Shown: positions 1 to 64,000 of the stretch, in pieces
How the letters are laid out: every line of letters starts with the position of its first letter
Numbering within the stretch: position 1 is the first letter of the stretch
Assembly (NCBI GenBank): GCA_017881075.1
Contig: JADGRH010000003.1
Coordinates: 128,682-192,681, forward strand
Length of the DNA: 64,000 bases
Reading direction: 5' to 3'
DNA from: Minisyncoccota bacterium
GTDB taxonomy: Bacteria; Patescibacteriota; Minisyncoccia; Phycocordibacterales; CAJBRS01
Translations under genes and position numbers: made by a program
Notes under the pieces: generated by a model
Databases searched by the model: none
What the model saw: the letters and a program-made list of their open reading frames with translations, nothing else
What the model was told of the DNA's origin: nothing

Positions 1-1
1 C

Positions 2-2437
2 GCGGCCGAGCCAAAGAGAACAGGCATTGTTTCTCGTAGCTTCGTCACTGAAATGAAGGAGTCATATCTTGACTATGCCATGTCAGTTATTACCGCTCGT
101 GCTCTTCCTGATGTCCGCGACGGCTTAAAGCCGGTACATCGTCGTATTCTCTTTGCTATGAATGAGTTGGGACTCTCGGCTGGAGCGAAGACCAGAAAAT
201 CAGCCAAAATTACCGGAGATGTTACCGGAAATTACCATCCTCACGGCGACGTTGCTGTTTATGAATCGTTGGTCAAAATGGCCCAAGATTTTTCCATGCG
301 CTATCCGCTCATCATTGGTCAAGGCAATTTTGGGTCAATCGACGGAGACGGCGCCGCCGCTCCGCGCTATACCGAGGCAAAGATGGCTCGCATCAGTGCC
401 GAACTTTTGCGCGATCTGGAAAAAGAAACTGTGGAGTTCCGACCAAACTACGAAGGTACTCGTACGGAACCGGTGGTACTGCCGACCGCTGTTCCAAATC
501 TTCTACTCAATGGCACTCTCGGTATTGCTGTCGGTATGGCTTCAAACATTCCTCCTCATAATCTCGGCGAAGTAGTAGATGCCACTATTCATTTAATTGA
601 TAATAAAGAAGCAGGTACAGAAGATCTAGTTCAATTCATCAAGGGGCCGGATTTTCCAACAGGTGGCATTATTTACGGCGAGAAAGATATTCATCACGCT
701 TACGCCAACGGCAAAGGGGGAGTGGTAGTACGTGGTGAAGCGGAAATTGTGGAAGAAAAATCTGGGCGTTCCCAAATAATCATCACCTCCATTCCATACC
801 GCGTTAACAAAGCCGATCTTATCACTAACATTGCTGACCTGGTTCGAGACAAAAAAATTGAAGGCATAAAAGATATTCGTGACGAATCGACTAAGGATAT
901 ACGTGTAGTTATTGACCTAAAGAATGGCGCCTATCCGCAGAATGTTCTGAATTTTCTATATAAACACACCCAACTGGAAGAAACATTTCACTTTAATACC
1001 GTAGCCTTAGTGGGTGGCGTGCCGCAAACACTATCACTGAAAGCCTTTTTAGAGGAATTTATTGACCATCGCAAGATTGTTATAAAAAGAAGAACGGAAT
1101 TTGATTTGCGAAAAGCGGAAGACAGAGAGCATATTCTTCTCGGCTTAAAAAAAGCCCTGGATCATATTGATCAGATTATTAAATTAATCCGGGCGGCCAA
1201 GGATGTGCCAGAAGCCCAGGTGAAATTAATGAAGGAGTTCAGGTTCTCCGACAGGCAGGCCAACGCCATTCTGGAAATGCGCCTGTCAAAATTGGCCGGC
1301 CTGGAGAGGAAGAAAGTGGAAGAAGAGCTGAAGACCACTCAAGCTCTCATAAAGGACCTAAAGGAAATCTTAGCTAATTCTCGTCGCATTCTTACCATCA
1401 TCAAGGATGAGTTGAAAGAAATCAGAGCGAAGTATGGCGATGAAAGAAGAACAAAGATTGTTAAACACGGAGCAAAAGCTTTTTCGGTAGAGGACGTTAT
1501 TCCGGACGAGGAATCGGTGCTCGTTCTTACTGCAGGGGGTTATCTTAAGAGGACAAACCCCGATGAATATCGCCGGCAAAAACGAGGAGGAGTGGGTGTG
1601 GTTGACTTAAATACTAAGGAGGAAGATTTTATTACAAAATTTTTAACCACCAGCACTCATAGCGACCTTCTTTTCTTTACCGACAAAGGAAAAGCCTATC
1701 AGATCAAGATGTATGACATTCCGGAAGGCAAACGCGCTACTCGGGGCAAATCAATCATGAATTTTCTAGCTCTCTCCGCCGAAGAAAAAATAACTTCCAT
1801 CTTACCGATGCCAAAGGAAGTGAAGAAAAATCCATGGTCTCTGCTTATGGTGACAAAGCATGGTACTTCCAAAAAAGTAAAAGCGGAAAGTTTTCACGAT
1901 GTTCGCCGCAGCGGCCTTATTGCCATCCGTCTTGATAAGGGTGATGAATTGATCTCTGCTTCGTTCGTAGAGAAAGGTGATGAGGTGATTGTGGTCACTT
2001 CCTCTGGCCAATCAATTCGTTTTAAGGAATCGGATGTTCGGGAAATGGGACGCTCCGCCGGTGGAGTGCGGGTGATAAAAGTGGGCGGAAAGGCAGAAGT
2101 AGTGGGTGCCGACATAATCAAAAAAAGTTATGCTAATCCGGAAATCCTAGTCATTGCCAAAAACGGATATGGTAAAAAAACCAATTTAAAAGAATACAAA
2201 ACCCAGAAGCGTGGAGGAAGTGGTATTAAGACAGCTAAAGTGACAGCAAAGACTGGAGAAATAATCGCTTCTAAAGTTGTTTCTGGAGTGGAAACTGAAA
2301 TAGTAGCCATTTCTAAAAAAAGTCAGGTCATTCGTGTAGACCTTGCTGAAATTCCATCACTTGGTCGTCAGACCCAGGGAGTGAGGATTATGAAATTGCG
2401 TGATGGCGACTCAATCGCATCTCTGGTATGTCTATAA
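2..2437 (+). CDS. gyrA: DNA gyrase subunit A, 5' end truncated by window edge
   Basis: ORF 53..2437 stays open in frame back to nt 2. Motifs [25 protein letters not shown] and KYHPHGD, plus C-terminal beta-pinwheel repeats. About 20 N-terminal residues present in GyrA homologs are missing. Confidence 0.95.
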
Positions 2438-2449
2438 TTTTTCCGCTTT

Positions 2450-2980
2450 ATGTTTAACCACCCACAAAATAATATTAAAGAAGGATATATTGCAGAGGGG
2501 ATGAGGGTGGCCGACTTTGGGGCGGGCGTCGGCCACCACAGTCTGCCAGTGGCTCGACAGGTGGGCGATAGCGGTGACGTTTACGCTATTGAAATTCAGA
2601 AAGATCTTTTGACCAAACTTCACCGAGAGGCCGAGCGGGAAAGACTTTTAAATGTTCATCCTATTCTGGGTGATTTGGAAAAAGCCGGTGGCAGCAAACT
2701 GGCGGACCAATTTGTAGACAGGGTTTTAATAATAAACACTCTTTTTCAGCTGGAAGAGAAAAAGATCGCCCTTTCGGAAGCTAAGAGAATTCTCAAGTCC
2801 GATGGCAGATTGGTTCTTATAGATTGGCAGGATTCCTTTGGCCAGATTGGCCCACATCCCGATCAGGTGGTGACTAAAGAAAAAGCTCTCTCTTTGACGG
2901 AGAGCGCCGGCTTCAAATTGGAAAAAGAATTTGAAGCCGGCAGTCATCATTACGGCATGTTATTCAATATTCCTAAGTGA
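2450..2980 (+). CDS. class I SAM-dependent methyltransferase
   Basis: Motif I-like VADFGAGVG followed by acidic and hydrophobic MTase motifs; 176 aa. Confidence 0.65.
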   Translation: MFNHPQNNIKEGYIAEGMRVADFGAGVGHHSLPVARQVGDSGDVYAIEIQKDLLTKLHREAERERLLNVHPILGDLEKAGGSKLADQFVDRVLIINTLFQLEEKKIALSEAKRILKSDGRLVLIDWQDSFGQIGPHPDQVVTKEKALSLTESAGFKLEKEFEAGSHHYGMLFNIPK

Positions 2981-2994
2981 TATAATTACCTAAC

Positions 2995-4299
2995 ATGAAC
3001 ACTTTCCAAGTAATTCTCCTTTGCGTTTTTGGCGGATTCTTAGTATTGGGAGTGATGATCTTTGCCATCGGCCACTTTGGCGGTCAGACTACCACTCCGC
3101 CCATCCTGATGTGGGGCACTATTTCTAATACGGAAATGCGCAGTCTGCTGGAACAAATGGATACAATGCAAAGAGGCATTCTGAAAGTTACCTATGTTCA
3201 GAAAAATCCTGACACTTTTGATAAAGACTTTACCGAGGCAGTGGCTACGGGTGTAGGCCCGGACCTGGTTCTAGTTAGCCAAGACAATATATTAACTGAA
3301 CGAAACAAGCTCTATATTATTCCTTTTGCTACCCTTGCCGACCGCACTGTTATAGATACCTTTATTCAAGAAGCTGATCTCTTTAAAACTTCCACAGGAT
3401 ATTTAGCCCTACCTTTTATTATTGACCCGTTAGTAATGTATTGGAATCGGGATCTGTTTCAAGGAGCGGGGTTGGCTAAACCGCCGCAATACTGGGACGA
3501 ATTTAGCGGAACCGTGGCGGTTCTGAATAAGAAAGACCAAGCAGGCAACATTTTGCAAAGCGCTATTTCTTTCGGCGAATTTAGTAATGTGGCAAACGCA
3601 AAATCAATAATTTCTACCCTGATTATGCAAGCAGGTAATCCAATTACCCTAATCGGCGCGGCTGATGCCACTACTCCGGATGAAGTGACGGCAGTCTTGG
3701 ATAAAAAATTCAATGCCGTGGTGTTGCCCGCTGAAGCGGCTCTTGATTTCTATACCCAATTTGCCGATCCATCGAGCCCGGTTTTTTCCTGGAATAAATC
3801 ATTACCTCTTTCTACCAATATGTTTCTGGCTGGAAATCTTGCTACCTACTTCGGCTTTGCCAGTGAATACGCTTCACTCCAGAGTAAGAATCCCAATCTT
3901 AATTTTGATGTCGCCCCTCTACCACAGCCAAGAAGCGCCAGCGCTAAAATCACTTTCGGCAATATGCTCGGTCTCGGCATAGTGAAGAATTCGCCCAATC
4001 TTAGTGAAGCTTATCGGTCACTCCGAGTTTTGATCGGAAGTGCCCCTTTGAATATTTTATCCGGTCTGAATAATCTACCACCTACTCGGCGGGATCTTTT
4101 GGCCACGTCGACTCCCCAAAGTGCCGCCCTGACAGTCTTCAATGCTGCCGCCCTACAGTCGCGAGGATGGCTTGATCCCAATCCACAATCCACCAACACG
4201 ATATTCTCCGACATGATAGAATCTATTAAGAGTGGTAGTCGTAAAATAGGCGATGCCATTGGGGAAGCTAATGTGGAGATTCAGGGTTTAATCAAATAA
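2995..4299 (+). CDS. membrane-anchored extracellular solute-binding-like protein (hypothetical)
   Basis: N-terminal TM helix followed by a periplasmic-binding-protein-like region; no precise family match by eye. Confidence 0.35.
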   Translation: MNTFQVILLCVFGGFLVLGVMIFAIGHFGGQTTTPPILMWGTISNTEMRSLLEQMDTMQRGILKVTYVQKNPDTFDKDFTEAVATGVGPDLVLVSQDNILTERNKLYIIPFATLADRTVIDTFIQEADLFKTSTGYLALPFIIDPLVMYWNRDLFQGAGLAKPPQYWDEFSGTVAVLNKKDQAGNILQSAISFGEFSNVANAKSIISTLIMQAGNPITLIGAADATTPDEVTAVLDKKFNAVVLPAEAALDFYTQFADPSSPVFSWNKSLPLSTNMFLAGNLATYFGFASEYASLQSKNPNLNFDVAPLPQPRSASAKITFGNMLGLGIVKNSPNLSEAYRSLRVLIGSAPLNILSGLNNLPPTRRDLLATSTPQSAALTVFNAAALQSRGWLDPNPQSTNTIFSDMIESIKSGSRKIGDAIGEANVEIQGLIK

Positions 4300-4300
4300 A

Positions 4301-4684
4301 ATGAGAGCCAATTTTCTTCTTTCTTTCAGTACAATTATACTCGTCTCACTCCTTCTTTTTTCTCCCGTTTATGGTCAGAATCCGAATTACGGAATTGTGG
4401 GATGCGGAAATAATTGCGATTGGGGACAGCTAATTCAATTGGGACAGAATATTATTGGTTACCTTGTTTTAATTGCTGGAAGTTTGGCCGCCATCTCCTT
4501 CGCTTATGCCGGGTGGCTTTATCTTACTTCCGGTGGCGACCCCTCAAAAGTTACAAAAGCCAAGGATATTTTTGTGAAAGTGGCGATAGGATTGATTGTC
4601 GTCTTGTGTGCCTGGCTGATCGTTCACGAGGTGCTTAAACTATTAGGCGTAAATCAAAACTATTCATTAATAAAGACATCATAA
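4301..4684 (+). CDS. TrbC/VirB2-like pilin-family small membrane protein, paralog 1
   Basis: Signal peptide, then two hydrophobic helices joined by a short charged loop (SGGDPSKVTKAKD); 127 aa; first of a tandem paralog array. Confidence 0.5.
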   Translation: MRANFLLSFSTIILVSLLLFSPVYGQNPNYGIVGCGNNCDWGQLIQLGQNIIGYLVLIAGSLAAISFAYAGWLYLTSGGDPSKVTKAKDIFVKVAIGLIVVLCAWLIVHEVLKLLGVNQNYSLIKTS

Positions 4685-4686
4685 AC

Positions 4687-5106
4687 ATGAATCGGAAAAT
4701 AATAATTATACTGATTATCTTTAATCTTTTTTTTATTACACCGGGTTTGGTTGTTGGCCAAGTAATACAAAGTAGTGGAATTGGAGGGCCTAGTCAATCT
4801 AGTGGAATTGGAGGAACTAGCCAATTATGTAATCCTCTGGGAGGGTGCAGTTCCAGTGGCCCCAACGATCTTACGGCATTCATTAAATTAGTATTGGCAG
4901 CAGTGGTGAAGATCGGGGCGGTAGTGGTGGTTTTCTTTGTTATCTATTCCGGCTTCCTTATGGTTACGGCCCAAGGCAATGAGGAGAAATTAAAGAAAGC
5001 CAAAAACGCCCTTCTTTGGACTTTAGTGGGAGCGGCCATTCTTCTGGGAGCCCAACTTCTAGCGGACGTTATTAGCAACACTATAACTGCCTTAAGTAAA
5101 CCTTAA
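4687..5106 (+). CDS. TrbC/VirB2-like pilin-family small membrane protein, paralog 2
   Basis: Signal peptide, Gly/Ser-rich linker, two hydrophobic helices with an AQGNEEKLKKAKN loop. Confidence 0.5.
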   Translation: MNRKIIIILIIFNLFFITPGLVVGQVIQSSGIGGPSQSSGIGGTSQLCNPLGGCSSSGPNDLTAFIKLVLAAVVKIGAVVVVFFVIYSGFLMVTAQGNEEKLKKAKNALLWTLVGAAILLGAQLLADVISNTITALSKP

Positions 5107-5116
5107 GCAAATAATT

Positions 5117-5419
5117 ATGTTTTTAATTCCACAATTAGTCTACGCCCAAGCCACCGATTTTAAAGGTTTGATTAAAATTGCTCTAGACTTATTGAAGAGC
5201 GTCATCCCAGTTATTATTGGGATAGGTCTGGTAGTCTTTCTTTTTGGTATCGTGCGCTACATTACGCCTGGGCAAAGCGAAGAAAAAATCAAAGAAGGGA
5301 GAAATATGATGATCTATGGTCTTATTGCCCTCTTTGTAATGACAGCCGTCTGGGGATTGGTGGGGGTCTTAACCAGTACTTTCTTTGGAGGGGCATTGAG
5401 CATTCCGCAGCTGCAATGA
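5117..5419 (+). CDS. TrbC/VirB2-like pilin-family small membrane protein, paralog 3
   Basis: IGIGLVVFLFGIVRYIT...GRNMMIYGLIALFVMTAVWGLV architecture shared with paralogs 4-6. Confidence 0.5.
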   Translation: MFLIPQLVYAQATDFKGLIKIALDLLKSVIPVIIGIGLVVFLFGIVRYITPGQSEEKIKEGRNMMIYGLIALFVMTAVWGLVGVLTSTFFGGALSIPQLQ

Positions 5420-5514
5420 AGTGAGAAGCCAAACTGCTATTTGACAGACTAAGACTTGGGCAAGCGCCCCGGAGCGGTCTGTCAAATGGCACGTTTGGCG
5501 AAGCACTTCATTGC
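5412..5514. repeat. palindromic repeat element family 1, copy A (between pilin paralogs 3 and 4)
   Basis: Core TAAGACTTGGGCAAGCGCCCCGGAGCG with inner arms TTTGACAGAC / GTCTGTCAAA and an imperfect outer 38-bp inverted repeat beginning GCAATGAAGTG and ending CACTTCATTGC; the 5' arm overlaps the stop codon of ORF 5117..5419. Confidence 0.8.
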
Positions 5515-5632
5515 CTGGACACAGAAGGAAATAATCCCCAGGTAAGACTTTAAAATTATTGAGATTGTGGTATGATTTAGAGGTAAATAGCTTATAAAAA
5601 GGTCATCGCTTATTAATTAAATTATCCTTTAA

Positions 5633-5995
5633 ATGAAAAAGTATCTCATTGGTTTATCAGTACTGGCCATGCCAGCAATAGCCTTCGGTCAGAATCTTCA
5701 GAATCTTAGCAATTTAGTCGGTTCCGCTACCCGTATTATCAATCAGTTAGTACCTTTTGCCATTGGCTTGGGTTTAATCGCATTCCTTTTTGGAATCGTC
5801 CGATACATCACCGCGGGCGCTGGGGAAGACAAGGCCGCCGCCAGAAACCTGATGATCTACGGCATCATCGCTCTCTTTGTGATGGTATCTGTCTGGGGAT
5901 TGGTCAATTTCATCGGCCAGGCTCTAGGTATCAATAATCCTGACACTCAACGAGCTCCAAATGTTCCTACCAATCAATCGTCAACTGGACTTTAA
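5633..5995 (+). CDS. TrbC/VirB2-like pilin-family small membrane protein, paralog 4
   Basis: Signal peptide; FAIGLGLIAFLFGIVRYITAGAGEDKAAARNLMIYGIIALFVMVSVWGLVNFIG; preceded by an extended -10 promoter TGgTATGAT at 5568-5576. Confidence 0.55.
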   Translation: MKKYLIGLSVLAMPAIAFGQNLQNLSNLVGSATRIINQLVPFAIGLGLIAFLFGIVRYITAGAGEDKAAARNLMIYGIIALFVMVSVWGLVNFIGQALGINNPDTQRAPNVPTNQSSTGL

Positions 5996-6014
5996 GATAA
6001 TCCATAAGCGGATT

Positions 6015-6398
6015 GTGAAAAAATACATAATTACTTCTTTGGTGTTACTACTGATATCGGTAATTTTACCTTTATTGGCCCATGCTCAATCTGGAGGAGG
6101 GGGTGGGGGAGGCTCGCCCTCTTTAGTGAAGCTGGTTCAATCTGGCACTAAAGTTTTAGACGCTCTCATTCCTTTCGCCATCGGACTTGGATTAGTGGTC
6201 TTTCTTTTTGCCATCATTAAATATGTGACGGCCGGTAGCGGCGAAGACAAGGCCGCCGCCAGAAACCTGATGATCTACGGCATCATCGCTCTCTTTGTGA
6301 TGGTATCTGTCTGGGGTCTAGTGAATTTTATTGGCGGTGCTTTGGGAATAGATCAGAACGCGAAGGTCTTGGCGCCGAGCTTACCCGAACTTCCATAA
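6015..6398 (+). CDS. TrbC/VirB2-like pilin-family small membrane protein, paralog 5 (probable GTG start)
   Basis: ORF track gives 5961..6398, but that overlaps paralog 4. In-frame GTG at 6015 gives a clean signal peptide, KKYIITSLVLLLISVILPLLAHA. A poly-Gly linker follows, then the same two-helix core as paralog 4. Confidence 0.5.
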   Translation: MKKYIITSLVLLLISVILPLLAHAQSGGGGGGGSPSLVKLVQSGTKVLDALIPFAIGLGLVVFLFAIIKYVTAGSGEDKAAARNLMIYGIIALFVMVSVWGLVNFIGGALGIDQNAKVLAPSLPELP

Positions 6399-6404
6399 TA
6401 ATAT

Positions 6405-6677
6405 ATGAATGTTGATGGCCTTCTGAAAAATATTGATAATCTCATCCTTAACCCTTTAATCTTTCTGATGTTCGGCGTAGCTCTGGTGGTTTTCTTGTGG
6501 GGTGTGGTGCAATTTATTATCGCCGCCGATAGCGCCGAAGGCAGAAAACTCGGCCGCCAAAGAATTCTCTATGGCATCATTGGTATGTTCATCATGGTCT
6601 CGGTCTATGGTATTCTCTACATCATTATCCATACCTTCGGTATCAGCTCCACTGCTCTTGATTCGGTGAAGAAATAG
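6405..6677 (+). CDS. TrbC/VirB2-like pilin-family small membrane protein, paralog 6
   Basis: Two hydrophobic helices with an ADSAEGRKLGRQR loop; no obvious signal peptide; 90 aa. Confidence 0.45.
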   Translation: MNVDGLLKNIDNLILNPLIFLMFGVALVVFLWGVVQFIIAADSAEGRKLGRQRILYGIIGMFIMVSVYGILYIIIHTFGISSTALDSVKK

Positions 6678-6703
6678 ATTAAAATTTTCTAGTTAAATAA
6701 ATA

Positions 6704-6735
6704 GCGGCGATCTTCGTTTTCACGAAGATCGCCGC
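6704..6735. terminator. bidirectional rho-independent terminator between convergent genes
   Basis: Perfect 13-bp stem GCGGCGATCTTCG / CGAAGATCGCCGC around loop TTTTCA, with A/T runs on both sides. Confidence 0.75.
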
Positions 6736-6750
6736 GTTGGCGCTTCTTTA

Positions 6751-7224
6751 TTAGCGCAACTTTTGGACGACGTAGCCAGTCACGGAACTAGCTTCGCGTG
6801 ACTTGAATCGGAGTGTGTAGACCACTCCCAGTTTTGGATGATAGCCGTGACCAATGGTCACAATTCGTTCATCCGACCGGGTTTCATTCACCAACTCATC
6901 TTGGAGTGGGTCGTCGTTTCCACGATAGCTTGCGAAAGTGTCGAATTTCCACTCGTCACCCAATATCACGACCGGATCACTCCATGCTCCGGTCGGAGCA
7001 ATGTAGTTGTCGATGTGTACTGGAATGTTAGAGGTCGCCGTGGCGACTACTCGACTGGATCGACTACGGTTTTCAGGTCTCTCTCTCATTATGCCGTAGA
7101 TTAACAATCCGACGGCTAGGAGAATTGCAACCCAATAGATCATACCTCCCGCAAAACTCACTATTCCTCCAAGCACTTCACCGTAGTTTACCGGAGTTGT
7201 TCCTTCATTTGTTTCAGTTGGCAT
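6751..7224 (-). CDS. small membrane protein with soluble C-terminal domain (possible NfeD-like partner of the SPFH protein)
   Basis: N-terminal TM helix then an approximately 110-aa C-terminal domain; 10 nt downstream of the SPFH-like gene on the same strand. Confidence 0.3.
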   Translation of the reverse strand: MPTETNEGTTPVNYGEVLGGIVSFAGGMIYWVAILLAVGLLIYGIMRERPENRSRSSRVVATATSNIPVHIDNYIAPTGAWSDPVVILGDEWKFDTFASYRGNDDPLQDELVNETRSDERIVTIGHGYHPKLGVVYTLRFKSREASSVTGYVVQKLR

Positions 7225-7233
7225 AATACTCCT

Positions 7234-8247
7234 TTACTTGGTTGGGGTTTTGGGTTCGTTGAGGTTTTTTCCACTTTCCAGCACTGAAGCAAGGCCTGTG
7301 CCCGGCAAAATGATGTTTTGTGCACCCTCGAGCCCCTTGACGGTGCCCTCAAACACAATCTTATTCTCAGTGAATGTGAGTTGAGCAGCATCTTCCAATC
7401 CCAGGAAGATCTTAACGGCTTCTCGGGCGGTGAGCTGATCGGGAAGTAGGGTGCCGGCTGCATCCGTAACTGACGTGATATCTCGAACATACTCCATCAT
7501 CACTGATTTCGTAAATCGCTGGCCACGCGCTTTTTGTGCCTGAGCATCGAGTTCAATGTTCGAGACTTTTACTATCGGTACATAAACACCGAATTTCGAC
7601 AACAATGGTCCGGCAATTGCCGGGTCAACGAAAAGCCTCGATAATTTATCGTTAATGCCCTTCTTATCGGTGGCGGCATCATCGGCCTTGGTATTTGCGA
7701 TGATCTCGCTAAGCTCAGCCGTGATAATTTGGCTGATCATGGTTCTGGCTGTACCCTTTCTTAGGCGGCCATAAGTGATTATGTCGTCATCGGTGTCGCC
7801 CACTTGATAGGGAGCAGACCACTTTACTTTTATCGCCGGGCCGTCTTTTGACAAGTAAGTCTCGGTCTCTTCCGCTGCGCTCATGACGTTACCGGACGTG
7901 ACGGTTTTCACTTCCAAGCTCACCTCTTTTTCGAAACTTAGCGCAGGAGATTTTAGGTGAAGCCCTGCTCTAAATACCCGCGGCTTTCTTGTTTTATAGA
8001 TCTCATCCAGCATTATCCATGCGTGGTAGAGAGGGACTCTCGCAGTCGTGTAACCAGCTTTGAGTATCGGTCCAGCTAATTTGAGCACGATACCGAAAAG
8101 CCCGATCACAAAAACACTCGTGACCACGATACCTGACCAGTTGGTGTATAGCAACAGGAAGCAGGCTGCTCCCAATATTACTAATTGCCAAGCTAGACGC
8201 TTGACGAGCCTTGGAAATGAATCCATTAGAGAATCTGACATTGTCAT
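7234..8247 (-). CDS. SPFH/band-7-like membrane protein
   Basis: N-terminal TM segments, then a domain with the helix TARTMISQIITAELSEII and the strand LSKFGVYVPIVKVSNIELD, resembling the end of an SPFH domain; 337 aa. Confidence 0.4.
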   Translation of the reverse strand: MTMSDSLMDSFPRLVKRLAWQLVILGAACFLLLYTNWSGIVVTSVFVIGLFGIVLKLAGPILKAGYTTARVPLYHAWIMLDEIYKTRKPRVFRAGLHLKSPALSFEKEVSLEVKTVTSGNVMSAAEETETYLSKDGPAIKVKWSAPYQVGDTDDDIITYGRLRKGTARTMISQIITAELSEIIANTKADDAATDKKGINDKLSRLFVDPAIAGPLLSKFGVYVPIVKVSNIELDAQAQKARGQRFTKSVMMEYVRDITSVTDAAGTLLPDQLTAREAVKIFLGLEDAAQLTFTENKIVFEGTVKGLEGAQNIILPGTGLASVLESGKNLNEPKTPTK

Positions 8248-8398
8248 ACTAACCTTTCTTTTTCCTTTTTGAAATTGTCAAACAGCTAAGAATCATTTGT
8301 ACTAAACCACACGGTCTAGTTGATTCAGAGTTTGGAGCAACGATATCATAATTTACTCTAAAAGTCAAGGAAAAAATGGTAAAAAATAAAATGCAAAA

Positions 8399-8423
8399 GG
8401 GTCGGATCCAAGCGATCCGACCC
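8399..8423 (-). terminator. rho-independent terminator downstream of response regulator gene
   Basis: GGGTCGGATC-CAAGC-GATCCGACCC hairpin followed by a T-run on the minus strand. Confidence 0.65.
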
Positions 8424-8431
8424 TACAAATT

Positions 8432-8800
8432 TCAGCCGAGAATTTTCCCGAGCTGCAAGACAGACGTACTAAGAAGGAAAGGTTTTGCCCAAAAGGCGTG
8501 AACCAGGGTTTTGTCCATAAGCGGTGAGGGAAGTCTGCCGCTCATCAGAATTCTTTTAACAGTCGGATGTTCTTTCCGAACCGTCTCAAGTAATCTGATA
8601 CCAACTTCCTCCAATTCCTCGGAGCCCTCTCGCGGCTTGTCCTTGTCGGCAATGATCGCCACAATGTCAGGATCTTCGTCCAATTTTTCCAGGGCTTCCT
8701 TGCCTGTGGAAACGGTCGAGACCAAGAAATCATGAGCTAAACCAGTTGCCACTAATTCCAACAGTTCTTTCTCGTCGTCTACTATTAATACTTTTTTCAA
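8432..8800 (-). CDS. stand-alone response regulator receiver (CheY-like REC) protein
   Basis: KVLIVDDE N-terminus, an acidic pocket, and a conserved Lys near the C-terminus; 122 aa; no output domain. Confidence 0.7.
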   Translation of the reverse strand: MKKVLIVDDEKELLELVATGLAHDFLVSTVSTGKEALEKLDEDPDIVAIIADKDKPREGSEELEEVGIRLLETVRKEHPTVKRILMSGRLPSPLMDKTLVHAFWAKPFLLSTSVLQLGKILG

Positions 8801-8850
8801 CTTAGACCTTCTAAGTTCCAGCTGGATACATTATATTACAAAAATCAGTT

Positions 8851-8879
8851 TTGTCAAATCAATTAATTATTGCTAAGAT
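8851..8879 (+). promoter_or_regulatory. sigma70-like promoter upstream of tRNA cluster
   Basis: TTGTCA, 17-nt spacer, TAAGAT; about 25 nt upstream of tRNA-Cys. Confidence 0.5.
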
Positions 8880-8904
8880 ATAATCTCGAACGAATGTTAA
8901 TTAG

Positions 8905-8976
8905 GGCGTAGTAGCCAAGTGGTAAGGCAAAGATCTGCAAAATCTTTATACGCCGGTTCGATTCCGGCCTACGCCT
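8905..8976 (+). tRNA. tRNA-Cys (GCA)
   Basis: Acceptor GGCGTAG / CTACGCC; anticodon stem AAGAT/ATCTT with loop CTGCAAA; T-arm GCCGG-TTCGATT-CCGGC; 3-bp D-stem. Confidence 0.85.
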
Positions 8977-9011
8977 CCTTCGTCTCGCCGTAGTCGGCGA
9001 AGGCGGACTGC

Positions 9012-9095
9012 GCCCGAGTGGTGAAATTGGTAAACACGCAACACTTAAAATGTTGTGAACGAAAGTTCTTGTCGGTTCGATTCCGACCTCGGGCA
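9012..9095 (+). tRNA. tRNA-Leu (TAA)
   Basis: Acceptor GCCCGAG / CTCGGGC; anticodon stem CAACA/TGTTG with loop CTTAAAA; long variable arm; T-arm GTCGG-TTCGATT-CCGAC. Confidence 0.85.
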
Positions 9096-9193
9096 CAAAA
9101 ATAGCTGTCAGGTATTAGCTTTTAGGTGTTAGCTTTGATATATTTTAAATTCAAAAGCTGAAAGCTGAAACCTAACAGCTGAAAGCTATTTAA

Positions 9194-9266
9194 CCGCCCA
9201 TAGCTCAGTCGGTAGAGCATCCGCCTCTTAAGCGGTTGGTCGTAGGTTCGATTCCTACTGGGCGGA
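9194..9266 (+). tRNA. tRNA-Lys (CTT), unusual C1-G72 first pair
   Basis: TAGCTCAGTCGGTAGAGCA D-arm; anticodon loop CTCTTAA; T-arm GTAGG-TTCGATT-CCTAC; acceptor CCGCCCA / TGGGCGG. Confidence 0.8.
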
Positions 9267-9508
9267 CAAGAGAGAAAAATGCAAACTGCTTTGCATTTTT
9301 CGATACTTGTCCGAGCCGCAGCGTTGTCGCCAGTTTCGAGGCGACCGCGAGGCGGGGTCGCGAACACTTTGTTTTTTGCAAGATTATGACCGCAGCAAAA
9401 AACTTAGTGATTCGTGACGACACTAAAAGGGCTCCTGACCCCATTTTTTACCATTTTTTAAATCTTGAAATACCTCTTTCCATTCCAATATGGTATCTTC
9501 TATCTTAT

Positions 9509-9589
9509 GCGCGGGTGGTGAAATGGTATACACGCCAGTTTTAGGAACTGGTGCCGTAAGGCGTGGAGGTTCAAGTCCTCTCCCGCGCA
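9509..9589 (+). tRNA. tRNA-Leu (TAG)
   Basis: Acceptor GCGCGGG / CCCGCGC; anticodon stem CCAGT/ACTGG with loop TTTAGGA; long variable arm; T-loop TTCAAGT. Confidence 0.85.
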
Positions 9590-9591
9590 CA

Positions 9592-9915
9592 TCATAGATT
9601 ATTTGAAATGGTGTCGATTTTTTGGCGGTTCTTTTCGCCGAGATCTATTTCAAAATCAAAGAAGGGAAGACGACCGAGCAGGCTTTTGGATTTAACATAA
9701 TGTTTGAAGCCCGACCGTTTTCGCTTAGCAAAATCGAGAACCGCCTTTTCTTTGTCTTCAGGGAAGACAGTAAAAAAGATGGTAGCCTCTTTCTGATCGT
9801 CAGACAACCTAACGCTGGTAACGGTAATGAGGGCAGTGCCACCCGACTCTTCTTCAAAGAAAGTTGAAGCAAGATGTCTCATCAGTTCCTCCATTTTTTC
9901 TTTACGGTATGCCAT
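9592..9915 (-). CDS. rbfA: ribosome-binding factor A
   Basis: 107-aa protein immediately downstream of infB on the same strand, with an RbfA-like sequence (ASTFFEEESGG...VTSV). Confidence 0.8.
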   Translation of the reverse strand: MAYRKEKMEELMRHLASTFFEEESGGTALITVTSVRLSDDQKEATIFFTVFPEDKEKAVLDFAKRKRSGFKHYVKSKSLLGRLPFFDFEIDLGEKNRQKIDTISNNL

Positions 9916-9921
9916 GTGTCT

Positions 9922-10022
9922 TTGAAGTATTTGGAGTCAGCACGAGCATTTTGGAGACTAAGACTTGGGCAAGCGCCCCGGAGCGGTCTCCAAAATGCTC
10001 GTGCTGGCGGAGAATACTTCTA
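9922..10022. repeat. palindromic repeat element family 1, copy B (intergenic infB-rbfA)
   Basis: Core TAAGACTTGGGCAAGCGCCCCGGAGCG flanked by a perfect 20-bp inverted repeat AGCACGAGCATTTTGGAGAC / GTCTCCAAAATGCTCGTGCT, plus further imperfect outer arms. Confidence 0.8.
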
Positions 10023-11516
10023 TTACCTCCTTACTACCGTGTAAGCTTCTAATTTATCACCCGGCGCGCATTCAATCTTAGACTCTATCATTGCTCCGAA
10101 TTCGCTGTCAGTACCGATCTCTTTTACTTTCGCCTTCATCTGTTGAAGTTCTTTTACTTTACCTTGGCCGATTAGCACATCACGGCGCATAATTTTGACA
10201 TCGTCGCCCACGCTGATTATTCCTTCCTCCACCCTTGCTCCCAACACCTGCTTATCTTTTACCTGGCTGAAAAGTTTCAGAACTTTTGCTACCCCCTTTT
10301 TCTCCTCCACCTCTGTCTTTGGAGTCTTTTCAATCACAGCTTTTGCCAACCACTCATTTAATTTGTAAATGATATCAAATGTTTGAATAGTGACACTCAT
10401 TCGCTCGGCTAGATTTTTAGTGGCGGGACTGACGTTAGCATTAAAACCGATGAGAAGAGTTTGCGGCTTACCACTTGCAATCTTTACGTCTTCGTCGGTA
10501 ATATCACCGATGGCGCTGTATAGAATCCTTAAGCCCACCTTTTCCGTCTCCATTTTTTTTAATTCGTATTCGATCGCTTCAATGATACCGGCGTTATCAG
10601 CTTTGATGATGATCGGAATGATAAATCTCTCCGGAGAATCTGCCTCCGCTTTTTCACTGGCCACTTTGCGTCTTGGTGTTTCGATAAAGGCTTCGGCCTC
10701 TTTTCTGGAGTAAAAAGAATGGAAGTAAGTTCCTGCCGCCGGCACGCTGTCAAAACCAATCACTCGAATGGGAGAAGAGAAAGTAGCCGATTCAATCTTC
10801 TTGCCCAAAAAATTTTCCATAAATCTGATCGGAGCGACACTTTCTCCGGCCACCACGAACATTCCCATTTTCAGAGTACCGCTCTTAATAATCATAGTAG
10901 CGGAAATACCACTTTCCTTGCTTCTGGCTACCTCAATGATGATGCCTTCGGCTGGCAGATCGGGATCCGCTTTCAACTCCGCAATATCCGAAATGAGGCC
11001 CAGCATATCTAAAAGTTCCGGTACGCCCTCTCCGGTTTTAGCCGAAATAGCCACTACGGGTGTATCTCCGCCATAGCCCTCAACATAAATCTCATTTTCC
11101 AAGAGAGAATTTTTAGTTCTCTCAATGTCGGCATTTTCTTTATCAATTTTATTTATAGCAACGACAAAAGGCAGTCCGAGCTCCTTGATTTGTTGATAGG
11201 CTTCAGTCGTCTGCGGTTTCACTCCATCTTCGGCGGATACTACTAAGATGGCAATATCTGCGACACCGGCACCACGACCACGAAGGAGGCCGAAAGCTTC
11301 GTGTCCGGGAGTATCAAGAAAGGTGATTTTTTTCTGATTATGGACGACTTCATAAGCGGAGATATTTTGAGTGATTCCTCCAATCTCTTTATCTACCAGA
11401 TTGGTTTTTCGGATGTAGTCGAGAAGAGTCGATTTTCCATGGTCAATGTGCCCCATTACTACAATGATGGGCGGTCGATCAAGAAGTTGTGATGGTTTAA
11501 TACCGGTTATAGTCAT
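10023..11516 (-). CDS. infB: translation initiation factor IF-2 (short form)
   Basis: G-domain [17 protein letters not shown] and NKID motifs, then IF2 domain II and C-terminal domains; 497 aa. Confidence 0.95.
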
Positions 11517-11544
11517 TAGCTTATTTATACATTATATTGTTAGA

Positions 11545-12810
11545 GTGAACAAGAAAAACAGCCACCAAAGAATTTATCTTGATTATGCCTCCATCACTCC
11601 GCTTGACAGTCGGGTGTTGAAAGTGATGAAGCCTCTTCTCGATTCCAATTTCGCCAATCCATCTTCTTTATATGCAGAAGGTGTCGAATCCAAAAAGATA
11701 ATGGAAAATGCCAGAAAGAGAGTGGCTAAAATTCTCTCGGCCCACGCCGATGAAATCATATTTACTTCAGGAGGTACTGAAGCCAACAATCTAGCACTCC
11801 TCGGACTTTTTCAATCAGCCAAAACAATTATAAAAAAACCACAGATCATTATCACCAACATTGAACATCCGTCCATTATGGAAGTTTGCAGCGAGATCAA
11901 AAGACGGGGAGGGAAAGTGAAAGTGGTGAGAGTGGAAGCAAACGGAATTGTTGATCCAAAAAAAATTAAAAAAGCCATTACAAATCGCACAATTCTAGTG
12001 TCGGTGATGTATGCGAATAATGAGGTTGGCACTATTCAGCCGATTCGAGAGATTGCGAAAGTTATCAGACAGTTTAGGAAAACCGACGGGCGAAACCAAC
12101 AACTTTTTGAGAGACTAAGACTTGGGCAAACGCCCCGGAGTGGTCTCTCAAAAAGTTCGTCCGCGAGCCCCTCTACTTTTCCGTATCTTCATACTGACGC
12201 CAGTCAAGCCGCTAATTATCTTGACCTCAATGTAGAGCGTCTCGGTGTTGATCTTATGACCATTGATGGAACGAAAATTTATGGGCCGAGAGGCGCCGGC
12301 TTTTTGGTCTGCCGGCGCCGGACGCCGCTCTGGCCGATCATTTTCGGCGGTGGCCAGGAAAGTGGGCGGCGGGCGGGCACCGAAAACCCGCCCGCCGCCC
12401 TAGGTCTCGCCACCGCCTTGGAAATCAGTCAGAGCGAGAAAAAAAGGGAGGCGGCCCGACTCTGCCGCCTCCGAGATTATTTTATTTCCGAAATCAGAAA
12501 ACATTTTCCAAAAGCAATCTTAAACGGCGATGCCAAAGAACGTCTTCCCAACAACGTTAACTTTTGCTTTCCCGATCTGGACGCGGAGTTTGCCGTGCTT
12601 CAATTGGATGCCAAAGGCATCGCCATCTCCTCGGTTACTAGCTGTCAGAATCTTAATACAGATTCGTCTTCTTATGTGGTCCAAGCCATTCAGACAAAAA
12701 ATTGTCAGAAAAGCTCATTACGTTTTAGTTTTGGTCGAAAAACCACTAAAAAAAATCTTGATTTTTGCTTAGAAGTTCTCTATAGTATAATTAATGGAAG
12801 AGCTCACTAA
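11545..12810 (+). CDS. cysteine desulfurase (class V aminotransferase, IscS/NifS-like) carrying an in-frame repeat-element insertion
   Basis: IYLDYASITPLD, GGTEANN and the PLP-lysine region FPYLHTDASQA. The ORF-track start at 11446 overlaps infB; the in-frame GTG at 11545 gives a conventional N-terminus. An approximately 33-aa insertion at nt 12085-12170 is encoded by repeat element 1. Confidence 0.85.
   Translation: MNKKNSHQRIYLDYASITPLDSRVLKVMKPLLDSNFANPSSLYAEGVESKKIMENARKRVAKILSAHADEIIFTSGGTEANNLALLGLFQSAKTIIKKPQIIITNIEHPSIMEVCSEIKRRGGKVKVVRVEANGIVDPKKIKKAITNRTILVSVMYANNEVGTIQPIREIAKVIRQFRKTDGRNQQLFERLRLGQTPRSGLSKSSSASPSTFPYLHTDASQAANYLDLNVERLGVDLMTIDGTKIYGPRGAGFLVCRRRTPLWPIIFGGGQESGRRAGTENPPAALGLATALEISQSEKKREAARLCRLRDYFISEIRKHFPKAILNGDAKERLPNNVNFCFPDLDAEFAVLQLDAKGIAISSVTSCQNLNTDSSSYVVQAIQTKNCQKSSLRFSFGRKTTKKNLDFCLEVLYSIINGRAH
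12101..12156. repeat. palindromic repeat element family 1, copy C (inside cysteine desulfurase ORF, in frame)
   Basis: AACTTTTTGAGAGAC-TAAGACTTGGGCAAACGCCCCGGAGTG-GTCTCTCAAAAAGTT with 13-bp perfect arms; translated in frame as QLFERLRLGQTPRSGLSKS. Confidence 0.8.
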
Positions 12811-13636
12811 AACCCAGATTGTGCTCCTCACCCTCTTGGTAAGTTTCGTCACCTCCATCGCTACCGGTATTGTCACCGTAGCTCTGGTGGATCAATCTTC
12901 TCAAGGAGTGGGGCAGACTATTCAAACCGTTGTTCAGAGAACTATTGAAACGGTTATTCCTACCGTGACGCCGACAGAAGAAAAGGGTAAGATTGTTTCC
13001 AATTCTGTCACGACAAATAATAGCACTCCCGTGCAGGTGACTCCTTCAGAGAGTGAACTTATGGTTCAAGCAGTGACAAAAAATTCTGCCGGTCTGATTC
13101 GCATCAAAAAAGTTACTTCCAACCCAACCCAAGCTTTTGTTGCTTTGGGAGTAGTTGTTTCGACCAAAGGAGTTTTGGTGACGGATCATGGTCTTTTACT
13201 TTCTTTTTCAAAATATGTTGGAGTTCTACCGAGTGGTAAAGAAGTCCCATTAACACCACTAATTGTTCATGCTTCCAGCACCAATGTCTCTCTATTTAGT
13301 TTTGATCCGACCCAGGCAGACAATATTACCGCTATGACGCTCGGGGATTCAACCAAACTCAATCTGGGACAACGAGTTATCTCGCTTTCTGGCGCCGACA
13401 AAGACACAGTAGCGATAGGAATCATTTCAAGCTTCGATAAAAATGGCACTACCACCAGTAAAGCTTTCATTAACACTGATTTTGATACCACTAGTTATGC
13501 TTATGGCTCTGTCCTCATTAATCTAGCAGGAGAGATTGTTGGCATGAAGACGGCCACTTCTGCTGGCGGAGGCTTCTCCTATCAAGGGGTCAACTCCTTG
13601 AAAGAAGAAATAAGACAAGGTATTATCACCTCTTAA
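12794..13636 (+). CDS. membrane-anchored trypsin-like (S1/HtrA-fold) domain protein, possibly catalytically degenerate
   Basis: N-terminal TM helix; VTDHGLL and GSVLINLAGEIVGMKT resemble HtrA His and Ser regions, but the canonical GNSGGP Ser motif is absent. Confidence 0.4.
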   Translation: MEELTKTQIVLLTLLVSFVTSIATGIVTVALVDQSSQGVGQTIQTVVQRTIETVIPTVTPTEEKGKIVSNSVTTNNSTPVQVTPSESELMVQAVTKNSAGLIRIKKVTSNPTQAFVALGVVVSTKGVLVTDHGLLLSFSKYVGVLPSGKEVPLTPLIVHASSTNVSLFSFDPTQADNITAMTLGDSTKLNLGQRVISLSGADKDTVAIGIISSFDKNGTTTSKAFINTDFDTTSYAYGSVLINLAGEIVGMKTATSAGGGFSYQGVNSLKEEIRQGIITS

Positions 13637-13645
13637 ACCATTTAT

Positions 13646-16333
13646 ATGCCACCACCATTTGGAAAATTCACATCTAAAGCCCAGGAAGCTATTCGTCGAG
13701 CCCACGAATTAGCTGTAGAAAGGGGTCAAAATCACATTACCCCAATCCACCTTTTAACCGCCTTGATTCTCCAAGAAGAGAGCATGGTTACTTCCATATT
13801 GGATAAGCTGGAAGTGGATACCATTCTATTGACCGACTCTCTTTTAGAATCAATTGAAGCCCCTGACGCCTCTTCTACTCTAGCCCCTTCGTACCAACTT
13901 TATCTGACACCGGAGCTGGCTCAAATTATTGAACACTCACATAAAGTAGCCACCACTCTTAAGGATGAGTTCGTTTCCACTGAACATCTTTTCCTGGCTA
14001 TCTTTGACGTGCCCGGCCCGGCCAGCGAGGTTCTGTCAAAATTCCGAATCGATAAGCAAGCGGTACTGCGAGTAATGGAAGAATTAAAGAGCTCAAAAAC
14101 TACCGAGACTACTCAACCAAAGAAATTAAAATCTATCGCCAAATACACGCGCAATCTCACCCAGCTAGCTAGAGAAAATAAACTTGACCCAGTCATTGGT
14201 CGCGATGCCGAGATCGGCCGAATCATTCAGATATTGTCGCGTCGCACCAAGAATAATCCGATATTGATCGGAGAAGCCGGAGTAGGGAAGACCGCCATTG
14301 TGGAGGGGCTCGCCAATCGTGTGGCTCTCGGAGATGTTCCCGATTCTCTGAAAGAAAAAGAATTAGTTTCTCTTGATCTTGGTACACTAGTCGCCGGTAC
14401 AAAATATCGCGGCGAATTTGAAGAAAGATTGAAAAATATTCTGAAAGAGATGGAACGCTCTGACGGCCGCATCATTTTATTTATTGATGAGATTCATACA
14501 ATTGTCGGCGCCGGAGCGGCAGAGGGGTCGCTCGACGCTTCAAATATGTTGAAACCGGCTCTGGCCCGAGGGGAACTGCGGGCGATTGGGGCCACCACTC
14601 TTAAAGAATTTCAGCGACACATTGAAAAGGATCCGGCTTTAACCCGGCGTTTCCAGCCAGTCTTTGTGCAGGAACCGTCTATTGAAGATGCCGTTGCCAT
14701 TTTGCGAGGCCTAAAAGAAAAATATGAACTTTATCACGGCGTCCACATTACCGACGATTCTATTGTGGCGGCGGTCAATCTTTCCAGCCGATACATTACC
14801 GATCGATTTCTGCCAGATAAGGCAGTGGATCTAATTGATGAGTCCGCCTCTCATTTAAAAATTTCTCTTGAAAATAAACCACCGGTGCTGGAGGAGGCAC
14901 ATCGTAAAATAATGCGTTTGGAGATTGAAAAGGAAGCTTTGAAGAAAGAAGTCGCTACTTCTAAAAATGCCAAGAGTAGGGTCAAAAGTATTGAAAAAGA
15001 AATTGCCGATCTGAAAGAAGAGACCAGTGAGGTGGAACTGAAGTGGAAAAATGAGAAGGAGATAATCGGTTTGATTAAAGAGATTAAAAAGAATCTGGAA
15101 TCTTCTCGCCTTGAGGCAGACTCCGCCGTGGCCCGAGCCGATCTTTCCAAGGCAGCTGAAATTCGCTACGGCCGTATTCCAGCATTGGAGAAAGATTTGA
15201 TAGCCAAATCTAAACGGCTAAAAAAACTACAAAGCTCTCGTCGAATTTTGAAAGAAGAAATTAATGAAAATGATATTGCCGAGATAGTAGCCAAATGGAC
15301 TGGTATTCCGGTAGCCAGAATGTTGGAAGCCGAGGCAGCCAAACTTCGTCGAATGGAAAAAGTTTTAGAAGAGAGGATTATTGGTCAAGAGGAGGCTGTT
15401 AAAAAGGTTGCCGATACGGTTAAACGTTCTCGTGCCGGTATTGCTGATCCAAACCGCCCTATTGGTTCTTTTCTTTTCCTTGGCCCTACCGGTGTCGGAA
15501 AAACTGAATTGACCAAGGCTTTGGCCGAATTCATGTTTGATGACGAGAAAGCTCTCATTCGGGTAGATATGTCGGAATATATGGAGAGACACTCTGTCTC
15601 AAAAATCATCGGCGCTCCGGCGGGCTATGTCGGTTATGAGGAAGGAGGACAGTTGACCGAACAGATTCGTCACCGACCATATTCAGTGGTGCTCTTTGAC
15701 GAGATTGAGAAAGCTCATCCGGAGGTCTTCAATATTTTGCTTCAAGTACTTGATAACGGTCGGTTAACCGACGCTAAGGGTCGCACCGTAAACTTTAAAA
15801 ATACCATCATTATTATGACTTCCAATATCGGCGCGCAATTCATTGATAAGATGCAGAAGATGGGATTTGCCACCAGTGATGTCAAGAATGAATACACCGA
15901 AGTGAAAAGCAAAGTGATGGATAGCCTGAAAGATTACTTCCGACCGGAATTTCTTAATCGTTTGGATGAGATTGTTGTCTTTGATATTTTGAGCCAGGAA
16001 AGCATTAAGAAGATTGTAGAAATTGAAGTGGGCACGGTAAAAGAGAGACTCTTAGCCAAAGAAATCAAACTGGAAGTTTCAGATGAGGTTTGCAGTTATC
16101 TTGCTAAAGAAGGATACAATCCGCAATACGGTGCAAGACCACTGAAGAGATTGATTCAAAATAAAATACTGACATCGGTTGCCTCGCTTATGGTCTCCGA
16201 AGGAGTGATGAAAGGAGGATCAATTTCCGTCGGTTTGAATAAACAAAATAATGAATTTACTTTTGACGTTAAGAAGGGGAGAAGGGGAAGCATTCTAAAA
16301 GAAAGTGTTATTCAGGAGGCGGTAGGGGTGTAA
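13646..16333 (+). CDS. clpB: ATP-dependent chaperone ClpB
   Basis: Clp N-domain, two AAA+ modules (GEAGVGKT and GPTGVGKT Walker A motifs), a long coiled-coil middle domain; 895 aa. Confidence 0.95.
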
Positions 16334-16345
16334 GGGAACAAAAAA

Positions 16346-16379
16346 GAGAGGCCGGCACGTAGTGCCGGCCTCTCTTTTT
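16346..16379. terminator. rho-independent terminator after clpB
   Basis: 13-bp perfect stem GAGAGGCCGGCAC / GTGCCGGCCTCTC with loop GTA and a TTTTT tail; flanked by an A-run, so potentially bidirectional. Confidence 0.8.
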
Positions 16380-16382
16380 CTG

Positions 16383-16465
16383 TGCGCCGAGAGGGACTCG
16401 AACCCCCGGAGGCCATAGGCCGCGACGTTTACAGCGTCGTGTAATTGCCACTATACGATCGGCGC
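16383..16465 (-). tRNA. tRNA-Tyr (GTA)
   Basis: Reverse complement gives acceptor GCGCCGA / TCGGCGC, anticodon stem CGACG/CGTCG with loop CTGTAAA, a long variable arm and T-loop TTCGAGT. Confidence 0.85.
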
Positions 16466-16509
16466 AATTTATGTAATTTAACATATAAAAATGGCCTTGA
16501 AAAGGAATA

Positions 16510-16538
16510 TTTGACATTATTTGTGATACATGTTATCC
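16510..16538 (+). promoter_or_regulatory. sigma70-like promoter
   Basis: TTGACA, 17-nt spacer, TATCCT, directly upstream of the GC-rich island. Confidence 0.45.
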
Positions 16539-16590
16539 TATACCTAGGCCATTCTGAAACCTTCAACAACCTAAACCAAGTACATTAATC

Positions 16591-16857
16591 ATGAACTCAT
16601 TCTCAAATATCATCGCCAGTTTGCGGCGCTTTCGCAACCGTAAATCGACGCTGTCAGGTGCGACAATCGGTCTGGTGCCAGCGGCACTCGCGAGTTCTAC
16701 ACCGGATCTTAAAGACCTCATCCGTCCGACCATGACTCGCGCCGCAAAGTCCGAATCCAGACACGCTTCTAGCGGCCGACAGGGTCCACAAGTGAAAAAT
16801 CGCCGCGGTCGTCGGTGCCGAATTCGTTACGAGTACGGCCGCTTCAAGGCCGCTTAA
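16591..16857 (+). CDS. hypothetical Arg-rich small protein in a GC-rich island (coding status uncertain; may be ncRNA)
   Basis: 88-aa ORF, very basic (RRFRNRKS...RRGRRCRIRYEYGRFKAA), with CG-rich codons unlike neighbouring genes; bounded by the promoter at 16510 and the terminator at 16874. Confidence 0.25.
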   Translation: MNSFSNIIASLRRFRNRKSTLSGATIGLVPAALASSTPDLKDLIRPTMTRAAKSESRHASSGRQGPQVKNRRGRRCRIRYEYGRFKAA

Positions 16858-16873
16858 TAAAGAAGTAATCAAG

Positions 16874-16916
16874 ACGCCTTTTCGTCACCCCCCGACGAAA
16901 AGGCGTTGCTTTTTTA
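16874..16916 (+). terminator. rho-independent terminator
   Basis: 13-bp stem ACGCCTTTTCGTC / GACGAAAAGGCGT followed by TGCTTTTTT. Confidence 0.75.
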
Positions 16917-16959
16917 TATACTTTATATTAAGCTGAAAACTCAACAATTTTTTAATTTC

Positions 16960-17115
16960 ATGTCACAAGATAATCTAATTGTATTGAAACATAAGGCCAC
17001 CGGAGAGGTCTATTGGACGCGCAAAAATAAACGAAAGGTGGAGCGTAAAATTGAACTGAAAAAATACAGCAAGAAGCTTCGTAAGCACGTGGTATTTAAG
17101 GAAGCCAAGAAATAA
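16960..17115 (+). CDS. rpmG: 50S ribosomal protein L33
   Basis: 51-aa [54 protein letters not shown] matches the L33 pattern (TKNKR..ELKKY.P..RKHV..KE.K); it lies inside the longer ORF 16906..17115. Confidence 0.8.
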
Positions 17116-17116
17116 T

Positions 17117-17710
17117 TTATTTTCTTCCTCTCCAATAGTGAATCACAGCTGGTAAAAAGGAGACAATTATTATCAAGATAATAATTGGCAAGAGATATCG
17201 GTCAATATTCGGAATAGTTCGGCCAAGAAAAAATCCTAGCCCACTAAGGCCGACTGTCCAAAGAAATCCTCCCACGACGTTATATCTTAAAAAATCGCTG
17301 TATTTCATCTCTCCCACTCCCGCCATGATTGGAGCGAAGGTTCGAACGATAGGCATGAAGCGGGCAAGTATCAGAGTTCTTTTGCCGTGCCTCTCAAAAA
17401 ATCTTTTTGTCTGCTCAATATATTTTTGCTTGAAGAATAAGGAATCTTGTTTGGTGAAAATTGAAGGTCCTACTTTCTTGCCAAAAGCATAGCCGACACT
17501 GTCTCCTAAAACAGCAGCTATAAAAGCGCCGACGATTAAAGCGGCGAGATTGAGCCGGCCTTCGGAGCAGAGAAGGCCGGCCGTAAAAAGCAGGGAATCG
17601 CCCGGCAAAAAGAAGCCAAAAAAAAGGCCTGATTCAGCAAAAATAACAAAATAAACCCCTAACAATCCAAAAGTTTCAATAAGAGGCAAGCTGTTCAAAA
17701 GAGCGTTCAT
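17117..17710 (-). CDS. DedA/TVP38-family membrane protein
   Basis: LPGDSLLFTAGLL signature and multiple TM helices; 197 aa. Confidence 0.75.
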   Translation of the reverse strand: MNALLNSLPLIETFGLLGVYFVIFAESGLFFGFFLPGDSLLFTAGLLCSEGRLNLAALIVGAFIAAVLGDSVGYAFGKKVGPSIFTKQDSLFFKQKYIEQTKRFFERHGKRTLILARFMPIVRTFAPIMAGVGEMKYSDFLRYNVVGGFLWTVGLSGLGFFLGRTIPNIDRYLLPIIILIIIVSFLPAVIHYWRGRK

Positions 17711-17844
17711 TGAGGGTTTATTTTAACATGAATTGAAGGCGTTTAAACCCGATTTGACTTATTTAATCTTGCATGATAAGGTTTTTTTAGAGAAAAATAC
17801 GGAAAGAAAGAACAGAAAAACACTCAATCGAAAGGAAAATCAGT

Positions 17845-18597
17845 ATGAAAAATTTTTTCACGTTCGTTACATTTACAGTTTTCAGCGTCTTGGTTACAAC
17901 TAGTAACGCGAAAGACCCCACGTCAGCAGAACTAATGGCGATCTTGCATCATCGCGCTCTCGCGCCAAAGAAAGTGGTGGGCTCTTACTCGGTCGTGACT
18001 CGTCAGTCGCAATCGACGGTTGGTAACACTTCGAACGAACCGCGTCTGGTTTATGTTCGACACAGTCAATACAAACACGACGTTAAAAAACCGGAGATCT
18101 TCCGCGGCAAAAGAGATTGGGCCTCGGCCCATGGCTTATCTTCAACCCCAGGCCTTGAACTTCAGGAAGCCACCAATAAACAAGCTGGCGCCTGTGCTGT
18201 ATCGGTCGGGAACAAAGGAGACAAGTGGATCTCTCTATCAAGCAACAAGGTTCTCGTCAATTACGATACCATTGGCACCACGGACGCTGCCACTCGCAAC
18301 AGTATCCGCATTCCCTACAAGGTAAAGGTAAGAGGACGATGGCAAACCAAGTATCGCACAGTTAGTCTCCACAAGACCCCAGAGCAGCTCCGTGCCCCAG
18401 TGGTGGACGAGGCTAAGAACAGAAAACAATCCGGTCCTGACTACGAATGGTTCCTATACGTTCCATGGAATGGTCCACGTCCGTTCCTTGCTCTGACCAA
18501 AGAGGAAAGAAGGAAGGCGCTGAAAGCGGCTGTCACCATAGGTCGGCTAGCTCAAGCCACCTTCTTCCAAAAGAATCGGATGATGGCAAAACGTTAA
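17845..18597 (+). CDS. secreted hypothetical protein
   Basis: Signal peptide; 250 aa; elevated GC relative to neighbours; terminator hairpin at approximately 18608-18645. Confidence 0.5.
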   Translation: MKNFFTFVTFTVFSVLVTTSNAKDPTSAELMAILHHRALAPKKVVGSYSVVTRQSQSTVGNTSNEPRLVYVRHSQYKHDVKKPEIFRGKRDWASAHGLSSTPGLELQEATNKQAGACAVSVGNKGDKWISLSSNKVLVNYDTIGTTDAATRNSIRIPYKVKVRGRWQTKYRTVSLHKTPEQLRAPVVDEAKNRKQSGPDYEWFLYVPWNGPRPFLALTKEERRKALKAAVTIGRLAQATFFQKNRMMAKR

Positions 18598-18712
18598 AGA
18601 CTGCGAAAAATTCGACGGCCCGCGTTATAGCACGTGCGGGCCGTTTTTTATTTTAATTTGACACTCTCCATTTTTTATGATAAAGTTATTTTAAACAAAA
18701 GGAGACCCAGAA

Positions 18713-19381
18713 ATGAAGAAAATCCTAGTGAACCTTGTCATCTGTGCCCTGTGCGTTTTAGGCCCCACCGACCTCTACGCCAAGGCTAAAAAGAAGCATT
18801 CCCCCAAACATCATCACCGACATTCTGAAACAACAGCCAACCATTCAAAACGGTCGAGGCCGCCAAAAGCCAAGAATCCGGCCAAGAAAAAGAACGATGA
18901 TTCCCAAAGGCTTTTAGCCATTAAGAAAACTAAACCTCCGCACACCCCTCCACCTCCACCTCTGGCAAAAAGAGACCCGCGAGTGGATCCAAGTATGGAA
19001 ATGGCGGCGCGAATTGGAAAAGCCAGAGCGGCACACTCCAAAAGTAAGTGTTGGAGATGGGTCAAATTTGATTTGCGAGCTTCCGGAGCTGTCAATTCGT
19101 ATCCTGACACCGGTAACGCGAAGCAAGCCGGCATTGAATTGGTTAAACACTATGGCTTTAAGGTACTTGATTGGGTGCTGAAACCGGCACTTGCTCCTAT
19201 CGGAGCTGTCCTCGTCTACGAGCAGAAAAACCGTCCAGGGCATGTAGAGATTCGGACACGAGACGGATTTGTGAGTGACTTCTGGTCCCGTTGGCCAATA
19301 ACCGACACTCATCCGGAACGCAACTACAAATTCCTCTATGCCGTGGCCCGATTGGTGCCCCGTCCTTGGAATCATAAGTGA
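18713..19381 (+). CDS. secreted CHAP-domain (Cys/His amidase/peptidase) protein with Lys/Pro/His-rich N-terminal region
   Basis: Signal peptide; candidate nucleophile Cys in SKCWRWVKFDL and a His in APIGAVLVYEQKNRPGHVEI, giving CHAP-like order and spacing; terminator hairpin after the stop. Confidence 0.5.
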   Translation: MKKILVNLVICALCVLGPTDLYAKAKKKHSPKHHHRHSETTANHSKRSRPPKAKNPAKKKNDDSQRLLAIKKTKPPHTPPPPPLAKRDPRVDPSMEMAARIGKARAAHSKSKCWRWVKFDLRASGAVNSYPDTGNAKQAGIELVKHYGFKVLDWVLKPALAPIGAVLVYEQKNRPGHVEIRTRDGFVSDFWSRWPITDTHPERNYKFLYAVARLVPRPWNHK

Positions 19382-19490
19382 GTGATAGTTTGAATGAAGT
19401 TGTGGCTCGCGCGTTTCCAATATCGCGCGGGCCACTTTTATTTATCTTTTCTTTACCACCAATTCATCTTTTACCTTTATATTATTAAGG

Positions 19491-20540
19491 ATGAATCAAT
19501 CCATTATTAATATTGTTCAGAAAATTTTGTCGGACGCCTATGAATCAAAGGCGTCCGACATCCATCTAGATCCAACCAGAAATTTACTTCGGGTCCGATT
19601 TAGAGTTGACGGACTTCTCCAAGACAGAACATTTTTTCCAAAAGATCTGTCGCCGCCGATAATTTCTCGCCTAAAAGTCTTGGCCGGTCTTCGCATGGAT
19701 GAGCACCAAAGTGACCAGGATGGACGACTTCATTTCCAAATAAAGGATGAGCGAGTGGATATTCGTATTTCCATAGTCCCAACTTATTATGGAGAGAATG
19801 CTGTCTTGCGTCTGTTACATCGTCATCATGGCACTTTGTCTTTATCTAATCTTGGATTCAACAACAAGAGCATTGAAATGATCACGGAAGCTCTTCGAAA
19901 AACATCCGGAATGATCTTAATAACTGGCCCGACTGGCTCGGGCAAAACAACTACCCTTTATACTTTATTGGAGATGCTCAAAAAAGAGGAAGGCTCGATT
20001 GTTACCATTGAAGATCCGATTGAATATGCAATTGATGGAATTGAACAGATTCAGGTAAATCAGAGAAGTTCTCTGAACTTTGCTAATGGTTTACGAGCCA
20101 TTCTTCGACAGGACCCGGACATTATTATGGTGGGCGAGATTCGTGATAGGGAAACAGCCGCCATTGCTGTTAACAGTGCTCTAACTGGCCACCTACTTCT
20201 ATCCACCCTTCACACCAATGACGCCGTCTCTGCCATTCTCAGGCTCTACGACATGGGTATTGAGCCGTATCTCATCGCCTCAACACTCTCAATAATTATT
20301 GGACAAAGATTGGTCAGAAAAATTGGCCCCGATGACAGTTTCAGTGGGCGACTGGTCATAAACGAGATATTAATTGTAGAAGAGAATCTAAGAGAGGCCA
20401 TTATCAAAAAATCCTCTCGCGCCGAAATGGAAATCTTAGCGCGTCAAAATGGCTTAATCGGAATGCGCGAAGATGGATACGAAAAAGCATCCGCCGGCCT
20501 CACCTCATCTGCCGAGGTCTTGAGAGTGACGAATCTTTAG
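19491..20540 (+). CDS. GspE/PilB-family secretion ATPase (core domain only)
   Basis: Walker A GPTGSGKTT, Asp box, Walker B DPDIIMVGEIRD, His box TLHTND; 349 aa; lacks the N1 domain and zinc motif. Confidence 0.8.
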   Translation: MNQSIINIVQKILSDAYESKASDIHLDPTRNLLRVRFRVDGLLQDRTFFPKDLSPPIISRLKVLAGLRMDEHQSDQDGRLHFQIKDERVDIRISIVPTYYGENAVLRLLHRHHGTLSLSNLGFNNKSIEMITEALRKTSGMILITGPTGSGKTTTLYTLLEMLKKEEGSIVTIEDPIEYAIDGIEQIQVNQRSSLNFANGLRAILRQDPDIIMVGEIRDRETAAIAVNSALTGHLLLSTLHTNDAVSAILRLYDMGIEPYLIASTLSIIIGQRLVRKIGPDDSFSGRLVINEILIVEENLREAIIKKSSRAEMEILARQNGLIGMREDGYEKASAGLTSSAEVLRVTNL

Positions 20541-20545
20541 AGTTG

Positions 20546-20617
20546 CGGGCCCACCCCGACTCGAACGGGGAACCTCGCGTTTGGAGTGCGATGTTTTACC
20601 ATTGAAACTATAGGCCC
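20546..20617 (-). tRNA. tRNA-Trp (CCA)
   Basis: Reverse complement gives acceptor GGGCCTA / TGGGCCC, anticodon loop CTCCAAA and T-arm CCCCG-TTCGAGT-CGGGG. Confidence 0.8.
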
Positions 20618-21517
20618 TTAATTGGCTATAATAGCAGATTTATTTAATTTTTCTATTGAACTTGACGTTAGCCACTTGATTCGTTTATCTCTCTTGAACC
20701 AGGTCATTTGACGCTTGGCGTATCGGCAATTTTCTATGTAGATTTTTTCAATCATTTCTTTTTTTGAGATTCTATTTTGAAGATATTGGGCAACGTATTT
20801 GTATTCCATACCCAGCTCATTCATTCTTTTCCAAGAGAGTCCGCCGCGATGAAGTTTTCTAGCTTCATTTATCATTCCTTTTTTTAATCTTTGAGAGAGG
20901 CGCTTTTTAATTCTTTTATTCAATTCTCCGTCCGGAACTCTGATACCAATTTGAATGGCGTTGTATTTAGAATTACTTTTCACTATTGGCACTTTGCCGA
21001 GCGCGATAGCAATTTCAATAGCCCGAATGAGCCGGCGCGGATTTTCTCTCTCAATGGTGCCGGCCCTTTTCGGATCTAATTTTTTCAATATGGCAAAAAG
21101 TTGTGAAACAGACTTTTGTTTCAATTTGTTTCTAAGTTTCAGATTCGGCGCGACCGATGGGGGAACGAACCCATCAACAATTGCTTGAATATAATATCCA
21201 GTGCCACCACAAATTATCGGTAATTTTTTCTTGTCAATGATTTTATCAATAGCTTTCTCGGTCAGTTCTCTGTATTGATCGACAGAAAACCATTCTTGTG
21301 GGCGTGTCACATCCAAAAGATGATGTGGCACGCCCCTCATTTCCCGCTTTGTAATTTTTCCTGTCCCAATATCCAATCCTTTATATACCTGCCTTGAATC
21401 CGCTGAAACCACCTCGCCATTAAATTTTTTAGCCAGTTTTACCGCCAACTCACTTTTACCCGAGGAAGTTGGTCCGAGAATTACTAGAATGTGTCTCATC
21501 ATGCCTAAGTTTGCCAT
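20618..21517 (-). CDS. miaA: tRNA dimethylallyltransferase
   Basis: P-loop GPTSSGKS then SADSRQVYKGLDIGTGK, typical of MiaA; true start may be one of the internal Met codons a few residues in. Confidence 0.9.
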   Translation of the reverse strand: MANLGMMRHILVILGPTSSGKSELAVKLAKKFNGEVVSADSRQVYKGLDIGTGKITKREMRGVPHHLLDVTRPQEWFSVDQYRELTEKAIDKIIDKKKLPIICGGTGYYIQAIVDGFVPPSVAPNLKLRNKLKQKSVSQLFAILKKLDPKRAGTIERENPRRLIRAIEIAIALGKVPIVKSNSKYNAIQIGIRVPDGELNKRIKKRLSQRLKKGMINEARKLHRGGLSWKRMNELGMEYKYVAQYLQNRISKKEMIEKIYIENCRYAKRQMTWFKRDKRIKWLTSSSIEKLNKSAIIAN

Positions 21518-21572
21518 TACGAGAGAATAAAATCCATAACAGATTCCATTGATTGACAGAGTTGTTTTATGA

Positions 21573-22112
21573 ATGTATTATATCTGGCAGATTCAAAGTA
21601 GCCCAAACCCAAACCGAAAGAAACCGAAAGCAAACCCTATGTTCAATCGCATTCTTGCAACCTTGTTACTACTCACCACTCTTCACCTTGCTTCTGCCGA
21701 CGATCGTCCGAAGACTTGGTATGAGAAGGGGTACGAAGGACCCGAAATCATCACTCTTTCCGATGCCATCCGCGCAGAGAAAGCCTTTCTTGGGCCCAAT
21801 AATCGGGCTTGGAGTATGAGGGGCGACACCAAAGTATGTGCGGCTCTCGAGGCAGTCAAACTGCCTTGTGACTACAATACGCGATGTGTCTTGTCGCATT
21901 TCCTCACACTCAACGGCAAAGGGCTTTTCCCGGCGTCGGGTCGGACCAACCCATATTTTTCCGAACATCGACCTGACGACGGCTTTCCGGATGATTATTT
22001 CATCGGCCAGTCAGCACAGAACGCTATGCTCGCCGCAGCAATACGGCGGAACGCAAAGTTGTTTGTTAACGGTGACATTACAGCGAAGTCGGTGAGAGAA
22101 AATTGGCGGTAA
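21573..22112 (+). CDS. secreted hypothetical protein
   Basis: Likely true start at MFNRILATLLLLTTLHLASA (a signal peptide); Cys-containing; GC-elevated; terminator hairpin at approximately 22124-22175. Confidence 0.45.
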   Translation: MYYIWQIQSSPNPNRKKPKANPMFNRILATLLLLTTLHLASADDRPKTWYEKGYEGPEIITLSDAIRAEKAFLGPNNRAWSMRGDTKVCAALEAVKLPCDYNTRCVLSHFLTLNGKGLFPASGRTNPYFSEHRPDDGFPDDYFIGQSAQNAMLAAAIRRNAKLFVNGDITAKSVRENWR

Positions 22113-22197
22113 GTACATCATTTGCCCTGCACCACAAGAAGAGCCTTGGCTCGACTAGGTGCAGGGTCCTTTTATTTTCTTGATTTATAACGATATT

Positions 22198-22767
22198 TTA
22201 TCCTTTGATTAATTTTAACAATGATATAAAATCTTCTACTCTGTGGGAAACTCTAATAATATATTTTGGAGTCTTTGTTGTTGAGATTTTATAGACATGA
22301 GCTTTGAAGCCAAGGTTTTTTATCATACTCATTACATCCAATGCCAGGCGCTCTATAATTGTTGTGAAATTTACCATGTTGTAGCCTCTATCGAAATATA
22401 TACAACCATCAGTTTGAAATAAACCTCGTAAACATTCAATTGAATAAATCTCATTTTCTTTTATCCATCTAGGAACCGTCACATCCTGTTTAAATTTGGA
22501 ACCCTCCTTTGCTTTCCATCCAAGAAGATTTTCAAGGTGATTTGAATAACAGGAGACATCAAGGCAATTTTCACCCCGCTTAATAGTAGATATTTGATTG
22601 TTAGGAAACAGCTCTTTTAAAGATTTTATTATTGTATTTATTAGATTAGGATATTTTAAATCGCAACTAATCCTGAGTCTCACGGCTCGTCCATTCGAGT
22701 TGGAAAGATTGCCATCGCCGATAGCCAAGCCAATTACATATGCCTGTAGTCTTCGGTTAGGGCTTAT
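22198..22767 (-). CDS. LAGLIDADG homing endonuclease (free-standing, abutting tRNA-Leu; start codon uncertain)
   Basis: Two LAGLIDADG motifs, LAIGDGNL and LFQTDGCIY. The ORF-track start at 22848 lies inside the tRNA gene. No ATG or GTG occurs between the tRNA 3' end (22770) and motif 1; the only in-frame candidate is TTG at 22728. Confidence 0.8.
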   Translation of the reverse strand: MSPNRRLQAYVIGLAIGDGNLSNSNGRAVRLRISCDLKYPNLINTIIKSLKELFPNNQISTIKRGENCLDVSCYSNHLENLLGWKAKEGSKFKQDVTVPRWIKENEIYSIECLRGLFQTDGCIYFDRGYNMVNFTTIIERLALDVMSMIKNLGFKAHVYKISTTKTPKYIIRVSHRVEDFISLLKLIKG

Positions 22768-22769
22768 CT

Positions 22770-22854
22770 TGGTGCCAGAGGTGGGACTTGAACCCACAAG
22801 CCTTGCGGCACGCGATTTTGAGTCGCGCATGTTTGCCAATTTCATCACTCTGGC
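22770..22854 (-). tRNA. tRNA-Leu (CAA), CCA encoded
   Basis: Reverse complement gives acceptor GCCAGAG / CTCTGGC, anticodon stem CGCGA/TCGCG with loop CTCAAAA, a long variable arm, T-arm GTGGG-TTCAAGT-CCCAC and a CCA tail. Confidence 0.85.
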
Positions 22855-22955
22855 AGAGTATCATAAGTCTAATGAAATTTCGATAAAAATCAATTAAAAT
22901 TTATGTTAAAATGACTTTATGGACTTTAATACTTTTAACTTTATAGACTATTAAC

Positions 22956-23933
22956 ATGTCACAATTTTTTAGCGATTCAATATTTTGGATAGAGGTGGAA
23001 AAAGTGAAGCCGAACCCCTTCCAGCCGCGCCGGGATTTTGACCAGGCACGACTTCAGGACCTTGCTGATTCCATTCGGATGTATGGCGTCCTCCAGCCAT
23101 TGGTGGTGACGCGTCACGAAGTGGCGCGGGAGGATGGCGGTCTTCAGACCAAGTACGAATTGATCTCCGGCGAACGGCGGCTTCGGGCTTCAAAATTAGC
23201 AGGCCTTTCCCAAGTGCCAGTCATTATCCGCGCCCAAGAAGAAAATGAAAGAGTAAAATTGGAATTAGCAATCATTGAGAATCTTCAGCGGGAAGATCTA
23301 AATCCTGTTGATCGCGCCCGCGCCTTCAAACGGCTCGCCGAAGAATTTAATTTCAAGCACATTCAGATTGCCGAAAAGGTGGGAAAGAGTCGCGAATATG
23401 TCACCAATACTATGCGACTACTCTCTCTACCGGAAGAAATGTTGAATGCGGTTTCTGCAGGGAAAATTTCTGAAGGTCACACCCGACCACTCTTAATGTT
23501 GGTTGATCGGCCGGAAGAGCAGGTAACTCTTTTTAAGGAAATTGTTTACAAGAAATTAACTGTTCGCGAAGCGGAAGCTATTGCTCGCCGAATTGCTTTT
23601 GATCGAGTTCGCAAGAAAGAGCGAGCTTTTGATCCGGAACTTGTTGAGCTGGAAGAAAAATTAACCGAGTCGCTCGGCACCCGAGTGCAAATAGAGCGCA
23701 AGGATCAGGGCGGGCGACTAGTCATTGATTTCTTTTCCAATTCCGATTTGCAGGGAATTCTTGATTTGGTGAAATCCAATATACCAAAACAGAGAACCGA
23801 AATGATGGAAAAATTCATCGCGGCCGCACCCGAGCCCGAATCGGTTTCCGACGTATCCAATGACGATCGTTCTACCGAGGAAAAAAAGTCCGACGAAGAA
23901 GACCTCTACTCCATCAAGAATTTCTCTATTTAA
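22956..23933 (+). CDS. parB: ParB/Spo0J-family partition protein (no adjacent parA)
   Basis: ParB box ISGERRLRASKLAGLSQVPVII, HTH region, C-terminal dimerisation and an acidic tail. Confidence 0.85.
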   Translation: MSQFFSDSIFWIEVEKVKPNPFQPRRDFDQARLQDLADSIRMYGVLQPLVVTRHEVAREDGGLQTKYELISGERRLRASKLAGLSQVPVIIRAQEENERVKLELAIIENLQREDLNPVDRARAFKRLAEEFNFKHIQIAEKVGKSREYVTNTMRLLSLPEEMLNAVSAGKISEGHTRPLLMLVDRPEEQVTLFKEIVYKKLTVREAEAIARRIAFDRVRKKERAFDPELVELEEKLTESLGTRVQIERKDQGGRLVIDFFSNSDLQGILDLVKSNIPKQRTEMMEKFIAAAPEPESVSDVSNDDRSTEEKKSDEEDLYSIKNFSI

Positions 23934-26190
23934 CCCCGGCTAGTTTATGCGGATTATGGTTCGGACAGACTTTGCTCGAGCATCGTTCCGGAATAGTTTT
24001 TGTTCCTTCCATCATTAGTGATCCGCACATCGGACAAAGGTTGCCGGTCGGTTTTGCTTTGATGGCAGTTTTGCATTGAGGGTAATTTGAACAGCTGAAG
24101 AAAAGGCCGAATTTGCCTTTTCTCTCCACCATAAAACCTTTTTTGCAGACGGGACATTCTACACCGGTAGAATTTTGTTTCTCCAGCTCCTTATCTTTTT
24201 TAATATATTTGCATTTCGGATAATTGGCGCAGGAAATGAAGGCACCGAATTTTCCTTGGCGAAGAACGAGGTCGCCATCATCAAGCGGGCATTTCTCGCC
24301 GGTTAATTTTGGTCCCTCAATTTCTTTTCCTTCAATAGTCCTAGCTCCGGCGCATTTTGGGAATGTTCCGCAACTCATGAATTTGCCGTTCTTACCGAGC
24401 TTAATGATCATGGCGGCACCGCAGACCGGACACTTAAATTCGTCCGGAGCGGCGCCGAGATTAGTGATTTTTTCCATAGTTTTATCTTTTGATTTAACCT
24501 CTTTTGTAAAAGGAGTGTAAAAGTCTTTTAAAGTTTTAGCGTATTCGCGTTTCCCGGAGGCAATATCATCCAGCTCATCTTCCATTTCGGCCGTGAACGA
24601 ATCACTGATGTAATTGGTGAAATGATTTTCCAGAAATGTTGAGACCACATCTCCGGTATCAGTTGGCACCAAGGCCTTATTAATCTTTTCAACATAGCCG
24701 CGGTCATCCAGGGTCTTAATGATTGAAGCATAAGTAGACGGTCGGCCGATGCCTCGTTTTTCCAATTCTTTCACCAGCCCGGCTTCGGAGTATCTTGGTG
24801 GCGGTTGGGTTTCTTTTCCCTCGGAATCAATCTTCAGAAGATTTAATTTCTCTCCAAGCTTCACTTTTGGCAACACCACATCTTCGCCACTCGCTTCCGG
24901 ATCGGCAGAGAGCCAGCCAGGAAACAGAACTCGCTGTCCGGTGATAGCGAAATCAGGAATGCAGAGGTCAGACCTCTGCATTGGTTGCTTTGCAGAGGTC
25001 TGACCTCTGCATTCCTTGTTGTTTACATTCGCTGTAATTTTACTTCGAAGCATTTTAGCCTCCGCCATCTGTGATGCCGCCGTTCTCTGCCAGATCAGTC
25101 GGTAAAGTTTGTGCTGTTCGTCGTTAAGGCCGGCTGTTTCTACCGACATGTGGCTGGGGCGAATAGCCTCGTGTGCCTCCTGAGCATTTTTACTTTTAAC
25201 GGCATAAGTGCGGGGACTCAAATATTCTTTACCGTATTTTTTCTCAATAATTTCAAATATTTGTCCTAACGCTAATTTACTGAGGTTGGTGCTGTCGGTT
25301 CTCATATAGGTGATGTGACCGGACTCGTAAAGTTTTTGAGCAATACCCATGGTTCGGGACGGAGCGAAGCCAAGACGCGAACTAGCCGTTTGCTGAAGAG
25401 TGGAAGTAATAAATGGGGCACGCGGAGCCCGCTTTACTTCGGTCTCAGAAAGATCGACTATCTTCCAGTCGTCTTTATGGATCTCTCCACCAATTTTCAA
25501 TATTCTTTTAACTTCTTTTTCATCGCGCGGTTCCTCCGAACACACTAAGGAAAATCTTTGTGCTCGGAGCCCTGAGGTATTCGAAGGGCTACTCTCAACG
25601 TCAGCATTAATGACCCAGAATTTTTCCGGTTTAAATGCCCGAATTTCCCTTTCCCGTTCCATAATGATTCGAAGGGCGGGAGATTGAACTCGGCCGGCAG
25701 AGAGGCCGTAACGCACTTTTTTCCAGATGAGACCTGATAGGTCGTATCCCACCAAGCGATCCAGGACGCGGCGTGCTTCCTGGGCGCGTCGGAGATTTTG
25801 ATCAATTTCCCTCGGGTTTTCAAGGGCTTCAAGAATAGCCTCTTTAGTAATTTCATTATAAGTTACTCTCTGGATTTTGGTTTTATCGAGGCCTAAATCC
25901 AAGAGCTCGCCGATGTGCCAAGCAATGGCCTCACCCTCGCGGTCCTCGTCAGTGGCCAGAATAATTTTCTCTGCCTTTTTAGCTAGATGTTTCAGCTCAG
26001 CAACCACCTTCTCCTTTCCCTTACTGATTTCGTAATGAGGAATGAATCCACCTTCAATATCGATGGCTTTCTTATTGCTTTTTGGCAGATCACGAACGTG
26101 GCCAACGGAAGCTTTCACATCGTATTCATCGCCAAGATATTTTGAAATAGTCTTGGCTTTGGCGGGCGATTCTACAATTAATAACTTCAT
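23926..26190 (-). CDS. topA: DNA topoisomerase I, with in-frame palindromic element insertion
   Basis: Toprim N-terminus MKLLIVESPAKAKTISKYLG, an active-site Tyr region and C-terminal Zn-ribbon repeats (CPxCG); 754 aa. Repeat element 2 at 24967-25025 encodes ECRGQTSAKQPMQRSDLCI. Confidence 0.95.
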   Translation of the reverse strand: MKLLIVESPAKAKTISKYLGDEYDVKASVGHVRDLPKSNKKAIDIEGGFIPHYEISKGKEKVVAELKHLAKKAEKIILATDEDREGEAIAWHIGELLDLGLDKTKIQRVTYNEITKEAILEALENPREIDQNLRRAQEARRVLDRLVGYDLSGLIWKKVRYGLSAGRVQSPALRIIMEREREIRAFKPEKFWVINADVESSPSNTSGLRAQRFSLVCSEEPRDEKEVKRILKIGGEIHKDDWKIVDLSETEVKRAPRAPFITSTLQQTASSRLGFAPSRTMGIAQKLYESGHITYMRTDSTNLSKLALGQIFEIIEKKYGKEYLSPRTYAVKSKNAQEAHEAIRPSHMSVETAGLNDEQHKLYRLIWQRTAASQMAEAKMLRSKITANVNNKECRGQTSAKQPMQRSDLCIPDFAITGQRVLFPGWLSADPEASGEDVVLPKVKLGEKLNLLKIDSEGKETQPPPRYSEAGLVKELEKRGIGRPSTYASIIKTLDDRGYVEKINKALVPTDTGDVVSTFLENHFTNYISDSFTAEMEDELDDIASGKREYAKTLKDFYTPFTKEVKSKDKTMEKITNLGAAPDEFKCPVCGAAMIIKLGKNGKFMSCGTFPKCAGARTIEGKEIEGPKLTGEKCPLDDGDLVLRQGKFGAFISCANYPKCKYIKKDKELEKQNSTGVECPVCKKGFMVERKGKFGLFFSCSNYPQCKTAIKAKPTGNLCPMCGSLMMEGTKTIPERCSSKVCPNHNPHKLAGVK
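24967..25025. repeat. palindromic repeat element family 2, copy 1 (inside topA, in frame)
   Basis: GGAATGCAGAGGTCAGACCTCTGCATT, spacer GGTTGCTT, TGCAGAGGTCTGACCTCTGCATTCC. Each half is itself a perfect palindrome, and the two halves are reverse complements of each other. Confidence 0.85.
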
Positions 26191-26344
26191 GAGCGCTATT
26201 ATATACTACAACTACTTTTTAATTGCAAATCTTATTGTACATTTGTTCGGCCCCGTGCGTTTTTCCCTTCGTCGTGCGGTGGCGCGAGTCGGGAAAAGAC
26301 GTCTCGGGGCACTATGCGACCCTTCAGCCTGGCGCTAGACGGAG

Positions 26345-27211
26345 TTATTTTAAAAAAATTTCTCCACCAGATTCTCTAATAAAGTCCTTCAATTCTAGAA
26401 TTGTCAGTAAACTATTGGCTTGACTCGTGGGCATTCCGATTTTTTCCAGAAGATCATCGCGGGGCAGTGGCGTGCTCAGAGCTTCAATAATACGCAACTC
26501 GTCGATGGAACATTCGCGATATCTTTGCGGATCAAATTCTTTGCGCTCGGCCGATTTTAGGCCGAGCGCCTCCAAAATATTATCGGCTGAAGTTATGGGG
26601 GTGGCACCCATGCGGATGAGTAGATGGGGTCCCTCGGAGTTCTTGGAGAAGATTGAGCCGGGAACGGCGAGCACGTCGCGGTTGTATTCCGTTGCTAGCC
26701 TCGCCGTGATCATGGTGCCGGATTTTGTTTCAGCTTCTATTATTAGCGTGGCGTCGGAAAGTCCGGCCATGATCCTATTACGTTTGGGAAAAGATATGGG
26801 GACTGCCTCGTACTTGGGTTCAAACTCAGAAAGGAGACACCCTCCCGCTTCTAAAATATTATCTGCCAACTCACGATGGGCGACAGGATATATTACATCA
26901 GGATGGAGTCCGGAGCCGGGAATGGCAAGCGTTTTAAGACCCGCTCTTAACGCCGCCTCATGAGCGAGTGAATCAATGCCGATGGCCAGACCGGAAACAA
27001 TCACTATAGGATGACCCGAGAGTCCCGCAATCAATTCATCGCAGACATCCTTGCCGTAGTTGCTGAATTGACGGGCTCCGACCACGGCCAGTGTCTTCAG
27101 GTGCGCGGTGGGCATTACACCGCGCACGTAAAGTCGCTCTGGTGGGCCAGGAATCTCTAAAAGTTTGGGCGGGTAGCGTTCCCGCGGCAGTTCTATAATC
27201 GGATATTTCAT
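26345..27211 (-). CDS. dprA: DNA processing protein DprA (Smf)
   Basis: Rossmann-like core with AVVGARQFSNYG and VSGLAIGIDSLAHEAAL motifs; upstream of topA, as in the common smf-topA operon. Confidence 0.85.
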   Translation of the reverse strand: MKYPIIELPRERYPPKLLEIPGPPERLYVRGVMPTAHLKTLAVVGARQFSNYGKDVCDELIAGLSGHPIVIVSGLAIGIDSLAHEAALRAGLKTLAIPGSGLHPDVIYPVAHRELADNILEAGGCLLSEFEPKYEAVPISFPKRNRIMAGLSDATLIIEAETKSGTMITARLATEYNRDVLAVPGSIFSKNSEGPHLLIRMGATPITSADNILEALGLKSAERKEFDPQRYRECSIDELRIIEALSTPLPRDDLLEKIGMPTSQANSLLTILELKDFIRESGGEIFLK

Positions 27212-27282
27212 CCCTATATTCTGATCAAAGAAGATGAAATATCCATAAAGATTTATTAAAAAAAATTTGCTATTATTTAACT

Positions 27283-28563
27283 ATGTTAGACATTAAATTC
27301 ATTCGGGGAAACAAGGATGTTGTCCAAGAGGGAGCTAAAAAAAAGCATATGCCATTCGATGTGGATGCATTGCTGGTTGTAGACGAAAAACGTTGTGCTC
27401 TTTTGGCTGAAATTGAGTCAAAAAAAACAGAACAAAATCAATTTAGTGAGAAGATTGTGAATGTCTCCAATCCTGCCGAAAAAATGAAACTGATCGATGA
27501 GATGAAAGTGGTCAAAGAAAATTTAAATAAAAAAGAAGAAGAATTCAAACTAGTAATTTCCGAATGGCAAAAGCTCATGATTCAAGTGCCGAATGTTCCA
27601 GACATATCTGTACCGGAAGGGAAAGACGAAACTGAGAATCAACAAATAAAAACTTGGGGGGAAATTCCAAAATTTGATTTTCAGCCAAAAAATCACATTG
27701 AAATAATGGAAGGGCTCGACATGATCGATCTGGAGCGAGGAGCTAAGGTGTCGGGCTTTCGGGGTTATTTCTTAAAAAATGAAGCAGTTATTCTAAACTT
27801 TGCCATTTGGCAATTTGTTTTTAATGAAATGATGCAGGCAGGAGATTTTATTCCTCTTCTCACTCCGTCCTTAGTAAAAAAAGAGACTTTGCTCGGCACG
27901 GGGTATCTACCTCAAGGAGAAGAAGATTTATACAAAACTCAAGACGGAACTTATTTAGTCGGCACCTCGGAGGTGCCGACTATGAGTTACCACAGCGATG
28001 AAATTATTCCAGCGGAGAAACTGCCGATTAAATTTTTAGCTTTCTCGCCTTGTTTCCGTCGAGAAGCGGGTAGCCACGGCAAAGACACCAAGGGGATCTT
28101 TCGGGTTCATGAGTTTTATAAATTTGAACAAGTCATTTTATGCGAGGCCAATCATGAGGAATCAGTTAAATATCATGAGGAGCTGACGAAGAATGCCGAA
28201 AAATTACTCCAGGTCCTTCAATTGCCATATCGAACTCTGCTTATTTGCGGAGGGGATCTTGGTCTGGGGCAGGTAAAGAAATATGATCTGGAGGCGTGGG
28301 TGCCGTCAGAGAACATCTATCGCGAAACTCACTCCGCTTCATATTTTCATGATTTTCAGACTCGTCGTTTGAATATTCGTTATCGAGATCAAGATGGAAA
28401 ACTAAAGTTTGCTCATTCTTTAAACAACACCGCCCTTGCTACTCCCCGAATCCTTGTTTCTATAATCGAAAACTATCAGCAAGTGGACGGCAGTATCAAA
28501 ATTCCCGAAGTATTACAAAAATATATGGGAGGTAAAAAAATTATCGGACCTAAGAAAGTTTGA
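27283..28563 (+). CDS. serS: serine--tRNA ligase
   Basis: N-terminal coiled-coil arm plus class II aaRS motifs (FRxE, GxGxGxxR-like). Confidence 0.9.
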   Translation: MLDIKFIRGNKDVVQEGAKKKHMPFDVDALLVVDEKRCALLAEIESKKTEQNQFSEKIVNVSNPAEKMKLIDEMKVVKENLNKKEEEFKLVISEWQKLMIQVPNVPDISVPEGKDETENQQIKTWGEIPKFDFQPKNHIEIMEGLDMIDLERGAKVSGFRGYFLKNEAVILNFAIWQFVFNEMMQAGDFIPLLTPSLVKKETLLGTGYLPQGEEDLYKTQDGTYLVGTSEVPTMSYHSDEIIPAEKLPIKFLAFSPCFRREAGSHGKDTKGIFRVHEFYKFEQVILCEANHEESVKYHEELTKNAEKLLQVLQLPYRTLLICGGDLGLGQVKKYDLEAWVPSENIYRETHSASYFHDFQTRRLNIRYRDQDGKLKFAHSLNNTALATPRILVSIIENYQQVDGSIKIPEVLQKYMGGKKIIGPKKV

Positions 28564-28564
28564 A

Positions 28565-29407
28565 ATGAAAAAACGTAAAGTGATCGAGCCATCGCAACTG
28601 GGTCGTCGGAGGCGGCGGCGCAGGAATTTGAGATTACTTTTGTGGATTCTTTTGATTCTTGTGGTTTTCGGGGGAATTGTGGCTATCAGTCATCTACCAC
28701 AATTCTCCATTGATAATGTTAAATTGGAGGGAAATACCTTTTCTTCCACTAATAATATTCTACATACTGCTGAAGATGACCTCTCTGGAGACTATTTTAA
28801 ACTTTTTTCTAAAAGTAATATTTTTATATTTCCAAAAAGAAAAATTGAAAGCGATATTCTTGCCCAATATCCGCCAATAAAAAGTATCTCCATTAAACGT
28901 TCTAGTCTAAAAGAAATCCAGATAACTGTTTTGGAGAGAAAACAGCAGTTTCTCTGGTGCCGCCTGGACCAATGTTATTTTATGGATTCTTCAGGCTTTA
29001 TCTTCAACGTCGCTCCCGCTTTCTCCACCGACCTTTATTTTACCTATTACGGATTAATTGAGTTAGAAAACCCTGTCGGTCAAAATTATTTAAGCTTGGA
29101 TAAATTTGATGGAGTGGTTCGCTTTGTCAATAATGTTAAGAAACTAGGAATCTCGACTGATTATGTAAAGGCTACCGACAATAATAATTTTGAGCTCCAC
29201 CTTCTTTCCGGAGGGAAAATACTTTTCAATACCAACCAGCCTTTGGATGAGACCATTTCCAATCTCCAAACTGTCACCGACAAAAATAATGCTTCAGGTA
29301 CCAGTGTTGATCTCTCTAAAATAGAGTATTTAGATCTACGCTTTGGTAACAAGGTCTTTTATAAGCTCACTGGTGCCACAGTTGCTACTAGCACCCAAAG
29401 TAATTAA
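28565..29407 (+). CDS. ftsQ: cell division protein FtsQ/DivIB-like (POTRA domain)
   Basis: Arg-rich cytoplasmic tail, a single TM helix, then a POTRA-like region beginning FSIDNVKLEGN. Confidence 0.6.
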   Translation: MKKRKVIEPSQLGRRRRRRRNLRLLLWILLILVVFGGIVAISHLPQFSIDNVKLEGNTFSSTNNILHTAEDDLSGDYFKLFSKSNIFIFPKRKIESDILAQYPPIKSISIKRSSLKEIQITVLERKQQFLWCRLDQCYFMDSSGFIFNVAPAFSTDLYFTYYGLIELENPVGQNYLSLDKFDGVVRFVNNVKKLGISTDYVKATDNNNFELHLLSGGKILFNTNQPLDETISNLQTVTDKNNASGTSVDLSKIEYLDLRFGNKVFYKLTGATVATSTQSN

Positions 29408-29420
29408 AGTATAAGGAATT

Positions 29421-30608
29421 ATGGCTAATTCAGGAAAAGTAATAAATCCCATCATATTGCCTCCGGAACCGAGGGGGAGATACAGGGAACTTGGCCCTCA
29501 TCCGGAGCGGTGGGTCAAACAAAAAGAAGTCCTCGCAAGAGGCGAACCCATTTTGGACGTGGAGGTAAAATTAACTCCGGTGCGGCCGCACCATTATGCA
29601 GTCGGTACGGCCGTCGCTATTCTCATCGGCCTTAGCGCCACATATGGAATCATTCAAGCGGGAACTCTGGCCTACAATCATTTTAAGTCGCCAGTCTATA
29701 ACGAAGTTGCCAGCAACTATTCTTTAACTGAAAGTCAGGGCTCCGATGATAGCAGTAATTTTCAACCTCTCTCTGGCTCTTACACTATTTCCAATTCAAC
29801 AAAATCTTTGGGGCTTAGCGCTCAGGAATATCTGGTAGGGGATCTTGCGACAAGTGATGTAATCTTGGAAAAAAATGGAACGACAAAATCACCGATGGCT
29901 TCAGTCACCAAATTAATGACTGTCACCATTGATCTTGAAACTATAAATCAGCGCGAATATGCCACCGTTACTCCGGCGGCTCTAAAATATTACGGAGCTC
30001 GCGGAGAATTGGTGCCGAATGAAATTATACGTATTAGCGATCTGATTTACCCGCTTCTGGTGGTCTCTAGTAATGCAGCCGCCGAAGTTTTTGCCGATCA
30101 TGTGGGCCGTAACACCTTTTTGAAAGAAATGAATGACAAAGCCACTTTAATAGGAATGAAAAATAGTCATTATGACGATGCTAGTGGCCTTTCACCTGAT
30201 AGTTATTCCACGGCCGAGGATCTATTTCGCCTGGCTAAATATATAAAAGAGCAACATCCAGAAATTTTTGATATCGGCCGAGTAAGAGAGTATTCAATTT
30301 TGGGTCACACATGGATCAATCAGAATCACCAGCTTGTTTACACTACTTTTGCTGGAGGCAAGAACGGCTTTACCGATCAGGCGGAGAAAACTACCGTATC
30401 CACTTTCAATCTTTCATTCAATCCGACAAACAAAAATGATAAGCGTACCATTGTCATAGTTTTATTAAAGACAAATGATCGGGAGGGGGATATTTCTAAG
30501 ATCTTGAAATATCTTTCTGCGAATGTGCATTACGATGCACAGTCTCTTGATGTGGGAACAGCTAATGCTCCGGGGCCAAAGGTGCAGAGTGGCAATCCGG
30601 ATAATTAG
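29421..30608 (+). CDS. D-alanyl-D-alanine carboxypeptidase (S11, PBP5/6-like)
   Basis: SxxK motif ASVTKLMT and SxN motif VSSNAAA; membrane anchor near the N-terminus. Confidence 0.7.
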   Translation: MANSGKVINPIILPPEPRGRYRELGPHPERWVKQKEVLARGEPILDVEVKLTPVRPHHYAVGTAVAILIGLSATYGIIQAGTLAYNHFKSPVYNEVASNYSLTESQGSDDSSNFQPLSGSYTISNSTKSLGLSAQEYLVGDLATSDVILEKNGTTKSPMASVTKLMTVTIDLETINQREYATVTPAALKYYGARGELVPNEIIRISDLIYPLLVVSSNAAAEVFADHVGRNTFLKEMNDKATLIGMKNSHYDDASGLSPDSYSTAEDLFRLAKYIKEQHPEIFDIGRVREYSILGHTWINQNHQLVYTTFAGGKNGFTDQAEKTTVSTFNLSFNPTNKNDKRTIVIVLLKTNDREGDISKILKYLSANVHYDAQSLDVGTANAPGPKVQSGNPDN

Positions 30609-30918
30609 ATTATCGAGGTAGCTCCCTCAACCCTTTCCTGTTTCTCGCCTTCGCGAACTCGTCAATTGATTTAACTTATGGTCTTCGAGCACCGCTTTGA
30701 CAGTCGCTCAGACATCGAAACACGAAGGGGTCTCGGGATCTACTTCTCTGATCCAATTAGAACTCGGAGTAGCCGCCCCACTACATAAAAACCATGCAAT
30801 ACCCAATAGTCCAGGCTGTTCCCGGAGAGCTCGTGAACGACACTTCTGGAGTCTTCGGAAGAATGTCGGGCAGGAGCGATACGGGCCACACCAGACTATT
30901 TAGAATATAATCAGTCAT

Positions 30919-31902
30919 ATGAATTTAGGATTTTGGGAAAAATTGAAGAAGCCGGTGATGGCGCTGGCACCGATGGCGGATGTGACGGATGCGGCTTTTC
31001 GACGGATTATTGCTAAATACGGCAAACCGAATGTAATGTTTACCGAATTTGTTTCGGCCGACGGCTTGATGCTGGCGGATGCCGTCGGTCGGAAGAAATT
31101 AATGCGTGATCTTTTATTTAGTGAAGAAGAAAGACCAATTGTTGCACAATTTTTTACCGGGAAACCGGAGATAATAAAGAAGACGGCAGAACTTGCGCGC
31201 GAGCTCGGTTTTGATGGAGTTGATATCAACATGGGTTGCCCAGACAGAAGCATTGAGAAACAGGGAGCGGGAGCAGCGATGATGAAAGATCCGAAGCTGG
31301 CCCGAGATATTATTCGAGCGACCAAGGAAGGTGCCGGCAATCTACCCGTCTCCATCAAAACCCGCATTGGCTACAACAAAAATGAAATTGAAACGTGGTT
31401 GCCGGCTTTGCTTGAAGCAGAGCCGGCCGTTATCATTCTTCATGCTCGCACTCGTAAAGAAATGTCAAAAGTGCCGGCCAATTGGGATATTATTAAACGC
31501 GCCGTTGAAATTCGCGACAGTGCAAATTCCAAAACTTTAATTTTAGGCAACGGAGATGTCACTGATCTCGCAGATGCTCATCAAAAAGCGACAGAGAGCG
31601 GTGCAGATGGTGTAATGCTGGGGCGAGCAATATTCGGAAACCCATGGCTTTTTCACCCCTCCTTAAACAAGGAGGGGTTGGGGGTGGTTTCAATTTCCAT
31701 TCAAGAAAAATTAAAAGTCCTCGTCGAGCATACTCATCTCTTTGAAGAACTGCTTGGTGATATCAAAAACTTCGCCATCATGAAAAAACACTACAAAGCC
31801 TATGTTCAGGGGTTTGATGGAGCAAAAGAGCTTCGGATCAAGCTTATGGGGGCTAAAGATGCTATAGAAGTAGATAATATAGTCTCCAAATTTACTACTT
31901 GA
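30919..31902 (+). CDS. dus: tRNA-dihydrouridine synthase
   Basis: LAPMADVTD and FDGVDINMGCP motifs of the Dus TIM barrel. Confidence 0.9.
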   Translation: MNLGFWEKLKKPVMALAPMADVTDAAFRRIIAKYGKPNVMFTEFVSADGLMLADAVGRKKLMRDLLFSEEERPIVAQFFTGKPEIIKKTAELARELGFDGVDINMGCPDRSIEKQGAGAAMMKDPKLARDIIRATKEGAGNLPVSIKTRIGYNKNEIETWLPALLEAEPAVIILHARTRKEMSKVPANWDIIKRAVEIRDSANSKTLILGNGDVTDLADAHQKATESGADGVMLGRAIFGNPWLFHPSLNKEGLGVVSISIQEKLKVLVEHTHLFEELLGDIKNFAIMKKHYKAYVQGFDGAKELRIKLMGAKDAIEVDNIVSKFTT

Positions 31903-32102
31903 CTAAAAATATAAGATATGCTACGATACTTATGAATACGCCGAGCTGGATCCTGACGTCGGATACTGGTAAAACGGCGCGCATAAATAATACCTAAAAT
32001 TGCGCCATGGAGTACCCATCAGTGTTTGGTTAGTGAATCAATTTTCCACACCCATAACCCATAACTGACACAATCGGGTGGTGTGGTTCGTTAAGTGTCG
32101 AA

Positions 32103-32142
32103 CCGGAAATGTCTTTTTAAGACATTTCCGGTTCTTGTTTTT
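32103..32142 (+). terminator. rho-independent terminator upstream of dnaX
   Basis: 12-bp perfect stem CCGGAAATGTCT / AGACATTTCCGG, loop TTTTA, then TTCTTGTTTTT. Confidence 0.8.
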
Positions 32143-32194
32143 ATGTGGCCGACTTAATTTTTAATTAAATCTGTTTTGTTGCTATACTTTCCGT

Positions 32195-33235
32195 ATGTCC
32201 AATGACCTCGCCCTCTATCGTAAATATCGGCCCCAAAGCTTCAAAGAAGTCATAGGGCAGGATGAGATCGTGAAAGTTTTGGAGGGCTCAATCAAACAGG
32301 GCAATATTGCGCACGCTTATTTATTTTCCGGCTCACGGGGAACTGGGAAGACCACCCTTGCTCGAATTCTAGCCAAAGCGATTGGTACTAGCTCTAACGA
32401 TCTTTACGAAATTGACGCCGCTTCTCGAAATAGTGTGGATGAGATTCGGGCATTGAACGAATCGGTCAACACCATGCCTTTCGATTCAAAATATAAAGTT
32501 TATATTTTGGACGAGGTTCACATGCTATCAAAAGCGGCCTTTAATGCATTTCTAAAAACTCTGGAAGAACCTCCGGCTCATGCCATTTTTATTCTAGCTA
32601 CCACCGAAGCGGAAAAACTTCCTACAACAGTTGTCTCTCGTACTCAACAATTCACTTTCAAAAAGCCAAGCCAGCAGGTATTAAAAAAGGTGGCCGACGA
32701 TACCGCCAAGAAAGAAGGCTATCAAATTGAATCAGGAGGGGCGGACCTCATTGCCTTGCTCGGCGACGGATCATTTCGAGACGCTCTTGGTATTTTGCAG
32801 AAAATAATCGGATCAACAAGCGATAAAAAAATCACCCTCTCTGAAATTGAAAAGATGACTGGCGCCCCGCGTTCGAGCCTAGTGAATAAATTGCTCACCT
32901 CTATCGCCGAAAAGAATTTAGAAGATGGCCTTGCGGTCATCCATTCCGCTGCCAGTCAAAACATTGACATGAAGATCTACATGAAACTAATTCTGGAAAA
33001 AATGCGCTTCACTCTTCTTCTTCGCTATCAAAAAGACATCAAAGCAGAGCTCGCCAGCGAGCTCTCCGCCGAAGATCTGAAACTCCTCGAGAAAATTGCC
33101 TCCGACGCCGACCATACCATTTCCTCGGCCACCCTCGTCGAAATGATCGATGCTTACGACCAAATCGGCCGCTCCTATATTCCCGAATTACCCTTAGAAC
33201 TTGCCTTAATTAAGCTCTTGGGTAAGAATGATTAG
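32195..33235 (+). CDS. dnaX: DNA polymerase III subunit gamma/tau (short form)
   Basis: AAA+ clamp-loader motifs GSRGTGKTT and DEVHML, plus a sensor SRT-like SRTQ; 346 aa. Confidence 0.9.
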   Translation: MSNDLALYRKYRPQSFKEVIGQDEIVKVLEGSIKQGNIAHAYLFSGSRGTGKTTLARILAKAIGTSSNDLYEIDAASRNSVDEIRALNESVNTMPFDSKYKVYILDEVHMLSKAAFNAFLKTLEEPPAHAIFILATTEAEKLPTTVVSRTQQFTFKKPSQQVLKKVADDTAKKEGYQIESGGADLIALLGDGSFRDALGILQKIIGSTSDKKITLSEIEKMTGAPRSSLVNKLLTSIAEKNLEDGLAVIHSAASQNIDMKIYMKLILEKMRFTLLLRYQKDIKAELASELSAEDLKLLEKIASDADHTISSATLVEMIDAYDQIGRSYIPELPLELALIKLLGKND

Positions 33236-33244
33236 GCCGAAAAA

Positions 33245-33315
33245 TTGCGGGATCGTCTAATGGTAGGACAACGGATTTTGGATCCGTTTATCTAGGTCCG
33301 AATCCTAGTCCCGCA
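33245..33315 (+). tRNA. tRNA-Gln (TTG), U1-A72
   Basis: Acceptor TGCGGGA / TCCCGCA; anticodon stem ACGGA/TCCGT with loop TTTTGGA; T-arm CTAGG / CCTAG. Confidence 0.75.
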
Positions 33316-33630
33316 GCACTTTGATTTGAATGTAATGAAAATCGAAGTCACTGAGGAGTTTACGACGAAGTGCCAGAATAATGAACTCTGCTTTGTCTAA
33401 GATTCAAATCTCAGTGTCTTCGAAAGAATGACGGGGTCAGGAGCCCTTTTATAAAAGTTTTGACAAAATAAAGTAAAGAAATATAATGTAGTCGTGGTAA
33501 GTTAGGGGCTAATAAAAACCGCAGAGATGCGGTTTTTATTTTTAATTTAACTTTCATTTGAATCTATTTCATCAGCTGTTGGTATATTTATGTTGATGTG
33601 AAATGGTAATTCACATCGTGCCAAGGAGAA

Positions 33631-33690
33631 ATAGGGACAGGTGCATTATTTTGGTGAAAAACGGAAAAATAATGCACCTGTCCCTATTTT
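33631..33690. repeat. perfect 23-bp inverted repeat hairpin
   Basis: AATAGGGACAGGTGCATTATTTT, 12-nt loop, AAAATAATGCACCTGTCCCTATT; lies between tRNA-Gln and the end of the minus-strand gene. Confidence 0.8.
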
Positions 33691-33706
33691 CTTACTTTAG
33701 ATAAAT

Positions 33707-33731
33707 AAAATACCACAAGACCCGGATGGTC
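33707..33731 (-). terminator. terminator hairpin after minus-strand hypothetical gene
   Basis: CCACAAGACC-CGGATG-GTCTTGTGG. Confidence 0.55.
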
Positions 33732-33754
33732 TTGTGGTGAACAGATCTCTGTAA

Positions 33755-34765
33755 TTAGCCTATGGCTGCGACAGTTTCTTGAAGTTCTGTCTCGGCGTCC
33801 TTGATCTTCCTTTTCGCCGCCTCCATTGCCTTCAGGGTGTTGTGGATCTTCTTTCTCACCTCTCGGATCAAAAGGAATTTTGCGACAGATGAGCCAACAT
33901 AACAAGCCTCCTGCAGATTTTCGACTGGTTTCGCCTTGTTTCCAAGAAGGAAATGATTTTGGATTTCCGCACGCATGGCGATCTCCGTTAGTTTCGCCAG
34001 GCAAGCATCGCTCAGATCAAGCATGTGCTTGTCGAGCAGATCGAGCCTGTCCAGAAAAACAAGGATATCCATCATCAGAAGCTTCCCGTTCTCTACATGA
34101 TTACGTATGCGGGCATTCTCTTTCTTCATCTCCTCTTTCCTCTCGCCCTCAAAATAGGAATCGGTTTCTGTCTCCTCCCATTCCCACATGTAGCACATCA
34201 GATCCAGAAGAAAGGCGATTGCCTGCTTCTCGTTGTTGGACGGTTTCTCCCATGATTTACTCAAATTATCGATCGAGGAATCCAGCGGATCAGCTCGGAA
34301 GAAGCGCAGGATAGTAGGGAAGAGCTTGTCACTGAAGACGTCCCTCCAATACATTGCTAGAAGCCATTTTTCTCGATTCTCGTCGCGAAAATTCGCCGCG
34401 AAGAAATTCAGACAAAGCATCTCGAATGCCTTTTTGGCCAGATCCTGCCTTAAGTCGGAGGATGATTTCTTTATTTCGCCGCCCCGGGCATTGTAGCCGA
34501 CCAGAAACATCTCCTGATTATCCATCGGGGAGTAGAGGCCATGCTTCCATCCCTCCGCCAGGCCGAAGTAGAAAAGAAGTTGGTCGATGTGGGTATATTC
34601 TGTTTCCTCAAGGCTATATCGGCCGAAGGAGATATTGAACCCCGTGTGAAGGAGGCCTAGCATCTCGTTGTATGTTCCTGCTGCGTGCCAGCGCTCGAGC
34701 CATTCGTTCCAGTTGCGAGGCGGACGAACGTCGCGTCCGATTAAGGGATGGTTATCAGTTTTCAT
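33755..34765 (-). CDS. hypothetical all-alpha protein with C-terminal Rx4-6H (HEPN-like) motif
   Basis: 336 aa; no recognised family; Trp-rich N-terminus; REVRKKIH near the C-terminus; GC higher than window baseline. Confidence 0.4.
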   Translation of the reverse strand: MKTDNHPLIGRDVRPPRNWNEWLERWHAAGTYNEMLGLLHTGFNISFGRYSLEETEYTHIDQLLFYFGLAEGWKHGLYSPMDNQEMFLVGYNARGGEIKKSSSDLRQDLAKKAFEMLCLNFFAANFRDENREKWLLAMYWRDVFSDKLFPTILRFFRADPLDSSIDNLSKSWEKPSNNEKQAIAFLLDLMCYMWEWEETETDSYFEGERKEEMKKENARIRNHVENGKLLMMDILVFLDRLDLLDKHMLDLSDACLAKLTEIAMRAEIQNHFLLGNKAKPVENLQEACYVGSSVAKFLLIREVRKKIHNTLKAMEAAKRKIKDAETELQETVAAIG

Positions 34766-34992
34766 GGTACTTTTTCTTTCTAGGTTATGCCCCGTGCTGT
34801 GACGGGACGGTGTTTTACTCTGGTATCGAATTTACATGTTTTTCTGCTTTTGTCAACACTCGTTGGTTCGTATCAGATTTTTCTCTAATGTTTTAAGCAA
34901 TAATTGTGGTCAGGCAGCATTATTATAAACAAGATATATTTTAAGCCACGGCACTAAGGCGCGTTCAAGTTGAAGTGTCTCAGCCAATTACA

Positions 34993-35502
34993 TCAATAAT
35001 GACGCATAAATAAAATGGTTGTGCAGATTATTATCACCAAGCCAAGCTGTAGAGAAAGACCAATCCATGGTTTTATCTCCAGACTTCTATTTTTTTGCAC
35101 CCACACATGAAATTTCTGCAAAGGTAAAAGTAGGGGGCTCCTGGTTTTCCAGTACACAAACTGCAGAGGATCTGGGAGAATTCCCGCTATAGCACCAAGT
35201 AATGTGATGCCTAAAGGTACGCTATGGAAGAAATAATAAAAGATTAATATAACCAGTGCCATTCCTATCAAAGTATCGCTTGCCATTCTCAAGCAATCTT
35301 TGAAAAAATATTTTCCAAAAGTCATATCTGTTTCCAAAGGACGCTTCTCATCTTTTATAATTGAAAGGATCTCATAATCCCAATGTGGCAGGGAATCAAT
35401 GGCCAAATGGCTCCCAAAACCGGCTAGAAATGCGGCAATGGGGTGTGTGGGAAAAAACTGGGCAAACGCTGCTCCGACAATTGCATGGGTGGCGAGAGTC
35501 AT
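34993..35502 (-). CDS. membrane-bound metal-dependent hydrolase (YdjM/DUF457-like)
   Basis: N-terminal HAIVGAAFA...HLAIDSLPH His motifs followed by TM helices. Confidence 0.45.
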   Translation of the reverse strand: MTLATHAIVGAAFAQFFPTHPIAAFLAGFGSHLAIDSLPHWDYEILSIIKDEKRPLETDMTFGKYFFKDCLRMASDTLIGMALVILIFYYFFHSVPLGITLLGAIAGILPDPLQFVYWKTRSPLLLPLQKFHVWVQKNRSLEIKPWIGLSLQLGLVIIICTTILFMRHY

Positions 35503-35618
35503 AGTGTGTGAATTTTACTACATTTTTGGGATAACTGCTGATCGATAAGACCTTGTTTACAATAAAATGGAAATTCAGGTATACTTTGGTATTAATTAGT
35601 AGCTAATATTTATTAAAT

Positions 35619-36224
35619 ATGAACAGACAAAATTATAAAAGAGGTTTGGGATCATTGCAGATTCTTGGGGTGGTAGTGGTGATAATTATTCTCGGTCTGG
35701 TAGTTTATTATGCCACCAATCATAGTAGTCCCTCCGGCGTGACAAATACAGATTCTTCAACTAGTACCAACGTATCGGTAAAGGGAACATCAAGTAGTGG
35801 TAGTATTCGTGATCTCTTGGCTCTAGGAAAAAATCTAATGTGCACTATTGATGAATCAAGTGCCACAAGCACTGTTACCGGCACCATGTATATTTCCGGT
35901 AATATGATGAGCGGCGAATTCACCTCAAGTTCCAAAGGATCATTGGGGATGATCTCACACATGATTCGAAATGGGGACACTGTTTACGCTTGGAGCGCCA
36001 GCCAGGGAGCCAAAATGACCTTCACTAATTTGACCGGTACTTCCGCTCAAAGTAAGAGCAGCGTCAATCTTGACCAGAAAGTTGGTTACAAATGTTCGGA
36101 CTGGTCAGTGGATAATAGTAAATTTGCCGTTCCAACAAATGTTAAATTTACTGATGTCAGCGCCATGATGAATAATCAAATTAATACTAAAGGAAACGCC
36201 GGCGCCCCCGTCTACGCTCAATAG
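35619..36224 (+). CDS. Ser/Thr-rich secreted/membrane-anchored hypothetical protein with pilin-like N-terminus
   Basis: KRGLGSLQILGVVVVIIILGLVV hydrophobic N-terminus then an S/T-rich region; 201 aa. Confidence 0.45.
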   Translation: MNRQNYKRGLGSLQILGVVVVIIILGLVVYYATNHSSPSGVTNTDSSTSTNVSVKGTSSSGSIRDLLALGKNLMCTIDESSATSTVTGTMYISGNMMSGEFTSSSKGSLGMISHMIRNGDTVYAWSASQGAKMTFTNLTGTSAQSKSSVNLDQKVGYKCSDWSVDNSKFAVPTNVKFTDVSAMMNNQINTKGNAGAPVYAQ

Positions 36225-36338
36225 AGAAAGATATAAGAGAAATCTAAGTGTAAGTATTCCAATCTGAACACGTCATAAGAGGTGTTATAATGCTAAGTAA
36301 TTGGGTTGATATTACTTAATATAATTAACATTAAAAAT

Positions 36339-36602
36339 ATGTCTAAAAGCAACAAGACGGTCCTTTGGGTAGTGATTATATTGGTGGTTCTTGGTCTAAT
36401 TTGGTGGGTTTCGGCAGCCAAACAAACTGTCGCTCCATCAACAGAGAATAGCGCCAACAATCGCAATAATTCAGGAATTACGACGATCTCTTCTTCCAGT
36501 ACTTCAAATAACGACCTTAATCAGGATATGACTAAAGTTGACGCACAGTTGAAGGGTTTGGATTCCGATTCGGCCAATGCCGACCAAAGCATCAGTCAGT
36601 AG
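36339..36602 (+). CDS. small membrane-anchored hypothetical protein
   Basis: Start chosen at MSKSNKTVLW inside ORF 36306..36602; one TM helix then a Ser/Asn-rich tail. Confidence 0.35.
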   Translation: MSKSNKTVLWVVIILVVLGLIWWVSAAKQTVAPSTENSANNRNNSGITTISSSSTSNNDLNQDMTKVDAQLKGLDSDSANADQSISQ

Positions 36603-36629
36603 CAGATTTATCCTTAATAATTACAACTT

Positions 36630-37580
36630 ATGATTAAATTCAAAACAGCGGCCATGGCGGCTTCCGTCATCGCTTTAGCGGTAGTTTTAACCGGAAACTA
36701 TGCTTTAGCTAACGATGGTGGCGGCAATGGCTTGAGAAGTCTATTCGATTTTTCTGCTCAAAGTCATTCATCCACCTCGGTTAATGGAGATGAACGTAAC
36801 AAGATTAATTTTGGTCAAGATTTCCAGATCCAAATGAAGGACAATGGACAAAAAGTCAGTGATAACAGCAACAAAAATGAAAATAAAGATCAAAACAATA
36901 TCAACGAAGAAAATAAAAGAATAAAAGGTGAAGATAAAGTCGATTTCAATTTTGGAATTAATAGCACCTCAACAATGGATCAAGTTAAAGCTCGTGCTGA
37001 CACTGCCATTGATAATCGTCTAAACGACCTCAACAGTTTAAAAGCTAAACTGAACGGCATGACTCGTCTTTCAGCTGACGCTAAAGTCAGTCTCAGCGCT
37101 TCCATTGACACAGAAGTCAGCAGATTAGGTTCTTTGAAAAATAAAATTGATGCCGATATTGATGCAAGCGTTCTGAAATCAGACGTCTCTTCTATTACCA
37201 GTGCTTACCGTATTTACCTCTTAGTTATTCCGCAAGTAAGAATGGCGTCTGTTGCCGACCGAATCAACACCATTGTTGATATGATGACTACCATCGGCAA
37301 TAAATTCGAAACTCGAATTAACACTGCCAGTGATAACAATCATGACGTCAGCGCTTTGCAGAACTACTTGAGTGACTATCGAACTAAGATAGCTGATGCC
37401 AAAGTCCAAGCACAGGCGGCTGTAGATCTTACCGCCTCTTTGACAGTAGATAATGGCGATCAAACTAAACTCGATGCCAATAAGCAGGCTCTGAAAGACG
37501 CCCAGGCCAAGATTCAGGTTGCCAGGGATGATCTCAAAGCCGCTAGGGAAGATGCTAAGAACCTCATTAAAGGCTTATAA
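36630..37580 (+). CDS. secreted coiled-coil hypothetical protein
   Basis: Signal peptide; Asn/Asp/Lys-rich region; heptad-like repeats; 316 aa. Confidence 0.45.
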   Translation: MIKFKTAAMAASVIALAVVLTGNYALANDGGGNGLRSLFDFSAQSHSSTSVNGDERNKINFGQDFQIQMKDNGQKVSDNSNKNENKDQNNINEENKRIKGEDKVDFNFGINSTSTMDQVKARADTAIDNRLNDLNSLKAKLNGMTRLSADAKVSLSASIDTEVSRLGSLKNKIDADIDASVLKSDVSSITSAYRIYLLVIPQVRMASVADRINTIVDMMTTIGNKFETRINTASDNNHDVSALQNYLSDYRTKIADAKVQAQAAVDLTASLTVDNGDQTKLDANKQALKDAQAKIQVARDDLKAAREDAKNLIKGL

Positions 37581-37610
37581 GATCTCTATATTAAATTAGG
37601 ATTTTAGGAT

Positions 37611-37640
37611 AAAGGCGCCGTGTTCACGGCGCCTTTATCT
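37611..37640 (+). terminator. rho-independent terminator
   Basis: AAAGGCGCCG-TGTTCA-CGGCGCCTTT followed by an extended -10-like TGTTATAAT for the next gene. Confidence 0.7.
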
Positions 37641-37672
37641 GTTATAATGATTAAACATGCCAAAAGAAAATC

Positions 37673-38329
37673 ATGAAAATATCTAAAGAAGCCATTATCA
37701 TCGGAGTTGTCGCCATTGTCTTTGTTGTCGCTATTGTCATCTTAATCTGGAAGAGCCCCTCTTTTGTTGGTGGAGGTCCTACCCAAGTAAGTGATCAAAG
37801 TCTCTTGGTTCGGCCGACAAGCCACATGACGGCCAGTAGCAGTGCCAAGGTAACCATGGTGGAGTTCGGTGATTATCAGTGTCCGGCTTGTGCTGCTTAT
37901 TACCCCTTAATCAAACAGGTTACTGAATTCTATAAGAATAATCCGAATTTTAATTTTGTCTTCCGCAATTTTCCTTTACCTCAACACGCCAATGCTCAAA
38001 TATCGGCCGAAGCGGCCGAAGCGGCCGGGGCACAGGGGAAATATTGGCAGATGCATGACCTCTTATATCAAAATCAGCAAAGTTGGGCCGACATCAAAGA
38101 CCCGCTTCCTATTTTTATTACCTATGCCACCACCATAGGTCTTGATGTAAATAAATTTAAGCAGGAAGTGAGTGCTAAAACCTATCAGGTGGTAATTGAT
38201 GCTGACCTCGCTGATGATAGTAAGCTCGGTCTTGACCATACTCCAACAGTTTTCATTAATAAAGAAGAGCAAACCAATTTGTCCGTAGCTTCTCTAGAAG
38301 CGAAGATTGACGCTCTTCTGGCAAAATAG
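37673..38329 (+). CDS. DsbA-family thiol:disulfide oxidoreductase, membrane-anchored
   Basis: N-terminal TM helix; thioredoxin CPAC active site in MVEFGDYQCPACAAYYP. Confidence 0.8.
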   Translation: MKISKEAIIIGVVAIVFVVAIVILIWKSPSFVGGGPTQVSDQSLLVRPTSHMTASSSAKVTMVEFGDYQCPACAAYYPLIKQVTEFYKNNPNFNFVFRNFPLPQHANAQISAEAAEAAGAQGKYWQMHDLLYQNQQSWADIKDPLPIFITYATTIGLDVNKFKQEVSAKTYQVVIDADLADDSKLGLDHTPTVFINKEEQTNLSVASLEAKIDALLAK

Positions 38330-38350
38330 ATTTAATGTTAAAATCAATAA

Positions 38351-38665
38351 ATGAGAACTAGATACTGGTTTCGGCCAAAACGATTGGGTGATTTTGCGGC
38401 GTATTATCCGGTTAATTTCCCCGGCTGGGTGGTAACACTGTCTTCTTTATTTTTCCTCATTTATTTTTTCGTCGTTGATACCCAGATTGTCTATCGGGCT
38501 GGCGGCGGGTTACTGCATTTTCTGCTTGAGCTAATTGTTATTTTTCTGATTTACGATTTGTTTTGTTTTCGCACCGGCGAATATCCTAGCTGGTGGAGTG
38601 GCCGTCATTGGCGACACAAAATGCATCGACATCATCCGGCAAATCGGGCCCACCATGAAAAATAG
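38351..38665 (+). CDS. small membrane protein with His-rich C-terminus
   Basis: Two TM helices then HWRHKMHRHHPANRAHHEK; 104 aa. Confidence 0.4.
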   Translation: MRTRYWFRPKRLGDFAAYYPVNFPGWVVTLSSLFFLIYFFVVDTQIVYRAGGGLLHFLLELIVIFLIYDLFCFRTGEYPSWWSGRHWRHKMHRHHPANRAHHEK

Positions 38666-38740
38666 TTTCGGATTATACGTTCAGATGGTAGAATAGGAAA
38701 TTATTAAAGAAGGAGGGTTTTATTAAATAAACAATAATTT

Positions 38741-40687
<1,947 letters not shown>

Positions 40688-40690
40688 GAT

Positions 40691-43014
<2,324 letters not shown>

Positions 43015-43016
43015 GA

Positions 43017-44549
43017 TTAATTAGAAAAGTAATTTTTAGAAAAGTCTTCGACAGCTTTTTTTAATTCAATTCGAATATTGTCAGCTAGTTCTTTTTTCTC
43101 TCGTAATTTTTTCAAAGTGTTTGGATGATTGGTCTTTAAAAATTTCAAATACTCCGTCTCAAACTTTGAGACTTTTTCAATCGGTACGGAATCTAGTGAT
43201 CCATCAGTGGTGGCCAAAATGGAAGCCACTTGATTTTCAAAAGAAACCCCGTGATATTGAGGTTGTTTCAAGATTTCCGTCAATCGCCGTCCACGGTCAA
43301 TTTTCAGACGAGTGGCGCTGTCAAGATCTTGACCAAATTGAGCAAAGGCGGCCAGTTCTCGGAATTGAGCCAATTCCAGTCGCAATGTTCCAGCCACCTT
43401 TTTCATGGCCTTGGTCTGAGCGGCCGAGCCTACTCGGGAAACAGAAAGACCAACATTCACAGCCGGTCGAATTCCTTGATAGAAAAGTTCTGGCTCCAGA
43501 TAGATCTGGCCGTCAGTGATGGAGATGACATTAGTAGGAATGTAAGCGGAAATATCTCCGAGTTGGGTTTCAATAATTGGAAGAGCGGTGAGTGAGCCAC
43601 CACCATGTTCTTTGTTTAATTTTGCGGCGCGTTCCAAGAGTCGAGAATGAAGATAAAAAATGTCTCCCGGATAAGCCTCTCGTCCTGGCGGTCGGCGCAA
43701 GAGTAGGGAAATCTGACGATATGCCCAGGCATGTTTGGAAAGATCGTCATAAACCACTAGAGCGTCTTGACCTTTAGTCATGAAATATTCTCCGATGGCG
43801 CAGCCGGCATACGGAGCCAGATACTGAAGGGCAGCGGGCGCTGACGCGCCCGCCATCACCACAATGGTATATTTCATCGCTCCGCTTTGTTTTAATTTCT
43901 CCACTATCTGAGCCACTTTTGATTCCTTCTGTCCGATAGCGACATAAATACAGATCGGAGTAGAGAACTCAGTGTCGTTTGCTTGGTTGATGATGGTATC
44001 AATAGCGATAGCTGTTTTTCCGGTTTGGCGATCTCCGATAATTAATTCTCGTTGGCCTCGGCCGATAGGAATAGCGGCATCTATTACCTTGATGCCGGTG
44101 TGGAGTGGGGTGTTTACCGATTGACGGGTAATAACTCCCGGAGCAATTTTTTCCAAGAGCTGATTCTCCATCTCGTTTCTATTTAAAGGCGAGCCACCAT
44201 CAATCGGCTCGCCAAGCGGATTGATCACTCGGCCAATTAAATTTTCTCCCACGGGAATAGAAAGGATAGTGCCAGTACTTTTTACCGTCTGCCCCTCCTT
44301 AATTCTTTCCGAATTGCCGAGAACGATAGCGCCGACGCTGGACTCTTCCAGGTTAAGGGCCAGTCCCAGCACTTTTCCATCTTCCGTTTCAAATTCAAGC
44401 ATTTCCGAATATCGGCAGTCGGAGAGTCCACGAATAGTGGCAACACCGTCACCCATTCGAATAACTTCGCCGACATTACGGATCGCCGGCCCCGATTTAA
44501 TGCCGGCGATCTCTTCTTTTAATTGATTTAATATTGATTCAGTATCCAT
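43017..44549 (-). CDS. atpA: F1Fo ATP synthase subunit alpha
   Basis: [16 protein letters not shown]-loop. Confidence 0.97.
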
Positions 44550-44557
44550 AAAACCTC

Positions 44558-44932
44558 CTATTTAACTGCTTCTTTTAGATTCTTTATTCGTGATTGAATG
44601 CTGTTATCGATTATCATATCTCCGATCTTGATTTTTACTCCGCCGATCAGACTTCCGTCCACCTCCTTCTTGATAAATGTTTGCTTGTGACCAATCTTCT
44701 TTGGCATATTCAAATTATGATTTTTAGCTTCAGCCACTTCCACCTTCAAACTCTTTGATTCTTCATATAAAACTTTTTCAATGGCGTAAACTATCTCACT
44801 TTCATTTTTAAGATCCCCATTCTCATTCATCATTTCGACGAATTGCTTGACGGCCTTCTTTCGGCGGCTCTTTGGAGTTTTTTCGAGAAAAGAGGAGAAT
44901 ATTCTAGCGTATTGAGCAGGGGAGTATTTCAT
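44558..44932 (-). CDS. atpH: F1Fo ATP synthase subunit delta (short OSCP form)
   Basis: C-terminal [23 protein letters not shown] pattern. Confidence 0.7.
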
Positions 44933-44933
44933 A

Positions 44934-45452
44934 TTATATAAATGTTTCGGCGTTCTGGTGGATAATAGCTAGAGCTTCTGCTTTCAGTTTTTCTTCGGCT
45001 TCTTTGTTCATAAAATCTCCAACGGTTTTTTCTACTGCCGCCGCCACCACCGAACCAATTTCACTTTTGATTTCCGATTTAATCTTTGAACGTTCTCGTT
45101 CCAATGAGATTTTACCCTCGGCGATGATTGTATTCGCTTTTTGCTCTGCTATTTTAAACGTTTCTTCAACTTGTTTTTTAGACATCACTTCGGCCTTGGA
45201 AACAATTTCTTTAGCCTGATTTCTAGCTTCGGATAGAACCTTTTGTTTTTCCGTTTCTATGTCTTGCAGACGTAAGTCAGCCTCTGCAGTTTTTGTGGCT
45301 GTGTCGGCGATGTCTTGTCGGCGTTTTTCCAAAACGCCAATGATGGGGGTGTAGACAAAGCGTTTCAAGATGTAAACCAGAATGCCAAAATTAATGGCCT
45401 GAGCTAGCAGTAGCTTCCAATCTATTCCTAGTTTAGTGATCAGCTCCGACAT
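44934..45452 (-). CDS. atpF: F1Fo ATP synthase subunit b
   Basis: Single TM helix then a long charged helix. The start was moved to ATG 45452, 8 nt after the atpE stop, because the ORF-track start at 45524 overlaps atpE. Confidence 0.75.
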   Translation of the reverse strand: MSELITKLGIDWKLLLAQAINFGILVYILKRFVYTPIIGVLEKRRQDIADTATKTAEADLRLQDIETEKQKVLSEARNQAKEIVSKAEVMSKKQVEETFKIAEQKANTIIAEGKISLERERSKIKSEIKSEIGSVVAAAVEKTVGDFMNKEAEEKLKAEALAIIHQNAETFI

Positions 45453-45459
45453 CCTTTTC

Positions 45460-45726
<267 letters not shown>

Positions 45727-45773
45727 TCATTTTCATTCTACACTATTGATTTAAAATGACAAAATATCCCGAT

Positions 45774-46529
45774 TCAATGATGAGCGGCTTCAGTGGCTTG
45801 GGAGAGGAACATTGTTGCTAGGACAGCAAAGATGAGGGCTTGGATGAAGCCGACGAATACTTCTAATCCTAAGAATGGTAGAGGGACAATGTAGGGAACC
45901 AGAAAGGTAATGATGGCAAGTAAAATTTCGCCAGCCAAGACATTTCCAAAAAGACGGAAGGAAAGAGAGATTATTTTTCCAAATTCGCTGATTATTTCCA
46001 AAATGCCGACGAAAAAATCAATTGGTCCGGTTAGTTTGATGAATTTTGAAATATGACCTTTGATACCGACGGTGACGAGGCCGACAATGTGACTCATAGT
46101 GACTACTATCAGAGCCAAAGCCAAAGTCATATTCAGATCTGCGAAGGCCGAGCGGAAAAAAGGCACAAAAACTTGCTTAGTTCCTTCTAAATGATAAAAA
46201 CCGATGCTACCGACGCCCGGGAGCATACCGAGCCAATTGGATAGCAAGACATATAGAAATATAGTGGCAGCAATGGGGAAAAATTTAACTGCATTCTCAC
46301 GGCCCCCGGCTATGGTTTCCATGAAGTTAATCAATTGATCAATAGTGAATTCCAATAGATTTTGCAGTTTGCCCGGCACTTTTTTATCATCCCGTTTTAT
46401 GTTTTTTGATAATACAAGGGCGGTGATAATTAAGATAACCATAACAATCCAAGCAGAAAAGAGGCTGTTGGTGACCGTAAAACCAAAAATATGGAAAAGC
46501 GGTTCGGCGGTGATTGAAAGATGAAGCAT
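45774..46529 (-). CDS. atpB: F1Fo ATP synthase subunit a
   Basis: Conserved [13 protein letters not shown] Arg helix. Confidence 0.9.
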
Positions 46530-46533
46530 GGTA

Positions 46534-46731
46534 TTAAATCAGTTTTGAAATCTTTTTATAAACTAAAAAGCTGGAAATAGCAACGGCAAAGAGCGCACCT
46601 ATCAATATAAATAATGGAGAACTGTTTAGATTTTTATCCAATACGCGTCCCGAATAGGTAAATAGGGCGATAGGGATGGCAATAGTAAAGCCCAGATTAA
46701 ATACCAAAGAGATTAACTCTGCTCTCGCCAT
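46534..46731 (-). CDS. AtpZ/AtpI-like small membrane protein
   Basis: Two-TM protein at the head of the atp operon; start moved to ATG 46731 to avoid overlap with uvrB. Confidence 0.45.
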   Translation of the reverse strand: MARAELISLVFNLGFTIAIPIALFTYSGRVLDKNLNSSPLFILIGALFAVAISSFLVYKKISKLI

Positions 46732-46795
46732 CACATTCTTTTTCTCCTCTTGTGGTTTCTCTTTTTCCACGGGAAATAGTATAACATAGTGATTC

Positions 46796-48883
46796 ATGGC
46801 GAATTTTAAAATATTTACAAAATTCAAACCGGCGGGAGACCAGCCCAAAGCAATTGAAGATTTAGTAGGCGGAATAAAAAAAGGCTTCCGACATCAAACC
46901 TTGCTCGGAGTGACTGGTTCGGGAAAAACTTTCACTGCGGCCAATGTTATTGCTGCTATTGGGAAGCCGACCCTGGTAATTGCTCACAACAAGACTTTGG
47001 CCGCTCAATTAGCCCAAGAATACCGTGAATTCTTTCCTGATAATGCCGTCCACTACTTTGTTTCCTACTACGATTTCTATCAGCCGGAAGCCTATTTGCC
47101 GGTGACAGATACCTATATTGAAAAAGAGGCTCAAATTAACGAGGAAATTGAGCGCCTGCGTCATGCCTCCACGCAGGCGCTCCTAACCCGCCGCGACTGC
47201 ATCATCGTCGCGTCTGTCTCTTGTATTTACGGCTTGGGCTCGCCAGTAGAATATGAAAAAGTAAATCTCCGCATTCAGAAGGAAATGGTAGCTGATCGCG
47301 CCGATCTCATTCGTAAATTTATTCATATTTATTTTGACCGCACTAACGCCGACCTCACCCCGGGTCAATTCCGAGCGCTCGGTAACGCCGTTGAAATCAT
47401 GCCGGTAAACGAACGGATCATTTATAAAATGGATTTAGTAGAAGGAAAGATAGAAAAGATTTTGAAAATTGATGCCATTACTCGCCGAATCATTGAAGAA
47501 GTTGAAGTATTTTTTCTTTTTCCAGCCAAACACTTTGTCACTCCGGAGGATGAGCGAGTACGAGCTATTGAAGATATTAAAAACGAATTAGAAGAACGGC
47601 TGGCTCAATTTAAAAAGGAAGGGAAATTACTTGAAGCGGAACGCATCAAGCGGCGAACCAATTATGACTTAGCTCTTATTCGCGAAATTGGCTACTGCAA
47701 TGGAATTGAGAATTATTCTCGTCATTTCTCTGGCAAAAAGGAAGGGGAGCCACCAGATACTCTACTCTCATATTTTCCACATAATAAAGACGGAAGCGCC
47801 GATTTTCTGACCATTATTGATGAATCGCATGTGACCGTTCCCCAGATTGGTGGAATGTATGCCGGAGACGCTTCGCGAAAACAAAATTTGGTTGAACACG
47901 GCTTCCGGTTGCCTAGTGCTCGCGACAATCGACCTTTAAGATTTGACGAATTTCAAGAACGAATTGGTCAGACCATCTATACTTCGGCTACGCCGGGTAA
48001 ATTTGAGATGGAACACAGCGACCCTTCGAGGAACTCAGGGCAAGGCTTAGTAGCGGAGCAGTTAATTCGACCAACGGGACTGGTTGATCCAATGATTGAG
48101 GTCAAACCAGTGATAGAAAAACCCTTCGACAAAGCTCAGGGCAGGGGCTACAAAGGTCAGATACAGGATTTTATTGAACAGGCCGAAATTGAAGTGAAAA
48201 AAGGCAATCGAGTTATTGCTACCACTTTGACTAAAAAGATGGCAGAAGATCTAAGTGAGTATTTAAAAGAAAAGAAAATCAAAGCCGAATATCTTCACAG
48301 CGAGATTCAAACTTTGGATCGCATTCAAATATTGACCGAATTTAGAAAAGGGAAGTTTGACATTATTGTCGGGGTCAATCTTCTGCGAGAAGGACTGGAT
48401 CTACCGGAAGTGACACTGATCGGCATCTTGGATGCAGACAGGGAAGGATTTCTCCGTTCCGAAACATCATTAATTCAAACAATTGGCCGCGCCGCTCGAA
48501 ATATTGATGGCCGGGTGATTCTTTACGCAGACCATGTGACTGGATCAATGGAAAAGGCTATGAGCGAGACGAAACGCAGACGCGATCTTCAGATTGCTTA
48601 CAACACTAAGCATGGCATCACTCCGAAGACCATAATTAAGGCCATCCAAGACATCACCGATCAGATCGAAAGCGAGCACGCCAAGACATTAAAAACCCTC
48701 CTTCAATTTGACGAAGCTCGATTCCAAAAAAACCCCAAGAAATTAATTGAAGAGAAACAAAAACAGATGAATAATGCGGTAAAGGTACTAGATTTCGAAA
48801 CAGCCGCTATTTTGAGAGATGAGATTAAAGAGTTGTTGTTGAAGATGGAGGGAAAGTCTTCAGTTAAAGCTAAAAAGAAGTAG
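46796..48883 (+). CDS. uvrB: excinuclease ABC subunit B
   Basis: Helicase motifs GVTGSGKT and DESH, beta-hairpin, and a C-terminal UvrB/UvrC interaction helix; contains two lineage-specific insertions at nt 48021-48147. Confidence 0.95.
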   Translation: MANFKIFTKFKPAGDQPKAIEDLVGGIKKGFRHQTLLGVTGSGKTFTAANVIAAIGKPTLVIAHNKTLAAQLAQEYREFFPDNAVHYFVSYYDFYQPEAYLPVTDTYIEKEAQINEEIERLRHASTQALLTRRDCIIVASVSCIYGLGSPVEYEKVNLRIQKEMVADRADLIRKFIHIYFDRTNADLTPGQFRALGNAVEIMPVNERIIYKMDLVEGKIEKILKIDAITRRIIEEVEVFFLFPAKHFVTPEDERVRAIEDIKNELEERLAQFKKEGKLLEAERIKRRTNYDLALIREIGYCNGIENYSRHFSGKKEGEPPDTLLSYFPHNKDGSADFLTIIDESHVTVPQIGGMYAGDASRKQNLVEHGFRLPSARDNRPLRFDEFQERIGQTIYTSATPGKFEMEHSDPSRNSGQGLVAEQLIRPTGLVDPMIEVKPVIEKPFDKAQGRGYKGQIQDFIEQAEIEVKKGNRVIATTLTKKMAEDLSEYLKEKKIKAEYLHSEIQTLDRIQILTEFRKGKFDIIVGVNLLREGLDLPEVTLIGILDADREGFLRSETSLIQTIGRAARNIDGRVILYADHVTGSMEKAMSETKRRRDLQIAYNTKHGITPKTIIKAIQDITDQIESEHAKTLKTLLQFDEARFQKNPKKLIEEKQKQMNNAVKVLDFETAAILRDEIKELLLKMEGKSSVKAKKK
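48021..48147 (+). repeat. pair of 25-27-nt direct repeats inside uvrB, read in different frames
   Basis: ACCCTTCGAGGAACTCAGGGCAAGG at 48021 and ACCCTTCGACAAAGCTCAGGGCAGGGG at 48121. They encode DPSRNSGQG and KPFDKAQGRG, at two positions where UvrB homologs are shorter. Confidence 0.6.
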
Positions 48884-48889
48884 ATATAT

Positions 48890-49480
48890 AAAAGAAAACA
48901 GGCGGCACCAACTTGATAGTGCTCGCCCGATATTCAGATTAACGTAACGAAAAATCCTGGCAGGCCCAGGGGTGTGGCCCTGTTGAAGGTTTGACCCTTC
49001 GTCAGAACTCACGACCACCTGGTCCGAGGGTATTGCTACCCACTGGGTACCGGTTGACCCTTCTCATTTGCCGAATTTTTACATTCGGATATGCCTAGCT
49101 GCTAGAGGAACCCGTATTTATCGTGTTTCGCCCCTCTGAGCTTTGAGCCTGAATAAATTCAGACATCGGTGTGAGACTCACCAGCATCTCCTTCGCATCT
49201 TTGGTCACTTACGCAACCTAGATCTACAGGATTTGTGTATTGAGGTAACCGCACCTTATGGTACGGTTGAAGCCAGTGTCCTTTCGGACTGCTCCCCTTA
49301 CCACAGGTGGTGGTGCCGTATTGCCGAAGCTTTACAGCGTCACTCCCAAGTTTTCGTCTTGTCTAAGGACTATTAATGCGTTGCTTTTAAGGGCAACTTC
49401 ACTAAACGATTTGTCTTTTTTAAGGACTCCTCGCTGACTGGTGAGAAACTTTATCAAATCCAAAATTAGAGTCAAGGGGG
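48890..49480 (+). other. GC-rich, hairpin-dense non-coding island between uvrB and uvrA (candidate structured ncRNA, family not identified)
   Basis: About 590 nt with no credible ORF; multiple local hairpins (GAAGG-TTTGAC-CCTTC, GGGTA-TTGC-TACCC, CCGAAT-TTTTAC-ATTCGG, GTCC-TTTC-GGAC, GTTGC-TTTTAAGG-GCAAC); GC about 10 points above flanks. Confidence 0.3.
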
Positions 49481-49640
49481 ATAACTCAACAGAAATTATT
49501 TTTTATTTTTTGTCAAATTTTTAGCTTTTCTTTACAATTTCTTCATCTCTAATACAATTACCTCATTCATATAAGTTATATAACGCCATCGGCGGGTTAT
49601 TTCTGTTTATGAATAAAAGAAAAAATACCAATGGTGCCCA

Positions 49641-52271
49641 TTGGTAAAAGAAATAATGTCTAAATCAAACGAAAAACATAATCATCCTTCCGATCATATC
49701 GTGGTAAAAGGGGCCAGAACTCATAATCTGAAGAATATTACCGTTGAGATGCCACGCAACAAGATGATCGCCATTACCGGTATTTCTGGCTCCGGTAAAT
49801 CATCTCTTGCTTTTGATACTATCTTCGCTGAAGGTCAGCGCCGTTATGTTGAGTCGCTTTCTTCCTATGCTCGCCAATTTCTTCGTCAGATGCAAAAGCC
49901 GGATGTAGATGAGATTATTGGTCTTTCTCCCGCCATTTCGATTGATCAGAAATCGCGGTCTAATAATCCGCGTTCAACAGTAGCGACCATTACCGAAATC
50001 TATGACTATTTGCGTATTCTATATGCTCGAATTGGTCGGCCGCACTGTTTAGTCTGTGGCCGAGAGATTAAGAAGCTCTCAAAAGAAGAAATTCTTGAAA
50101 CTATCTTTAGTACTGTCAGCGACCTCGATACTTCCAAGGCGGATAAGAAAATAATGGGTGTGAAATATAATGATTTAAAATTCAGTATCTTCTCGCCGCT
50201 GGTTGTCGGCAGGAAAGGAGAGTATTACCAGATGCTTTATGATTTGCTCGGTAAAGGTTACGAAAAAGTCAAGGTAGATGGCCAGATGAAAAGTTTGCGC
50301 GACCAGATTATTCTTTCCAAAAATAAAAAGCACGACATCGATGTTTTGGTGGATGAATTTTTCATTTCCGAAATGAATTCTAAAGATAAAAAGTTGCAAG
50401 AGAGTTTTCAGGAAAGATTGAATGAGGCGATTGAAAAGGCTCTGGAGGAATCGGAAGGGCTACTTCGTATTACAGCCTTCAATAAAGATCATCTCATCTC
50501 CTCAAAATTTATGTGTCCTCATGATGGTTTTTCTTTTCCGGAGATTGAGCCGCGTCTTTTCTCTTTTAATTCTCCATATGGGGCTTGCCCGGAATGTAAT
50601 GGGTTGGGAACGAGATATTTCTTCAGTAATGAACAATGTGACAAATGTCACGGAGCGCGGCTTCGCGATGAGGCCTTGCATGTATACCTTGGTGAGAAAA
50701 AAATAAATATCGTAGACCTCACCAGAATGTCTATAAAGGATTCGCTGAACTTTTTCACCCATCTAAAAATGTCAGCAAAAGAAAAAGAAATTTCTAAAGT
50801 GGTGGTGAAGGAAATTCAAGCCCGTCTCAATTTTATGAATGATGTCGGTATTGATTATCTGACGTTGGATAGAAAAGCCAATACTCTGTCGGGAGGTGAG
50901 GCACAACGCATCCGCCTCGCCTCACAACTGGGCTCTGGTCTCGTTGGAGCACTATATGTATTGGACGAGCCCACCATTGGCCTTCATCAGCGGGACAATG
51001 ACCGCCTAATCAAAACTCTTCTCAATTTACGAGATAGTGGCAATACCATCATCGTGGTAGAGCACGATGAAGACACTATTTATTCTGCCGACTATATCGT
51101 AGACATTGGTCCTGGCGCTGGCATTCACGGAGGGCACGTTGTTGCCTCCGGATATTTAGATGAGTTGCTAACAGCCAAGACTAATAAAACCGGCTCATTA
51201 ACTCTGGATTATTTACGAGGCGACATTAAAATTGAAATTCCGGAAAATAGAAGAACTGCGGAAAAAGGAAAGCTCTCAATTCGTGGAGGCAAAATATTTA
51301 ATATCAAGAATCTTAATATTGATATTCCACTAGGCAAACTCATTATGATTACCGGTGTTTCCGGCTCGGGAAAATCGTCCTTGATGTATGAAATTATTTA
51401 TGAAAATCTCCGCGCTCGTCTTGAGAGGAAATATCGCTCAGCCAAGACGTTCAATGCGGCAAGTTTTACAGGTACAGAATATGTGGGCCGCGCCATTTTA
51501 ATTGACCAATCGCCGATAGGTCGGACTCCTCGCTCTAATCCTGCCACATATACCGGTTCCTTTACTCATATTAGAGAAATGTTTGCCACCACTGCGGAGG
51601 CGCGAGCTCGGGGCTGGAAGGCCAACCGCTTTTCATTCAATGTGAAGGGAGGCCGTTGCGAAACCTGCCAAGGCAACGGCCTTATCGAAGTAGAAATGCA
51701 CTTCTTGCCAACCGTTTATGTCACTTGCGATGTCTGCAATGGCAAGCGGTTCATGAAGGAAACATTGGAAGTGAAATATAAAAAGAAAAGTATTTATGAT
51801 GTTTTGGAAATGACTGTGGAGGAAGCTCTAACTTTTTTTGAGGATATTCCGTCAATTTATGATCGTTTGCATACATTGAATGAAGTGGGGTTGGGATATT
51901 TGAAACTTGGTCAATCGGCCACTACTCTTTCAGGAGGTGAAGCACAACGGGTAAAAATTTCAGCCGAGCTCTATCGTCCGCATTTACAGAAAACTGTTTA
52001 TCTTTTGGATGAGCCAACAATTGGCCTTCATTACGAAGATGTGAAAAAGTTGATCCAGATATTACAGAAACTGGTGGAACGAGGCAACACCGTTATGGTC
52101 ATTGAGCATAATATGGATATGATCAAAAGCGCGGATTACGTAATTGATATTGGCCCGGAAGGAGGTGATAGAGGTGGAAACTTGGTAGCAAAAGGCACGC
52201 CTGAAGAAGTAGCGAATAATGATAAGAGTTACACGGGGGAGTATTTGAGGAAGGTGTTGAAGAAAAAGTAA
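49641..52271 (+). CDS. uvrA: excinuclease ABC subunit A
   Basis: Two ABC ATPase modules (GISGSGKSS and GVSGSGKSS) and Zn-finger Cys clusters; start may be the ATG at 49656. Confidence 0.95.
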
Positions 52272-52278
52272 ATGGGTC

Positions 52279-53661
52279 GTGTCCGCTCGCATGTCAATAT
52301 CATTAGCACAACTAAAAAAACTACCCGATGAACCAGGGGTCTACTTCTTTAAGAATAGGAAGTCGATTCTTTATATTGGAAAGGCTACCTCGTTGAAAGA
52401 TCGGGTCAGAAGTTATTTGGGCAAAGATTTAATTCATACTCGCGGTCGATTGATCGTGGACATGATGGAAAAAGCTACCGAAATTGATTTCTGTAAAACT
52501 GACTCGGTTCTTGAGGCTTTGATATTGGAAGGAAATCTCATCAGCAAGCATCAACCTTATTACAATACCGACGCCAAGGACGATAAGAGTTTTAATTATG
52601 TTGTAATCACCAAAGAGGATTTCCCGCGAGTAATGCTCATTCGTGAGCGCGCCTTTCATAAAAATCCTCAAGCTGCTCTCGGTGACATAAAACCAAAATA
52701 TATTTTTGGACCATATCCGCATGGTACGCAATTAAAGGACGCTATGAAAATTGTTCGCCGTATTTTCCCGTATCGTGATCAGAGATGTATTCCAGCTTCC
52801 GAACAATTAGCGCGAGGAAAAGAGATCCCCAAGCCCTGTTTCAATCACCAAATTGGCCTATGTCCCGGAGTCTGTACCGGTGAGGTAAATAAAAAGGAAT
52901 ATGCTCGCACTGTAAACCATCTGCGGCTATTTTTTGAGGGAAAAAAAGGAAAACTAATCAAACAACTGGAAAAGGAAATGAAGATGTACGCCAAGAGTCA
53001 GGAATTTGAAAAAGCTAACGAAGTGAAACGAACGATTTACGCTCTCGGACATATTCAGGACGTATCTTTAATCAAATCCGATTCCAATCTGTCATCCTGG
53101 AGTTTCATCCAGGATCCAGGGTTATATAAACATACTCTGGATTCTGGTGTTCACCAGAATGACAGAGGTAGACCATTCAGAATGGAAGCGTACGATGTTG
53201 CACACATGGGCGGCAAAAATACCACGGGAGTAATGGTAGTAAGTGAAAATAGGGAAATCAAAAAAGCCGATTACCGAATGTTTAAGATTCGGGGAAACAA
53301 AGGAGTGAATGACATTGCCGCTCTTGTCGAAACCTTAGTAAGGAGATTCAATCATCCAGAATGGCGCTATCCGGACGTTATCGTTCTTGACGGCAGTACT
53401 GCTCAGCTTAATGTCGCCAGAGAGGTGTTGAACAAACTTGCAGAGGTCAGACCTCTGCAGGAAGATAGCAGAGGTCTGACCTCTGCAAGTCCGATCAAGC
53501 TGGTGGCGGTCGTCAAGGACGACCGCCACCGCCCAGAGAGGATAATTGGTGATGAAAAAATAGCCAAAGAATACAAGAAAGAGATTCTGCTTCTAAACAA
53601 CGAAGCCCATCGATTCACCATCAAATATCATAAAAAATTGCGCCGGAAATCTTTTCTTTGA
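52279..53661 (+). CDS. uvrC: excinuclease ABC subunit C, short form lacking the C-terminal HhH domain, with in-frame palindromic element
   Basis: GIY-YIG N-terminus (GVYFFKN...ILYIGKA), an RNase H-like endonuclease region (RMEAYDVAHMGG); 460 aa; repeat element 2 at 53437-53489 encodes AEVRPLQEDSRGLTSAS. Confidence 0.9.
   Translation: MSARMSISLAQLKKLPDEPGVYFFKNRKSILYIGKATSLKDRVRSYLGKDLIHTRGRLIVDMMEKATEIDFCKTDSVLEALILEGNLISKHQPYYNTDAKDDKSFNYVVITKEDFPRVMLIRERAFHKNPQAALGDIKPKYIFGPYPHGTQLKDAMKIVRRIFPYRDQRCIPASEQLARGKEIPKPCFNHQIGLCPGVCTGEVNKKEYARTVNHLRLFFEGKKGKLIKQLEKEMKMYAKSQEFEKANEVKRTIYALGHIQDVSLIKSDSNLSSWSFIQDPGLYKHTLDSGVHQNDRGRPFRMEAYDVAHMGGKNTTGVMVVSENREIKKADYRMFKIRGNKGVNDIAALVETLVRRFNHPEWRYPDVIVLDGSTAQLNVAREVLNKLAEVRPLQEDSRGLTSASPIKLVAVVKDDRHRPERIIGDEKIAKEYKKEILLLNNEAHRFTIKYHKKLRRKSFL
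53437..53489. repeat. palindromic repeat element family 2, copy 2 (inside uvrC, in frame)
   Basis: CTTGCAGAGGTCAGACCTCTGCAGG, spacer AAGATA, GCAGAGGTCTGACCTCTGCAAG; same core as the topA copy. Confidence 0.85.
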
Positions 53662-53667
53662 GAGGAC

Positions 53668-53993
53668 TTGACAGGAATTATACTTTTGCTAATCTGTCTT
53701 CTAGACACTTTCCAGGCTGGCGATGTCTGCCGACTCACCAACGAAATTACCCGTGCAAGGTTGCTCTTCGCTCGCCGGGTCTCCGATGAGTGCTGATGAG
53801 GATCTGGGATCCTGAAGCCTAGCGGGGACATCTGCCAGTCCTGGTTTTCGATGTTCTGGGGGGAACTAGGGGGTGGCGCGCGAAGCTTTCTGCCAACGCG
53901 CTACCCCTGATCTCTCTAGTACGGAGTCGTTCTTTTTATCAGTCAATGTTTTGTCCGCCCGTCTCGCGTTTTCGCGAACGGGCTTTGTTTTTT
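53668..53993 (+). ncRNA. candidate structured ncRNA transcription unit (family not identified)
   Basis: Promoter TTGACA, 16-nt spacer, TAATCT at 53668-53695. A GC-rich 290-nt region has long-range complementarity (CCAGGCTGGCGATGTC with GACATCTGCCAGTCCTGG; GGGGTGGCGCG with CGCGCTACCCC). A strong terminator at 53957-53993 (GCCCGTCTCGCG-TTTT-CGCGAACGGGC, then TTTGTTTTTT) closes the unit; no credible ORF. Confidence 0.35.
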
Positions 53994-54009
53994 ATGTTAA
54001 AATAATTTC

Positions 54010-54984
54010 ATGTCTAAACTAAAAGTCGGCGTTCTTCGCGGTGGGCCATCTTCCGAATACAATGTTTCGTTAAAAACCGGGCAGTCGGTGATGGAGAATT
54101 TATCGGAAAAATATCAGCCCATTGACATCTTTATTGACAAAGAGGGAACTTGGCATATTGAGGGCCTTCCTCATGAGCCATATCAAGCTTTTAAAAAAGT
54201 AGATTTAATATTTAATGCTATGCACGGTGAATATGGTGAGGACGGCAAAGTCCAACAGATTTTAGATACTCACAACATTCCTTATACCGGCTCAAGATCT
54301 CTCGGTTCGGCCATGGCCATGAATAAATTAACGTCTAAGAATATTTTTAGTCAGTACGGTCTTAAAACCCCATCTCATAAAATTTTAAAAATTAAACCTG
54401 AAGATGACATTCAAGATCATGCCCTAGAACTTTTTAGAAATTTTCCGGTGCCTTTCATTATTAAGCCGATTAGCACGGGCTCATCCGTTGGCGTCTATCT
54501 AGCCAAAGATTTTCCGGCTATTGTGGAAGGATTAAATAAAGCCGCCGCAAATTTCTCGGATCTTCTGATTGAAGAATATATTGCCGGCAGGGAAGCGACG
54601 GTCGGAGTCATTGATAATTTCAGAAATCAGCCATTGTATTCATTGCCGGCAATAGAAATTCGCCCACCGAAAAAAAATGTCTTCTTTGATCTGGATGCAA
54701 AATATAGCGGTAAGTCACAAGAGATATGTCCTGGGAATTTCAGTCACGCAGAGAAGGAACAATTACAGGAGCTGGCCAAACAGGCCCATCAAGCATTGGG
54801 GCTGAGACATTATTCCCGTTCCGATTTTATAGTCACTCCGCGCCGGGGAATCTTTATTTTAGAAACGAACACTTTGCCTGGTCTCACTTCCGAATCTCTT
54901 TTTCCTAAAGCCTTAAATGCCGTCGGTTCAAATCTGCCAGATTTTCTAGACCACGTCCTCCAGCTTGCGATGGACGGAAAATAA
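54010..54984 (+). CDS. ddl: D-alanine--D-alanine ligase
   Basis: ATP-grasp fold; KVGVLRGGPSSEYNVSL N-terminus; 324 aa. Confidence 0.9.
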   Translation: MSKLKVGVLRGGPSSEYNVSLKTGQSVMENLSEKYQPIDIFIDKEGTWHIEGLPHEPYQAFKKVDLIFNAMHGEYGEDGKVQQILDTHNIPYTGSRSLGSAMAMNKLTSKNIFSQYGLKTPSHKILKIKPEDDIQDHALELFRNFPVPFIIKPISTGSSVGVYLAKDFPAIVEGLNKAAANFSDLLIEEYIAGREATVGVIDNFRNQPLYSLPAIEIRPPKKNVFFDLDAKYSGKSQEICPGNFSHAEKEQLQELAKQAHQALGLRHYSRSDFIVTPRRGIFILETNTLPGLTSESLFPKALNAVGSNLPDFLDHVLQLAMDGK

Positions 54985-55017
54985 TAAAATAAAAACCGTC
55001 TTGTTTAAGGACGGCGT

Positions 55018-55572
55018 CTAACCCCAAAGCCAAATAATGATTGCTTGGGCAACAAAGAGTGTTGCGATCCAGATCGGCGTTGTAAGATAGAAGCGAGGTA
55101 GCTTCTTTGTGGCCGTAATCTGAATGTACTTTGTATGCCAGTTCATCTCTCCTTTGAAAAAACGACGGAGAGCATTTGGAAAATGCCAGTTCAAGAAGAA
55201 GTACAAGAAATCCTCTAATACATTTGCTCCCATCCACACGGCAAGCAAATAGATTACAGGCACCACGGTGATTCCTTCAAATGACAGAATCCAACCATGG
55301 TGTCGCGCTAAGTGAGCGAAGAGAAAATACTCGACGATGTAGATTGTCGGTAATACTCCTCCAAACATCACTAAATGATAGACGCTGATGTAGGCCTTTT
55401 CCATCGACTTTATTATCCACCTAAAGTGAAGCTTCTTGCCCCAAAATGGGCTATAGAATTCTCCACCCCATCCACTCTTGAACCGCTCAAGCCAGATTTC
55501 TAAGATGGCCAAAGGGACTGCGACTGCCAGGATGTTGCCAAAGTACATCGACAACAGAACGAAAATATTCAA
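55018..55572 (-). CDS. hypothetical polytopic membrane protein
   Basis: Trp/Phe-rich, at least four TM helices; no family assignment. Confidence 0.4.
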   Translation of the reverse strand: MNIFVLLSMYFGNILAVAVPLAILEIWLERFKSGWGGEFYSPFWGKKLHFRWIIKSMEKAYISVYHLVMFGGVLPTIYIVEYFLFAHLARHHGWILSFEGITVVPVIYLLAVWMGANVLEDFLYFFLNWHFPNALRRFFKGEMNWHTKYIQITATKKLPRFYLTTPIWIATLFVAQAIIIWLWG

Positions 55573-55628
55573 TGTGCACCGCCTTTCTATGACATACTAT
55601 ATCATATAATTATAAGTATGTCTAATAG

Positions 55629-55704
55629 TGGTGGACCCTACAGGACTCGAACCTGCCACCTCCTCAGTGCAAGTGAGGCGCTCTACCAGATGAGCTAAGG
55701 GCCC
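55629..55704 (-). tRNA. tRNA-Ala (TGC), CCA encoded
   Basis: Reverse complement gives acceptor GGGCCCT / AGGGTCC with G3:U70, anticodon loop CTTGCAC and T-arm GGCAGGTTCGAGTCCTGT. Confidence 0.85.
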
Positions 55705-55767
55705 AATATATGAGTATTTTAGTTAATTCCAGACTAAAAGCAATCATCTTCTGCTATAATCCACCAA

Positions 55768-56364
55768 TTGACCAAAGGCAAAATAATCGGTGTGGATTTA
55801 GATGATGTCTTGCTTGATTTTAATGCTGGCATGGCTCTTTACCACAACTCCATTTACGGCACCTCTTTTACCCGCGATCAGATTAAATTTCCTCAACTCG
55901 AGTTGGCCTGGGGTTGCACTCGCGAAGAAGCCCACCAAAGGATTGCTGATTTTTATCAGACGGAAGAACATTCTAATGTTTTGCCGGTGAGAGGAGCCGT
56001 TGAAGCTACTAGAGAATTGGCTAAAAATCATGAGCTAATAATTGTCACCGCTAAACCGCCCGCTTTAAGGGAAAGAACTTTGAAGTGGTTGGATAAACAT
56101 TACCCCGGTATTTTCAAGGATATTCATTTTACCAACCAATTTATTAGCAAGGGAACTGAGAAGATAACAAAAGTGGAAGTATGTGATCAGGAGGGAATTG
56201 AAATTTTTATTGATGACTTTCCGCACAATGCCATTGAAATTGCCGAAAGTGGTCGGAAAGTTTTTCTACTTGATTGTCCGTGGAATCAAATTGAACTACC
56301 CTTCAATATTGTCCGGGTTTATTCCTGGAAAGAGATAGTAGAAAAAATTGGACAAGGTTTATAG
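55768..56364 (+). CDS. HAD-superfamily 5'(3')-deoxyribonucleotidase-like phosphatase
   Basis: DxD motif IGVDLDDVLLDF at the N-terminus; 198 aa. Confidence 0.65.
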   Translation: MTKGKIIGVDLDDVLLDFNAGMALYHNSIYGTSFTRDQIKFPQLELAWGCTREEAHQRIADFYQTEEHSNVLPVRGAVEATRELAKNHELIIVTAKPPALRERTLKWLDKHYPGIFKDIHFTNQFISKGTEKITKVEVCDQEGIEIFIDDFPHNAIEIAESGRKVFLLDCPWNQIELPFNIVRVYSWKEIVEKIGQGL

Positions 56365-56383
56365 TGAGTGATATCGTCTCTTC

Positions 56384-57634
56384 ATGCCCCCTGAAACACA
56401 ATCGGAAGATATAATATTACTTCCCCCTGCTTTAAAACCAAAAACTAAAACCAGAACTAGGAAAAAAGTGGAAAGCCCCGCCAATTTACCTGTCGGCGAA
56501 TCTAGCTTGATGATAGTCCCAAAACCCCAATCATTTTTTAGAAAATGGGGGAGTCTGATAGTACTCTCATTGGGCTTAGCTATCATCATTATTGATACCA
56601 CTATTTTGAATGCTTCTTTTTTAACCACTAATTATAGCTGGCGTTGGGCTTTACGAGTGAATCTTTTTGTGGTCGCCCTACTTCTAGCTGGACCATATTT
56701 AATTAAGAGTGTTCGACACAAAGACCAAAGACCCGGATTATCCAAATTAGATGATATTGGCATCATTCTTTCGTCTGTCGGATTACTTTCAATTGTTTTT
56801 GCCATTATCGAATCATCCACTTATGGTTGGTGGAGGGCTAAAGAGGTTTTTAGCATTGGCAACCAGACTTTTCCTCTTAGTGGAAATTTTTCTATCGTCT
56901 TGCCAGCTTTAATTTATGGAATAATTGTTTTAGCATTATTTTTTTGGTGGGAAAATTATACTGAAAAGAAAAATAATATGCCGTTAGTTTCACTTTCTAT
57001 ATTTCGAAATCGTCAATTTACCACCGGCGCCATCACTACAGCTCTTATGACCATGAGCTTTGCCGGAATACTCTTTTCAGTGCCGATTTTTCTCCAAGCA
57101 GTGAGACATCTCGATGCTATTCATACCGGCTTAGCTCTGCTCCCCATGTTTCTTGGTATTTTAATAACAGCCCCTTTGGCCGCTTTTCTTAGTAATCGCA
57201 TTCCGCCGAAAAAATTAATTCAAGCTGGATTTATCATTAATCTTATTGGGTTATCCGTTCTTTATTTAAGTTTGAATGTTAACGCTACGGTTTGGACTCT
57301 GGCTCCCGGCCTTGCCATTTTCGGTCTCGGTATGGGATTTATTTTTTCTCAATTAAACAATCTGACCCTTTCAGCAGTTTCGGTAAGCGAAGCCGGAGAA
57401 GCCTCCGGTCTTAGCAACACCCTCCGACAGCTTGGCCAAACTTTGGGGTTCGCAATGATCGGGGCCGTTTTAATTTCCAGTCTGAGTGTCAATTTAATCA
57501 AGGGCGTAGACGCCAGTACGACCATAGTGAAAGGCAACCAGGAGGCCTTGGTTTATTCCATTCTTTTTACTATTTGGGCTTTTGTCTTTTCATTCAGTCT
57601 GCCTAAGGTCAAACTCATTTCAGATACTGTTTGA
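56384..57634 (+). CDS. MFS-like polytopic transporter (possibly N-terminally extended or partial)
   Basis: About 10 TM helices after a Lys/Pro-rich N-terminus; no diagnostic MFS motif confirmed. Confidence 0.35.
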   Translation: MPPETQSEDIILLPPALKPKTKTRTRKKVESPANLPVGESSLMIVPKPQSFFRKWGSLIVLSLGLAIIIIDTTILNASFLTTNYSWRWALRVNLFVVALLLAGPYLIKSVRHKDQRPGLSKLDDIGIILSSVGLLSIVFAIIESSTYGWWRAKEVFSIGNQTFPLSGNFSIVLPALIYGIIVLALFFWWENYTEKKNNMPLVSLSIFRNRQFTTGAITTALMTMSFAGILFSVPIFLQAVRHLDAIHTGLALLPMFLGILITAPLAAFLSNRIPPKKLIQAGFIINLIGLSVLYLSLNVNATVWTLAPGLAIFGLGMGFIFSQLNNLTLSAVSVSEAGEASGLSNTLRQLGQTLGFAMIGAVLISSLSVNLIKGVDASTTIVKGNQEALVYSILFTIWAFVFSFSLPKVKLISDTV

Positions 57635-58445
57635 TTTTAGCCACGTGCTCCTCATATGTTTTTGAACAATGAATGACACGATTTTTATCATGAAAATAAA
57701 AAATACAATCGGTGCTTATCGGATTGAAGGCGGCGTCAATAGCAGCCAGACCGGGATTAGAAATAGCTGATGGAGGTAAACCCTCATTTTTGTAGGTGTT
57801 GTAGGGTGAGTTGATCTTTTTGTCAGCCGGTAGCACTTGTGGCCACCAGCCGTTAGCGTTAGTTCCTTTGGCATATTGCAAAGTGGCATCCATGTCCAGG
57901 CTTATACCCTGGAAAAGACGATTCCATATAATTCCAGAAATTAAATTCATATCGTTCTTACCGGCCGCTTCGCGCTGAATAATAGAAGCGATCTTCACTG
58001 CCGTGTCCAGATTAATAATTTTTTTGCCGGAGTTGGTCACTTCTGGTTTAACCTCCTGATTAAACTTATCAATCATTTTTTGACCGACATCCTTGCCTGT
58101 AGCATAAGCAGAAACTAAATATGTTTCCGGGAAGTAATAACCCTCCACGTTTACTTCAAAATCTTTCTTATTTTGATCGTTCCAGGCCAGTGCTTTGGCG
58201 TAGATATCCACAATTTGCTCTTTGCGTAAACCGGGTTCAATATGGACCGCTCGGAGATATGGGTTGGCCAGATTTTGATAGGCTTCCAAAAAACTCATCC
58301 CATTTGAAAGAAGATATCCACCACGAAACATTATCAAAGCTAATAAAAAAAGACCGATCCATGCCAGAGATGCTTTGACCCTCATTGATATATTATATAC
58401 TATAGGCTCAATACTAATAAATATATGTCTAATAAATTCAGCCAA
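57615..58445 (-). CDS. mltG: endolytic murein transglycosylase MltG (YceG-like)
   Basis: N-terminal TM helix and YceG-like domain; 276 aa. Confidence 0.75.
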   Translation of the reverse strand: MAEFIRHIFISIEPIVYNISMRVKASLAWIGLFLLALIMFRGGYLLSNGMSFLEAYQNLANPYLRAVHIEPGLRKEQIVDIYAKALAWNDQNKKDFEVNVEGYYFPETYLVSAYATGKDVGQKMIDKFNQEVKPEVTNSGKKIINLDTAVKIASIIQREAAGKNDMNLISGIIWNRLFQGISLDMDATLQYAKGTNANGWWPQVLPADKKINSPYNTYKNEGLPPSAISNPGLAAIDAAFNPISTDCIFYFHDKNRVIHCSKTYEEHVAKIKQYLK

Positions 58446-58928
58446 ACACGTAAAAATTTTCCCATCAGCCGTCGCTTAATTCTAAAGAGAACTGCTGAAG
58501 CTACCGTTCTTCTAGTAATCTTGCTTTTAGTGATGTATTTCTTTGGCATTTCCACCTTTGAGCTCAACTTTAACCAAACAAGCATTGTGGTGGGCAGTGC
58601 TATTTTGTCTGTTATTATTATTGCTCTTTTATATGAAAAGGCCTATTTCTCAACCTATTTTTACGAATTAACCGAAAATTACATCATCATTAAAAAAGAT
58701 CCAGTAATGCCCCGAGAGATAACAGTTCCTTATGACAGAATCACCTCGGTAACCATTGATCGCGACATTTTTGATTTCTTGCTCGGCCTTTGTGATCTGC
58801 ATATCAGTACCGAAAATGCCGCTTTTCTCGGAATGGAAGCCCACATTGACGGACTTACCCGCGCCGCGGCCAATGGTCTTCAGGGGGTGCTCCAAACTAA
58901 AATGATGGAAACCAAGAAAAATTTGTAA
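58425..58928 (+). CDS. bacterial PH-domain (YdbT/DUF304-like) membrane protein
   Basis: Two TM helices followed by a bPH-like beta region. Confidence 0.45.
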   Translation: MSNKFSQTRKNFPISRRLILKRTAEATVLLVILLLVMYFFGISTFELNFNQTSIVVGSAILSVIIIALLYEKAYFSTYFYELTENYIIIKKDPVMPREITVPYDRITSVTIDRDIFDFLLGLCDLHISTENAAFLGMEAHIDGLTRAAANGLQGVLQTKMMETKKNL

Positions 58929-58956
58929 GAAAAAAGAGAGTTTTACGTCTATAATT

Positions 58957-59472
58957 ATGGTTAAAAAAGCGACGAAGCAACAGTTCTTGGAAGCATATAA
59001 TCAATATGGAGATGCAATCTTCCGATATTGTTTTTATAAGACTTCCAATCGGGAAAAAGCTTTGGATCTGATGCAGGATACCTTTGTTAAAACTTGGGAA
59101 TATATTGTCGCTGGCAAAAAGATTGATAATCTTAAGGCCTTTTTGTACAAGAGTGCCACCAATTTAATCATTGATTGGTTCCGTAAGAAGAAGATGTTGT
59201 CGCTGGATGAGCTCTCGGAATCCGGTTTTGACCCTAGTTTTGATCGAACCGACAGAATGATTAATCAACTAGATGGAGAGATTGCCCTAGAAGCAGTTAA
59301 TTTAATTGAACCAATTTATCGCGACGTTATTGTCATGAGATATGTAGAAGAATTATCCATTAAGGAAATCGCTGATATTCTGGAAGAAAAAGAAAATAAT
59401 ATCTCTGTTCGCCTCAATCGAGGGATGAAAAAATTACGTCAAGTTTTAAATGAACATGAACAACCAATTTGA
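58957..59472 (+). CDS. ECF-type RNA polymerase sigma factor
   Basis: Region 2 (DLMQDTFVKTWEYI) and a region 4 HTH (SIKEIADILEEKENNISVRLNRGMKKLR). Confidence 0.85.
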   Translation: MVKKATKQQFLEAYNQYGDAIFRYCFYKTSNREKALDLMQDTFVKTWEYIVAGKKIDNLKAFLYKSATNLIIDWFRKKKMLSLDELSESGFDPSFDRTDRMINQLDGEIALEAVNLIEPIYRDVIVMRYVEELSIKEIADILEEKENNISVRLNRGMKKLRQVLNEHEQPI

Positions 59473-60187
59473 TCAATATTTAAAAAGAACCAGAGGAGTC
59501 AAAATGACTCCTGAGGAAAAAGAGAAAACCTTCAACGAACTGAAGGCTCGGGTTCTTGTTACGCCCGAAGGCACCCCATCCTTTCTTCAATCTCATTTCT
59601 CTGGTTACTCATTTCAATTTAGTGGTCAAAAAGTGGCTGTTTTTGTAGTTCTGGCCATTCTCATTTTGACTACCAGTACTTCATTTGCTGCTGGAGGAGC
59701 TCTGCCCGGGGACTTTCTCTACCCGGTTAAAATAAATGTCAATGAAAAAGTGGAGGGTTATATTGCCGAGAAACAAGGAGCCAAACAAGCCTTTGAAGTT
59801 AAGGTTGCCTTGAATCGCTTGAAAGAAGCGGAACAATTACAAACCGAAGGTAGATTAGATGAGAAATCAAAAGAAATCATCACAACTAATTTCGAGCAAC
59901 ATGCCGCCAACGTCCAATTTGAAGAAGGGCTTACCACTTCAGTAGTAGCTACCAGTTCATTAAAAACTCGTTTTCAAGCCGCCCTTGAAAACCATCGAGA
60001 TGTTCTGAAACAATTATCTAATTTATCAAAAAAGAGCGACAAACCGGCTCTCTCATCTTTGATTATGGTTGTTGATAATGAATTGAAAGTCGGATCATCT
60101 ACTGTCACAACTGCGGCAGAAGGCGAGATCAAGGTGGAGTCGGTGAAGGGAATAGATGAGAAACTCAATTTTGACGGCGGGCACTAA
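59450..60187 (+). CDS. putative anti-sigma factor / DUF5667-like membrane protein
   Basis: Overlaps the sigma gene by 23 nt; single TM helix then an extracytoplasmic alpha-helical domain. Confidence 0.45.
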   Translation: MNMNNQFDQYLKRTRGVKMTPEEKEKTFNELKARVLVTPEGTPSFLQSHFSGYSFQFSGQKVAVFVVLAILILTTSTSFAAGGALPGDFLYPVKINVNEKVEGYIAEKQGAKQAFEVKVALNRLKEAEQLQTEGRLDEKSKEIITTNFEQHAANVQFEEGLTTSVVATSSLKTRFQAALENHRDVLKQLSNLSKKSDKPALSSLIMVVDNELKVGSSTVTTAAEGEIKVESVKGIDEKLNFDGGH

Positions 60188-60223
60188 TTTATTTCAGTTA
60201 TCTATGTTTGATATAATCATTTC

Positions 60224-61474
60224 ATGCCCGTTTGTTTCGTTATCTTTGGCATTACCGGCGATTTGTCTCAGACTAAACTGATTCCTTCTATTTTTAATCT
60301 TTATCGAAAAGGAGCCTTACCGAAGAATTTCAAAGTGGTCGGTTACTCTAGGCGAGATATTTCTCCTCAAGATTTCAACACCTACATTCAAAAGATTGTC
60401 GGTAAGAATGATAAGAAATTCCTGAAGCATTTTATTTATGTCCAGGGGCAATTTAATCGGGCGGCCAACTATGGCAAACTGTCGGCCGCCCTATCCAAAA
60501 TCGATGAGAGTGAATTTAAAGAATGTAGCAATAAATTATTCTATCTTGCGGTACCACCGAAGTGGTATGGTCTCATATCAAAACATTTATCCGCTTCAGG
60601 ATTAACCATTCCTTGTGGCGGCAAATTAGGTTGGACTAGAATTTTAGTAGAGAAACCTTTCGGTCATGATATCACTACCGCCCGAAAACTTAATTTGGAG
60701 TTGGCCAAACTTTTTAGAGAGGAGCAGATTTTTCGCATTGATCACTATCTGGGGAAAGAGGCTTATCGGAAAATTTTGGATTTTCGTTTTGTCAGTGGAA
60801 AATTGGAGAGATTTTGGAATCATAAATATATTGAACGAGTAGAGATAGATCTCTTGGAAAAAAAAGGAGTGGGTCGTCGCGCTGCTTTCTATGATCAGGT
60901 CGGAGCTCTAAGAGATGTCGGTCAGAATCATATGCTTCAGATGTTGGCCTTGGTGGCCATGAAGCGGCCGAGAAGTTTTAAGGCGGAAGATATTCGAAAG
61001 GAACGAGCCGGAATTTTAGAAAATATTGAGATCTTTAATCAGTCGGAACTTAAAAAAAATGTTCATCGAGGGCAATATCAAGGTTATAGAGAAGAAAAAG
61101 GAGTAGCTAGAAATTCACAGACAGAAACTTTTTTTGATTTAAACTTAAAGCTTCGGGACAAAAACTGGCGGGGTGTATCATTCAGATTACGAAGTGGCAA
61201 GGCTCTAAAAGAGAATAAGGTAGAAATCAGAATCTATTTTAAAGAAGGTCTTAAAAATATTAACTTTAATTACAGTCATCAAGACAAGAGAAATTCTGCT
61301 GATGCATATGAGAACGTCTTAATGGATTGTGTCTCGGGGGATCAGACTATTTTTACCAGCACCAAGGAGGTGGAGGCGGCTTGGAAATTCATTACTCCGA
61401 TTTTAAAAAAATGGAAAAAACTACCCCTTATTATATATACACAAGGCACATTAAATGATAAATTAGTGACATGA
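60224..61474 (+). CDS. zwf: glucose-6-phosphate 1-dehydrogenase
   Basis: NADP site FVIFGITGDL and active-site RIDHYLGKE. Confidence 0.9.
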   Translation: MPVCFVIFGITGDLSQTKLIPSIFNLYRKGALPKNFKVVGYSRRDISPQDFNTYIQKIVGKNDKKFLKHFIYVQGQFNRAANYGKLSAALSKIDESEFKECSNKLFYLAVPPKWYGLISKHLSASGLTIPCGGKLGWTRILVEKPFGHDITTARKLNLELAKLFREEQIFRIDHYLGKEAYRKILDFRFVSGKLERFWNHKYIERVEIDLLEKKGVGRRAAFYDQVGALRDVGQNHMLQMLALVAMKRPRSFKAEDIRKERAGILENIEIFNQSELKKNVHRGQYQGYREEKGVARNSQTETFFDLNLKLRDKNWRGVSFRLRSGKALKENKVEIRIYFKEGLKNINFNYSHQDKRNSADAYENVLMDCVSGDQTIFTSTKEVEAAWKFITPILKKWKKLPLIIYTQGTLNDKLVT

Positions 61475-62043
61475 AGATTTATATTTTACAAGGTAACCCT
61501 GATAATGAGACCATCTGCGGTTCTTTTGCCGATCATTATGAAAAAGGGGCTAAGGAAGCAGGGCATGAAGTGAGACGCGCTAACATTGGAGAACTTAAAT
61601 TTGACCCTATCCTTCATAAAGGATACAAAGCCATTCAAACACTTGAGCCGGATCTATTGAAGGTTCAGGAAGATATGAAATGGGCTGATCATATTGTCCT
61701 CTTTTATCCAATGTGGTGGTCATCAATGCCAGCTATTCTTAAGGGCATGTTTGACCGGATGTTTTTACCTGGCTTCGCCTATCATTTTCGTGAACATGAT
61801 ATGGGCTGGCACGGCCTCCTTCACGGCCGATCGGCGCACGTCTTCATCACTATGGATTCATGGCCGATCCTTCAGCGCATTCTTTTCGGCGATTCCACTA
61901 ACGAGATCGGCCGTGCCATCCTAAAATTCTCCGGTATTCATCCGGTTAAAATTAAAAAAATAGGCCCAATCAAGGGTATGTCTACCGAGCATCTTAATAA
62001 GTGGAACGACGAGATGTATTTATTTGGGAAGAAAGGGAAGTAG
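61471..62043 (+). CDS. flavodoxin-like NAD(P)H-dependent oxidoreductase
   Basis: MKIYILQGNP N-terminus and the HIVLFYPMWW motif. Confidence 0.65.
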   Translation: MKIYILQGNPDNETICGSFADHYEKGAKEAGHEVRRANIGELKFDPILHKGYKAIQTLEPDLLKVQEDMKWADHIVLFYPMWWSSMPAILKGMFDRMFLPGFAYHFREHDMGWHGLLHGRSAHVFITMDSWPILQRILFGDSTNEIGRAILKFSGIHPVKIKKIGPIKGMSTEHLNKWNDEMYLFGKKGK

Positions 62044-62049
62044 CTTTCT

Positions 62050-62949
62050 TTAATCAAAAATCTTGATTAGATACTTATCAAGCTCACGTTGGTCAAGGTC
62101 ATAAAAATATTTATTTTCATCTTGAAGGTCGCTAGCCAAAGTCCGGCCGACAAAACGCCAATGCCACGGTTCGTATTTATAGTATGCATTTCCGGCAGGA
62201 TAGGAGAGTATGAATCCAAAACGGTAAGCATTATCGAGCAACCATTGATATGCGGTGGTTGTTTTAAAACCATCGGTAGCACCAGGGTAGGCCGGCGTTC
62301 CAAAATCAAGGGCCGTTCCCATCTGATGTTCTGAATAACCTTGATCAGCCGAAAATTGATTGGAGGTTCCGGCCCCGTAAGTAACAACATAGGTTGATTT
62401 CAAAGATTTCTGATCCTGGAAAGATCTATAGGCAGAAACTACTCGAAGTGGAATGTCATCGTCGCTTGCTGCTTGAAGCATGTCATCAAGAAAAGGTTGT
62501 ACTTGGGTTAGAATCTTAAGCGGATGTAGTGGGTTGGCAAGATATTGAGTATCTATATCTGAAAGGGAAGGGGGAACGTAATTTTCATTCAAAAAATAGA
62601 TTTTAGAATATTTTTTTAAGAGTTCAGGATCAATAGTGGTAAGTTTCGTTAGAGTATCAATTTTTTTCTCATCTTTCGTTTGTGCTCTTTCCAGATCCAG
62701 CTTTGCTTTTTGGGTATCGCTAAGTACGCCGTTGAGACTAGTGTTTTCTCCTAATACTTCCGCATATTTGGCATTTAAATCACTCATGGCCACCGTGCTT
62801 GAGGCTAGAGAACCTTTTGCATCTTTCAATTGAGAAGAGAGGAAGAAAATCTCAAAAATACTAAAAATTACCCCGCCCACCACGAGGGTAATAACCGTGG
62901 TCAGCAAAAGGCTCTTGGGTGACGGTTTAGCCAGTAATTTGTTTTTCAC
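62050..62949 (-). CDS. D-alanyl-D-alanine carboxypeptidase, VanY/M15B family, membrane-anchored
   Basis: SAYRSFQDQ, EHQMGTALD and WHWRF Zn-ligand motifs. Confidence 0.75.
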   Translation of the reverse strand: MKNKLLAKPSPKSLLLTTVITLVVGGVIFSIFEIFFLSSQLKDAKGSLASSTVAMSDLNAKYAEVLGENTSLNGVLSDTQKAKLDLERAQTKDEKKIDTLTKLTTIDPELLKKYSKIYFLNENYVPPSLSDIDTQYLANPLHPLKILTQVQPFLDDMLQAASDDDIPLRVVSAYRSFQDQKSLKSTYVVTYGAGTSNQFSADQGYSEHQMGTALDFGTPAYPGATDGFKTTTAYQWLLDNAYRFGFILSYPAGNAYYKYEPWHWRFVGRTLASDLQDENKYFYDLDQRELDKYLIKIFD

Positions 62950-63065
62950 GATTTTGCCATTATAACAGAAGTAACTCCTTCAAATACAGAGTTCGAGTCC
63001 CAGACCCCCAACCAACACATTACACACCGAGTGATCGAGACTCTCAAGTCTGATAAAATAATCCC

Positions 63066-63314
63066 ATGCTCCACCACGTCTACATCCTCCAATGCGCCGA
63101 CAAGACATTATATGTCGGCGCAACTAATGATCTCGAAAAGCGACTGCATCAACACAATAATTTGAAAGGAGGGGCTCATTACACCAAGATCCGCAGGCCG
63201 GTAAAGCTTTTGTATTCCGAAAAATTTAGGACTTTAAAAAGAGCTCGCGCCAGAGAGGTCTCTATCAAACATCTAAAAAGGGAAGAGAAATTAGAGTTAG
63301 TTAGAGGCAAGTAA
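63066..63314 (+). CDS. GIY-YIG nuclease family protein (UPF0213-like)
   Basis: VYILQCADKTLYVGATNDLEKRLHQH GIY-YIG core; 82 aa. Confidence 0.8.
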   Translation: MLHHVYILQCADKTLYVGATNDLEKRLHQHNNLKGGAHYTKIRRPVKLLYSEKFRTLKRARAREVSIKHLKREEKLELVRGK

Positions 63315-63373
63315 GATAAAATATTTATGAAGACCACATTTGCATTTTAGGAAAGGGTATTTAGAATGGAAAG

Positions 63374-63697
63374 ATGAAAAAGTTTTATTTCCCAATTCCA
63401 ATAGAAGAGATTGCTACCAAGACCTATGTTGATCGGGAAGTAAATGCTAGTATACAACATGCAATGGGCATAATACAAGAATATTTTGATGATCAGTTTC
63501 GAGCCGTAAAAGATAACTTTGCTTTTCAAAATGAGAGAATGGAGCGATTTGAATTGGAAACCGGCCGAAGATTTAAATTTGTTCAGAATAGACTAGACGA
63601 CATAGCGATTGAAGCAGGTAATTTTCAGACAGAGACCAGAACTAATTTTCAACTGGTTCTTAGTGAGGTCAGAGAATTAAAAGAAAAAATCTTCTGA
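63374..63697 (+). CDS. hypothetical protein
   Basis: 107-aa ORF with a plausible RBS; no family assignment. Confidence 0.4.
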   Translation: MKKFYFPIPIEEIATKTYVDREVNASIQHAMGIIQEYFDDQFRAVKDNFAFQNERMERFELETGRRFKFVQNRLDDIAIEAGNFQTETRTNFQLVLSEVRELKEKIF

Positions 63698-63732
63698 ATT
63701 TGTATAAAAAATGAAGATCCTTGGATCAGTTT

Positions 63733-64000
63733 ATGAATATTAAAGACAAAATAATTATTGTAACCGGGGCTTCCATGGGAATTGGAGAAGCGACGGCTAG
63801 AGAGCTAAGTAAAAGAGGGGCAAAAGTGGTTCTGGCCGCTCGATCGCTCGACAGACTTAGCAATCTGGAAAAGGAATTGCCGGGAAGTTTTGCCATTTTG
63901 ACCGATATGACAGATGGAGAATCCATTAAGAAAATGGTTAGAGAAACCATTCAAAAATTTGGCAGAATTGATTGTTTGGTAAATAACGCCGGAAGAGGAA
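63733..64000 (+). CDS. short-chain dehydrogenase/reductase, 3' end beyond window
   Basis: TGASMGIG Rossmann motif, then NNAG; open to the window end. Confidence 0.8.
   Translation, partial: MNIKDKIIIVTGASMGIGEATARELSKRGAKVVLAARSLDRLSNLEKELPGSFAILTDMTDGESIKKMVRETIQKFGRIDCLVNNAGRG

What the first reader, a model, noticed from the sequence alone, without database searches (positions are those of the whole stretch)
4301..6677. Tandem array of six small TrbC/VirB2-like pilin paralogs with a recent gene-conversion tract
Six consecutive same-strand genes encode 90-145-aa proteins with the same architecture. Each has a signal peptide (five of six), then hydrophobic helix, short charged loop, hydrophobic helix. 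This is the VirB2/TrbC T4SS-pilin fold pattern. Paralogs 4 and 5 share an identical nucleotide tract of about 75 nt, GAAGACAAGGCCGCCGCCAGAAACCTGATGATCTACGGCATCATCGCTCTCTTTGTGATGGTATCTGTCTGGGG, at 5822-5896 and 6243-6317. Their N-terminal halves have diverged, implying ongoing gene conversion or very recent duplication. Paralog 5 has a poly-Gly (G7) linker. No VirB4, VirD4 or VirB6 genes are adjacent. Copy A of repeat element 1 sits between paralogs 3 and 4, with an extended -10 promoter downstream of it. The array could act as an antigenic or adhesive variation cassette on the surface of a likely epibiotic cell.
Basis: partly seen in the sequence, partly recalled or inferred. Interest (0 to 1): 0.55.

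Follow-up and report, generated by a model that had tools for sequence, protein, structure and literature searches.

The report
Conserved six-gene VirB2-like pilin operon
Six neighbouring small membrane-protein genes in this ultra-small (Patescibacteria) bacterium belong to a known secretion-system pilin family; they are an old, fixed operon shared by dozens of related species, not a fast-changing variation cassette.

Summary
Six same-strand ORFs at 4301-6677 all score above Pfam's threshold for PF18895 (T4SS_pilin). Paralogs 4 and 5 share an exact 74-nt tract (5825-5898 and 6243-6316). No VirB4, VirB6 or VirD4 gene lies in the 64-kb window.

Tandem VirB2-like pilin arrays are already described in Patescibacteria: 441 arrays of 2-11 genes, plus an essential six-pilin array in Southlakia epibionticum. 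This is a new member of a known kind.

What comparison adds:
- The block gyrA, methyltransferase, membrane-anchored MalE-like solute-binding protein (SBP), then 4-7 pilins recurs across about 80 Paceibacteria species genomes. The SBP sits directly upstream in 63 of 64 informative loci. Six pilins is the commonest number.
- Paralogs 1, 2 and 6 are ancient positional subfamilies. Paralogs 3-5 evolve in concert.
- Orthologue comparisons point to purifying selection wherever dN/dS could be computed.
- The identical tract is a gene-conversion event specific to this lineage. It covers the conserved second helix, not the variable exposed tails.

The pilin-family and gene-conversion readings are supported. 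The antigenic-variation reading is not. The likeliest role is a set of subunits for the Patescibacterial T4SS-like apparatus encoded elsewhere; that step is inferred. The tight SBP coupling is unexplained. The hairpin element between paralogs 3 and 4 is a separate oddity.

The parts
53..2437 (+). gyrA, the first gene of the conserved syntenic block
   Evidence: Pfam DNA_topoisoIV and DNA_gyraseA_C, E = 1e-158. A GyrA homologue lies upstream of the array in 54 of 55 related loci with at least 5 kb of upstream sequence.
2450..2980 (+). Small class-I methyltransferase (176 aa), present in the block in many relatives
   Evidence: Pfam Methyltransf_31/11/25. Present in 35 of 55 related loci.
2995..4299 (+). 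Membrane-anchored MalE-like (family 1) solute-binding protein. Its stop codon ends 1 nt before the start codon of pilin 1.
   Evidence: Pfam SBP_bac_8 and SBP_bac_1. AlphaFold2 pLDDT 92.9, with an N-terminal helix at 3-25 and a two-lobe SBP fold. Foldseek top hits are the mannooligosaccharide SBP 4r9g (E = 9e-22) and MalE. A homologue sits directly upstream of the first pilin in 63 of 64 related loci, with a median gap of about 2 nt and many 4-nt overlaps. Two loci reached from the SBP side show the same layout.
4301..4684 (+). Pilin paralog 1 (127 aa): signal peptide, a Cys-x4-Cys motif, two hydrophobic helices, a YSL-type C-terminus
   Evidence: PF18895, 42.3 bits. Hydropathy. Subfamily 1 is monophyletic in six genomes, 192 of 200 bootstraps.
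4687..5106 (+). Pilin paralog 2 (139 aa): signal peptide, a Gly/Ser-rich repeat region (27-nt tandem repeat at 4768-4821), two helices
   Evidence: PF18895, 32.6 bits. Repeat D4. Subfamily 2 is monophyletic, 200 of 200.
5117..5419 (+). Pilin paralog 3 (100 aa), with only a vestigial leader
   Evidence: PF18895, 35.0 bits. Orthologues likewise have short or no leaders.
5413..5514 (+). Hairpin repeat element, copy A. It is inserted at the very end of pilin 3, and its left arm supplies the last two codons and the stop.
   Evidence: Inverted repeats I1 and I3. RNA minimum free energy -65.8 kcal/mol, z = -10. Absent from the orthologous spacers of L001 and L002. Two more copies lie in the window, and 46 stretches in metagenome contigs carry the exact 33-nt core pattern.
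5534..5576 (+). Conserved promoter-like module ahead of pilin 4: ATCCCCA box, then TTTAAA-16-TATGAT with an upstream TG
   Evidence: Consensus scan. The box and both hexamers keep the same spacing in the orthologous spacers of L001 and L002 even though synonymous sites are saturated. Function is inferred.
5633..5995 (+). Pilin paralog 4 (120 aa)
   Evidence: PF18895, 37.8 bits. AlphaFold2 model. Clear orthologues at 67% and 66% amino-acid identity in L001 and L002.
6015..6398 (+). Pilin paralog 5 (127 aa from GTG 6015; the longest ORF starts at ATG 5961), with a G7 run after the signal peptide
   Evidence: PF18895, 34.0 bits. The choice of start is argued from the orthologous MKK leaders. It groups with the paralog-4 clade in 179 of 200 bootstraps, as expected after partial conversion.
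5825..5898 (+). Gene-conversion tract, copy in paralog 4 (encodes EDKAAARNLMIYGIIALFVMVSVWG: the end of the loop plus helix 2)
   Evidence: Exact 74-nt identity with 6243-6316. 1 of 25 same-amino-acid codons differ in the tract against 18 of 27 in the flanks. p = 1.7e-6.
6243..6316 (+). Gene-conversion tract, copy in paralog 5
   Evidence: As above. In L001 and L002 the same tract of paralogs 4 and 5 differs at 19 and 22 of 75 nt.
6405..6677 (+). Pilin paralog 6 (90 aa), leaderless, the last gene of the array
   Evidence: PF18895, 28.4 bits. A leaderless last gene of 78-91 aa occurs in all six genomes compared, and this subfamily is monophyletic in 199 of 200 bootstraps.
6704..6735 (.). GC-rich 14-bp hairpin between the convergent operon ends, a likely bidirectional terminator
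   Evidence: Terminator-like hit. Function is inferred.

Best explanation
The region is a conserved chromosomal operon of a Paceibacteria (Patescibacteria/CPR) genome. It encodes six paralogous small membrane proteins of the T4SS_pilin family PF18895.

Shown here:
- Each protein is a two-helix hairpin joined by a short charged loop that contains several Lys/Arg residues. In paralogs 1, 2, 4 and 5 a Sec-type leader precedes it.
- The six are old, non-redundant paralogs held in a fixed order downstream of gyrA, a methyltransferase and a membrane-anchored MalE-like solute-binding protein.
- Subfamilies 1, 2 and 6 are orthologous by position across distant genomes. Subfamilies 3-5 are homogenised within genomes by gene conversion.
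- The exact 74-nt tract shared by paralogs 4 and 5 is the latest such event. It is specific to this lineage and covers the conserved second helix.

Inferred:
- The proteins insert into the membrane and serve as pilin-type subunits of the Patescibacterial T4SS-like machine (VirB4, VirB6, VirB3 and VirB8 homologues), which is encoded elsewhere in the genome.
- They build a heteromeric pilus or conduit used at the host interface, as proposed for the essential six-pilin array of Southlakia epibionticum.
- A conserved promoter-like module ahead of paralog 4 suggests two transcription units: SBP with pilins 1-3, and pilins 4-6.
For: - Family: all six exceed the PF18895 gathering score. 290 homologues of paralog 4 were found with E <= 0.001; of the 120 listed, all but three carry PF18895, and NCBI names several 'pilin'.
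- Fold: the AlphaFold2 helical hairpin has pLDDT 81.5, and hydropathy agrees.
- Weak links to classical pilins: the family profile's best PDB hit is the pKM101 N-pilus subunit TraM (8cw4, E = 0.0045). Orthologues of paralogs 1 and 2 carry weak precomputed PF04956 TrbC hits.
- Synteny: the block recurs in 63 of 64 (SBP) and 54 of 55 (GyrA) informative loci. Complete arrays have 6 genes in 31 loci, 5 in 22, 7 in 8, 4 in 3 and 10 in 1. Two loci reached from the SBP side agree.
- Orthology and concerted evolution: scores and tree.
- Selection: where dS could be estimated, dN/dS is 0.03-0.34; synonymous sites are otherwise saturated.
- Conversion.
- Literature: VirB2-like arrays of 2-11 genes in 383 Patescibacteria assemblies (PMC12102498). 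Six VirB2-like pilins lie within the essential T4SS locus of S. epibionticum ML1 (PMC10633639 and PMC12857230). The genome of syntenic locus L004 (GCA_001825315.1) is listed with VirB4 present (PMC12102498 Table S1).
Against: - No T4SS gene (VirB4, VirB6, VirD4, VirB3, VirB8) lies in the 64-kb window.
- None is on record within 8-10 kb of the array in the loci with precomputed Pfam tables.
- None was seen among the ten longest of the 29 unassigned ORFs of at least 450 aa in the 79 related loci, the ones that were scanned.
- Whether this genome has a T4SS at all was not testable here.
- Profile-profile comparison with bona fide MPF-T VirB2/TrbC proteins gives only 10.5% probability.
- Foldseek finds only generic helical hairpins.
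- None of the six window proteins hits PF04956 at E <= 1.
- In the literature read here, Patescibacterial pili are described only as a possibility, not as observed structures. The pilin name rests on family annotation and on Tn-seq essentiality in one Saccharibacterium.
- The invariant coupling to an SBP is not explained by a T4SS-pilus model.
Confidence: 0.6

Rival explanations
1. SBP-coupled membrane apparatus. The six two-helix proteins work with the co-translated, membrane-anchored sugar-type binding protein rather than, or in addition to, a T4SS. Possibilities include a scaffold that presents the binding protein at the cell surface, or an uptake conduit for host-derived oligosaccharides. 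The archaeal bindosome, where binding proteins depend on small pilin-like proteins, would be an analogue (from memory, not tested).
For: - The SBP is directly upstream of pilin 1 in 63 of 64 loci. Stop-to-start gaps centre on -4 to +6 nt, and two SBP-side look-ups agree.
- The SBP family is uniform in length, 427-435 aa for most hits. Its N-terminal helix is conserved: F4 is invariant and F12 and F23 are nearly so. That is more than a plain anchor needs.
- No ABC permease or ATPase gene is on record next to the SBP in the annotated loci.
- No T4SS genes lie nearby either.
Against: - gyrA and a methyltransferase are conserved in the same block, and they are surely unrelated in function. Conserved order in these streamlined genomes is therefore weak evidence of a shared role.
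- According to the literature, PF18895 and VirB2-like genes lie next to virB4 in more than half of Patescibacteria assemblies that have them, and they are essential within a T4SS cluster in Southlakia.
- There is no direct evidence of an SBP-pilin contact.
Confidence: 0.2
2. One reading: an antigenic or adhesive variation cassette. Paralogs are swapped or recombined to vary a surface-exposed filament, as proposed for virB2 paralog arrays of Bartonella and Anaplasma.
For: - The parts predicted to be exposed vary most and are of low complexity: a G7 run in paralog 5, SSGIGG repeats in paralog 2, and divergent C-terminal tails.
- Gene conversion between paralogs does occur.
- The literature floats host-range versatility for such arrays (PMC12102498).
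Against: - Copy number, order and subfamily identity are conserved over about 80 species and in the tree.
- Where dN/dS could be computed it points to purifying selection.
- All copies are complete and co-oriented in an operon, with no promoterless donor cassettes.
- The conversion tract homogenises the conserved helix 2 rather than shuffling the variable tails.
Confidence: 0.1
3. An unrelated family of small membrane proteins (holin-, bacteriocin- or immunity-like) that merely shares a two-helix layout.
For: A helical hairpin is a very common shape, and Foldseek returns only generic hairpins.
Against: - All six pass the curated PF18895 threshold, and no holin or bacteriocin family appears even at E <= 1.
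- The only NCBIfam hits are to a pilin-like conjugal transfer family.
- There is no lysis or phage context: the neighbours are housekeeping genes.
Confidence: 0.03

Closest known systems
Six-gene VirB2-like pilin array of the essential T4SS locus (SEML1_0006-0019) of Southlakia epibionticum ML1 (Saccharimonadia) (PMC10633639, PMC12857230)
   Same: Both have six tandem, sequence-divergent, structurally similar predicted pilins in a Patescibacterium, and both are chromosomal rather than on a conjugative element.
   Different: In Southlakia the array lies inside the T4SS gene cluster. Here no T4SS gene lies within 64 kb, and the array follows gyrA, a methyltransferase and an SBP. One-to-one correspondence between the two sets of six was not tested.
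VirB2 arrays of Patescibacteria (441 arrays of 2-11 genes in 383 assemblies; PF04956 and PF18895 profiles) (PMC12102498)
   Same: Same family profile, tandem arrangement and low pairwise identity between most members.
   Different: That survey reports arrays as most abundant in Microgenomatia and Saccharimonadia, and a maximum within-array identity of 54%. Here paralogs 4 and 5 are 62% identical because of conversion. The array belongs to a block conserved across Paceibacteria; a term search of that paper's main text found no mention of gyrA or of solute- or substrate-binding proteins.
Classical conjugative or T-pilus pilins VirB2, TrbC, TraA and TraM (PF04956; solved filaments such as pKM101 TraM, 8cw4)
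   Same: Shared layout: a leader peptide ending in small residues followed by Gln, then two hydrophobic helices and a short loop carrying basic residues. The family profile's best PDB hit is TraM, at a weak E = 0.0045.
   Different: Sequence homology is not demonstrable: hhalign gives 10.5% probability and the window proteins have no PF04956 hit. There is no adjacent T4SS. The host is reported as monoderm (PMC12857230). Nothing indicates cyclisation or a bound lipid.
Mycoplasma ICE Mbov_0395 family pilin-like conjugal transfer protein (NCBIfam NF045849)
   Same: It is the only NCBIfam family hit by all six proteins, over nearly the whole 80-residue model.
   Different: Scores are 18-29 bits against a cut-off of 40, so the six are not members. 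There is no ICE context.
virB2 paralog arrays of Bartonella and Anaplasma phagocytophilum (cited in PMC12102498)
   Same: Tandem pilin paralogs in a host-dependent bacterium.
   Different: Those arrays are thought to serve antigenic variation. Here the array is conserved and shows signs of purifying selection.
Sulfolobus bindosome assembly system (Bas): sugar-binding proteins that depend on small pilin-like proteins (recalled from memory)
   Same: A sugar-type binding protein is genetically coupled to several small pilin-like membrane proteins.
   Different: The Bas pilin-like proteins are of the type IV pilin class and come with their own ATPase and membrane protein. Here the small proteins are T4SS-type two-helix proteins with no adjacent ATPase. 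This is an analogy only.

Membership tests
Pfam PF18895 T4SS_pilin | Whole-protein HMM score at or above the curated gathering score (26.6 bits) | tested here: met
   Scores are 42.3, 32.6, 35.0, 37.8, 34.0 and 28.4 bits for paralogs 1-6.
Pfam PF18895 T4SS_pilin | Small protein with two hydrophobic helices joined by a short polar loop | tested here: met
   Hydropathy segments and loop composition for all six. AlphaFold2 hairpin for paralog 4, pLDDT 81.5.
Patescibacterial VirB2-like pilin array (as defined in PMC12102498) | Two or more pilin-profile genes in tandem, or separated by one non-pilin gene, in a Patescibacteria genome | tested here: met
   Six consecutive PF18895 genes. The nearest relatives are Paceibacteria genomes assembled from metagenomes.
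Classical VirB2/TrbC pilins (PF04956) | Detectable sequence homology to PF04956 or to bona fide VirB2 | tested here: inconclusive
   No PF04956 hit at E <= 1 for the six window proteins. Some orthologues of paralogs 1 and 2 carry weak precomputed PF04956 hits. Family profile against PDB: TraM, E = 0.0045. hhalign against an alignment of annotated VirB2/TrbC proteins: probability 10.5%.
Classical VirB2/TrbC pilins (PF04956) | Structural match to solved T4SS pilin subunits | tested here: inconclusive
T4SS pilin in the functional sense | Encoded with, or at least in the same genome as, the T4SS core (VirB4 ATPase, VirB6 and so on) | tested here: not met
   Adjacency is not met. There are none in the 64-kb window, none on record within 8-10 kb in relatives with Pfam tables, and none among the ten large unassigned ORFs scanned from 79 loci. 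Presence elsewhere in this genome could not be tested. A genome carrying the same block is listed as VirB4-positive.
T4SS pilin in the functional sense | Polymerises into an extracellular filament | not testable with these tools
   This needs microscopy or proteomics. The reviews read here describe Patescibacterial pili only as a possibility.
Antigenic-variation pilin cassette | Variable copy number or content between close relatives, silent donor copies, diversifying selection | tested here: not met
   Array size and positional subfamilies are conserved. dN/dS is 0.03-0.34 where it could be computed. All copies are intact and co-oriented.
ABC-transporter solute-binding protein, family 1 (the upstream gene) | Two-lobe periplasmic-binding-protein fold of the MalE type | tested here: met
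   Pfam SBP_bac_8 and SBP_bac_1. PDB profile hit 4r9f, E = 3e-18. AlphaFold2 pLDDT 92.9 and Foldseek E = 9e-22.
ABC-transporter solute-binding protein, family 1 (the upstream gene) | Encoded with cognate permease and ATPase genes | tested here: not met
   No ABC permease or ATPase appears next to it in the window among the ORFs scanned, nor in seven relatives with Pfam tables.

The most novel reading that the evidence does not exclude
The invariant, translationally coupled pairing of a membrane-anchored sugar-type binding protein with a fixed set of about six T4SS-type two-helix 'pilins' defines a Paceibacteria-wide surface apparatus. It is kept apart from any T4SS gene cluster. In this apparatus the pilin-like proteins would form a conduit or scaffold through the cell envelope, and the binding protein would capture host-derived glycans. 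That would be a nutrient-scavenging organelle rather than a secretion or conjugation pilus.
Probability: 0.15. Interest if true: 0.75.

Novelty: new member of a known kind. Interest (0 to 1): 0.38.

Why it matters
Patescibacteria make up a large share of bacterial diversity and live off host cells. The T4SS-like machine and its pilin array are among the few components shown to be essential for that lifestyle, in one Saccharibacterium.

This work shows that Paceibacteria keep a fixed set of five to six paralogs, in fixed order and apparently under purifying selection. They are always behind the same sugar-binding protein and away from any T4SS genes. That changes how the multiplicity should be read: as a heteromeric, specialised assembly rather than interchangeable variants. 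It also gives concrete targets for structure prediction, metaproteomics and genetics: six subfamilies, the SBP and an internal promoter.

Tried and rejected
- Homology to true VirB2. I recovered annotated VirB2/TrbC genes from plasmids, aligned them and ran hhalign against the family alignment. The probability was 10.5%, with only the leader cleavage region aligned.
- T4SS genes near the array. All window ORFs of at least 600 aa and most smaller ones were scanned. The only secretion-type ATPase is a GspE/PilB-type type IV pilus ATPase at 19491-20540, not VirB11 or VirB4. Of the 29 unassigned ORFs of at least 450 aa in 79 related loci, the ten scanned are housekeeping or unknown.
- Locating the window's own contig to look further out. 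The exact protein is not in the gene-position index, and the genome is not a GTDB species representative. The rest of the 198-kb contig could not be read.
- Recent duplication as the source of the identical tract. Rejected because both paralogs have separate orthologues in L001 and L002.
- The hairpin as a known RNA family. Rfam has no match; the only hit is noise against a microRNA model.
- The hairpin as an intrinsic terminator. No T-run follows it.
- The one locus without an SBP (L017). It was checked for T4SS genes. Instead it has a giant surface protein upstream and the usual small protein plus SPFH pair downstream.

Full report
**What is in the sequence**

Six ORFs lie on the + strand between 4301 and 6677.
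- They encode proteins of 127, 139, 100, 120, 145 and 90 aa.
- Paralog 5 probably starts at GTG 6015 (127 aa) rather than ATG 5961. The shorter form begins MKKYII..., like paralog 4 and the orthologues, and does not overlap gene 4.
- All six score above Pfam's curated threshold for PF18895, T4SS_pilin: 28.4-42.3 bits against 26.6.
- The only NCBIfam model they touch is the Mycoplasma ICE 'pilin-like conjugal transfer protein' NF045849, and all scores are below its cut-off.
- Hydropathy shows two hydrophobic segments in every protein, joined by a 5-16 residue loop rich in K, R, D and E. Paralogs 1, 2, 4 and 5 also have an N-terminal hydrophobic leader.
- Those leaders end VYG|Q, VVG|Q, AFG|Q and AHA|Q. 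Paralog 3 has only about 11 leader-like residues, and paralog 6 has none.
- An AlphaFold2 model of paralog 4, built on 82 homologues, has pLDDT 81.5. It shows a leader helix, helix 22-60, loop 61-64, helix 65-97 and a disordered tail.

**The identical tract is gene conversion**

- Paralogs 4 and 5 share an exact 74-nt run at 5825-5898 and 6243-6316. The run encodes the end of the loop and the second helix.
- In the same reading register, the rest of the aligned core is only 58% identical. The chance of such a run is about 4e-16.
- Within the tract, 1 of 25 codons whose amino acid is the same in both copies differs between the two genes. In the flanks the figure is 18 of 27 (Fisher p = 1.7e-6).
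- Both paralogs have separate orthologues in two related genomes, L001 and L002. There, paralogs 4 and 5 differ over the same tract at 19 and 22 of 75 nt, and at 12 of 22 and 12 of 21 same-amino-acid codons.
- The duplication is therefore old, and the identity is a recent conversion specific to this lineage.
- In a tree of 35 paralogs from six genomes, window paralog 5 joins the paralog-4 clade in 179 of 200 bootstraps, instead of joining its positional orthologues. That fits partial overwriting by paralog 4, though the direction is not proven.

**Genomic setting**

- The array is chromosomal and sits among housekeeping genes.
- Upstream are gyrA (53-2437), a small methyltransferase and a solute-binding protein (SBP, 2995-4299).
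- Downstream, on the other strand, are a 157-aa membrane protein and an SPFH protein. Four tRNAs, infB, a cysteine desulfurase and clpB follow.
- No VirB4, VirB6 or VirD4 occurs anywhere in the 64 kb.
- The only secretion-type ATPase, at 19491-20540, is of the GspE/PilB type IV pilus kind.
- The closest relatives of the proteins are from Candidatus Paceibacteria, Parcubacteria and Zambryskibacteria genomes assembled from metagenomes. NCBI names several of them 'pilin'.

**The array is an old, fixed operon**

- Look-ups of homologues returned the same layout in five independent genomes: gyrA, usually the methyltransferase, the SBP, then five or six PF18895 genes.
- A scan of one genome per GTDB species with the family's most conserved peptide found 322 relatives. 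I analysed the best 79 loci.
- An SBP homologue lies directly upstream of the first pilin in 63 of 64 loci with at least 1.5 kb of upstream sequence. The median gap is about 2 nt, and many pairs have 4-nt or 1-nt overlaps.
- GyrA is present in 54 of 55 loci with at least 5 kb of upstream sequence.
- Of 65 complete arrays, 31 have 6 genes, 22 have 5, 8 have 7, 3 have 4 and 1 has 10.
- Starting from the SBP instead gave the same picture in two more loci.
- The single exception, L017, has a giant surface protein upstream but keeps the downstream small protein plus SPFH pair.
- Position in the array predicts subfamily:
  - The first gene has a Cys pair after the leader (192 of 200 bootstraps for monophyly).
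  - The second has an NPL motif and a Gly/Ser-rich stretch (200 of 200).
  - The last is a leaderless protein of 78-91 aa (199 of 200).
- The middle genes (3-5) cluster by position among close genomes but by genome among distant ones. That is the pattern expected from recurrent conversion.
- Between the window, L001 and L002, synonymous sites are saturated (pS 0.66-1.03) while pN is 0.10-0.40. Where dN/dS could be computed it is 0.03-0.34; this covers 9 of 18 pairs and none for paralog 5.
- These facts do not fit a cassette that varies in number or content.
- What does vary is the predicted exposed ends: a G7 run in paralog 5, a 27-nt tandem repeat encoding SSGIGG in paralog 2, and different C-terminal tails.

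**The neighbour**

- The SBP has more than 2,000 homologues. The listed ones are of nearly constant length, mostly 427-435 aa.
- Its N-terminal helix is conserved.
- The model is confident (pLDDT 92.9) and of the MalE type. The best structural matches are a mannooligosaccharide-binding protein and maltose-binding proteins.
- No ABC permease or ATPase gene lies beside it in the window or in the annotated relatives.
- I cannot say whether the coupling to the pilins is functional or just frozen gene order. gyrA is frozen in the same block. The overlapping stop and start codons argue for co-translation.

**Internal signals**

- The spacer before paralog 4 aligns between the window, L001 and L002. 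It has an invariant ATCCCCA box and a TTTAwA-16/17-TAnnAT pair at fixed spacing.
- The window version has the TG of an extended -10.
- Conservation against a saturated background suggests a real internal promoter. That is inference.
- A GC-rich hairpin at 6704-6735 closes the operon.

**The hairpin between paralogs 3 and 4**

- The 102-nt hairpin at 5413-5514 (-65.8 kcal/mol, z = -10) is absent from the orthologous spacers. It is an insertion.
- Its left arm supplies the last two codons and the stop codon of paralog 3.

**Comparison with what is known**

- Tandem VirB2-like pilin arrays are already reported in Patescibacteria. A 2025 survey using the PF04956 and PF18895 profiles found 441 arrays of 2-11 genes in 383 assemblies, with about 25% mean and 54% maximum identity (PMC12102498).
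- The T4SS locus of Southlakia epibionticum ML1 contains six divergent VirB2-like pilins that are essential for epibiotic growth (PMC10633639 and PMC12857230).
- That survey lists the genome of locus L004, which carries the same block, as VirB4-positive. It places the Paceibacteria T4SS near dnaA.
- The present array is thus a further member of a described kind. It differs in three ways:
  - It is separate from any T4SS genes.
  - It is embedded in a class-wide gyrA-SBP block. A term search of that paper's main text found no mention of gyrA or of solute- or substrate-binding proteins.
  - One pair is 62% identical because of conversion.
- Direct homology to classical VirB2/TrbC is only marginal. 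The best PDB hit of the family profile is the pKM101 pilus subunit TraM at E = 0.0045, and some orthologues carry weak TrbC hits. hhalign against annotated VirB2/TrbC proteins gives 10.5%, and Foldseek is uninformative for so simple a fold.

**Verdict**

- The family assignment and the gene-conversion idea are right. The variation-cassette idea is not supported.
- Most likely these are six specialised subunits of a T4SS-type pilus or conduit whose motor is encoded elsewhere. That step is inferred from the family and from one experimental system.
- The main alternative is a role tied to the sugar-binding protein that always precedes them.

Noticed in passing
window 5413-5514, 9924-10020, about 12085-12165; metagenome loci L093-L138: A dispersed hairpin element. 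It has an invariant, asymmetric 33-nt apex, GACTAAGACTTGGGCAA[AG]CGCCCCGGAG[CT]GGTC. The stems are unique to each copy yet nearly perfectly self-complementary. In 43 distinct copies the median is 28 and the maximum 48 paired positions, and the arms share no sequence between copies. Several metagenome contigs carry 4-5 copies on both strands. It is not in Rfam. I do not know what mechanism would give unique perfect arms around a fixed loop.
   Followed up: partly
window 11446-12810 (element at about 12085-12165): One hairpin copy lies inside the cysteine desulfurase gene. It forms an in-frame 25-aa insertion (QQLFERLRLGQTPRSGLSKSSSASP) that the orthologue in L001 lacks. This recalls the Rickettsia palindromic elements that insert in-frame into genes (recalled from memory). 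The ORF's annotated start also overlaps infB by about 70 nt, so the true start is probably later.
   Followed up: partly
window 9916-10022; L001 11666-11684: The rbfA-infB spacer is 107 nt in the window, almost all of it the hairpin element. It is 19 nt in the related genome. The whole hairpin, both arms included, is therefore the inserted unit.
   Followed up: partly
window 6751-7224 (-) and 7234-8247 (-): A 157-aa protein with an N-terminal membrane helix and an SPFH/Band_7 protein converge on the pilin operon. The same pair recurs downstream of the array in distant relatives, including L017, the one locus that lacks the SBP. It looks like an NfeD-SPFH-type pair (from memory).
   Followed up: partly
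window 19491-20540 (+), with unassigned ORFs at 17845-18597 and 18713-19381: A 349-aa GspE/PilB-type ATPase core. It has no N-terminal domain and scores below every NCBIfam equivalog cut-off. Two ORFs with no family match precede it. This may be part of a reduced type IV pilus or competence system. dprA lies at 26345-27211.
   Followed up: no
locus L019 (JAHFLU010000058.1), 899-4968: One related genome has ten consecutive PF18895-like genes behind the SBP, instead of the usual five to seven.
   Followed up: no
window 53428-53498: A 31-nt inverted repeat, 90% complementary, with a 9-nt loop, lies inside the 3' part of uvrC.
   Followed up: no
locus L003 (Logan SRR5581483), 5813-6256: In this second assembly of the L002 organism no gene was called at the paralog-5 position, although my HMM search finds a pilin ORF there. 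This is probably a gene-calling or start-codon issue, since paralog 5 of L002 starts with GTG.
   Followed up: no

Follow-up and report, generated by a model that had tools for sequence, protein, structure and literature searches.

In-frame 'selfish' palindromes in essential genes have so far been treated as a peculiarity of Rickettsia. The Rickettsia elements, the RPEs, show conservation over their entire length, encode a conserved peptide and lose their repeat identity with time. According to the accounts given in PMC10969869 and PMC6649704 (the latter citing Ogata 2000, 2002), RPEs are about 100-150 bp long and insert in frame in many Rickettsia genes. Intragenic MITEs (ERIC, Correia, QMITE and others) are small non-autonomous hairpin repeats for which in-frame fusions and effects on mRNA processing are described (PMC10969869, PMC5896051). 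For REP and REPIN sequences, a single-copy Y1 (HUH) enzyme is proposed to act on the repeats as hairpins in single-stranded DNA (PMC3116915, PMC3733652). For the coding palindromes of Nematomorpha mitochondria, template switching, an established route to perfect arms, or arm-to-arm conversion has been proposed to keep the arms identical (PMC6649704).

The window analysed here, a 64,000-nucleotide stretch of a Minisyncoccota contig, carries three long hairpins (approximately 5413-5514, 9925-10019 and 12095-12166) capped by cores of the sequence TAAGACTTGGGCAAGCGCCCCGGAGCG, all three on the + strand. The core is exact at 5450-5476 and 9959-9985 and has two mismatches at 12116-12142; dinucleotide-preserving shuffles gave no matches, for a count of three against zero expected by chance. 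Copy A (5413-5514, + strand, core at 5450-5476) lies between two T4SS_pilin (PF18895) paralogs, and its outer stem, GCAATGAAGTG / CACTTCATTGC, overlaps the stop codon of an ORF at 5117-5419. Its outer arms (5413-5449 / 5477-5514) are imperfect, and the hairpin folds at -49.1 kcal/mol (z -7.9) and scores 78.7 bits against the covariance model. The base of its inner stem shows a purine-rich AGAA/GAAG internal loop. Copy B (9925-10019, + strand, core at 9959-9985) is a 95-nt hairpin that fills the infB-rbfA spacer, antisense to both genes, with near-perfect arms at 9936-9958 / 9986-10008 within outer arms at 9925-9958 / 9986-10019 (-60.8 kcal/mol, z -9.7; 86.4 bits). Copy C (12095-12166, + strand; -40.3 kcal/mol, z -5.6; 67.7 bits) is a 72-nt in-frame insert in a cysteine desulfurase gene, laid out as a left arm (12098-12115), the core TAAGACTTGGGCAAACGCCCCGGAGTG (12116-12142, + strand), a right arm (12143-12157) and degenerate outer arm sequence. 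Its two changes from the consensus, G to A at 12130 (Ala to Thr) and C to T at 12141 (synonymous), both fall at unpaired positions of the inner hairpin or internal loop. An earlier note on this DNA had described the core at these three sites, two point changes in the coding copy, inner arms of the pattern TTTTG-rr-GAC / GTC-yy-CAAAA, imperfect outer inverted arms on copies A and B, and the placement of A between pilin paralogs and of B between infB and rbfA; each of these observations was reproduced, with the outer arms measuring about 34-38 nt.

The gene that carries copy C (11545-12810, + strand) encodes a desulfurase of the IscS/NifS type. Its Aminotran_5 match (Pfam E 1.7e-62) is split around the insert, and PDB IscS/NFS1 entries match on both sides of it. 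The GTG start at 11545 was set from orthologs; the mechanical ORF spans 11446-12810, and a public annotation begins the gene at Met28. Of the columns that are invariant in 86 homologs, all 26 are retained, among them K244, D218, H108 and C367. An AF2 model has a pLDDT of 91.3 that is low only at the insert (residues ~181-212), and Foldseek placed this model at TM 0.83-0.96 from IscS, NFS1 and NifS structures. The earlier suggestion that the element is tolerated in the enzyme, which is otherwise intact, is supported. The claim that the coding copy is translated in frame holds at the level of sequence: the frame is open and would read NQQLFERLRLGQTPRSGLSKSSSA without a stop, adding 24 residues. 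The ortholog alignment that the note had proposed delimits these 72 nt at 12095-12166, with limits set against the closest ortholog (P0002/L041, 75% identical and lacking the insert). An insertion of roughly 33 residues had been claimed; the insertion itself was confirmed and its size was revised to 24 residues against this ortholog, 27 against the modal loop of 85 homologs and ~35 against A. fulgidus IscS2. FPYLHTDASQA had been taken for the PLP-lysine motif and is instead the His/Asp/Gln PLP-contact motif, the lysine lying downstream in TIDGTKIYGP. The insert-bearing loop is length-variable, with 48 residues here and a modal 21 in the 85 homologs. Structural modelling, also proposed earlier as a check that the insert is a surface loop away from the active site, bears on that question: the predicted fold is intact, low confidence is confined to the insert, and the loop varies in length among homologs. 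The copy C insert is predicted to sit in a surface loop, and we infer its translation from the sequence only; the peptide LFERLRLGQTPR would mark a translated desulfurase insert. A further ortholog, 62% identical, has the element at the same site in reverse orientation. By alignment, copy C is an in-frame insertion specific to its lineage, placed in a variable loop of a desulfurase that is otherwise intact. The earlier note had read the outer repeats of copies A and B as a sign that the element inserted into, or expanded, hairpins already present, which may be so. Both arms of copy C, however, are absent from the empty-site ortholog, and we argue that these arms came with the insert. That they are an inverted copy of native flank is doubtful: at the outermost 9 nt only, TCGTCCGCG and the reverse complement of GACGGGCGA resemble an inverted flank copy.

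A search beyond the window bore out the earlier note's claim of a genuine repeat family, which has more than 100 copies and differs in presence and absence at syntenic sites. Exact cores occur 46 times in 19 genome assemblies, all from Patescibacteria where the record names a taxon; these 19 are a lower bound among the species-representative genomes, which were scanned for the exact core. Leaving the inner hairpin free gave 67 further matches (57 unique), all with related inner hairpins, and the covariance model gave 107 matches in total. The same 23-27 nt of the core recur in Saccharibacteria, Parcubacteria and Kaiserbacteria. The number of copies per genome varies widely, and several copies with similar arms coexist in single genomes such as CAZETG01 and CAYRNS01. 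At syntenic loci the window has both copies B and C; L041 has B, with diverged arms in the infB-rbfA spacer, and lacks C; and L040 lacks B, its genes abutting, and has C reversed. No exact core was matched in 2.9 million viral contigs, and on this ground a phage origin was rejected. A literature search found no prior description of the element, its sequence or its peptide.

In these copies the conserved part is a near-invariant 27-nt tip together with inner arms of ~5 nt. The tip is asymmetric and consists of a 5′ strand (TAAGA), a small hairpin (CTT-GGGC-AAGC-GCCC-CGG) and a 3′ strand (AGCG). The stems have a median of 24 bp and reach 49 bp, and their sequence is unique to each copy yet Watson-Crick complementary. 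Covariation is seen at all 21 arm pairs, and pairing holds in 92.6% of cells, while slid controls pair at 36-54%; arm cells changed on both sides numbered 813, as compared to 223 in shuffles. Across 57 copies the arms contain 1525 Watson-Crick pairs, 35 G:T pairs and 46 other mismatches. Among arm cells, G.U makes up ~3% and other mismatches ~7%, with no preference for wobble. Within the tip, G-C pairs of the inner hairpin are exchanged for C-G in several backgrounds with pairing preserved, while the AAGC loop and the TAAGA/AGCG strands stay fixed; a U.G pair in this hairpin is the commonest state (81 of 102). A subset of copies has a ..GYGRAG / CGRAR.. tag at the stem base, and a subset has there a purine-rich GRA/GRA loop that resembles tandem G.A RNA motifs. 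Judged by eye, no register of the TAAGA/AGCG internal loop fits a canonical K-turn, and a K-turn, loop E or UAA/GAN motif was rejected. In the DNA retrieved, the arms matched nothing but further copies and, in one genome, a few core-less 'solo arm' repeats, and a role of the arms as guides was set aside on that basis.

The desulfurase is one of several genes with such an insert. In-frame copies with homology on both sides were found in UvrB (~35 residues), YchF (~29), MurB (~37) and IleRS (~28). Four of the six core frames are free of stops, and all four are used, in different genes, giving peptides of the forms KTWASAPER, RLRLGQxPRSG, DRSGALAQVL and DRPLRxAxPSLSLS. Approximately seven of the more than 100 copies lie inside genes; each of these independent coding copies occupies one of the four open frames, and none breaks its gene. 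Relative to genes, orientation shows no bias and is random even between neighbouring copies: 13 antisense and 8 sense between co-directional genes, and 4 antisense and 3 sense inside ORFs. In other species this desulfurase loop is occupied by a second palindromic family, and TopA and UvrC of the window carry a third. Three or more element families and no fewer than seven different housekeeping genes are involved in the phenomenon. The inserts are a warning for annotation, as they add 24-37 residues to conserved enzymes.

The earlier note had taken the element for a MITE or REP-like sequence, and neither assignment is supported in that form. As a MITE it would be anomalous: its termini vary, since each copy has outer arms of its own and the centre alone is conserved, so that terminal inverted repeats in common are lacking, and neither a robust target-site duplication nor a transposase related or linked to it was found. 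In the test for such a duplication, the longest substring common to a copy's two flanks averaged 2.97, versus 2.69 for permuted flanks (maximum 3.0). A subset of copies has GGA/CGGAG-like direct repeats in the flanks. When 422 neighbouring proteins were clustered all-against-all, no family appeared in more than six loci; the top clusters were housekeeping genes and the neighbours were ordinary. Similarly, no transposase was seen among the window ORFs checked, and no RAYT was found among the genes neighbouring any copy. A tblastn search with IS608 TnpA and E. coli RAYT as queries found one Y1_Tnp gene, at locus L071, where it is 1.3 kb away from a copy. None of 11 loci with homologous Y1 genes held a copy of the element, and this transposase was set aside as an unlikely mobiliser on the loci compared. 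The earlier note had thought a mobilising transposase elsewhere in the genome worth looking for; no mobilising enzyme was found in the loci surveyed. The end hairpins of IS200-like or Y1 elements have only a GCTTGCC-like loop in common with the core, a loose likeness. As for a REP-like element, the layout found here is the opposite of the conserved stems and variable loops of REP and REPIN sequences, with the GYGRAG/CGRAR tag in the subset in place of GTAG/CGTC.

Comparisons between individual loci revealed further properties. Between loci L034 and L069, 78 + 76 nt are identical and the core flanked by these stretches is exactly reverse-complemented, and in the second family the whole element is inverted between desulfurase orthologs that are 87% identical; these alignments show that elements can turn into their reverse complement without changing site. 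In the pairs L039/L088 and L089/L091 the whole element differs at a fixed site, a replacement that may reflect re-insertion or conversion. Where sites are orthologous, the core differs at 5 of 297 positions (1.7%), as compared to 82 of 562 in the arms (14.6%) and 304 of 3216 in the flanks (9.5%), so that it evolves ~6-9 times slower than either. For example, L095 and L099 share a rare core variant within 41 identical nt although their arms are ~32% diverged and their coding flanks 87% identical. Few decayed cores occur among the 107 copies. This constraint on the core in situ points to function or to conversion between copies, and a core constrained at individual loci is a poor fit to a purely decaying selfish element.

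We consider it probable that the family consists of DNA-level palindromic repeats that are specific to Patescibacteria, going by the records that name a taxon, with RPEs as the closest analog and with the unusual arrangement that the loop is conserved and the stem varies. Such a family would spread as DNA, copied in trans by a putative enzyme with specificity for the hairpin tip. Once an element has inserted, template switching within the palindrome or arm-to-arm conversion would keep the arms complementary and would occasionally flip the element, the stem being able to vary freely provided that both arms remain complementary. Genic insertions would survive only in permissive surface loops and stop-free frames. 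The slow change of the core relative to arms and flanks, the L095/L099 variant, the 23-27 nt common to Saccharibacteria, Parcubacteria and Kaiserbacteria, the inner hairpin that keeps pairing around a fixed AAGC and fixed TAAGA/AGCG strands, and the scarcity of decayed cores could also be explained if the core were a host-functional hairpin-tip signal, in single-stranded DNA, cruciform DNA or RNA, that is bound by a putative conserved Patescibacteria protein and selected per locus, with the coding copies incidental; the family would then be a domesticated or functional motif and not selfish DNA. This is possible though doubtful, as the distribution is patchy (the exact core in 19 scanned genomes, a lower bound), copy number is uneven, orientation relative to genes is random, the core flips, syntenic sites differ in presence and absence, and no candidate binding protein was found. 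A more elaborate proposal, which we regard as speculative and unlikely to hold in full, would have the 27-nt core be more than a handle for transposition, namely a functional tip signal selected per locus and read by a putative conserved Patescibacteria protein on single-stranded or cruciform DNA, while the palindrome renews itself, its arms being rewritten, the element flipping and sometimes being replaced whole at a fixed site. If true, this would define a new class of chromosomal hairpin element, and the in-frame gene insertions would be a by-product.

Very strong stem covariation, folds far more stable than shuffles, copies between genes in operons, the common U.G pair of the inner hairpin and the GRA/GRA loop at the stem base of a subset would all suit a structured RNA in transcripts (an RNase III or processing site, an mRNA stabiliser, a terminator or a small RNA) whose stem covaries under RNA-level selection. 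We judge this improbable, since sense and antisense copies occur both between genes and inside ORFs, the reverse complement would show a different loop sequence, and G.U is rarer in the arms than other mismatches. Moreover, Rfam 15 returned only tRNAs from the window at the gathering threshold, with generic miRNA-hairpin noise below it; a known RNA family was rejected, as the full hairpin and the core alone gave nothing beyond noise at the gathering threshold or at E <= 10. Intrinsic termination also agrees poorly with the copies, whose right flanks have no strong T run and whose orientation is unbiased, and 0 of the 3 window copies were flagged as terminator-like in a scan that is limited to loops of 3-8 nt. 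It is very improbable that the coding copy goes untranslated, either through intron- or intein-like removal from the mRNA or protein or because the desulfurase is a pseudogene. The stable insert hairpin in the mRNA and the late public gene call would agree with such a reading, but the insert has a length divisible by 3 and contains no stop, no gene is broken by any of the coding copies in their open frames, the invariant catalytic residues are all kept, and the rest of the protein models confidently. In addition, Rfam searches revealed no resemblance to a known self-splicing intron, and an insert of 24 residues is too small for an intein.

Probable DNA-level repeats of this kind in the candidate phyla radiation, whose members are reduced in genome and host-dependent, would show the same phenomenon as in Rickettsia and suggest that it arises generally where genomes are reduced or selection is weak. 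What sets the element apart is its ultra-conserved asymmetric loop, its stem that is unique to each copy yet paired, its clean flips and its core constraint in situ. It could serve as a tractable natural system for palindrome maintenance and inversion, the 27-nt core as bait for a hairpin-recognising enzyme or binding protein, and the copies as markers for assembly breaks and strain-level variation in metagenome-assembled genomes.

In comparison with known systems, the element is closest to RPEs. As far as the published accounts of RPEs extend, both are short palindromic repeats of reduced genomes in host-dependent bacteria, both have repeatedly entered unrelated housekeeping genes in frame, the function of the enzyme being reported or predicted to persist, and both have several families per genome and no known transposase. 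The likeness is one of functional class. Unlike RPEs, here the tip alone is conserved, the arms are unique yet complementary, the core is constrained in situ, flips occur in place, only about seven of more than 100 copies are genic, and the host lineage is unrelated. The conserved-tip, variable-ends element is indeed the opposite of the RPE layout. With REP and REPIN sequences the family shares abundant, mostly intergenic hairpin repeats without target-site duplication (PMC3116915, PMC3733652) and, in the subset with ..GYGRAG / CGRAR.., a short conserved tag by the hairpin foot. The arrangement is reversed, as in REP and REPIN sequences conservation lies in the stem and the GTAG/CGTC tag, and variation in the loop or spacer; and unlike the REP/REPIN-RAYT pairing, the Y1 family of the one locus shows no association with the element elsewhere. 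Intragenic MITEs are likewise small hairpin-folding repeats able to create in-frame fusions, but their terminal inverted repeats, conserved from a parent insertion sequence, and their target-site duplications are both absent here. Finally, the Nematomorpha mitochondrial palindromes are similar in being long near-perfect inverted repeats that are actively maintained in translated genes (PMC6649704); whereas those are native coding sequence with no shared loop and no dispersal, the element described here has a conserved core, forms a dispersed family, and reaches coding sequence as insertions.

The window carries three copies of a 27-nt core, TAAGACTTGGGCAAGCGCCCCGGAGCG, all on the plus strand, where none is expected in shuffled sequence. 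Each forms the tip of a long hairpin whose fold is much more stable than those of shuffles, bearing out what the earlier note had observed from the sequence. Copy A (about 5413-5514; core 5450-5476, exact; -49.1 kcal/mol, z -7.9) lies between two T4SS-pilin paralogs, copy B (9925-10019; core 9959-9985, exact; -60.8 kcal/mol, z -9.7) fills the infB-rbfA spacer, and copy C (insert 12095-12166; core 12116-12142, two mismatches; -40.3 kcal/mol, z -5.6) sits within an Aminotran_5 ORF, a cysteine desulfurase. The paralogs around copy A belong to a group of some five or six small, mutually paralogous membrane proteins clustered at 4301-6677, and both of those tested match T4SS_pilin (PF18895).

When compared with solved IscS, NFS1 and NifS structures, the desulfurase ORF forms two aligned blocks with about 35 extra residues in between. 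In the closest ortholog (P0002, 75% identical) the sequence here is KVGKR-SPHSFPY, against KTDGR-NQQLFERLRLGQTPRSGLSKSSSA-SPSTFPY in the window; since P0002 has no residues at this junction, the copy C insert amounts to 24 aa, or 72 nt. The loop that bears it has 48 residues, versus a mode of 21 among 85 homologs. All 26 invariant family columns are kept, including the PLP lysine K244, D218, H108 and the catalytic C367. The FPYLHTDASQA stretch previously labelled as the PLP-lysine motif is instead the His/Asp/Gln motif, with the lysine downstream. An AlphaFold2 model (mean pLDDT 91.3, pTM 0.90) is of low confidence only at residues ~181-212 and superposes on IscS, NFS1 and NifS with TM 0.83-0.96. 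The mechanical ORF (from 11446) overlaps the divergent infB start (11516) by 70 nt; comparison with orthologs points to GTG at 11545 as the start codon, and a public gene call begins at Met28, thereby truncating the conserved N-terminus. Long unrelated inserts occupy the same loop in several other orthologs, namely P0113 (54 aa), P0006 (42 aa), P0067 (36 aa) and P0118 (35 aa), and our homolog alignment (A3) indicates that this loop, between IRxFR and HTDASQ, is an insertion hotspot.

The proposal that the repeat is tolerated in an essential enzyme is supported, and it extends to further genes and lineages. Coding inserts flanked by homology on both sides were found in UvrB (about 35 aa), YchF (~29 aa), MurB (~37 aa) and IleRS (~28 aa), and the four of six core frames that are free of stops are all in use. 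A third palindrome family in the window, built of paired TGCAGAGGTCWGACCTCTGCA units, also lies in frame within TopA (24960-25018 in the minus-strand ORF 23926-26190; -62.7 kcal/mol) and UvrC (53439-53487 in the plus-strand ORF 52279-53661; -51.6 kcal/mol); therefore, in-frame palindromes are pervasive in this genome. The window also holds a LAGLIDADG_3 (PF14528) homing-endonuclease-like ORF (22198-22770, minus strand), directly downstream of, and partially overlapping, a tRNA gene (22773-22854).

A search for the exact 23-nt core in one genome per species returned 46 copies on 39 contigs of 19 assemblies. All taxon-bearing records were Patescibacteria (Saccharibacteria, Parcubacteria, Kaiserbacteria and the unclassified 'Patescibacteria group'), and a single bin, I-1_bin-176, held at least 14 copies. 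A metagenome search with the flanking strands fixed and the inner hairpin unconstrained gave 67 matches (57 unique), in all of which the inner hairpins were related: TTGGGCAAGCGCCCC in 30, TCGGGC.. in nine, CGGGCAAGCGCCCTT in eight and TTGGCCAAGCGGCCC, a compensatory G-C to C-G swap, in seven, with a nearly invariant AAGC loop. A covariance model recovered 107 copies in 662 kb, few with divergent cores. An exact-match search of viral contigs found no core, Rfam returned no matching family, and the searchable literature yielded no prior description of the repeat family.

The variable part of the element is its stems. All 21 modelled arm pairs have changes on both sides; arm cells were paired in 92.6% of cases in the covariance analysis, versus 36-54% in slid controls, and both-sides-changed cells numbered 813 versus 223 in shuffles. 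Arms in 57 copies (median 24 bp, maximum 49 bp) comprise 1525 Watson-Crick pairs, 35 G:T pairs and 46 further mismatches, which shows no preference for wobble pairing; relative to the core, A is enriched in the left arms and T in the right arms. Over 11 orthologous-site pairs, in-situ divergence per site was 9.5% in flanks (304/3216), 14.6% in arms (82/562) and 1.7% in the core (5/297). Loci L095 and L099 share core and inner arms over 41 identical nt while their arms differ by ~32%, with compensation. At two sites in near-identical strains (L039 6700-6910 vs L088 2183-2393; L089 980-1170 vs L091 1400-1590) the flanks are 97-100% identical and the arms 22-25% different in compensated blocks, each difference being matched in the opposite arm; the core variant differs as well, as though the entire element had been exchanged at a fixed position. 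In the Saccharibacteria assembly CAZETG01, sequences matching one arm and its flank occur without core or second arm (L022 971-1014, L025 533-563); these are empty sites of some larger repeat, or else remnants left by deletion.

The rbfA-infB / desulfurase-Trypsin_2-ClpB neighbourhood is kept in all three loci compared. Both copies B and C are present in the window, only B in L041, which encodes P0002, and only C in L040, where it is reversed and its inner stem is a compensated GGCC/GGCC. Orientation relative to genes is unbiased (13 antisense and 8 sense between co-directional genes; 4 and 3 inside ORFs). Between loci L034 and L069 the 27-nt core is exactly reverse-complemented, although the 78 + 76 nt around it, asymmetric outer arms included, are identical; as a caveat, assemblers can mis-orient a loop flanked by perfect repeats, and the perfect arm part here is 35 bp. 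A second palindromic family, with core CTGTAGTCGTRRCGGGCACG, was found in this desulfurase loop in a pair of orthologs 87% identical (L042 about 600-700, CAJBRS010000021.1; L043 about 690-790); the whole element is reverse-complemented between them and in frame in both orientations, and because its arms are imperfect, assembly does not explain this inversion.

The MITE or REP-like label given earlier fails its defining tests: the layout is the opposite of that of MITEs and REPs, with a conserved core and variable stems, and the flanks examined carry no overall target-site duplication. No mobiliser was found: genes neighbouring the copies are housekeeping genes, and no transposase was seen among the window ORFs checked. 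An IS200-like Y1 gene (L071 9899-10327, minus strand) lies 1.3 kb from one copy; none of 11 homologous Y1 loci (L104-L114) has an element copy, so that across these loci the family shows no association with the palindrome. The Y1 transposases (144 aa) come mostly from ~0.5-1.5 kb contigs of the same groundwater metagenomes; the IS200-like element has end hairpins CCCTGCGG-CTTG-CCGCAGGG and CCCCGTCCG-CTTG-CGGCGGGG and terminates in ..GATTTT. In a subset of copies, ..GYGRAG precedes and CGRAR.. follows the stem; these motifs may mark a pair of cleavage sites, reflect a target preference or form a tandem G.A loop. Carriers include the window (9936/10008 flanks), L065 (CGGAGT/CGGAGT), L018, L051, L062 and L090, among others; CGGAG is present within the core as well.

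Judged from sequence and model, the desulfurase appears intact apart from its insert, and we consider it very unlikely that the insert is removed or that the gene is a pseudogene. An RNA-level role of the element is disfavoured and seems improbable, given the unbiased orientation and the lack of wobble pairs in the arms. Maintenance of the arms at the DNA level, by template switching or arm-to-arm conversion, would fit, because the arms are Watson-Crick-only, orientation is random and inversion occurs in place; such processes have already been proposed to maintain other palindromes (PMC6649704). A DNA-level repeat does not account for how strongly the core is constrained, both locus by locus and between classes, and there is therefore real room for a host-functional signal at the hairpin tip, a possibility that we rate as less likely than not.

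The evidence best supports a family of palindromic repeats acting at the DNA level, which would be a functional analogue of the Rickettsia palindromic elements. The likeness lies in in-frame insertion into unrelated housekeeping genes, as described for those elements (PMC10969869; PMC6649704). The architecture of the present element is previously undescribed; the kind of repeat is already known.

Follow-up and report, generated by a model that had tools for sequence, protein, structure and literature searches.

Homing endonucleases of the LAGLIDADG superfamily introduce site-specific double-strand cuts at recognition sites of ~20 bp, leaving 4-nt 3' overhangs, and homing endonuclease genes usually run through a cycle of invasion, decay and loss. 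Some of these genes are free-standing in mitochondria (e.g., at Allomyces atp6), where they arrive together with a duplicate of the host gene's 3' end. Mitochondria also provide examples of translatable leaderless mRNAs that are made by tRNA processing. Among described systems that combine free-standing endonuclease genes with tRNA genes, phage T4 carries SegB, a GIY-YIG endonuclease whose gene is located in a tRNA gene cluster (PMC2330249) and which promotes the preferential inheritance of its own gene and of the adjoining tRNA genes through co-conversion (PMC2330249). In collaborative (trans) homing, a free-standing endonuclease gene accompanies an intron, as is the case for F-CphI beside the intron-bearing psbA of cyanophages and for T4 mobE with I-TevIII (PMC3984707; PMC2790892). 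In Patescibacteria (CPR), LAGLIDADG endonucleases of rRNA gene insertions and introns are thought to owe their spread into conserved RNA genes to target-specific homing (PMC11270868; PMC11809585), and the former of these two reports makes no mention of tRNA (PMC11270868).

Here, we describe a locus in a 64,000-nucleotide stretch of a Minisyncoccota genome (the window, which refers to this entire stretch), where a LAGLIDADG gene immediately follows a tRNA-Leu(CAA) gene. The interpretation that we favor, and that we regard as probable, is that this gene represents a family of free-standing homing endonucleases of predicted activity that are linked to tRNA-Leu(CAA) and share its transcript.

Results

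A predicted endonuclease gene adjoining tRNA-Leu(CAA)

The original prediction placed a free-standing, double-motif LAGLIDADG gene directly behind the CCA end of an intact tRNA-Leu(CAA) on the same strand, and this description is borne out (Table 1): both motifs are present, the protein matches Pfam PF14528 (LAGLIDADG_3) with 50 bits (cut-off 22.5, E = 3.6e-13), and 2 nt separate the CCA (22772-22770) from the ORF. The tRNA called by ARAGORN also covers the Rfam tRNA model in full (positions 1-71; 56.6 bits vs. a gathering score of 29), and a scan of the entire window at Rfam gathering thresholds returned tRNAs only, with no match to an intron or a group I intron. The window tRNA is thus intact and intron-free, and the locus contains no intein either, a split or intron-containing version being found in a distant relative (L016, see below). 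The GC content of the endonuclease gene is 34% vs. 43% in its flanks.

Table 1. Features of the tRNA-Leu(CAA)-endonuclease locus (window coordinates).
Feature	Position	Strand	Basis
tRNA-Leu(CAA), intact, CCA encoded; discriminator A at 22773	22770..22854	-	ARAGORN; Rfam
LAGLIDADG homing endonuclease ORF (predicted activity), 189 codons plus TAA at 22200-22198	22198..22767	-	Pfam, homologues, AlphaFold2, PDB fold matches
In-frame ATA, 2 nt past CCA, at the initiator-Met position of homologues; probable former ATG	22765..22767	-	alignment
LAGLIDADG motif 1, LAIGDGNL, residues 14-21; catalytic Asp18 codon 22716-22714	22705..22728	-	
LAGLIDADG motif 2, LFQTDGCIY, residues 116-124; catalytic Asp120 codon 22410-22408	22396..22422	-	
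ATG within tRNA (positions 25-27), start in public annotation P0001 (210 aa, MRDSKS...)	22828..22830	-	
Promoter-like block: TTGATT (22893-22888), N16 spacer, TAGACT (22871-22866)	22866..22893	-	putative function
Inverted repeat, G+C-rich (CCCTGCACC ... GGTGCAGGG), separating the endonuclease ORF from convergent orfX	22125..22166	.	putative function

The promoter-like block ends 11 nt ahead of the tRNA 5' end, and its pattern, TTGATT-N16-TAnAnT, is kept at the same place in three sister genomes that have no endonuclease gene (L153, L154, L156). The block of the window scores under the threshold of the consensus promoter scanner. Between the tRNA and the ORF, where there is room for only 2 nt, the consensus scan revealed nothing relevant in terms of a separate promoter or Shine-Dalgarno sequence. 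Given this gap and the conserved block upstream of the tRNA, co-transcription with the tRNA, as originally proposed, appears to be the only reasonable route of expression. At the other end of the ORF, the inverted repeat carries a T-run on its plus-strand side only and received no call in the terminator scan; it probably terminates orfX, and it may also end the tRNA-endonuclease transcript. A tRNA-targeting integrative island was considered and rejected, the 3'-end repeats at some family loci notwithstanding, as the 570-bp endonuclease ORF makes up the entire cargo and there is no integrase at the window locus.

The AlphaFold2 model of the protein (mean pLDDT 95.9, pTM 0.92) is composed of two halves, each with the order helix-strand-strand-helix-strand-strand-helix that makes up the pseudo-dimeric LAGLIDADG fold. 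A profile search of PDB sequences yielded no relatives with solved structures at E <= 0.01, and only fold comparison was successful, with I-DmoI, PI-SceI, PI-PfuI and I-AniI as the best Foldseek matches in the PDB (all with probability 1.00; TM-score 0.68-0.74 for I-DmoI). Residues G17, D18 and G19 of motif 1 as well as T119 and D120 of motif 2 show no variation among 71 family sequences, that of the window being one of them, and the window copy retains 28/28 family-invariant residues over its 189 codons. The protein is under purifying selection, with dN/dS of 0.05-0.10 in close pairs. As modeled, the free-standing ORF encodes a monomeric LAGLIDADG homing endonuclease of predicted activity that resembles I-DmoI. 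A WhiA-type regulator was rejected as an assignment: the protein is 189 aa long rather than ~300, contains no HTH domain, keeps the catalytic Asp residues and stays under the cut-offs of both relevant Pfam models (WhiA_N, 18.9 vs. 23.4; LAGLIDADG_WhiA, 22.1 vs. 23.2). Some family members are labeled WhiA by JGI.

The family and its pairing with tRNA-Leu(CAA)

We identified 479 homologues (~190 aa) with 54-68% identity to the window protein, and a confirmed relative is present in 221 species-level genomes of the collection. The loci fetched for context come from 80 species-level genomes with a 50-68% identical protein, a sample that is biased towards high-scoring loci. A tRNA-Leu(CAA) gene is located directly upstream on the same strand at ~67 of these 80 loci, or ~67 of the ~77 that could be evaluated, the rest being mostly cut by contig ends. 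Because the same tRNA species recurs at this position in so many evaluable genomes, the juxtaposition is far beyond chance, and even at the exceptions (L012, L016 and L028) tRNA-Leu(CAA) still adjoins the endonuclease gene in another orientation. In Patescibacteria (CPR), this endonuclease family has its home just 3' of tRNA-Leu(CAA), with an uninterrupted tRNA in the window and in ~90% of the family. In four genomes (L002, L067, L071, L076), the endonuclease gene is placed between the tRNA and miaA in an operon-like manner, and there is one copy per locus. The GC content of the gene is below that of its flanks at 74/75 loci.

A distinct arrangement is found at L016, where an insert of 234 nt splits the anticodon loop of tRNA-Leu(CAA) and matches a group I intron model weakly (17 bits vs. 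a gathering score of 50); this insert is a probable group I intron without an ORF, and the family member lies outside of it on the opposite strand. At another locus (L056), the tRNA is split in the anticodon loop.

The nearest relatives outside the family are 30-40% identical. A phage origin was rejected, since viral contigs contain distant relatives only, with <=34% identity over long alignments. Searches of the open-access literature, absence from which is not proof of novelty, turned up no account of LAGLIDADG genes that form a tRNA-linked family; the family of free-standing, tRNA-Leu(CAA)-linked LAGLIDADG genes appears to be undescribed.

Junctions and start codons

Among 67 junctions (66 from genomes with an upstream tRNA plus the window), 59 have an ATG (47) or TTG (12) start codon 2-24 nt past the discriminator base, the commonest gap being 2 nt (18 loci). 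The full CCA is encoded at only 13/67 junctions, most members having C74 only. A similar placement is seen for another gene in L153, which has no endonuclease gene: the ATG of its miaA occupies the same position after the same tRNA.

In agreement with the original prediction, the window has no in-frame ATG or GTG between the CCA and motif 1, and the sole in-frame TTG (22728-22726) already lies within motif 1; the ATG at 22739-22737, with TAA as the very next codon, belongs to another frame. In the alignment, the window residues ISPNRRLQAY are opposite MKNSKDNLAY and MEKDSNNLAY of homologues, so that the ATA in the first position looks like a mutated initiator ATG. It is not an obvious assembly error, since the Logan assembly of run SRR10489828 agrees with the window across the junction at 2200/2200 bases. 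Non-canonical initiation, as originally suggested, is not a rule of the family; the window copy has no canonical start. We give about equal weight to a copy that is weakly translated from AUA and to one at the onset of decay; a nuclease may tolerate, or even favor, such a weak start.

Presence, absence and tRNA alleles

All four closest ParB relatives of the window (L153-L156, 77-88% identical) keep tRNA-Leu at parB and contain no endonuclease homologue; miaA is also found at this locus in L153-L155, not in L156. The gene is likewise missing from the syntenic locus L093 (topA-parB-tRNA-Leu-tRNA-Arg-miaA-tRNA-Trp). The comparison with gene-less relatives that had been proposed at the outset thus uncovered empty sites, without a matching tRNA repeat downstream of the gene in the window; no tRNA remnant is seen downstream in the window or in L002, and in the window neither a generic tRNA HMM nor the sister-clade allele detected a tRNA half behind the ORF. 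The 41-nt core of the window tRNA recurs at 12 metagenome loci, and the gene accompanies it at 1/12. The entire window tRNA is identical to that of L082, and to that of L093 up to the discriminator and the first C, both of which come without the endonuclease gene. Immunity via tRNA sequence polymorphism was rejected on these grounds: since the same tRNA sequence is found in carriers as well as in non-carriers, it cannot be the only basis of immunity, and a target wholly inside the tRNA would make the carrier's own tRNA a target too.

Throughout the clade that comprises the window, L002, L153, L154 and L155, ParB is 84-92% identical. Its two carriers, the window and L002, are not sister taxa, and their tRNAs match at 81/82 positions, vs. 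56-57/84 in the comparison with the non-carrier allele. In this clade, carriage of the endonuclease gene goes together with a foreign tRNA allele. The tRNA of L156 is chimeric, with a switch near position 46.

Displaced tRNA sequences are observed downstream of the gene at several other loci. In L040, 38 nt that correspond to tRNA positions 48-85 directly follow the stop codon (z = 12.9), and this remnant derives from another allele, as its T-stem is compensated otherwise than in the functional tRNA; in L018, a 15/15 match to the tRNA 3' end is located downstream of the gene. Family-wide, matches to an HMM of the tRNA 3' end are ~8-fold enriched just downstream of the endonuclease gene, and 8/64 downstream segments vs. 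13/596 controls match the tRNA end of their own locus at >=9/12 nt. An exact 19-nt repeat of its own tRNA 3' end also occurs in L154, which has no endonuclease gene, 125 nt downstream. The resemblance of TTAA|AATCGCG (L022, L059) to CTCAAAATCGCG is no more than suggestive of a stop codon that originated from the anticodon. In view of the displaced tRNA 3' remnants and the foreign allele linked to the gene, these elements appear to insert into or replace tRNA-Leu(CAA). Thus, of the original notion of an invasion next to a tRNA gene, the free-standing character of the endonuclease gene stands, while both a single event (given a large tRNA-Leu(CAA)-bound family) and a mere landing beside the tRNA have to be given up.

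On a global scale, tRNA and endonuclease distances are uncorrelated (Mantel test on 45 loci, rho 0.07, p = 0.14, each being weakly correlated with ParB, 0.18-0.19), and a fixed tRNA-plus-endonuclease cassette was rejected as the general unit of transfer. Endonuclease identity reaches a plateau at ~55% where ParB is 35-50% identical; we did not accept this plateau as proof of horizontal transfer, since it is ambiguous, site-rate heterogeneity could mimic it and the GC content of the gene tracks that of the host.

Discussion

Proposed mechanism

Under the favored reading of a tRNA-Leu(CAA)-tied homing endonuclease, the gene would be transcribed from the tRNA promoter as part of a tRNA-mRNA precursor, because it has neither a promoter nor a Shine-Dalgarno sequence of its own. 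Processing of the tRNA 3' end would then free an mRNA for leaderless-like translation (leader length 0-20 nt), RNase Z-type cleavage after the discriminator being likely since most members encode only C74 and not CCA. The enzyme would cut tRNA-Leu(CAA) loci that do not carry the gene, at a site that probably falls within the 3' half of the tRNA gene or adjoins it, and recombinational repair off the carrier copy would pass the endonuclease gene on, with part or all of the adjoining tRNA gene co-converted as in intronless homing. Where downstream homology is missing, the join would fall inside the resident tRNA, and its 3' part would be left as a decaying remnant. CPR cells are capable of DNA uptake, and dprA is a neighbor in the closest carrier (L001/L002) and in the sister genome L154.

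A broader version of this scenario, which we put forward only tentatively, would treat the tRNA-Leu(CAA)-LAGLIDADG unit as a gene drive on CPR chromosomes that overwrites resident alleles and is expressed by tRNA punctuation (a device shared with miaA of a sister genome). Processing of the tRNA 3' end would here give an mRNA with little or no leader and a start codon 1-20 nt past the discriminator, and in the window lineage the AUA start would throttle a potentially toxic nuclease.

Alternative interpretations

The alternative that survives best concerns the window copy itself, which could be a dead relic, untranslated after a change of ATG to ATA, with an intact frame that reflects the recency of the loss. 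The missing in-frame ATG, GTG or TTG ahead of motif 1 and the ATA opposite the Met of homologues are in line with this possibility, and early decay is seen elsewhere in the family, where the frame is broken close to the C-terminus by a frameshift or stop codon (L023, L046) or the start is lost (L024), in keeping with the usual cycle of such genes. Nevertheless, the 28 invariant residues are intact, and nonsynonymous differences from L002 are far rarer than synonymous ones (pN 0.20 vs. pS 0.82). Moreover, among the fetched loci, with their bias to high scores, five start-less copies are intact (window, L031, L064, L070, L077) vs. two with disrupted frames, an excess that would argue against start loss as the first lethal hit, because mutational target sizes predict the reverse. 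Overall, we consider a dead window copy possible, though rather doubtful.

Rather unlikely, in our assessment, is domestication, by which the LAGLIDADG protein would have acquired a host role in a tRNA-Leu(CAA)/miaA unit (as a DNA/RNA-binding regulator or in a maturase-like capacity) and would be inherited mostly vertically, its absences being losses. The dN/dS values of 0.05-0.10 are as low as those of housekeeping genes, and gene GC follows host GC across loci (r = 0.87, slope 0.85); both would likewise agree with a host function or with vertical inheritance over a long time. In pairs with >=70% identical ParB, the endonucleases are 58-93% identical, and the single copy per locus, the operon-like tRNA/miaA position and the WhiA labels point the same way. 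However, the gene is missing at the same locus in the four closest relatives and at 11/12 loci with the same tRNA core, and in the collection the 221 species-level genomes are the only ones with a confirmed match. In addition, both catalytic Asp residues are invariant, for which a pure binding protein would have no need, the displaced tRNA remnants and allele replacement indicate insertion events, and a WhiA identity specifically is opposed by the sub-threshold Pfam scores and the missing HTH domain.

Even less probable is a passive spread that involves no nuclease, in which the gene would move by homologous recombination after DNA uptake, with the tRNA and sometimes its downstream remnant as homology arms and an idle or otherwise employed product. 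The tRNA 3' ends that flank some copies as direct repeats, the 19-nt repeat of L154, the chimeric tRNA of L156 and the dprA neighbors all suit such a process. Yet purifying selection and invariant catalytic residues call for a selective agent, as cargo without benefit would decay, and the strict tie to one tRNA species in three orientations (L012, L016, L028) is typical of a linkage between endonuclease and target.

Translation could also be imagined to start within the tRNA (ATG 22845 or 22830) on an unprocessed precursor, giving the N-terminal extension of 21-26 aa that is implied by P0001, and we regard this as very improbable. The reading frame does run through the window tRNA, as originally noted, with GTG 22848, ATG 22845 (tRNA position 10) and ATG 22830 (position 25) in frame, and it is open through the whole tRNA at 6/8 loci that have no start close by (among them the window, L002, L064 and L077). 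The open frame is incidental and carries no weight, however, since the same is true of 29/59 loci with a normal start, the association of open frames with start-less loci is not significant (Fisher p = 0.16), and each of the three phases relative to the tRNA is represented in the family. The four start-less loci that share one phase also have near-identical tRNAs and may not be independent; the two ATG codons sit in the D-arm and the anticodon stem of a stable fold; and homologues with a clear ATG have only 8-15 residues ahead of helix 1. The tRNA-internal start of P0001 is most likely an artefact of gene calling. Annotations of such ORFs should be read with caution, as gene callers run them through the tRNA (P0001, P0002, P0014, P0022, P0035).

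Finally, an ordinary intron-encoded endonuclease in a split tRNA gene, as the probable group I intron beside the L016 member and the anticodon-loop split of L056 might suggest, can be dismissed almost completely for the window, where the tRNA is complete with no Rfam intron and no downstream tRNA half; in L016, the ORF does not reside in the intron and is encoded by the opposite strand.

Implications

An abundant, tRNA-bound family of free-standing LAGLIDADG genes extends the view of such genes in CPR bacteria, which have so far been discussed only in rRNA insertions. The window's clade provides a concrete case of close relatives whose tRNA alleles have been exchanged along with a selfish gene, which could explain mosaic tRNA genes in such lineages. 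The start codons located just behind the tRNA 3' end, in the family as well as in miaA of a sister genome, make the production of leaderless mRNA by tRNA processing testable in bacteria. As judged from the models, family members may also offer compact, well-folding meganuclease scaffolds, with targets that are probably conserved tRNA-gene sequences.

Comparison with known systems

At the protein level, I-DmoI (from an archaeal 23S rRNA intron; PDB 2vs8, 1b24) shares with the window protein a length of ~190 aa and two motifs per chain, each ending in an acidic residue, whereas sequence identity is 18-21% and I-DmoI is intron-encoded with an rDNA target. The rRNA-insertion endonucleases of CPR bacteria belong to the same host group and superfamily, but they reside inside 16S/23S insertions, while the tRNA-Leu(CAA) family is found outside introns. 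For a bacterial tRNA gene as the target of a homing endonuclease, the precedent is intron-encoded and involves another enzyme family and another tRNA. Collaborative homing is approached most closely by L016, with its free-standing endonuclease beside a target gene that is protected by an intron (if the weak call, 17 vs. 50 bits, is taken at face value), in contrast to the uninterrupted tRNA of the window and most of the family. The order seen in Allomyces atp6 (functional copy, endonuclease ORF, decaying old 3' end) is the pattern of L040, L018, L064 and others; there, however, the host gene is protein-coding, fused in frame and located in an organelle, as opposed to a tRNA gene on a chromosome, and in the window the remnant is absent. 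The closest analogue remains SegB of phage T4, a phage-borne GIY-YIG enzyme that acts in co-infection, compared with which the CPR family is LAGLIDADG-type, chromosomal and devoted to one tRNA species, with a start that abuts the tRNA 3' end and with homing that is predicted; the tRNA-Leu(CAA)-linked family would thereby represent a new variant of intronless homing.

The window locus

The original prediction of an intact, intronless tRNA stands: ARAGORN and the Rfam tRNA model (56.6 bits, end to end) both recover a complete tRNA-Leu(CAA), and no Rfam intron family was matched in the whole 64-kb window. The TAA-closed frame behind it encodes both LAIGDGNL and LFQTDGCIY and matches Pfam LAGLIDADG_3 with 50 bits (cut-off 22.5), as expected of the proposed double-motif LAGLIDADG gene. 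The encoded CCA is followed by two bases (AG) and an in-frame ATA; from there to the end of motif 1 the frame has neither ATG nor GTG and a single TTG, which lies inside the first motif helix and cannot yield a complete protein. The frame stays open upstream through the tRNA, also as described, and the public record of the window copy (P0001, 210 aa) begins at an ATG within the tRNA. A contig built from run SRR10489828 by an independent assembler equals the window over 2200 bases.

In alignment A1 the window ATA lies opposite the initiator Met of homologues (e.g., MKNSKDNLAY...), and the simplest reading of this alignment is an ATG-to-ATA change. For the window copy, translation that starts weakly at AUA and an inactivation that is very recent are given about equal weight; initiation inside the tRNA is unlikely.

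Among the neighbouring genes, miaA lies within a group of tRNA genes (tRNA-Leu(CAA), tRNA-Trp and tRNA-Tyr) that should be MiaA's own substrates, reading U-starting codons, and the tRNA-Trp 5' end abuts the miaA stop. Between miaA and the endonuclease gene, opposite in strand to both, a 179-aa ORF (GC 50% vs. 43% for the window), followed by a hairpin and T-run, has no Pfam match and no homologue in any related locus, and looks like a lineage-specific insertion.

Coordinates and arrangement of features in the window and in fetched loci (L numbers)
Locus	Feature	Position	Strand	Remark
Window	tRNA-Leu(CAA)	22770-22854	minus	complete
Window	endonuclease ORF	22198-22767	minus	ATA 22767-22765; TAA 22200-22198
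Window	in-frame TTG	22728	minus	
Window	miaA	20618-21517	minus	tRNA gene region 16382-22854
Window	tRNA-Trp/miaA junction	20617/20618		
Window	179-aa ORF	21573-22112	plus	
Window	hairpin and T-run	22125-22166		
L006, L036	cut by contig end			tRNA 3' end seen at contig edge
L026, L053, L080	cut by contig end			upstream sequence absent
L012, L016	tRNA-Leu(CAA) adjacent			divergent orientation
L028	tRNA-Leu(CAA) adjacent			convergent orientation
L024	tRNA-Leu(CAA)	2.9 kb upstream of gene		
L039, L073, L075	no tRNA-Leu(CAA) in vicinity			
L024, L039	TTGAAA-N16-TAAAAT-like block	about 2900-2990 in each		
L023	disrupted C-terminal segment	about 3519-3560		
L046	disrupted C-terminal segment	about 3558-3640		
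L153	tRNA-Leu(CAA)/miaA junction	3322-3437		ATG one base past discriminator-plus-C
L154	tRNA-Leu	3354-3437	minus	
L156	chimeric tRNA-Leu(CAA)	3139-3223		
L154, L156	~50-nt element	0-160 nt downstream of tRNA-Leu		same position in both
L056	split tRNA-Leu(CAA)	2730-2764; 2940-2987		5' half; 3' half
L056	intact tRNA-Leu(CAA) in insert	2803-2886		
L016	split tRNA-Leu(CAA)	2414-2733	minus	

A family paired with tRNA-Leu(CAA)

A word-indexed search yielded 479 proteins of ~190 aa (54-68% identity), nearly all from metagenome-assembled genomes of Patescibacteria (CPR), and an exhaustive search, run on representatives at 50% identity, delimited a tight family of 27 clusters at E < 1e-30, with ordinary LAGLIDADG proteins set apart at 30-40% identity. 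A one-genome-per-species scan confirmed 221 loci; in ~67 of the 80 that were fetched a tRNA-Leu lies directly upstream on the same strand, its anticodon always CAA (ARAGORN). The pairing is a family trait, not a single case. The detached members L024 and L039 share a block upstream of the ORF (see table), as if each had acquired a promoter of its own; in L024 a canonical start is missing as well. In L023 and L046 the C-terminal segment lies in another frame or past a stop codon, reflecting either sequencing errors or early pseudogenes, the latter as the decay phase of homing endonucleases predicts.

The lack of a canonical start near the junction is a property of the window and of four other loci (L031, L064, L070 and L077), not of the family: in 59 of 67 loci a start codon (47 ATG, 12 TTG) follows 2-24 nt after the discriminator (the last tRNA base before CCA), and in L002, a close carrier of the gene, the sole ATG is the codon immediately before helix 1. 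In the commonest junction (...GGCA-C-ATG, 18 loci) one base separates discriminator and start codon, and just 13 of 67 loci encode the complete CCA. The open tRNA frame is common (29 of the 59 loci with normal starts) and no sign of read-through; all three phases of ORF relative to tRNA are found across the family, and the protein is therefore not read through the tRNA. The N-terminal extensions of 20-45 aa in P0001 and four other public records (P0002, P0014, P0022, P0035) are translated tRNA sequence, and such extension by gene callers is a systematic annotation artefact for this family.

The junction is too short for a promoter or Shine-Dalgarno sequence. A TTGATT-N16-TAGACT block upstream of the window tRNA, kept as TTGATT-N16-TAnAnT in sisters with and without the endonuclease gene, is the likely shared promoter. 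In L153, a sister relative without the endonuclease gene, the ATG of miaA, a housekeeping gene, occupies the identical position behind the same tRNA (ggcac-ATG), so that a tRNA-abutting layout is evidently workable for gene expression in these organisms; none of the other tRNAs within the window has a gene behind it in such a layout. In L093, miaA may be similarly placed behind tRNA-Arg.

The encoded protein

The protein is I-DmoI-like, retains its catalytic residues and is under selection. An AlphaFold2 model (71-sequence alignment; pLDDT 95.9, pTM 0.92) has two alpha-beta-beta-alpha-beta-beta-alpha halves, and Foldseek ranks I-DmoI first in the PDB (TM-score 0.68-0.74), with the PI-SceI and PI-PfuI endonuclease domains next; a sequence-only PDB search gave no match. 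The catalytic Asp closing each motif (D18, D120) is invariant family-wide, the window copy keeps 28 of 28 invariant residues, and dN/dS is 0.05-0.10 in close pairs (window vs. L002: pN 0.20, with pS 0.82 saturated). Invariance and low dN/dS together indicate that the family encodes a functional, probably catalytic, protein.

Empty sites and tRNA allele linkage

The conserved tRNA-Leu(CAA)-endonuclease unit is patchy at one syntenic locus, and its empty sites, like the allele linkage described next and the displaced tRNA ends further below, speak for mobility. When metagenomes were scanned with the 41-nt core of the window tRNA, 12 loci were found, only one of them with the endonuclease gene. 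The L082 tRNA is identical to the window's through CCA; in L093 the identity extends as far as the discriminator plus the first C, and this locus has the window's gene order (topA-parB-tRNA-Leu-...-miaA-tRNA-Trp) and no endonuclease gene. The closest relatives, fetched starting from the window's ParB, all have tRNA-Leu(CAA) beside parB (L153-L156, ParB 77-88% identical) and lack an endonuclease homologue (tblastn E <= 1e-3).

In the window's clade, replacement of the tRNA allele is linked to the gene. Window, L002, L153, L154 and L155 share 84-92% ParB identity, and window and L002 are not mutual closest relatives; their tRNA alleles are identical at 81 of 82 positions, vs. 56-57 of 84 between the carrier allele and that of L153, L154 and L155. 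In window, L002 and L153-L156 alike, homology of the upstream promoter region extends as far as the 5' end of the tRNA, so the replaced segment begins at or in the tRNA. The L156 tRNA is chimeric: positions 8-46 match the non-carrier sister allele and 47-85 are identical to the window allele, the type switching near position 46, at the anticodon stem/variable arm junction, where the L040 remnant (below) also starts. Downstream of its tRNA, L154 carries an exact 19-nt copy of the tRNA 3' end (125 nt away), and a conserved element that contains their own T-arm in inverted form is common to L154 and L156. This may be what a lost element left behind, or a small RNA.

Displaced tRNA ends and split tRNAs

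Several loci have the degenerate 3' part of a tRNA-Leu just past the endonuclease stop. In L040, 38 nt directly after the stop correspond to tRNA positions 48-85 (z = 12.9); the remnant T-stem pairs GTGGG/CCCAC vs. GAGGG/CCCTC in the functional tRNA, marking a relic of a different, once-functional allele. The L018 remnant matches at 15 of 15 positions, and weaker copies ending ...GGCAC occur in L003, L064, L081, L036, L062, L079 and others. Statistics bear the signal out: over the 120 nt that follow the gene, a tRNA-3' HMM gives an ~8-fold excess of non-tRNA hits; with a whole-tRNA HMM, 5 of 78 downstream segments (one, L055, probably a real tRNA-Met) reach 4 bits or more vs. 0 of 416 controls; and the tRNA end of the locus itself is matched at 9 or more of 12 nt in 8 of 64 downstream segments vs. 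13 of 596 controls. Downstream of the gene in window and L002 no remnant was found, also with the sister-clade allele as query.

Two loci contain tRNA-Leu(CAA) split in the anticodon loop. In L056 the endonuclease-proximal copy is split by a 175-nt insert holding another intact tRNA-Leu(CAA) of different sequence. In L016 (a high-GC genome), the split copy, missed by ARAGORN and Rfam at default thresholds, lies ~180 nt from a family member on the opposite strand; its 234-nt insert folds stably (z = -2.4) and weakly resembles Rfam Intron_gpI (17 bits, E = 0.045 in a small search; gathering score 50).

Proposed mechanism and comparison with known systems

We propose that the tRNA promoter drives transcription of the endonuclease gene, and that tRNA 3' maturation would release an mRNA with its start codon at or near the 5' end. 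The nuclease would cut tRNA-Leu(CAA) loci without the gene, within the 3' half of the tRNA gene or close to it, and repair templated by the carrier copy would transfer the endonuclease gene together with a tRNA tract of varying length; where downstream homology is missing, the join would fall inside the resident tRNA, leaving its 3' end behind. If the target lay wholly inside the tRNA gene, carrier immunity would be left unexplained, identical tRNAs existing with and without the gene.

Several observations temper mobility. In 74 of 75 loci the gene is poorer in GC than its flanks (window, 34% vs. 43%), but its GC closely tracks that of the host (r = 0.87, slope 0.85), arguing for long residence in each lineage. 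Endonuclease identity tracks ParB identity at shallow depth only, with a plateau of ~55% at ParB 35-50% (Spearman 0.16) that either horizontal spread or heterogeneous rates could produce. Identities of tRNA and endonuclease are uncorrelated across 45 loci (Mantel rho 0.07, p = 0.14); thus, the tRNA is not always co-transferred.

Among characterised systems, T4 SegB comes closest. Encoded in a phage tRNA cluster, it recognises the T-psi-C stem-loop motif in tRNA genes and promotes inheritance of the tRNA region (PMC2330249). The L016 endonuclease beside a split tRNA resembles the layout of collaborative homing in phage (PMC3984707), with an intron match below the gathering score. In the literature found, CPR LAGLIDADG genes are discussed only within rRNA insertions (PMC11270868, PMC11809585, PMC7143001), the first of these nowhere mentioning tRNA, and a free-standing LAGLIDADG family linked to a tRNA was described in none of the papers that full-text search brought up. 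Overall, the system can be classed with a known kind, the free-standing homing endonucleases with intronless homing; new in it are the host group, the enzyme family, the strict attachment to a single tRNA species and a start codon directly at the tRNA end.

Follow-up and report, generated by a model that had tools for sequence, protein, structure and literature searches.

A REP-like palindromic repeat inserted in frame in topA and uvrC of a Patescibacteria genome, and its occurrence beside RAYT-like transposase genes in related genomes

INTRODUCTION

REP sequences are short palindromic units of about 20 to 40 nt that carry a GTAG (or CGTC) tetranucleotide at one end and lie predominantly outside genes, and a REPIN is an inverted pair of REPs that forms one hairpin and is copied as a unit. 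Most work on REP/RAYT systems concerns Proteobacteria. The Rickettsia palindromic element RPE-1 measures about 100 to 150 bp and encodes 30 to 50 amino acids, while MITEs are 70 to 300 bp long, with terminal inverted repeats and a direct target-site duplication. DNA uptake sequences often stand in inverted pairs, are reportedly enriched in genome-maintenance genes and reach a density of roughly one per kb in Neisseria and Haemophilus. Intrinsic terminators consist of a G+C-rich hairpin followed by a T-run, downstream of a gene.

The background of REP/RAYT systems is described in several reports (PMC3116915, PMC5581495, PMC3733652). The main text of Di Nocera et al. 2013 (PMC3733652) describes intragenic REPs in Opitutus terrae, Thioalkalivibrio, Thauera, Xanthomonas and R. 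conorii, where in-frame monomers or dimers encode roughly 20 to 30 residues, often in genes for DNA replication and repair, among them uvrA, uvrB, dnaE and recB, and are thought to be tolerated in flexible loops. The same text equates RPE-4 and RPE-6 of R. conorii with short CGTC-tagged REPs without a dedicated transposase, and it makes no mention of topA or uvrC, its table of host genes aside. Additionally, replication template switching can create and maintain hairpins, homogenize their arms and invert their spacers (PMC8794818, PMC8604942).

We found no published report that links REP or RAYT to Patescibacteria. The window analyzed here is a 64-kb stretch of DNA from the metagenome-assembled genome of an ultra-small, uncultured member of the Patescibacteria, for which a preliminary description had proposed an RPE-like, new system of palindromic insertions in topA and uvrC.

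RESULTS

The same 21-nt palindrome is paired in topA and uvrC

The unit reads T-GCAGAGGTC-W-GACCTCTGC-A, a single centre base flanked on each side by a 10-nt arm, and it occurs four times in the window (0.00 expected from shuffles), arranged as one pair in topA (24960-25011) and one in uvrC (53439-53487). This confirmed that the two genes carry near-identical elements. The core GCAGAGGTCWGACCTCTGC lies at 24961-24979 and 53440-53458 with centre A and at 24992-25010 and 53468-53486 with centre T; no further match was found elsewhere in the window even with three mismatches allowed, which upheld the earlier statement that the 64 kb hold no other copy. All four units are free of mutations, the paired elements span 48 to 52 nt, and an A-centred unit is followed by a T-centred one in both pairs. 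Each pair lies inside a long open reading frame that it keeps open, as had been described, and the peptides quoted for them, ECRGQTSAKQPMQRSDLCI and AEVRPLQEDSRGLTSAS, are correct.

The topA gene (23926-26190, minus strand) encodes 754 amino acids with Toprim, Topoisom_bac and Zn-ribbon domains. Its first REP-like unit (24960-24980, TGCAGAGGTCAGACCTCTGCA, centre A on the plus strand) is separated from the second (24991-25011, TGCAGAGGTCTGACCTCTGCA, centre T) by a spacer, or hairpin loop, of 10 nt (24981-24990, TTGGTTGCTT), and the full hairpin covers 24955-25016 with 26-nt perfect arms that include AGGAA/TTCCT. The uvrC gene (52279-53661, plus strand) encodes 460 amino acids with GIY-YIG, UVR and UvrC RNase H domains; its units (53439-53459, TGCAGAGGTCAGACCTCTGCA, centre A; 53468-53487, GCAGAGGTCTGACCTCTGCA, centre T) enclose an 8-nt loop (53460-53467, GGAAGATA), and the full hairpin (53436-53490) has 23-nt perfect arms, with 90% complementarity continuing over 53428-53498. 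These positions shift the topA element, previously placed at 24967-25025, by about 7 to 14 nt, and the measured spacers replace the former 6 to 8 nt, while the uvrC interval of 53437-53489 was about right. Because the two spacers are unrelated in sequence, the topA and uvrC pairs are not copies of one REPIN.

With its 21 nt, the unit is a short palindrome like that of REPs, but a GTAG or CGTC tag was not found on the window unit, which opens T-GCAG, and both window sites are intragenic, whereas REPs are predominantly extragenic. No consensus longer than the unit is common to the copies. Direct repeats are absent from the pair ends, and the flanks are inverted complements, AGGAA/TTCCT and ACTT/AAGT. 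Insertion in essential genes and in frame, the latter also reported for RPEs in the main text of PMC3733652, together with the hairpin potential, might suggest a true relative of the Rickettsia palindromic elements or a classical IS-derived MITE with terminal inverted repeats and target-site duplication. However, the MITE assignment was rejected on the missing duplication, the inverted flanks and the length of about 50 nt, and identity with RPEs on the 21-nt REP-type unit, the pair of about 50 nt, the missing CGTC tag and the RAYT-like transposase gene that the unit flanks in relatives. This anatomy largely refutes both assignments, which we consider highly improbable; of the RPE-like label, the behavior (in-frame palindromic insertion) stands and the identity does not.

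Both pairs form long perfect hairpins

The inverted-repeat arms in topA match at 100% over 26 nt, and those in uvrC match perfectly over 23 nt or at 90% over 31 nt. Both pairs fold at -30 to -33 kcal/mol as single-strand DNA (z of -9 to -12) and at -50 to -53 kcal/mol as RNA, so that the long hairpin predicted earlier was borne out at both levels as perfect 26- and 23-bp stems. The outer arms of both hairpins run on into native flanking codons; in topA, TTCCT represents the native I-P codons and AGGAA is its inverted copy on the variable-loop side. An Rfam scan at gathering level returned tRNAs only, so the hairpins are not covered by a known RNA family. An intrinsic terminator was also rejected, as the window copies lie mid-gene and lack a T-run.

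It might be supposed that such hairpins are selected for a function: they could adjust topA and uvrC expression at the mRNA level, through RNase III cleavage or a pause in translation, offer a site to a dimeric DNA-binding protein or serve as a DNA uptake sequence. The perfect stems, their stability as RNA and the lack of mutations in four of four units would suit such a role, and so would the native uvrB hairpin, where 8/8 synonymous stem codons are conserved against a gene-wide background of 0.49, and the enrichment of REPs in genome-maintenance genes reported in the main text of PMC3733652. However, the host genes of the family are functionally unrelated (MurB, MurE, TsaD, MiaA, TopA, UvrC and others), and close relatives manage without the element. 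Moreover, the stems use strict Watson-Crick and not G-U pairs, which points to a process at the DNA level. The uptake sequence was rejected outright, since four units in 64 kb and about 14 exact copies in at least 0.76 Mb of a Kaiserbacteria MAG fall far below uptake-sequence density. Taken together, we regard a selected function as quite unlikely.

The inserts appear recent and lie in surface loops

The topA insert (approximately residues 394 to 410) forms the tip of a beta-hairpin in domain D2, and alignment with E. coli TopA (4RUL) leaves a gap of 20 residues at this position. The AlphaFold model of TopA is mediocre (pLDDT 68) and served solely to view the local strand-loop-strand arrangement. 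The uvrC insert (residues 388 to 403) occupies the loop between a helix and the PIKLVAVVK strand in the RNase H-like nuclease domain. Surface loops house both inserts, which answers the earlier question of whether they are exposed. The two proteins had also been described as shorter in E. coli, which holds for TopA, while for UvrC the shorter loop was seen in T. maritima (2NRR).

By comparing the inserts with their closest relatives, we found them absent from TopA of P0002, P0003 and P0004 (80 to 88% identity) and from UvrC of P0122 (72% identity). The 21-nt unit is absent from the close relatives L053-L057 and L075. At the DNA level, the uvrC site shows a clean indel against the L075 orthologue; a clean indel of 17 to 19 amino acids had been anticipated, but the one seen in uvrC is 15 codons long. 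The encoded motifs were not found in any of the 240 top-ranking TopA and UvrC homologues, and a protein-database search with the palindrome-encoded peptides gave 15 candidates, none of which scored.

These comparisons bear on two further possibilities, that the inserts were inherited as an old protein feature or that they stem from faulty assembly. Open reading frames and the origin of the sequence in a metagenome-assembled genome would be compatible with one or the other, but the 0/240 result opposes an ancestral feature, and an artefact is opposed by TopA and UvrC entries that are identical in two sources, NCBI and Logan, and by the presence of the unit in many independent assemblies; we take either possibility to be extremely improbable. 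The data support the reading of the topA and uvrC inserts as recent in-frame insertions of a dispersed palindromic repeat, and not as ancestral protein features. They are probably translated as 15 to 17 extra residues and carried as neutral passengers, and the 23- to 26-bp perfect stems may have a side effect on the mRNA.

A repeat family in Patescibacteria

The exact 19-mer is multicopy in several Patescibacteria genomes, with 14 copies at 12 loci in the Kaiserbacteria MAG CAVYCR01 and eight in JAHJSK01, and it also occurs in Taylorbacteria, in RAAC4_OD1_1 and in a Saccharimonadales MAG. When up to two mismatches were allowed, 45 non-redundant family sites were obtained, 14 of them within long open frames. 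Of 41 oriented units, 36 have a T just before the unit (-1) and an A just after it (+1), with no flank conservation further out, and variants keep the dyad by paired changes (GTAGAGG..CCTCTAC, ACGGAGG..CCTCCGT and GCAAAGG..CCTTTGC). GTAG is seen only in some variants, such as those flanking the L011 transposase gene.

In other Patescibacteria the unit stands single or paired, and either between genes or in frame, as in MurB, MurE, TsaD, MiaA, a RecO-like protein, a ComEA-like protein and the transposase gene itself. Among 12 scored pairs, the two of the window included, five are A-T, one T-A, three A-A and three T-T. Flank complementarity stops at the T/A pair in most single units, and extension into the flank is therefore not family-wide. 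The exact unit is rare in the metagenome collection, since a scan with the 21-mer matched only 16 loci, and a scan of viral contigs for the core gave no match. Identical 19-mers in Chloroflexi, Limnocylindrales and Clostridia form terminator-like hairpins at apparently orthologous loci (with a T-run in Chloroflexi and Clostridia); about four chance matches are expected in 596 Gb, and we set these copies aside as unrelated chance or orthologous matches. Judged by its sequence, the palindrome belongs to a family of repeats that is found across Patescibacteria, both within the class Paceibacteria and outside it.

The unit flanks RAYT-like transposase genes in related genomes

In three genomes the unit directly flanks a RAYT-like Y1 (IS200-like) transposase gene, which corresponds to the REP/RAYT "REPtron" layout. 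At L027, a 227-aa Y1_Tnp gene, which scores 39 bits with PF01797 (cut-off 23), is accompanied by one unit pair 30 to 80 nt upstream, and a second pair spans its stop codon. At L011, units with opposite centre bases lie 22 nt upstream of the ATG and at the stop codon, while at L042 plus L025, counted as one genome, the transposase gene is flanked by degenerate units. The related gene at L063 is flanked by its own, different palindrome, so the repeat type tracks the transposase.

The transposase-like proteins score 39 to 41 bits with Pfam Y1_Tnp (cut-off 23), and REP_Tyr_transpos is their best NCBIfam match at 39 to 44 bits, below the RAYT cut-off of 80. The best PDB match of their profile is E. 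coli TnpArep (4ER8, E=0.044), and they conserve an HUH motif (N-H-x-H) and Y-x-H-x-N, but at 226 to 262 aa they are longer than the 165 residues of the solved E. coli TnpArep chain. A Y1_Tnp gene was found neither in the 64-kb window nor in about 80 kb from close relatives.

Perfect hairpins are in excess in coding DNA

Window ORFs contain 12 perfect hairpins with stems of at least 12 bp, where 0.30 would be expected (a roughly 40-fold excess). Close relatives contain eight perfect intragenic hairpins against 0.32 expected, while a Chloroflexi/Clostridia control gave two against 2.04. In the tgt hairpin (19-bp stem) the upstream arm has been rewritten with no inserted sequence, and the window is four codons shorter there than L075; in serS and uvrC, the hairpin arms carry compensatory changes that alter amino acids. 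This excess and these compensatory changes suggest that replication template switching builds and extends such hairpins in the coding DNA of the lineage.

Could the topA and uvrC pairs themselves have arisen purely locally, by template switching in place (quasipalindrome perfection) without a transposase, the shared 21-mer being due to convergence or to template copying between loci? The strong, lineage-specific excess would favor this, as would the hairpins of tgt, serS, uvrB and uvrC 53502-53530, which were clearly made in place without inserted sequence, the extension of both window hairpins into native flanks, their unrelated spacers and the published capacity of template switching to create and maintain hairpins (PMC8794818, PMC8604942). 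However, a local process cannot account for an identical 21-mer at loci 28 kb apart and at dozens more in other orders, nor for units that bracket Y1 transposase genes, and the 45 nt gained at the uvrC site form a clean insertion, for which the L075 orthologue holds no sequence nearby that could have been the source. A purely local origin thus seems unlikely to us.

A broader proposal, which we put forward tentatively and hold to be possible rather than probable, is that a lineage-specific regime of hairpin writing is at work, whose effect shows most clearly in the palindrome pairs. In this Paceibacteria group, inverted repeats inside coding DNA would be generated, made perfect and preserved on a pervasive scale by template switching during replication, or else by selection for hairpins. 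Compensatory amino-acid changes would thereby alter protein loops and even conserved motifs, and a REP that had landed singly would grow into a long perfect hairpin. If true, hairpin-driven mutation would be a major source of odd CPR protein insertions, and hairpin writing a possible route by which REP-like repeats arise.

DISCUSSION

We favor, as the probable explanation, that a 21-nt REP-type palindrome stands twice at each site, as the outcome of RAYT-like dispersal, perfection by template switching and selection for tolerated in-frame copies. A RAYT-like HUH/Y1 (IS200-like) transposase, with its gene at another place in the genome, would spread the unit in the form of a single-strand DNA hairpin, as the REPtron layout in related genomes suggests. 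The landed hairpin would then be doubled, perfected or extended into the flank through template switching during replication (arm homogenization), to which the flank complementarity and the lineage-wide excess of perfect intragenic hairpins point. Finally, selection would retain only stop-free copies with a length that is a multiple of three, in tolerant surface loops; the clean indels and the loop positions are direct observations.

Several findings weigh against this explanation. The window offers only two loci, close relatives (L053-L057, L075) carry no copy of the unit, and neither the window nor the roughly 80 kb from close relatives contains the transposase gene; the tag of classical REPs is missing and copy numbers are low compared with theirs; the transposase-like proteins fall below the NCBIfam RAYT cut-off and exceed TnpArep in length; the window spacers are unrelated and the orientation of pairs varies across genomes. 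Moreover, the near-perfect dyad symmetry would equally suit the site of a dimeric protein that binds double-strand DNA.

Because the palindrome is scattered in related genomes and flanks a REP-type transposase gene there, it represents, on present sequence comparisons, a type of mobile repeat already familiar from bacteria, here in a lineage for which we found no published report. To call it a new system was an overstatement, as in-frame REP dimers in other phyla are described in the main text of PMC3733652; the lineage is new as far as we found. A REP-like family with a distant RAYT-like transposase in tiny, gene-dense genomes widens the known range of such systems. In genomes of this kind nearly every insertion strikes a gene, and REP-like landings would be a concrete source for some unexplained protein insertions in these bacteria, whose genomes accommodate perfect hairpins of 23 to 26 bp midway through topA and uvrC. 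The hairpin excess and the co-evolution of arms at an amino-acid cost offer a natural test system for whether template switching makes and maintains hairpins and new peptide segments, which could matter more than the repeat family. In practice, such repeats can break assemblies and mislead the annotation of these genomes.

Comparison with known systems

The REP/REPIN-RAYT REPtrons of E. coli, Pseudomonas, Stenotrophomonas and others share with the Patescibacteria family a short palindrome that is single or paired into one long hairpin, a transposase gene bracketed by units, different transposases with different cognate palindromes, arm complementarity kept by paired changes, and HUH and Tyr motifs in proteins whose best matches are RAYT models. 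Unlike theirs, the Patescibacteria unit is an almost perfect palindrome whose orientation is visible only in the centre base and which has no GTAG tag; its copy number is low, pair orientation and spacers are not fixed, about a third of the sites are intragenic, the proteins are longer and only distantly related, scoring below the NCBIfam cut-off, and the hosts are Patescibacteria.

Hairpins made by template switching (quasipalindromes; PMC8794818, PMC8604942, PMC5453318) resemble the present ones in arm homogenization, flank extension, spacer inversion and compensatory changes, all of which we observed in tgt, serS and uvrC and in the TopA loop of relatives. However, template switching is a local mutational process and not a dispersed family, and alone it cannot move a 21-mer between loci or genomes. 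The DNA uptake sequences of Neisseria and Haemophilus are alike in their short conserved motif and inverted pairs. Rickettsia palindromic elements are alike in their in-frame insertion in essential genes and their palindromic potential, but they have no sequence relation to the Patescibacteria element, which has an associated Y1 transposase in related genomes. The intragenic REPs described in the main text of PMC3733652 carry GTAG or CGTC tags and belong to other phyla, and in the present case the loop positions and the clean indels against close relatives are demonstrated directly.

Paired palindromes in topA and uvrC

The core GCAGAGGTCWGACCTCTGC occurs at four sites in the window, with no further site even when three mismatches are allowed and with 0.00 matches expected in shuffled sequence. 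Together with a flanking T and A, it makes up a 21-nt unit, and the units are paired in topA (cores at 24961-24979, centred on A, and 24992-25010, centred on T) and in uvrC (cores at 53440-53458, centred on A, and 53468-53486, centred on T). Both host genes are long open reading frames, topA encoding a 754-residue type IA topoisomerase on the minus strand and uvrC a 460-residue UvrC on the plus strand. The palindrome pairs within these coding sequences are real, as the preliminary description had reported, and it was also right about the encoded peptides and the absence of other copies from the 64 kb; its topA coordinates were off by about 7 to 14 nt. The hairpin arms match at 100% over 26 nt in topA (24955-24980 versus 24991-25016) and in uvrC are perfect over 23 nt, or 90% over 31 nt (53428-53498). 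Single-strand folding predicts one long hairpin for each pair, both as DNA (-30 to -33 kcal/mol, z of -9 to -12) and as RNA (-50 to -53 kcal/mol), in agreement with the structure that had been proposed.

Recent insertions in protein loops

Comparison with homologues lacking the element revealed that both sequences are recent insertions with clean boundaries. The window TopA matches one database entry exactly, while the next relatives, P0002 (82% identity), P0003 (80%) and P0004 (85-88%), lack the insert, and their short variable loop runs directly into the conserved I-P-D-F motif. The topA codons read AAC AAG GAA, then the insert (TGC AGA to CTC TGC), then ATT CCT GAT. The UvrC orthologue of a close relative (L075, 72% identity, identical gene order) has a clean 15-codon gap at the insert. 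A check of the 240 top-ranking TopA and UvrC homologues turned up no RGQTSA, RGLTSA, AEVRPL or QRSDLC.

Both inserts occupy loops. E. coli TopA (4RUL) shows a 20-residue gap precisely at the insert, between two strands of domain D2, and the AlphaFold model of TopA (mediocre, pLDDT 68) places the insert as a low-confidence coil between strands 378-388 and 414-423. The UvrC insert is flanked by a helix and by the strand matching PVVGLAK in the T. maritima protein.

In other Paceibacteria the TopA loop that holds the insert is occupied by another hairpin element, whose 34-nt core CTCGGAGCGATTAGGTACTCCGTTAAGCGGAGAG is identical but oppositely oriented in two lineages (L056, 11129-11202; L057, about 3820-3890); in L056 the outer arm repeats at least 14 nt of native D-F-S-A codons in inverted form. 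The window uvrC has a second in-frame insertion of about 20 residues (53088-53166), missing from the L075 orthologue, which forms a structured inverted repeat TCTGTCATCCTGG/CCAGAATGACAGA (-19.3 kcal/mol, z of -4.1) and has no second copy in the window or the fetched loci.

A repeat family in Patescibacteria

Scanning one genome per species recovered the exact 19-mer GCAGAGGTCWGACCTCTGC at 52 loci, and a metagenome scan added 16 loci. Within Patescibacteria genomes the 19-mer is multi-copy, with 14 exact copies in a Kaiserbacteria MAG, 8 in JAHJSK01, and others in two Taylorbacteria MAGs, RAAC4_OD1_1 and a Saccharimonadales MAG, often with a degenerate partner unit alongside. The repeat family is shown to exist; overall, 45 non-redundant sites were counted at up to two mismatches, 14 of them in long open frames, with host genes that include those of MurB, MurE, TsaD, MiaA, a RecO-like protein and a ComEA-like protein. 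Of the 41 units that could be oriented, 36 carry T at -1 and A at +1, with no conservation farther out, and variant units preserve the dyad by paired changes.

Matches in Chloroflexi, Limnocylindrales and Clostridia were regarded as unrelated, being terminator-like hairpins with T-runs at apparently orthologous loci; chance alone would give about 4 matches in 596 Gb. At L001, L004, L005, L008 and other Chloroflexi and Limnocylindrales loci, the hairpin and T-run stand beside a conserved G+C-rich structured sequence, and this terminator-like hairpin is kept across many Chloroflexi MAGs.

Association with a Y1 transposase

Three related genomes have a Pfam Y1_Tnp (IS200-like) gene bracketed by the unit. 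The Kaiserbacteria gene (L027, 1294-1977) has unit pairs at 1211 and 1240 and at 1966 and 1996; the Taylorbacteria gene (L011, 2729-3409) has units at 2707 and 3398 with opposite centre bases; and the JAHJSK01 gene (L042 and L025) has degenerate units on either side and one in-frame copy inside. A 58%-identical transposase gene at a further locus, L063, has another palindrome, CCCGAGGCCCGTCCTCGGG, on both sides, and a third copy of it lies in frame inside the gene, where the JAHJSK01 gene has its own internal copy. Palindrome and transposase thus vary together, as they do in published REPtrons; the REPtron layout itself is shown for the related genomes. HUH and Tyr motifs are both retained in these proteins. 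Among curated models they score highest against NCBIfam REP_Tyr_transpos, though under its cut-off, and the closest solved structure is E. coli TnpArep (4ER8, E=0.044). No Y1_Tnp gene was found in the 64-kb window or in the fetched loci of close relatives. The in-frame cognate palindromes inside the RAYT-like genes (L042 7893-7911, shared with L025; L063 6006-6030) may reflect self-targeting or act as a regulatory hairpin.

Taken together, the finding fits best with a REP-type repeat that has a RAYT-like partner in Patescibacteria. We infer that a transposase mobilised the unit in the genome of the window organism, presumably by a single-strand DNA route; the unit would land in tolerant loops of essential genes, where the inserts are probably neutral, and a landed unit would probably be grown into a perfect hairpin by template switching.

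Possible route of hairpin building, and hairpin excess in coding DNA

The spacers of the topA (10 nt) and uvrC (8 nt) pairs are unrelated in sequence, so neither pair is a whole copy of the other. In both, the T-centred unit adjoins native conserved codons (ATT CCT in topA, AGT CCG ATC in uvrC), and the A-centred unit is found upstream, on the variable side, along with an inverted copy of the flank (AGGAA in topA, ACTT in uvrC). Such an arrangement would be expected from an inverted duplication through replication template switching, and published mechanisms of this kind include arm homogenisation, spacer inversion and hairpin creation (PMC8604942, PMC8794818).

The wider hairpin context supports template switching as the likely step that builds the hairpins. 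Counts of perfect stems of at least 12 bp with loops of up to 60 nt in long ORFs were set against those from synonymous-codon shuffles: the window has 12 (0.30 expected), 6 of them with stems of 14 bp or longer (0.03 expected), and the close relatives L053-L057 have 8 (0.32 expected), versus 2 (2.04 expected) in Chloroflexi and Clostridia control loci. Perfect coding hairpins with stems of 12-19 bp lie at 2906-2941, 12364-12400, 19528-19560, 27956-27982, 39881-39929, 39963-40003, 41843-41873, 47150-47182 and 53502-53530, several of them at conserved motifs of the native proteins (SerRS, Tgt, ATP synthase beta subunit, UvrB, UvrC, IscS), and several consist of native sequence with no inserted material. 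One of these, the 19-bp stem of tgt (39881-39929), arose when the upstream arm was rewritten to complement conserved FGIIQ codons, in a region four codons shorter than in L075 and gap-free against solved Tgt.

The hairpin arms co-evolve, and compensatory changes accompany the intragenic excess. The serS hairpin (27956-27982) is common to the relative L054; where one of the two genomes has GTC..GAC, the other has GCC..GGC, a change from V/T to A/A. In L075, the uvrC hairpin (53502-53530) differs by a synonymous GCG-to-GCC change and a matching CGC-to-GGC change, which replaces Arg by Gly. All eight synonymous stem codons of the uvrB hairpin (47150-47182) are identical to L075, versus a gene-wide fraction of 0.49. 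The lineage-wide excess of intragenic hairpins most deserves follow-up.

Several other features were observed in the window. A second hairpin repeat family with the conserved core GAGACTAAGACTTGGGCAAGCGCCCCGGAGCGGTCTC (5432-5486, 9941-9995, 12098-12152) has a perfectly complementary outer stem of 15-21 bp proper to each copy; two copies are intergenic, and the third is in frame in an IscS/NifS-like cysteine desulfurase, inside an insertion of some 35 residues when compared with 4R5F. Two very long, perfect hairpins lie between genes, near tRNA genes (33629-33689, 24-bp stem; 16341-16379, 18-bp stem); each is unique in the window, and they may represent terminators or additional hairpin elements. 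A tRNA gene (22773-22854, minus strand) is followed immediately downstream by a LAGLIDADG-type ORF (region 22198-22854), and the relative L053 has an annotated LAGLIDADG_3 gene at the corresponding place. The segment 4301-6677 holds small paralogous genes arrayed in tandem, of which the first three match T4SS_pilin (PF18895) in the annotation of the locus L074; the direct repeats D1 and D2 also fall within this array.

Comparison with REP/RAYT systems

The unit and transposase agree in layout with published REP/REPIN-RAYT systems (PMC3116915, PMC5581495); our incomplete literature search found no paper connecting REPs or RAYTs with Patescibacteria. In-frame REP monomers and dimers that encode some 20-30 residues are described in Opitutus, Thioalkalivibrio, Thauera, Xanthomonas and R. 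conorii, notably in uvrA, uvrB, dnaE and recB, and R. conorii RPE-4 and RPE-6 are equated with short CGTC-tagged REPs (PMC3733652). The proposed likeness to Rickettsia palindromic elements is therefore fair as a description of behaviour, but the closest class is REP/RAYT. Compared with that class, the Patescibacteria unit lacks a GTAG or CGTC tag, has nearly perfect dyad symmetry, is low in copy number and forms pairs of variable orientation and spacer; its transposase proteins are distant and longer, about one-third of the family sites are intragenic, and the host phylum is new.
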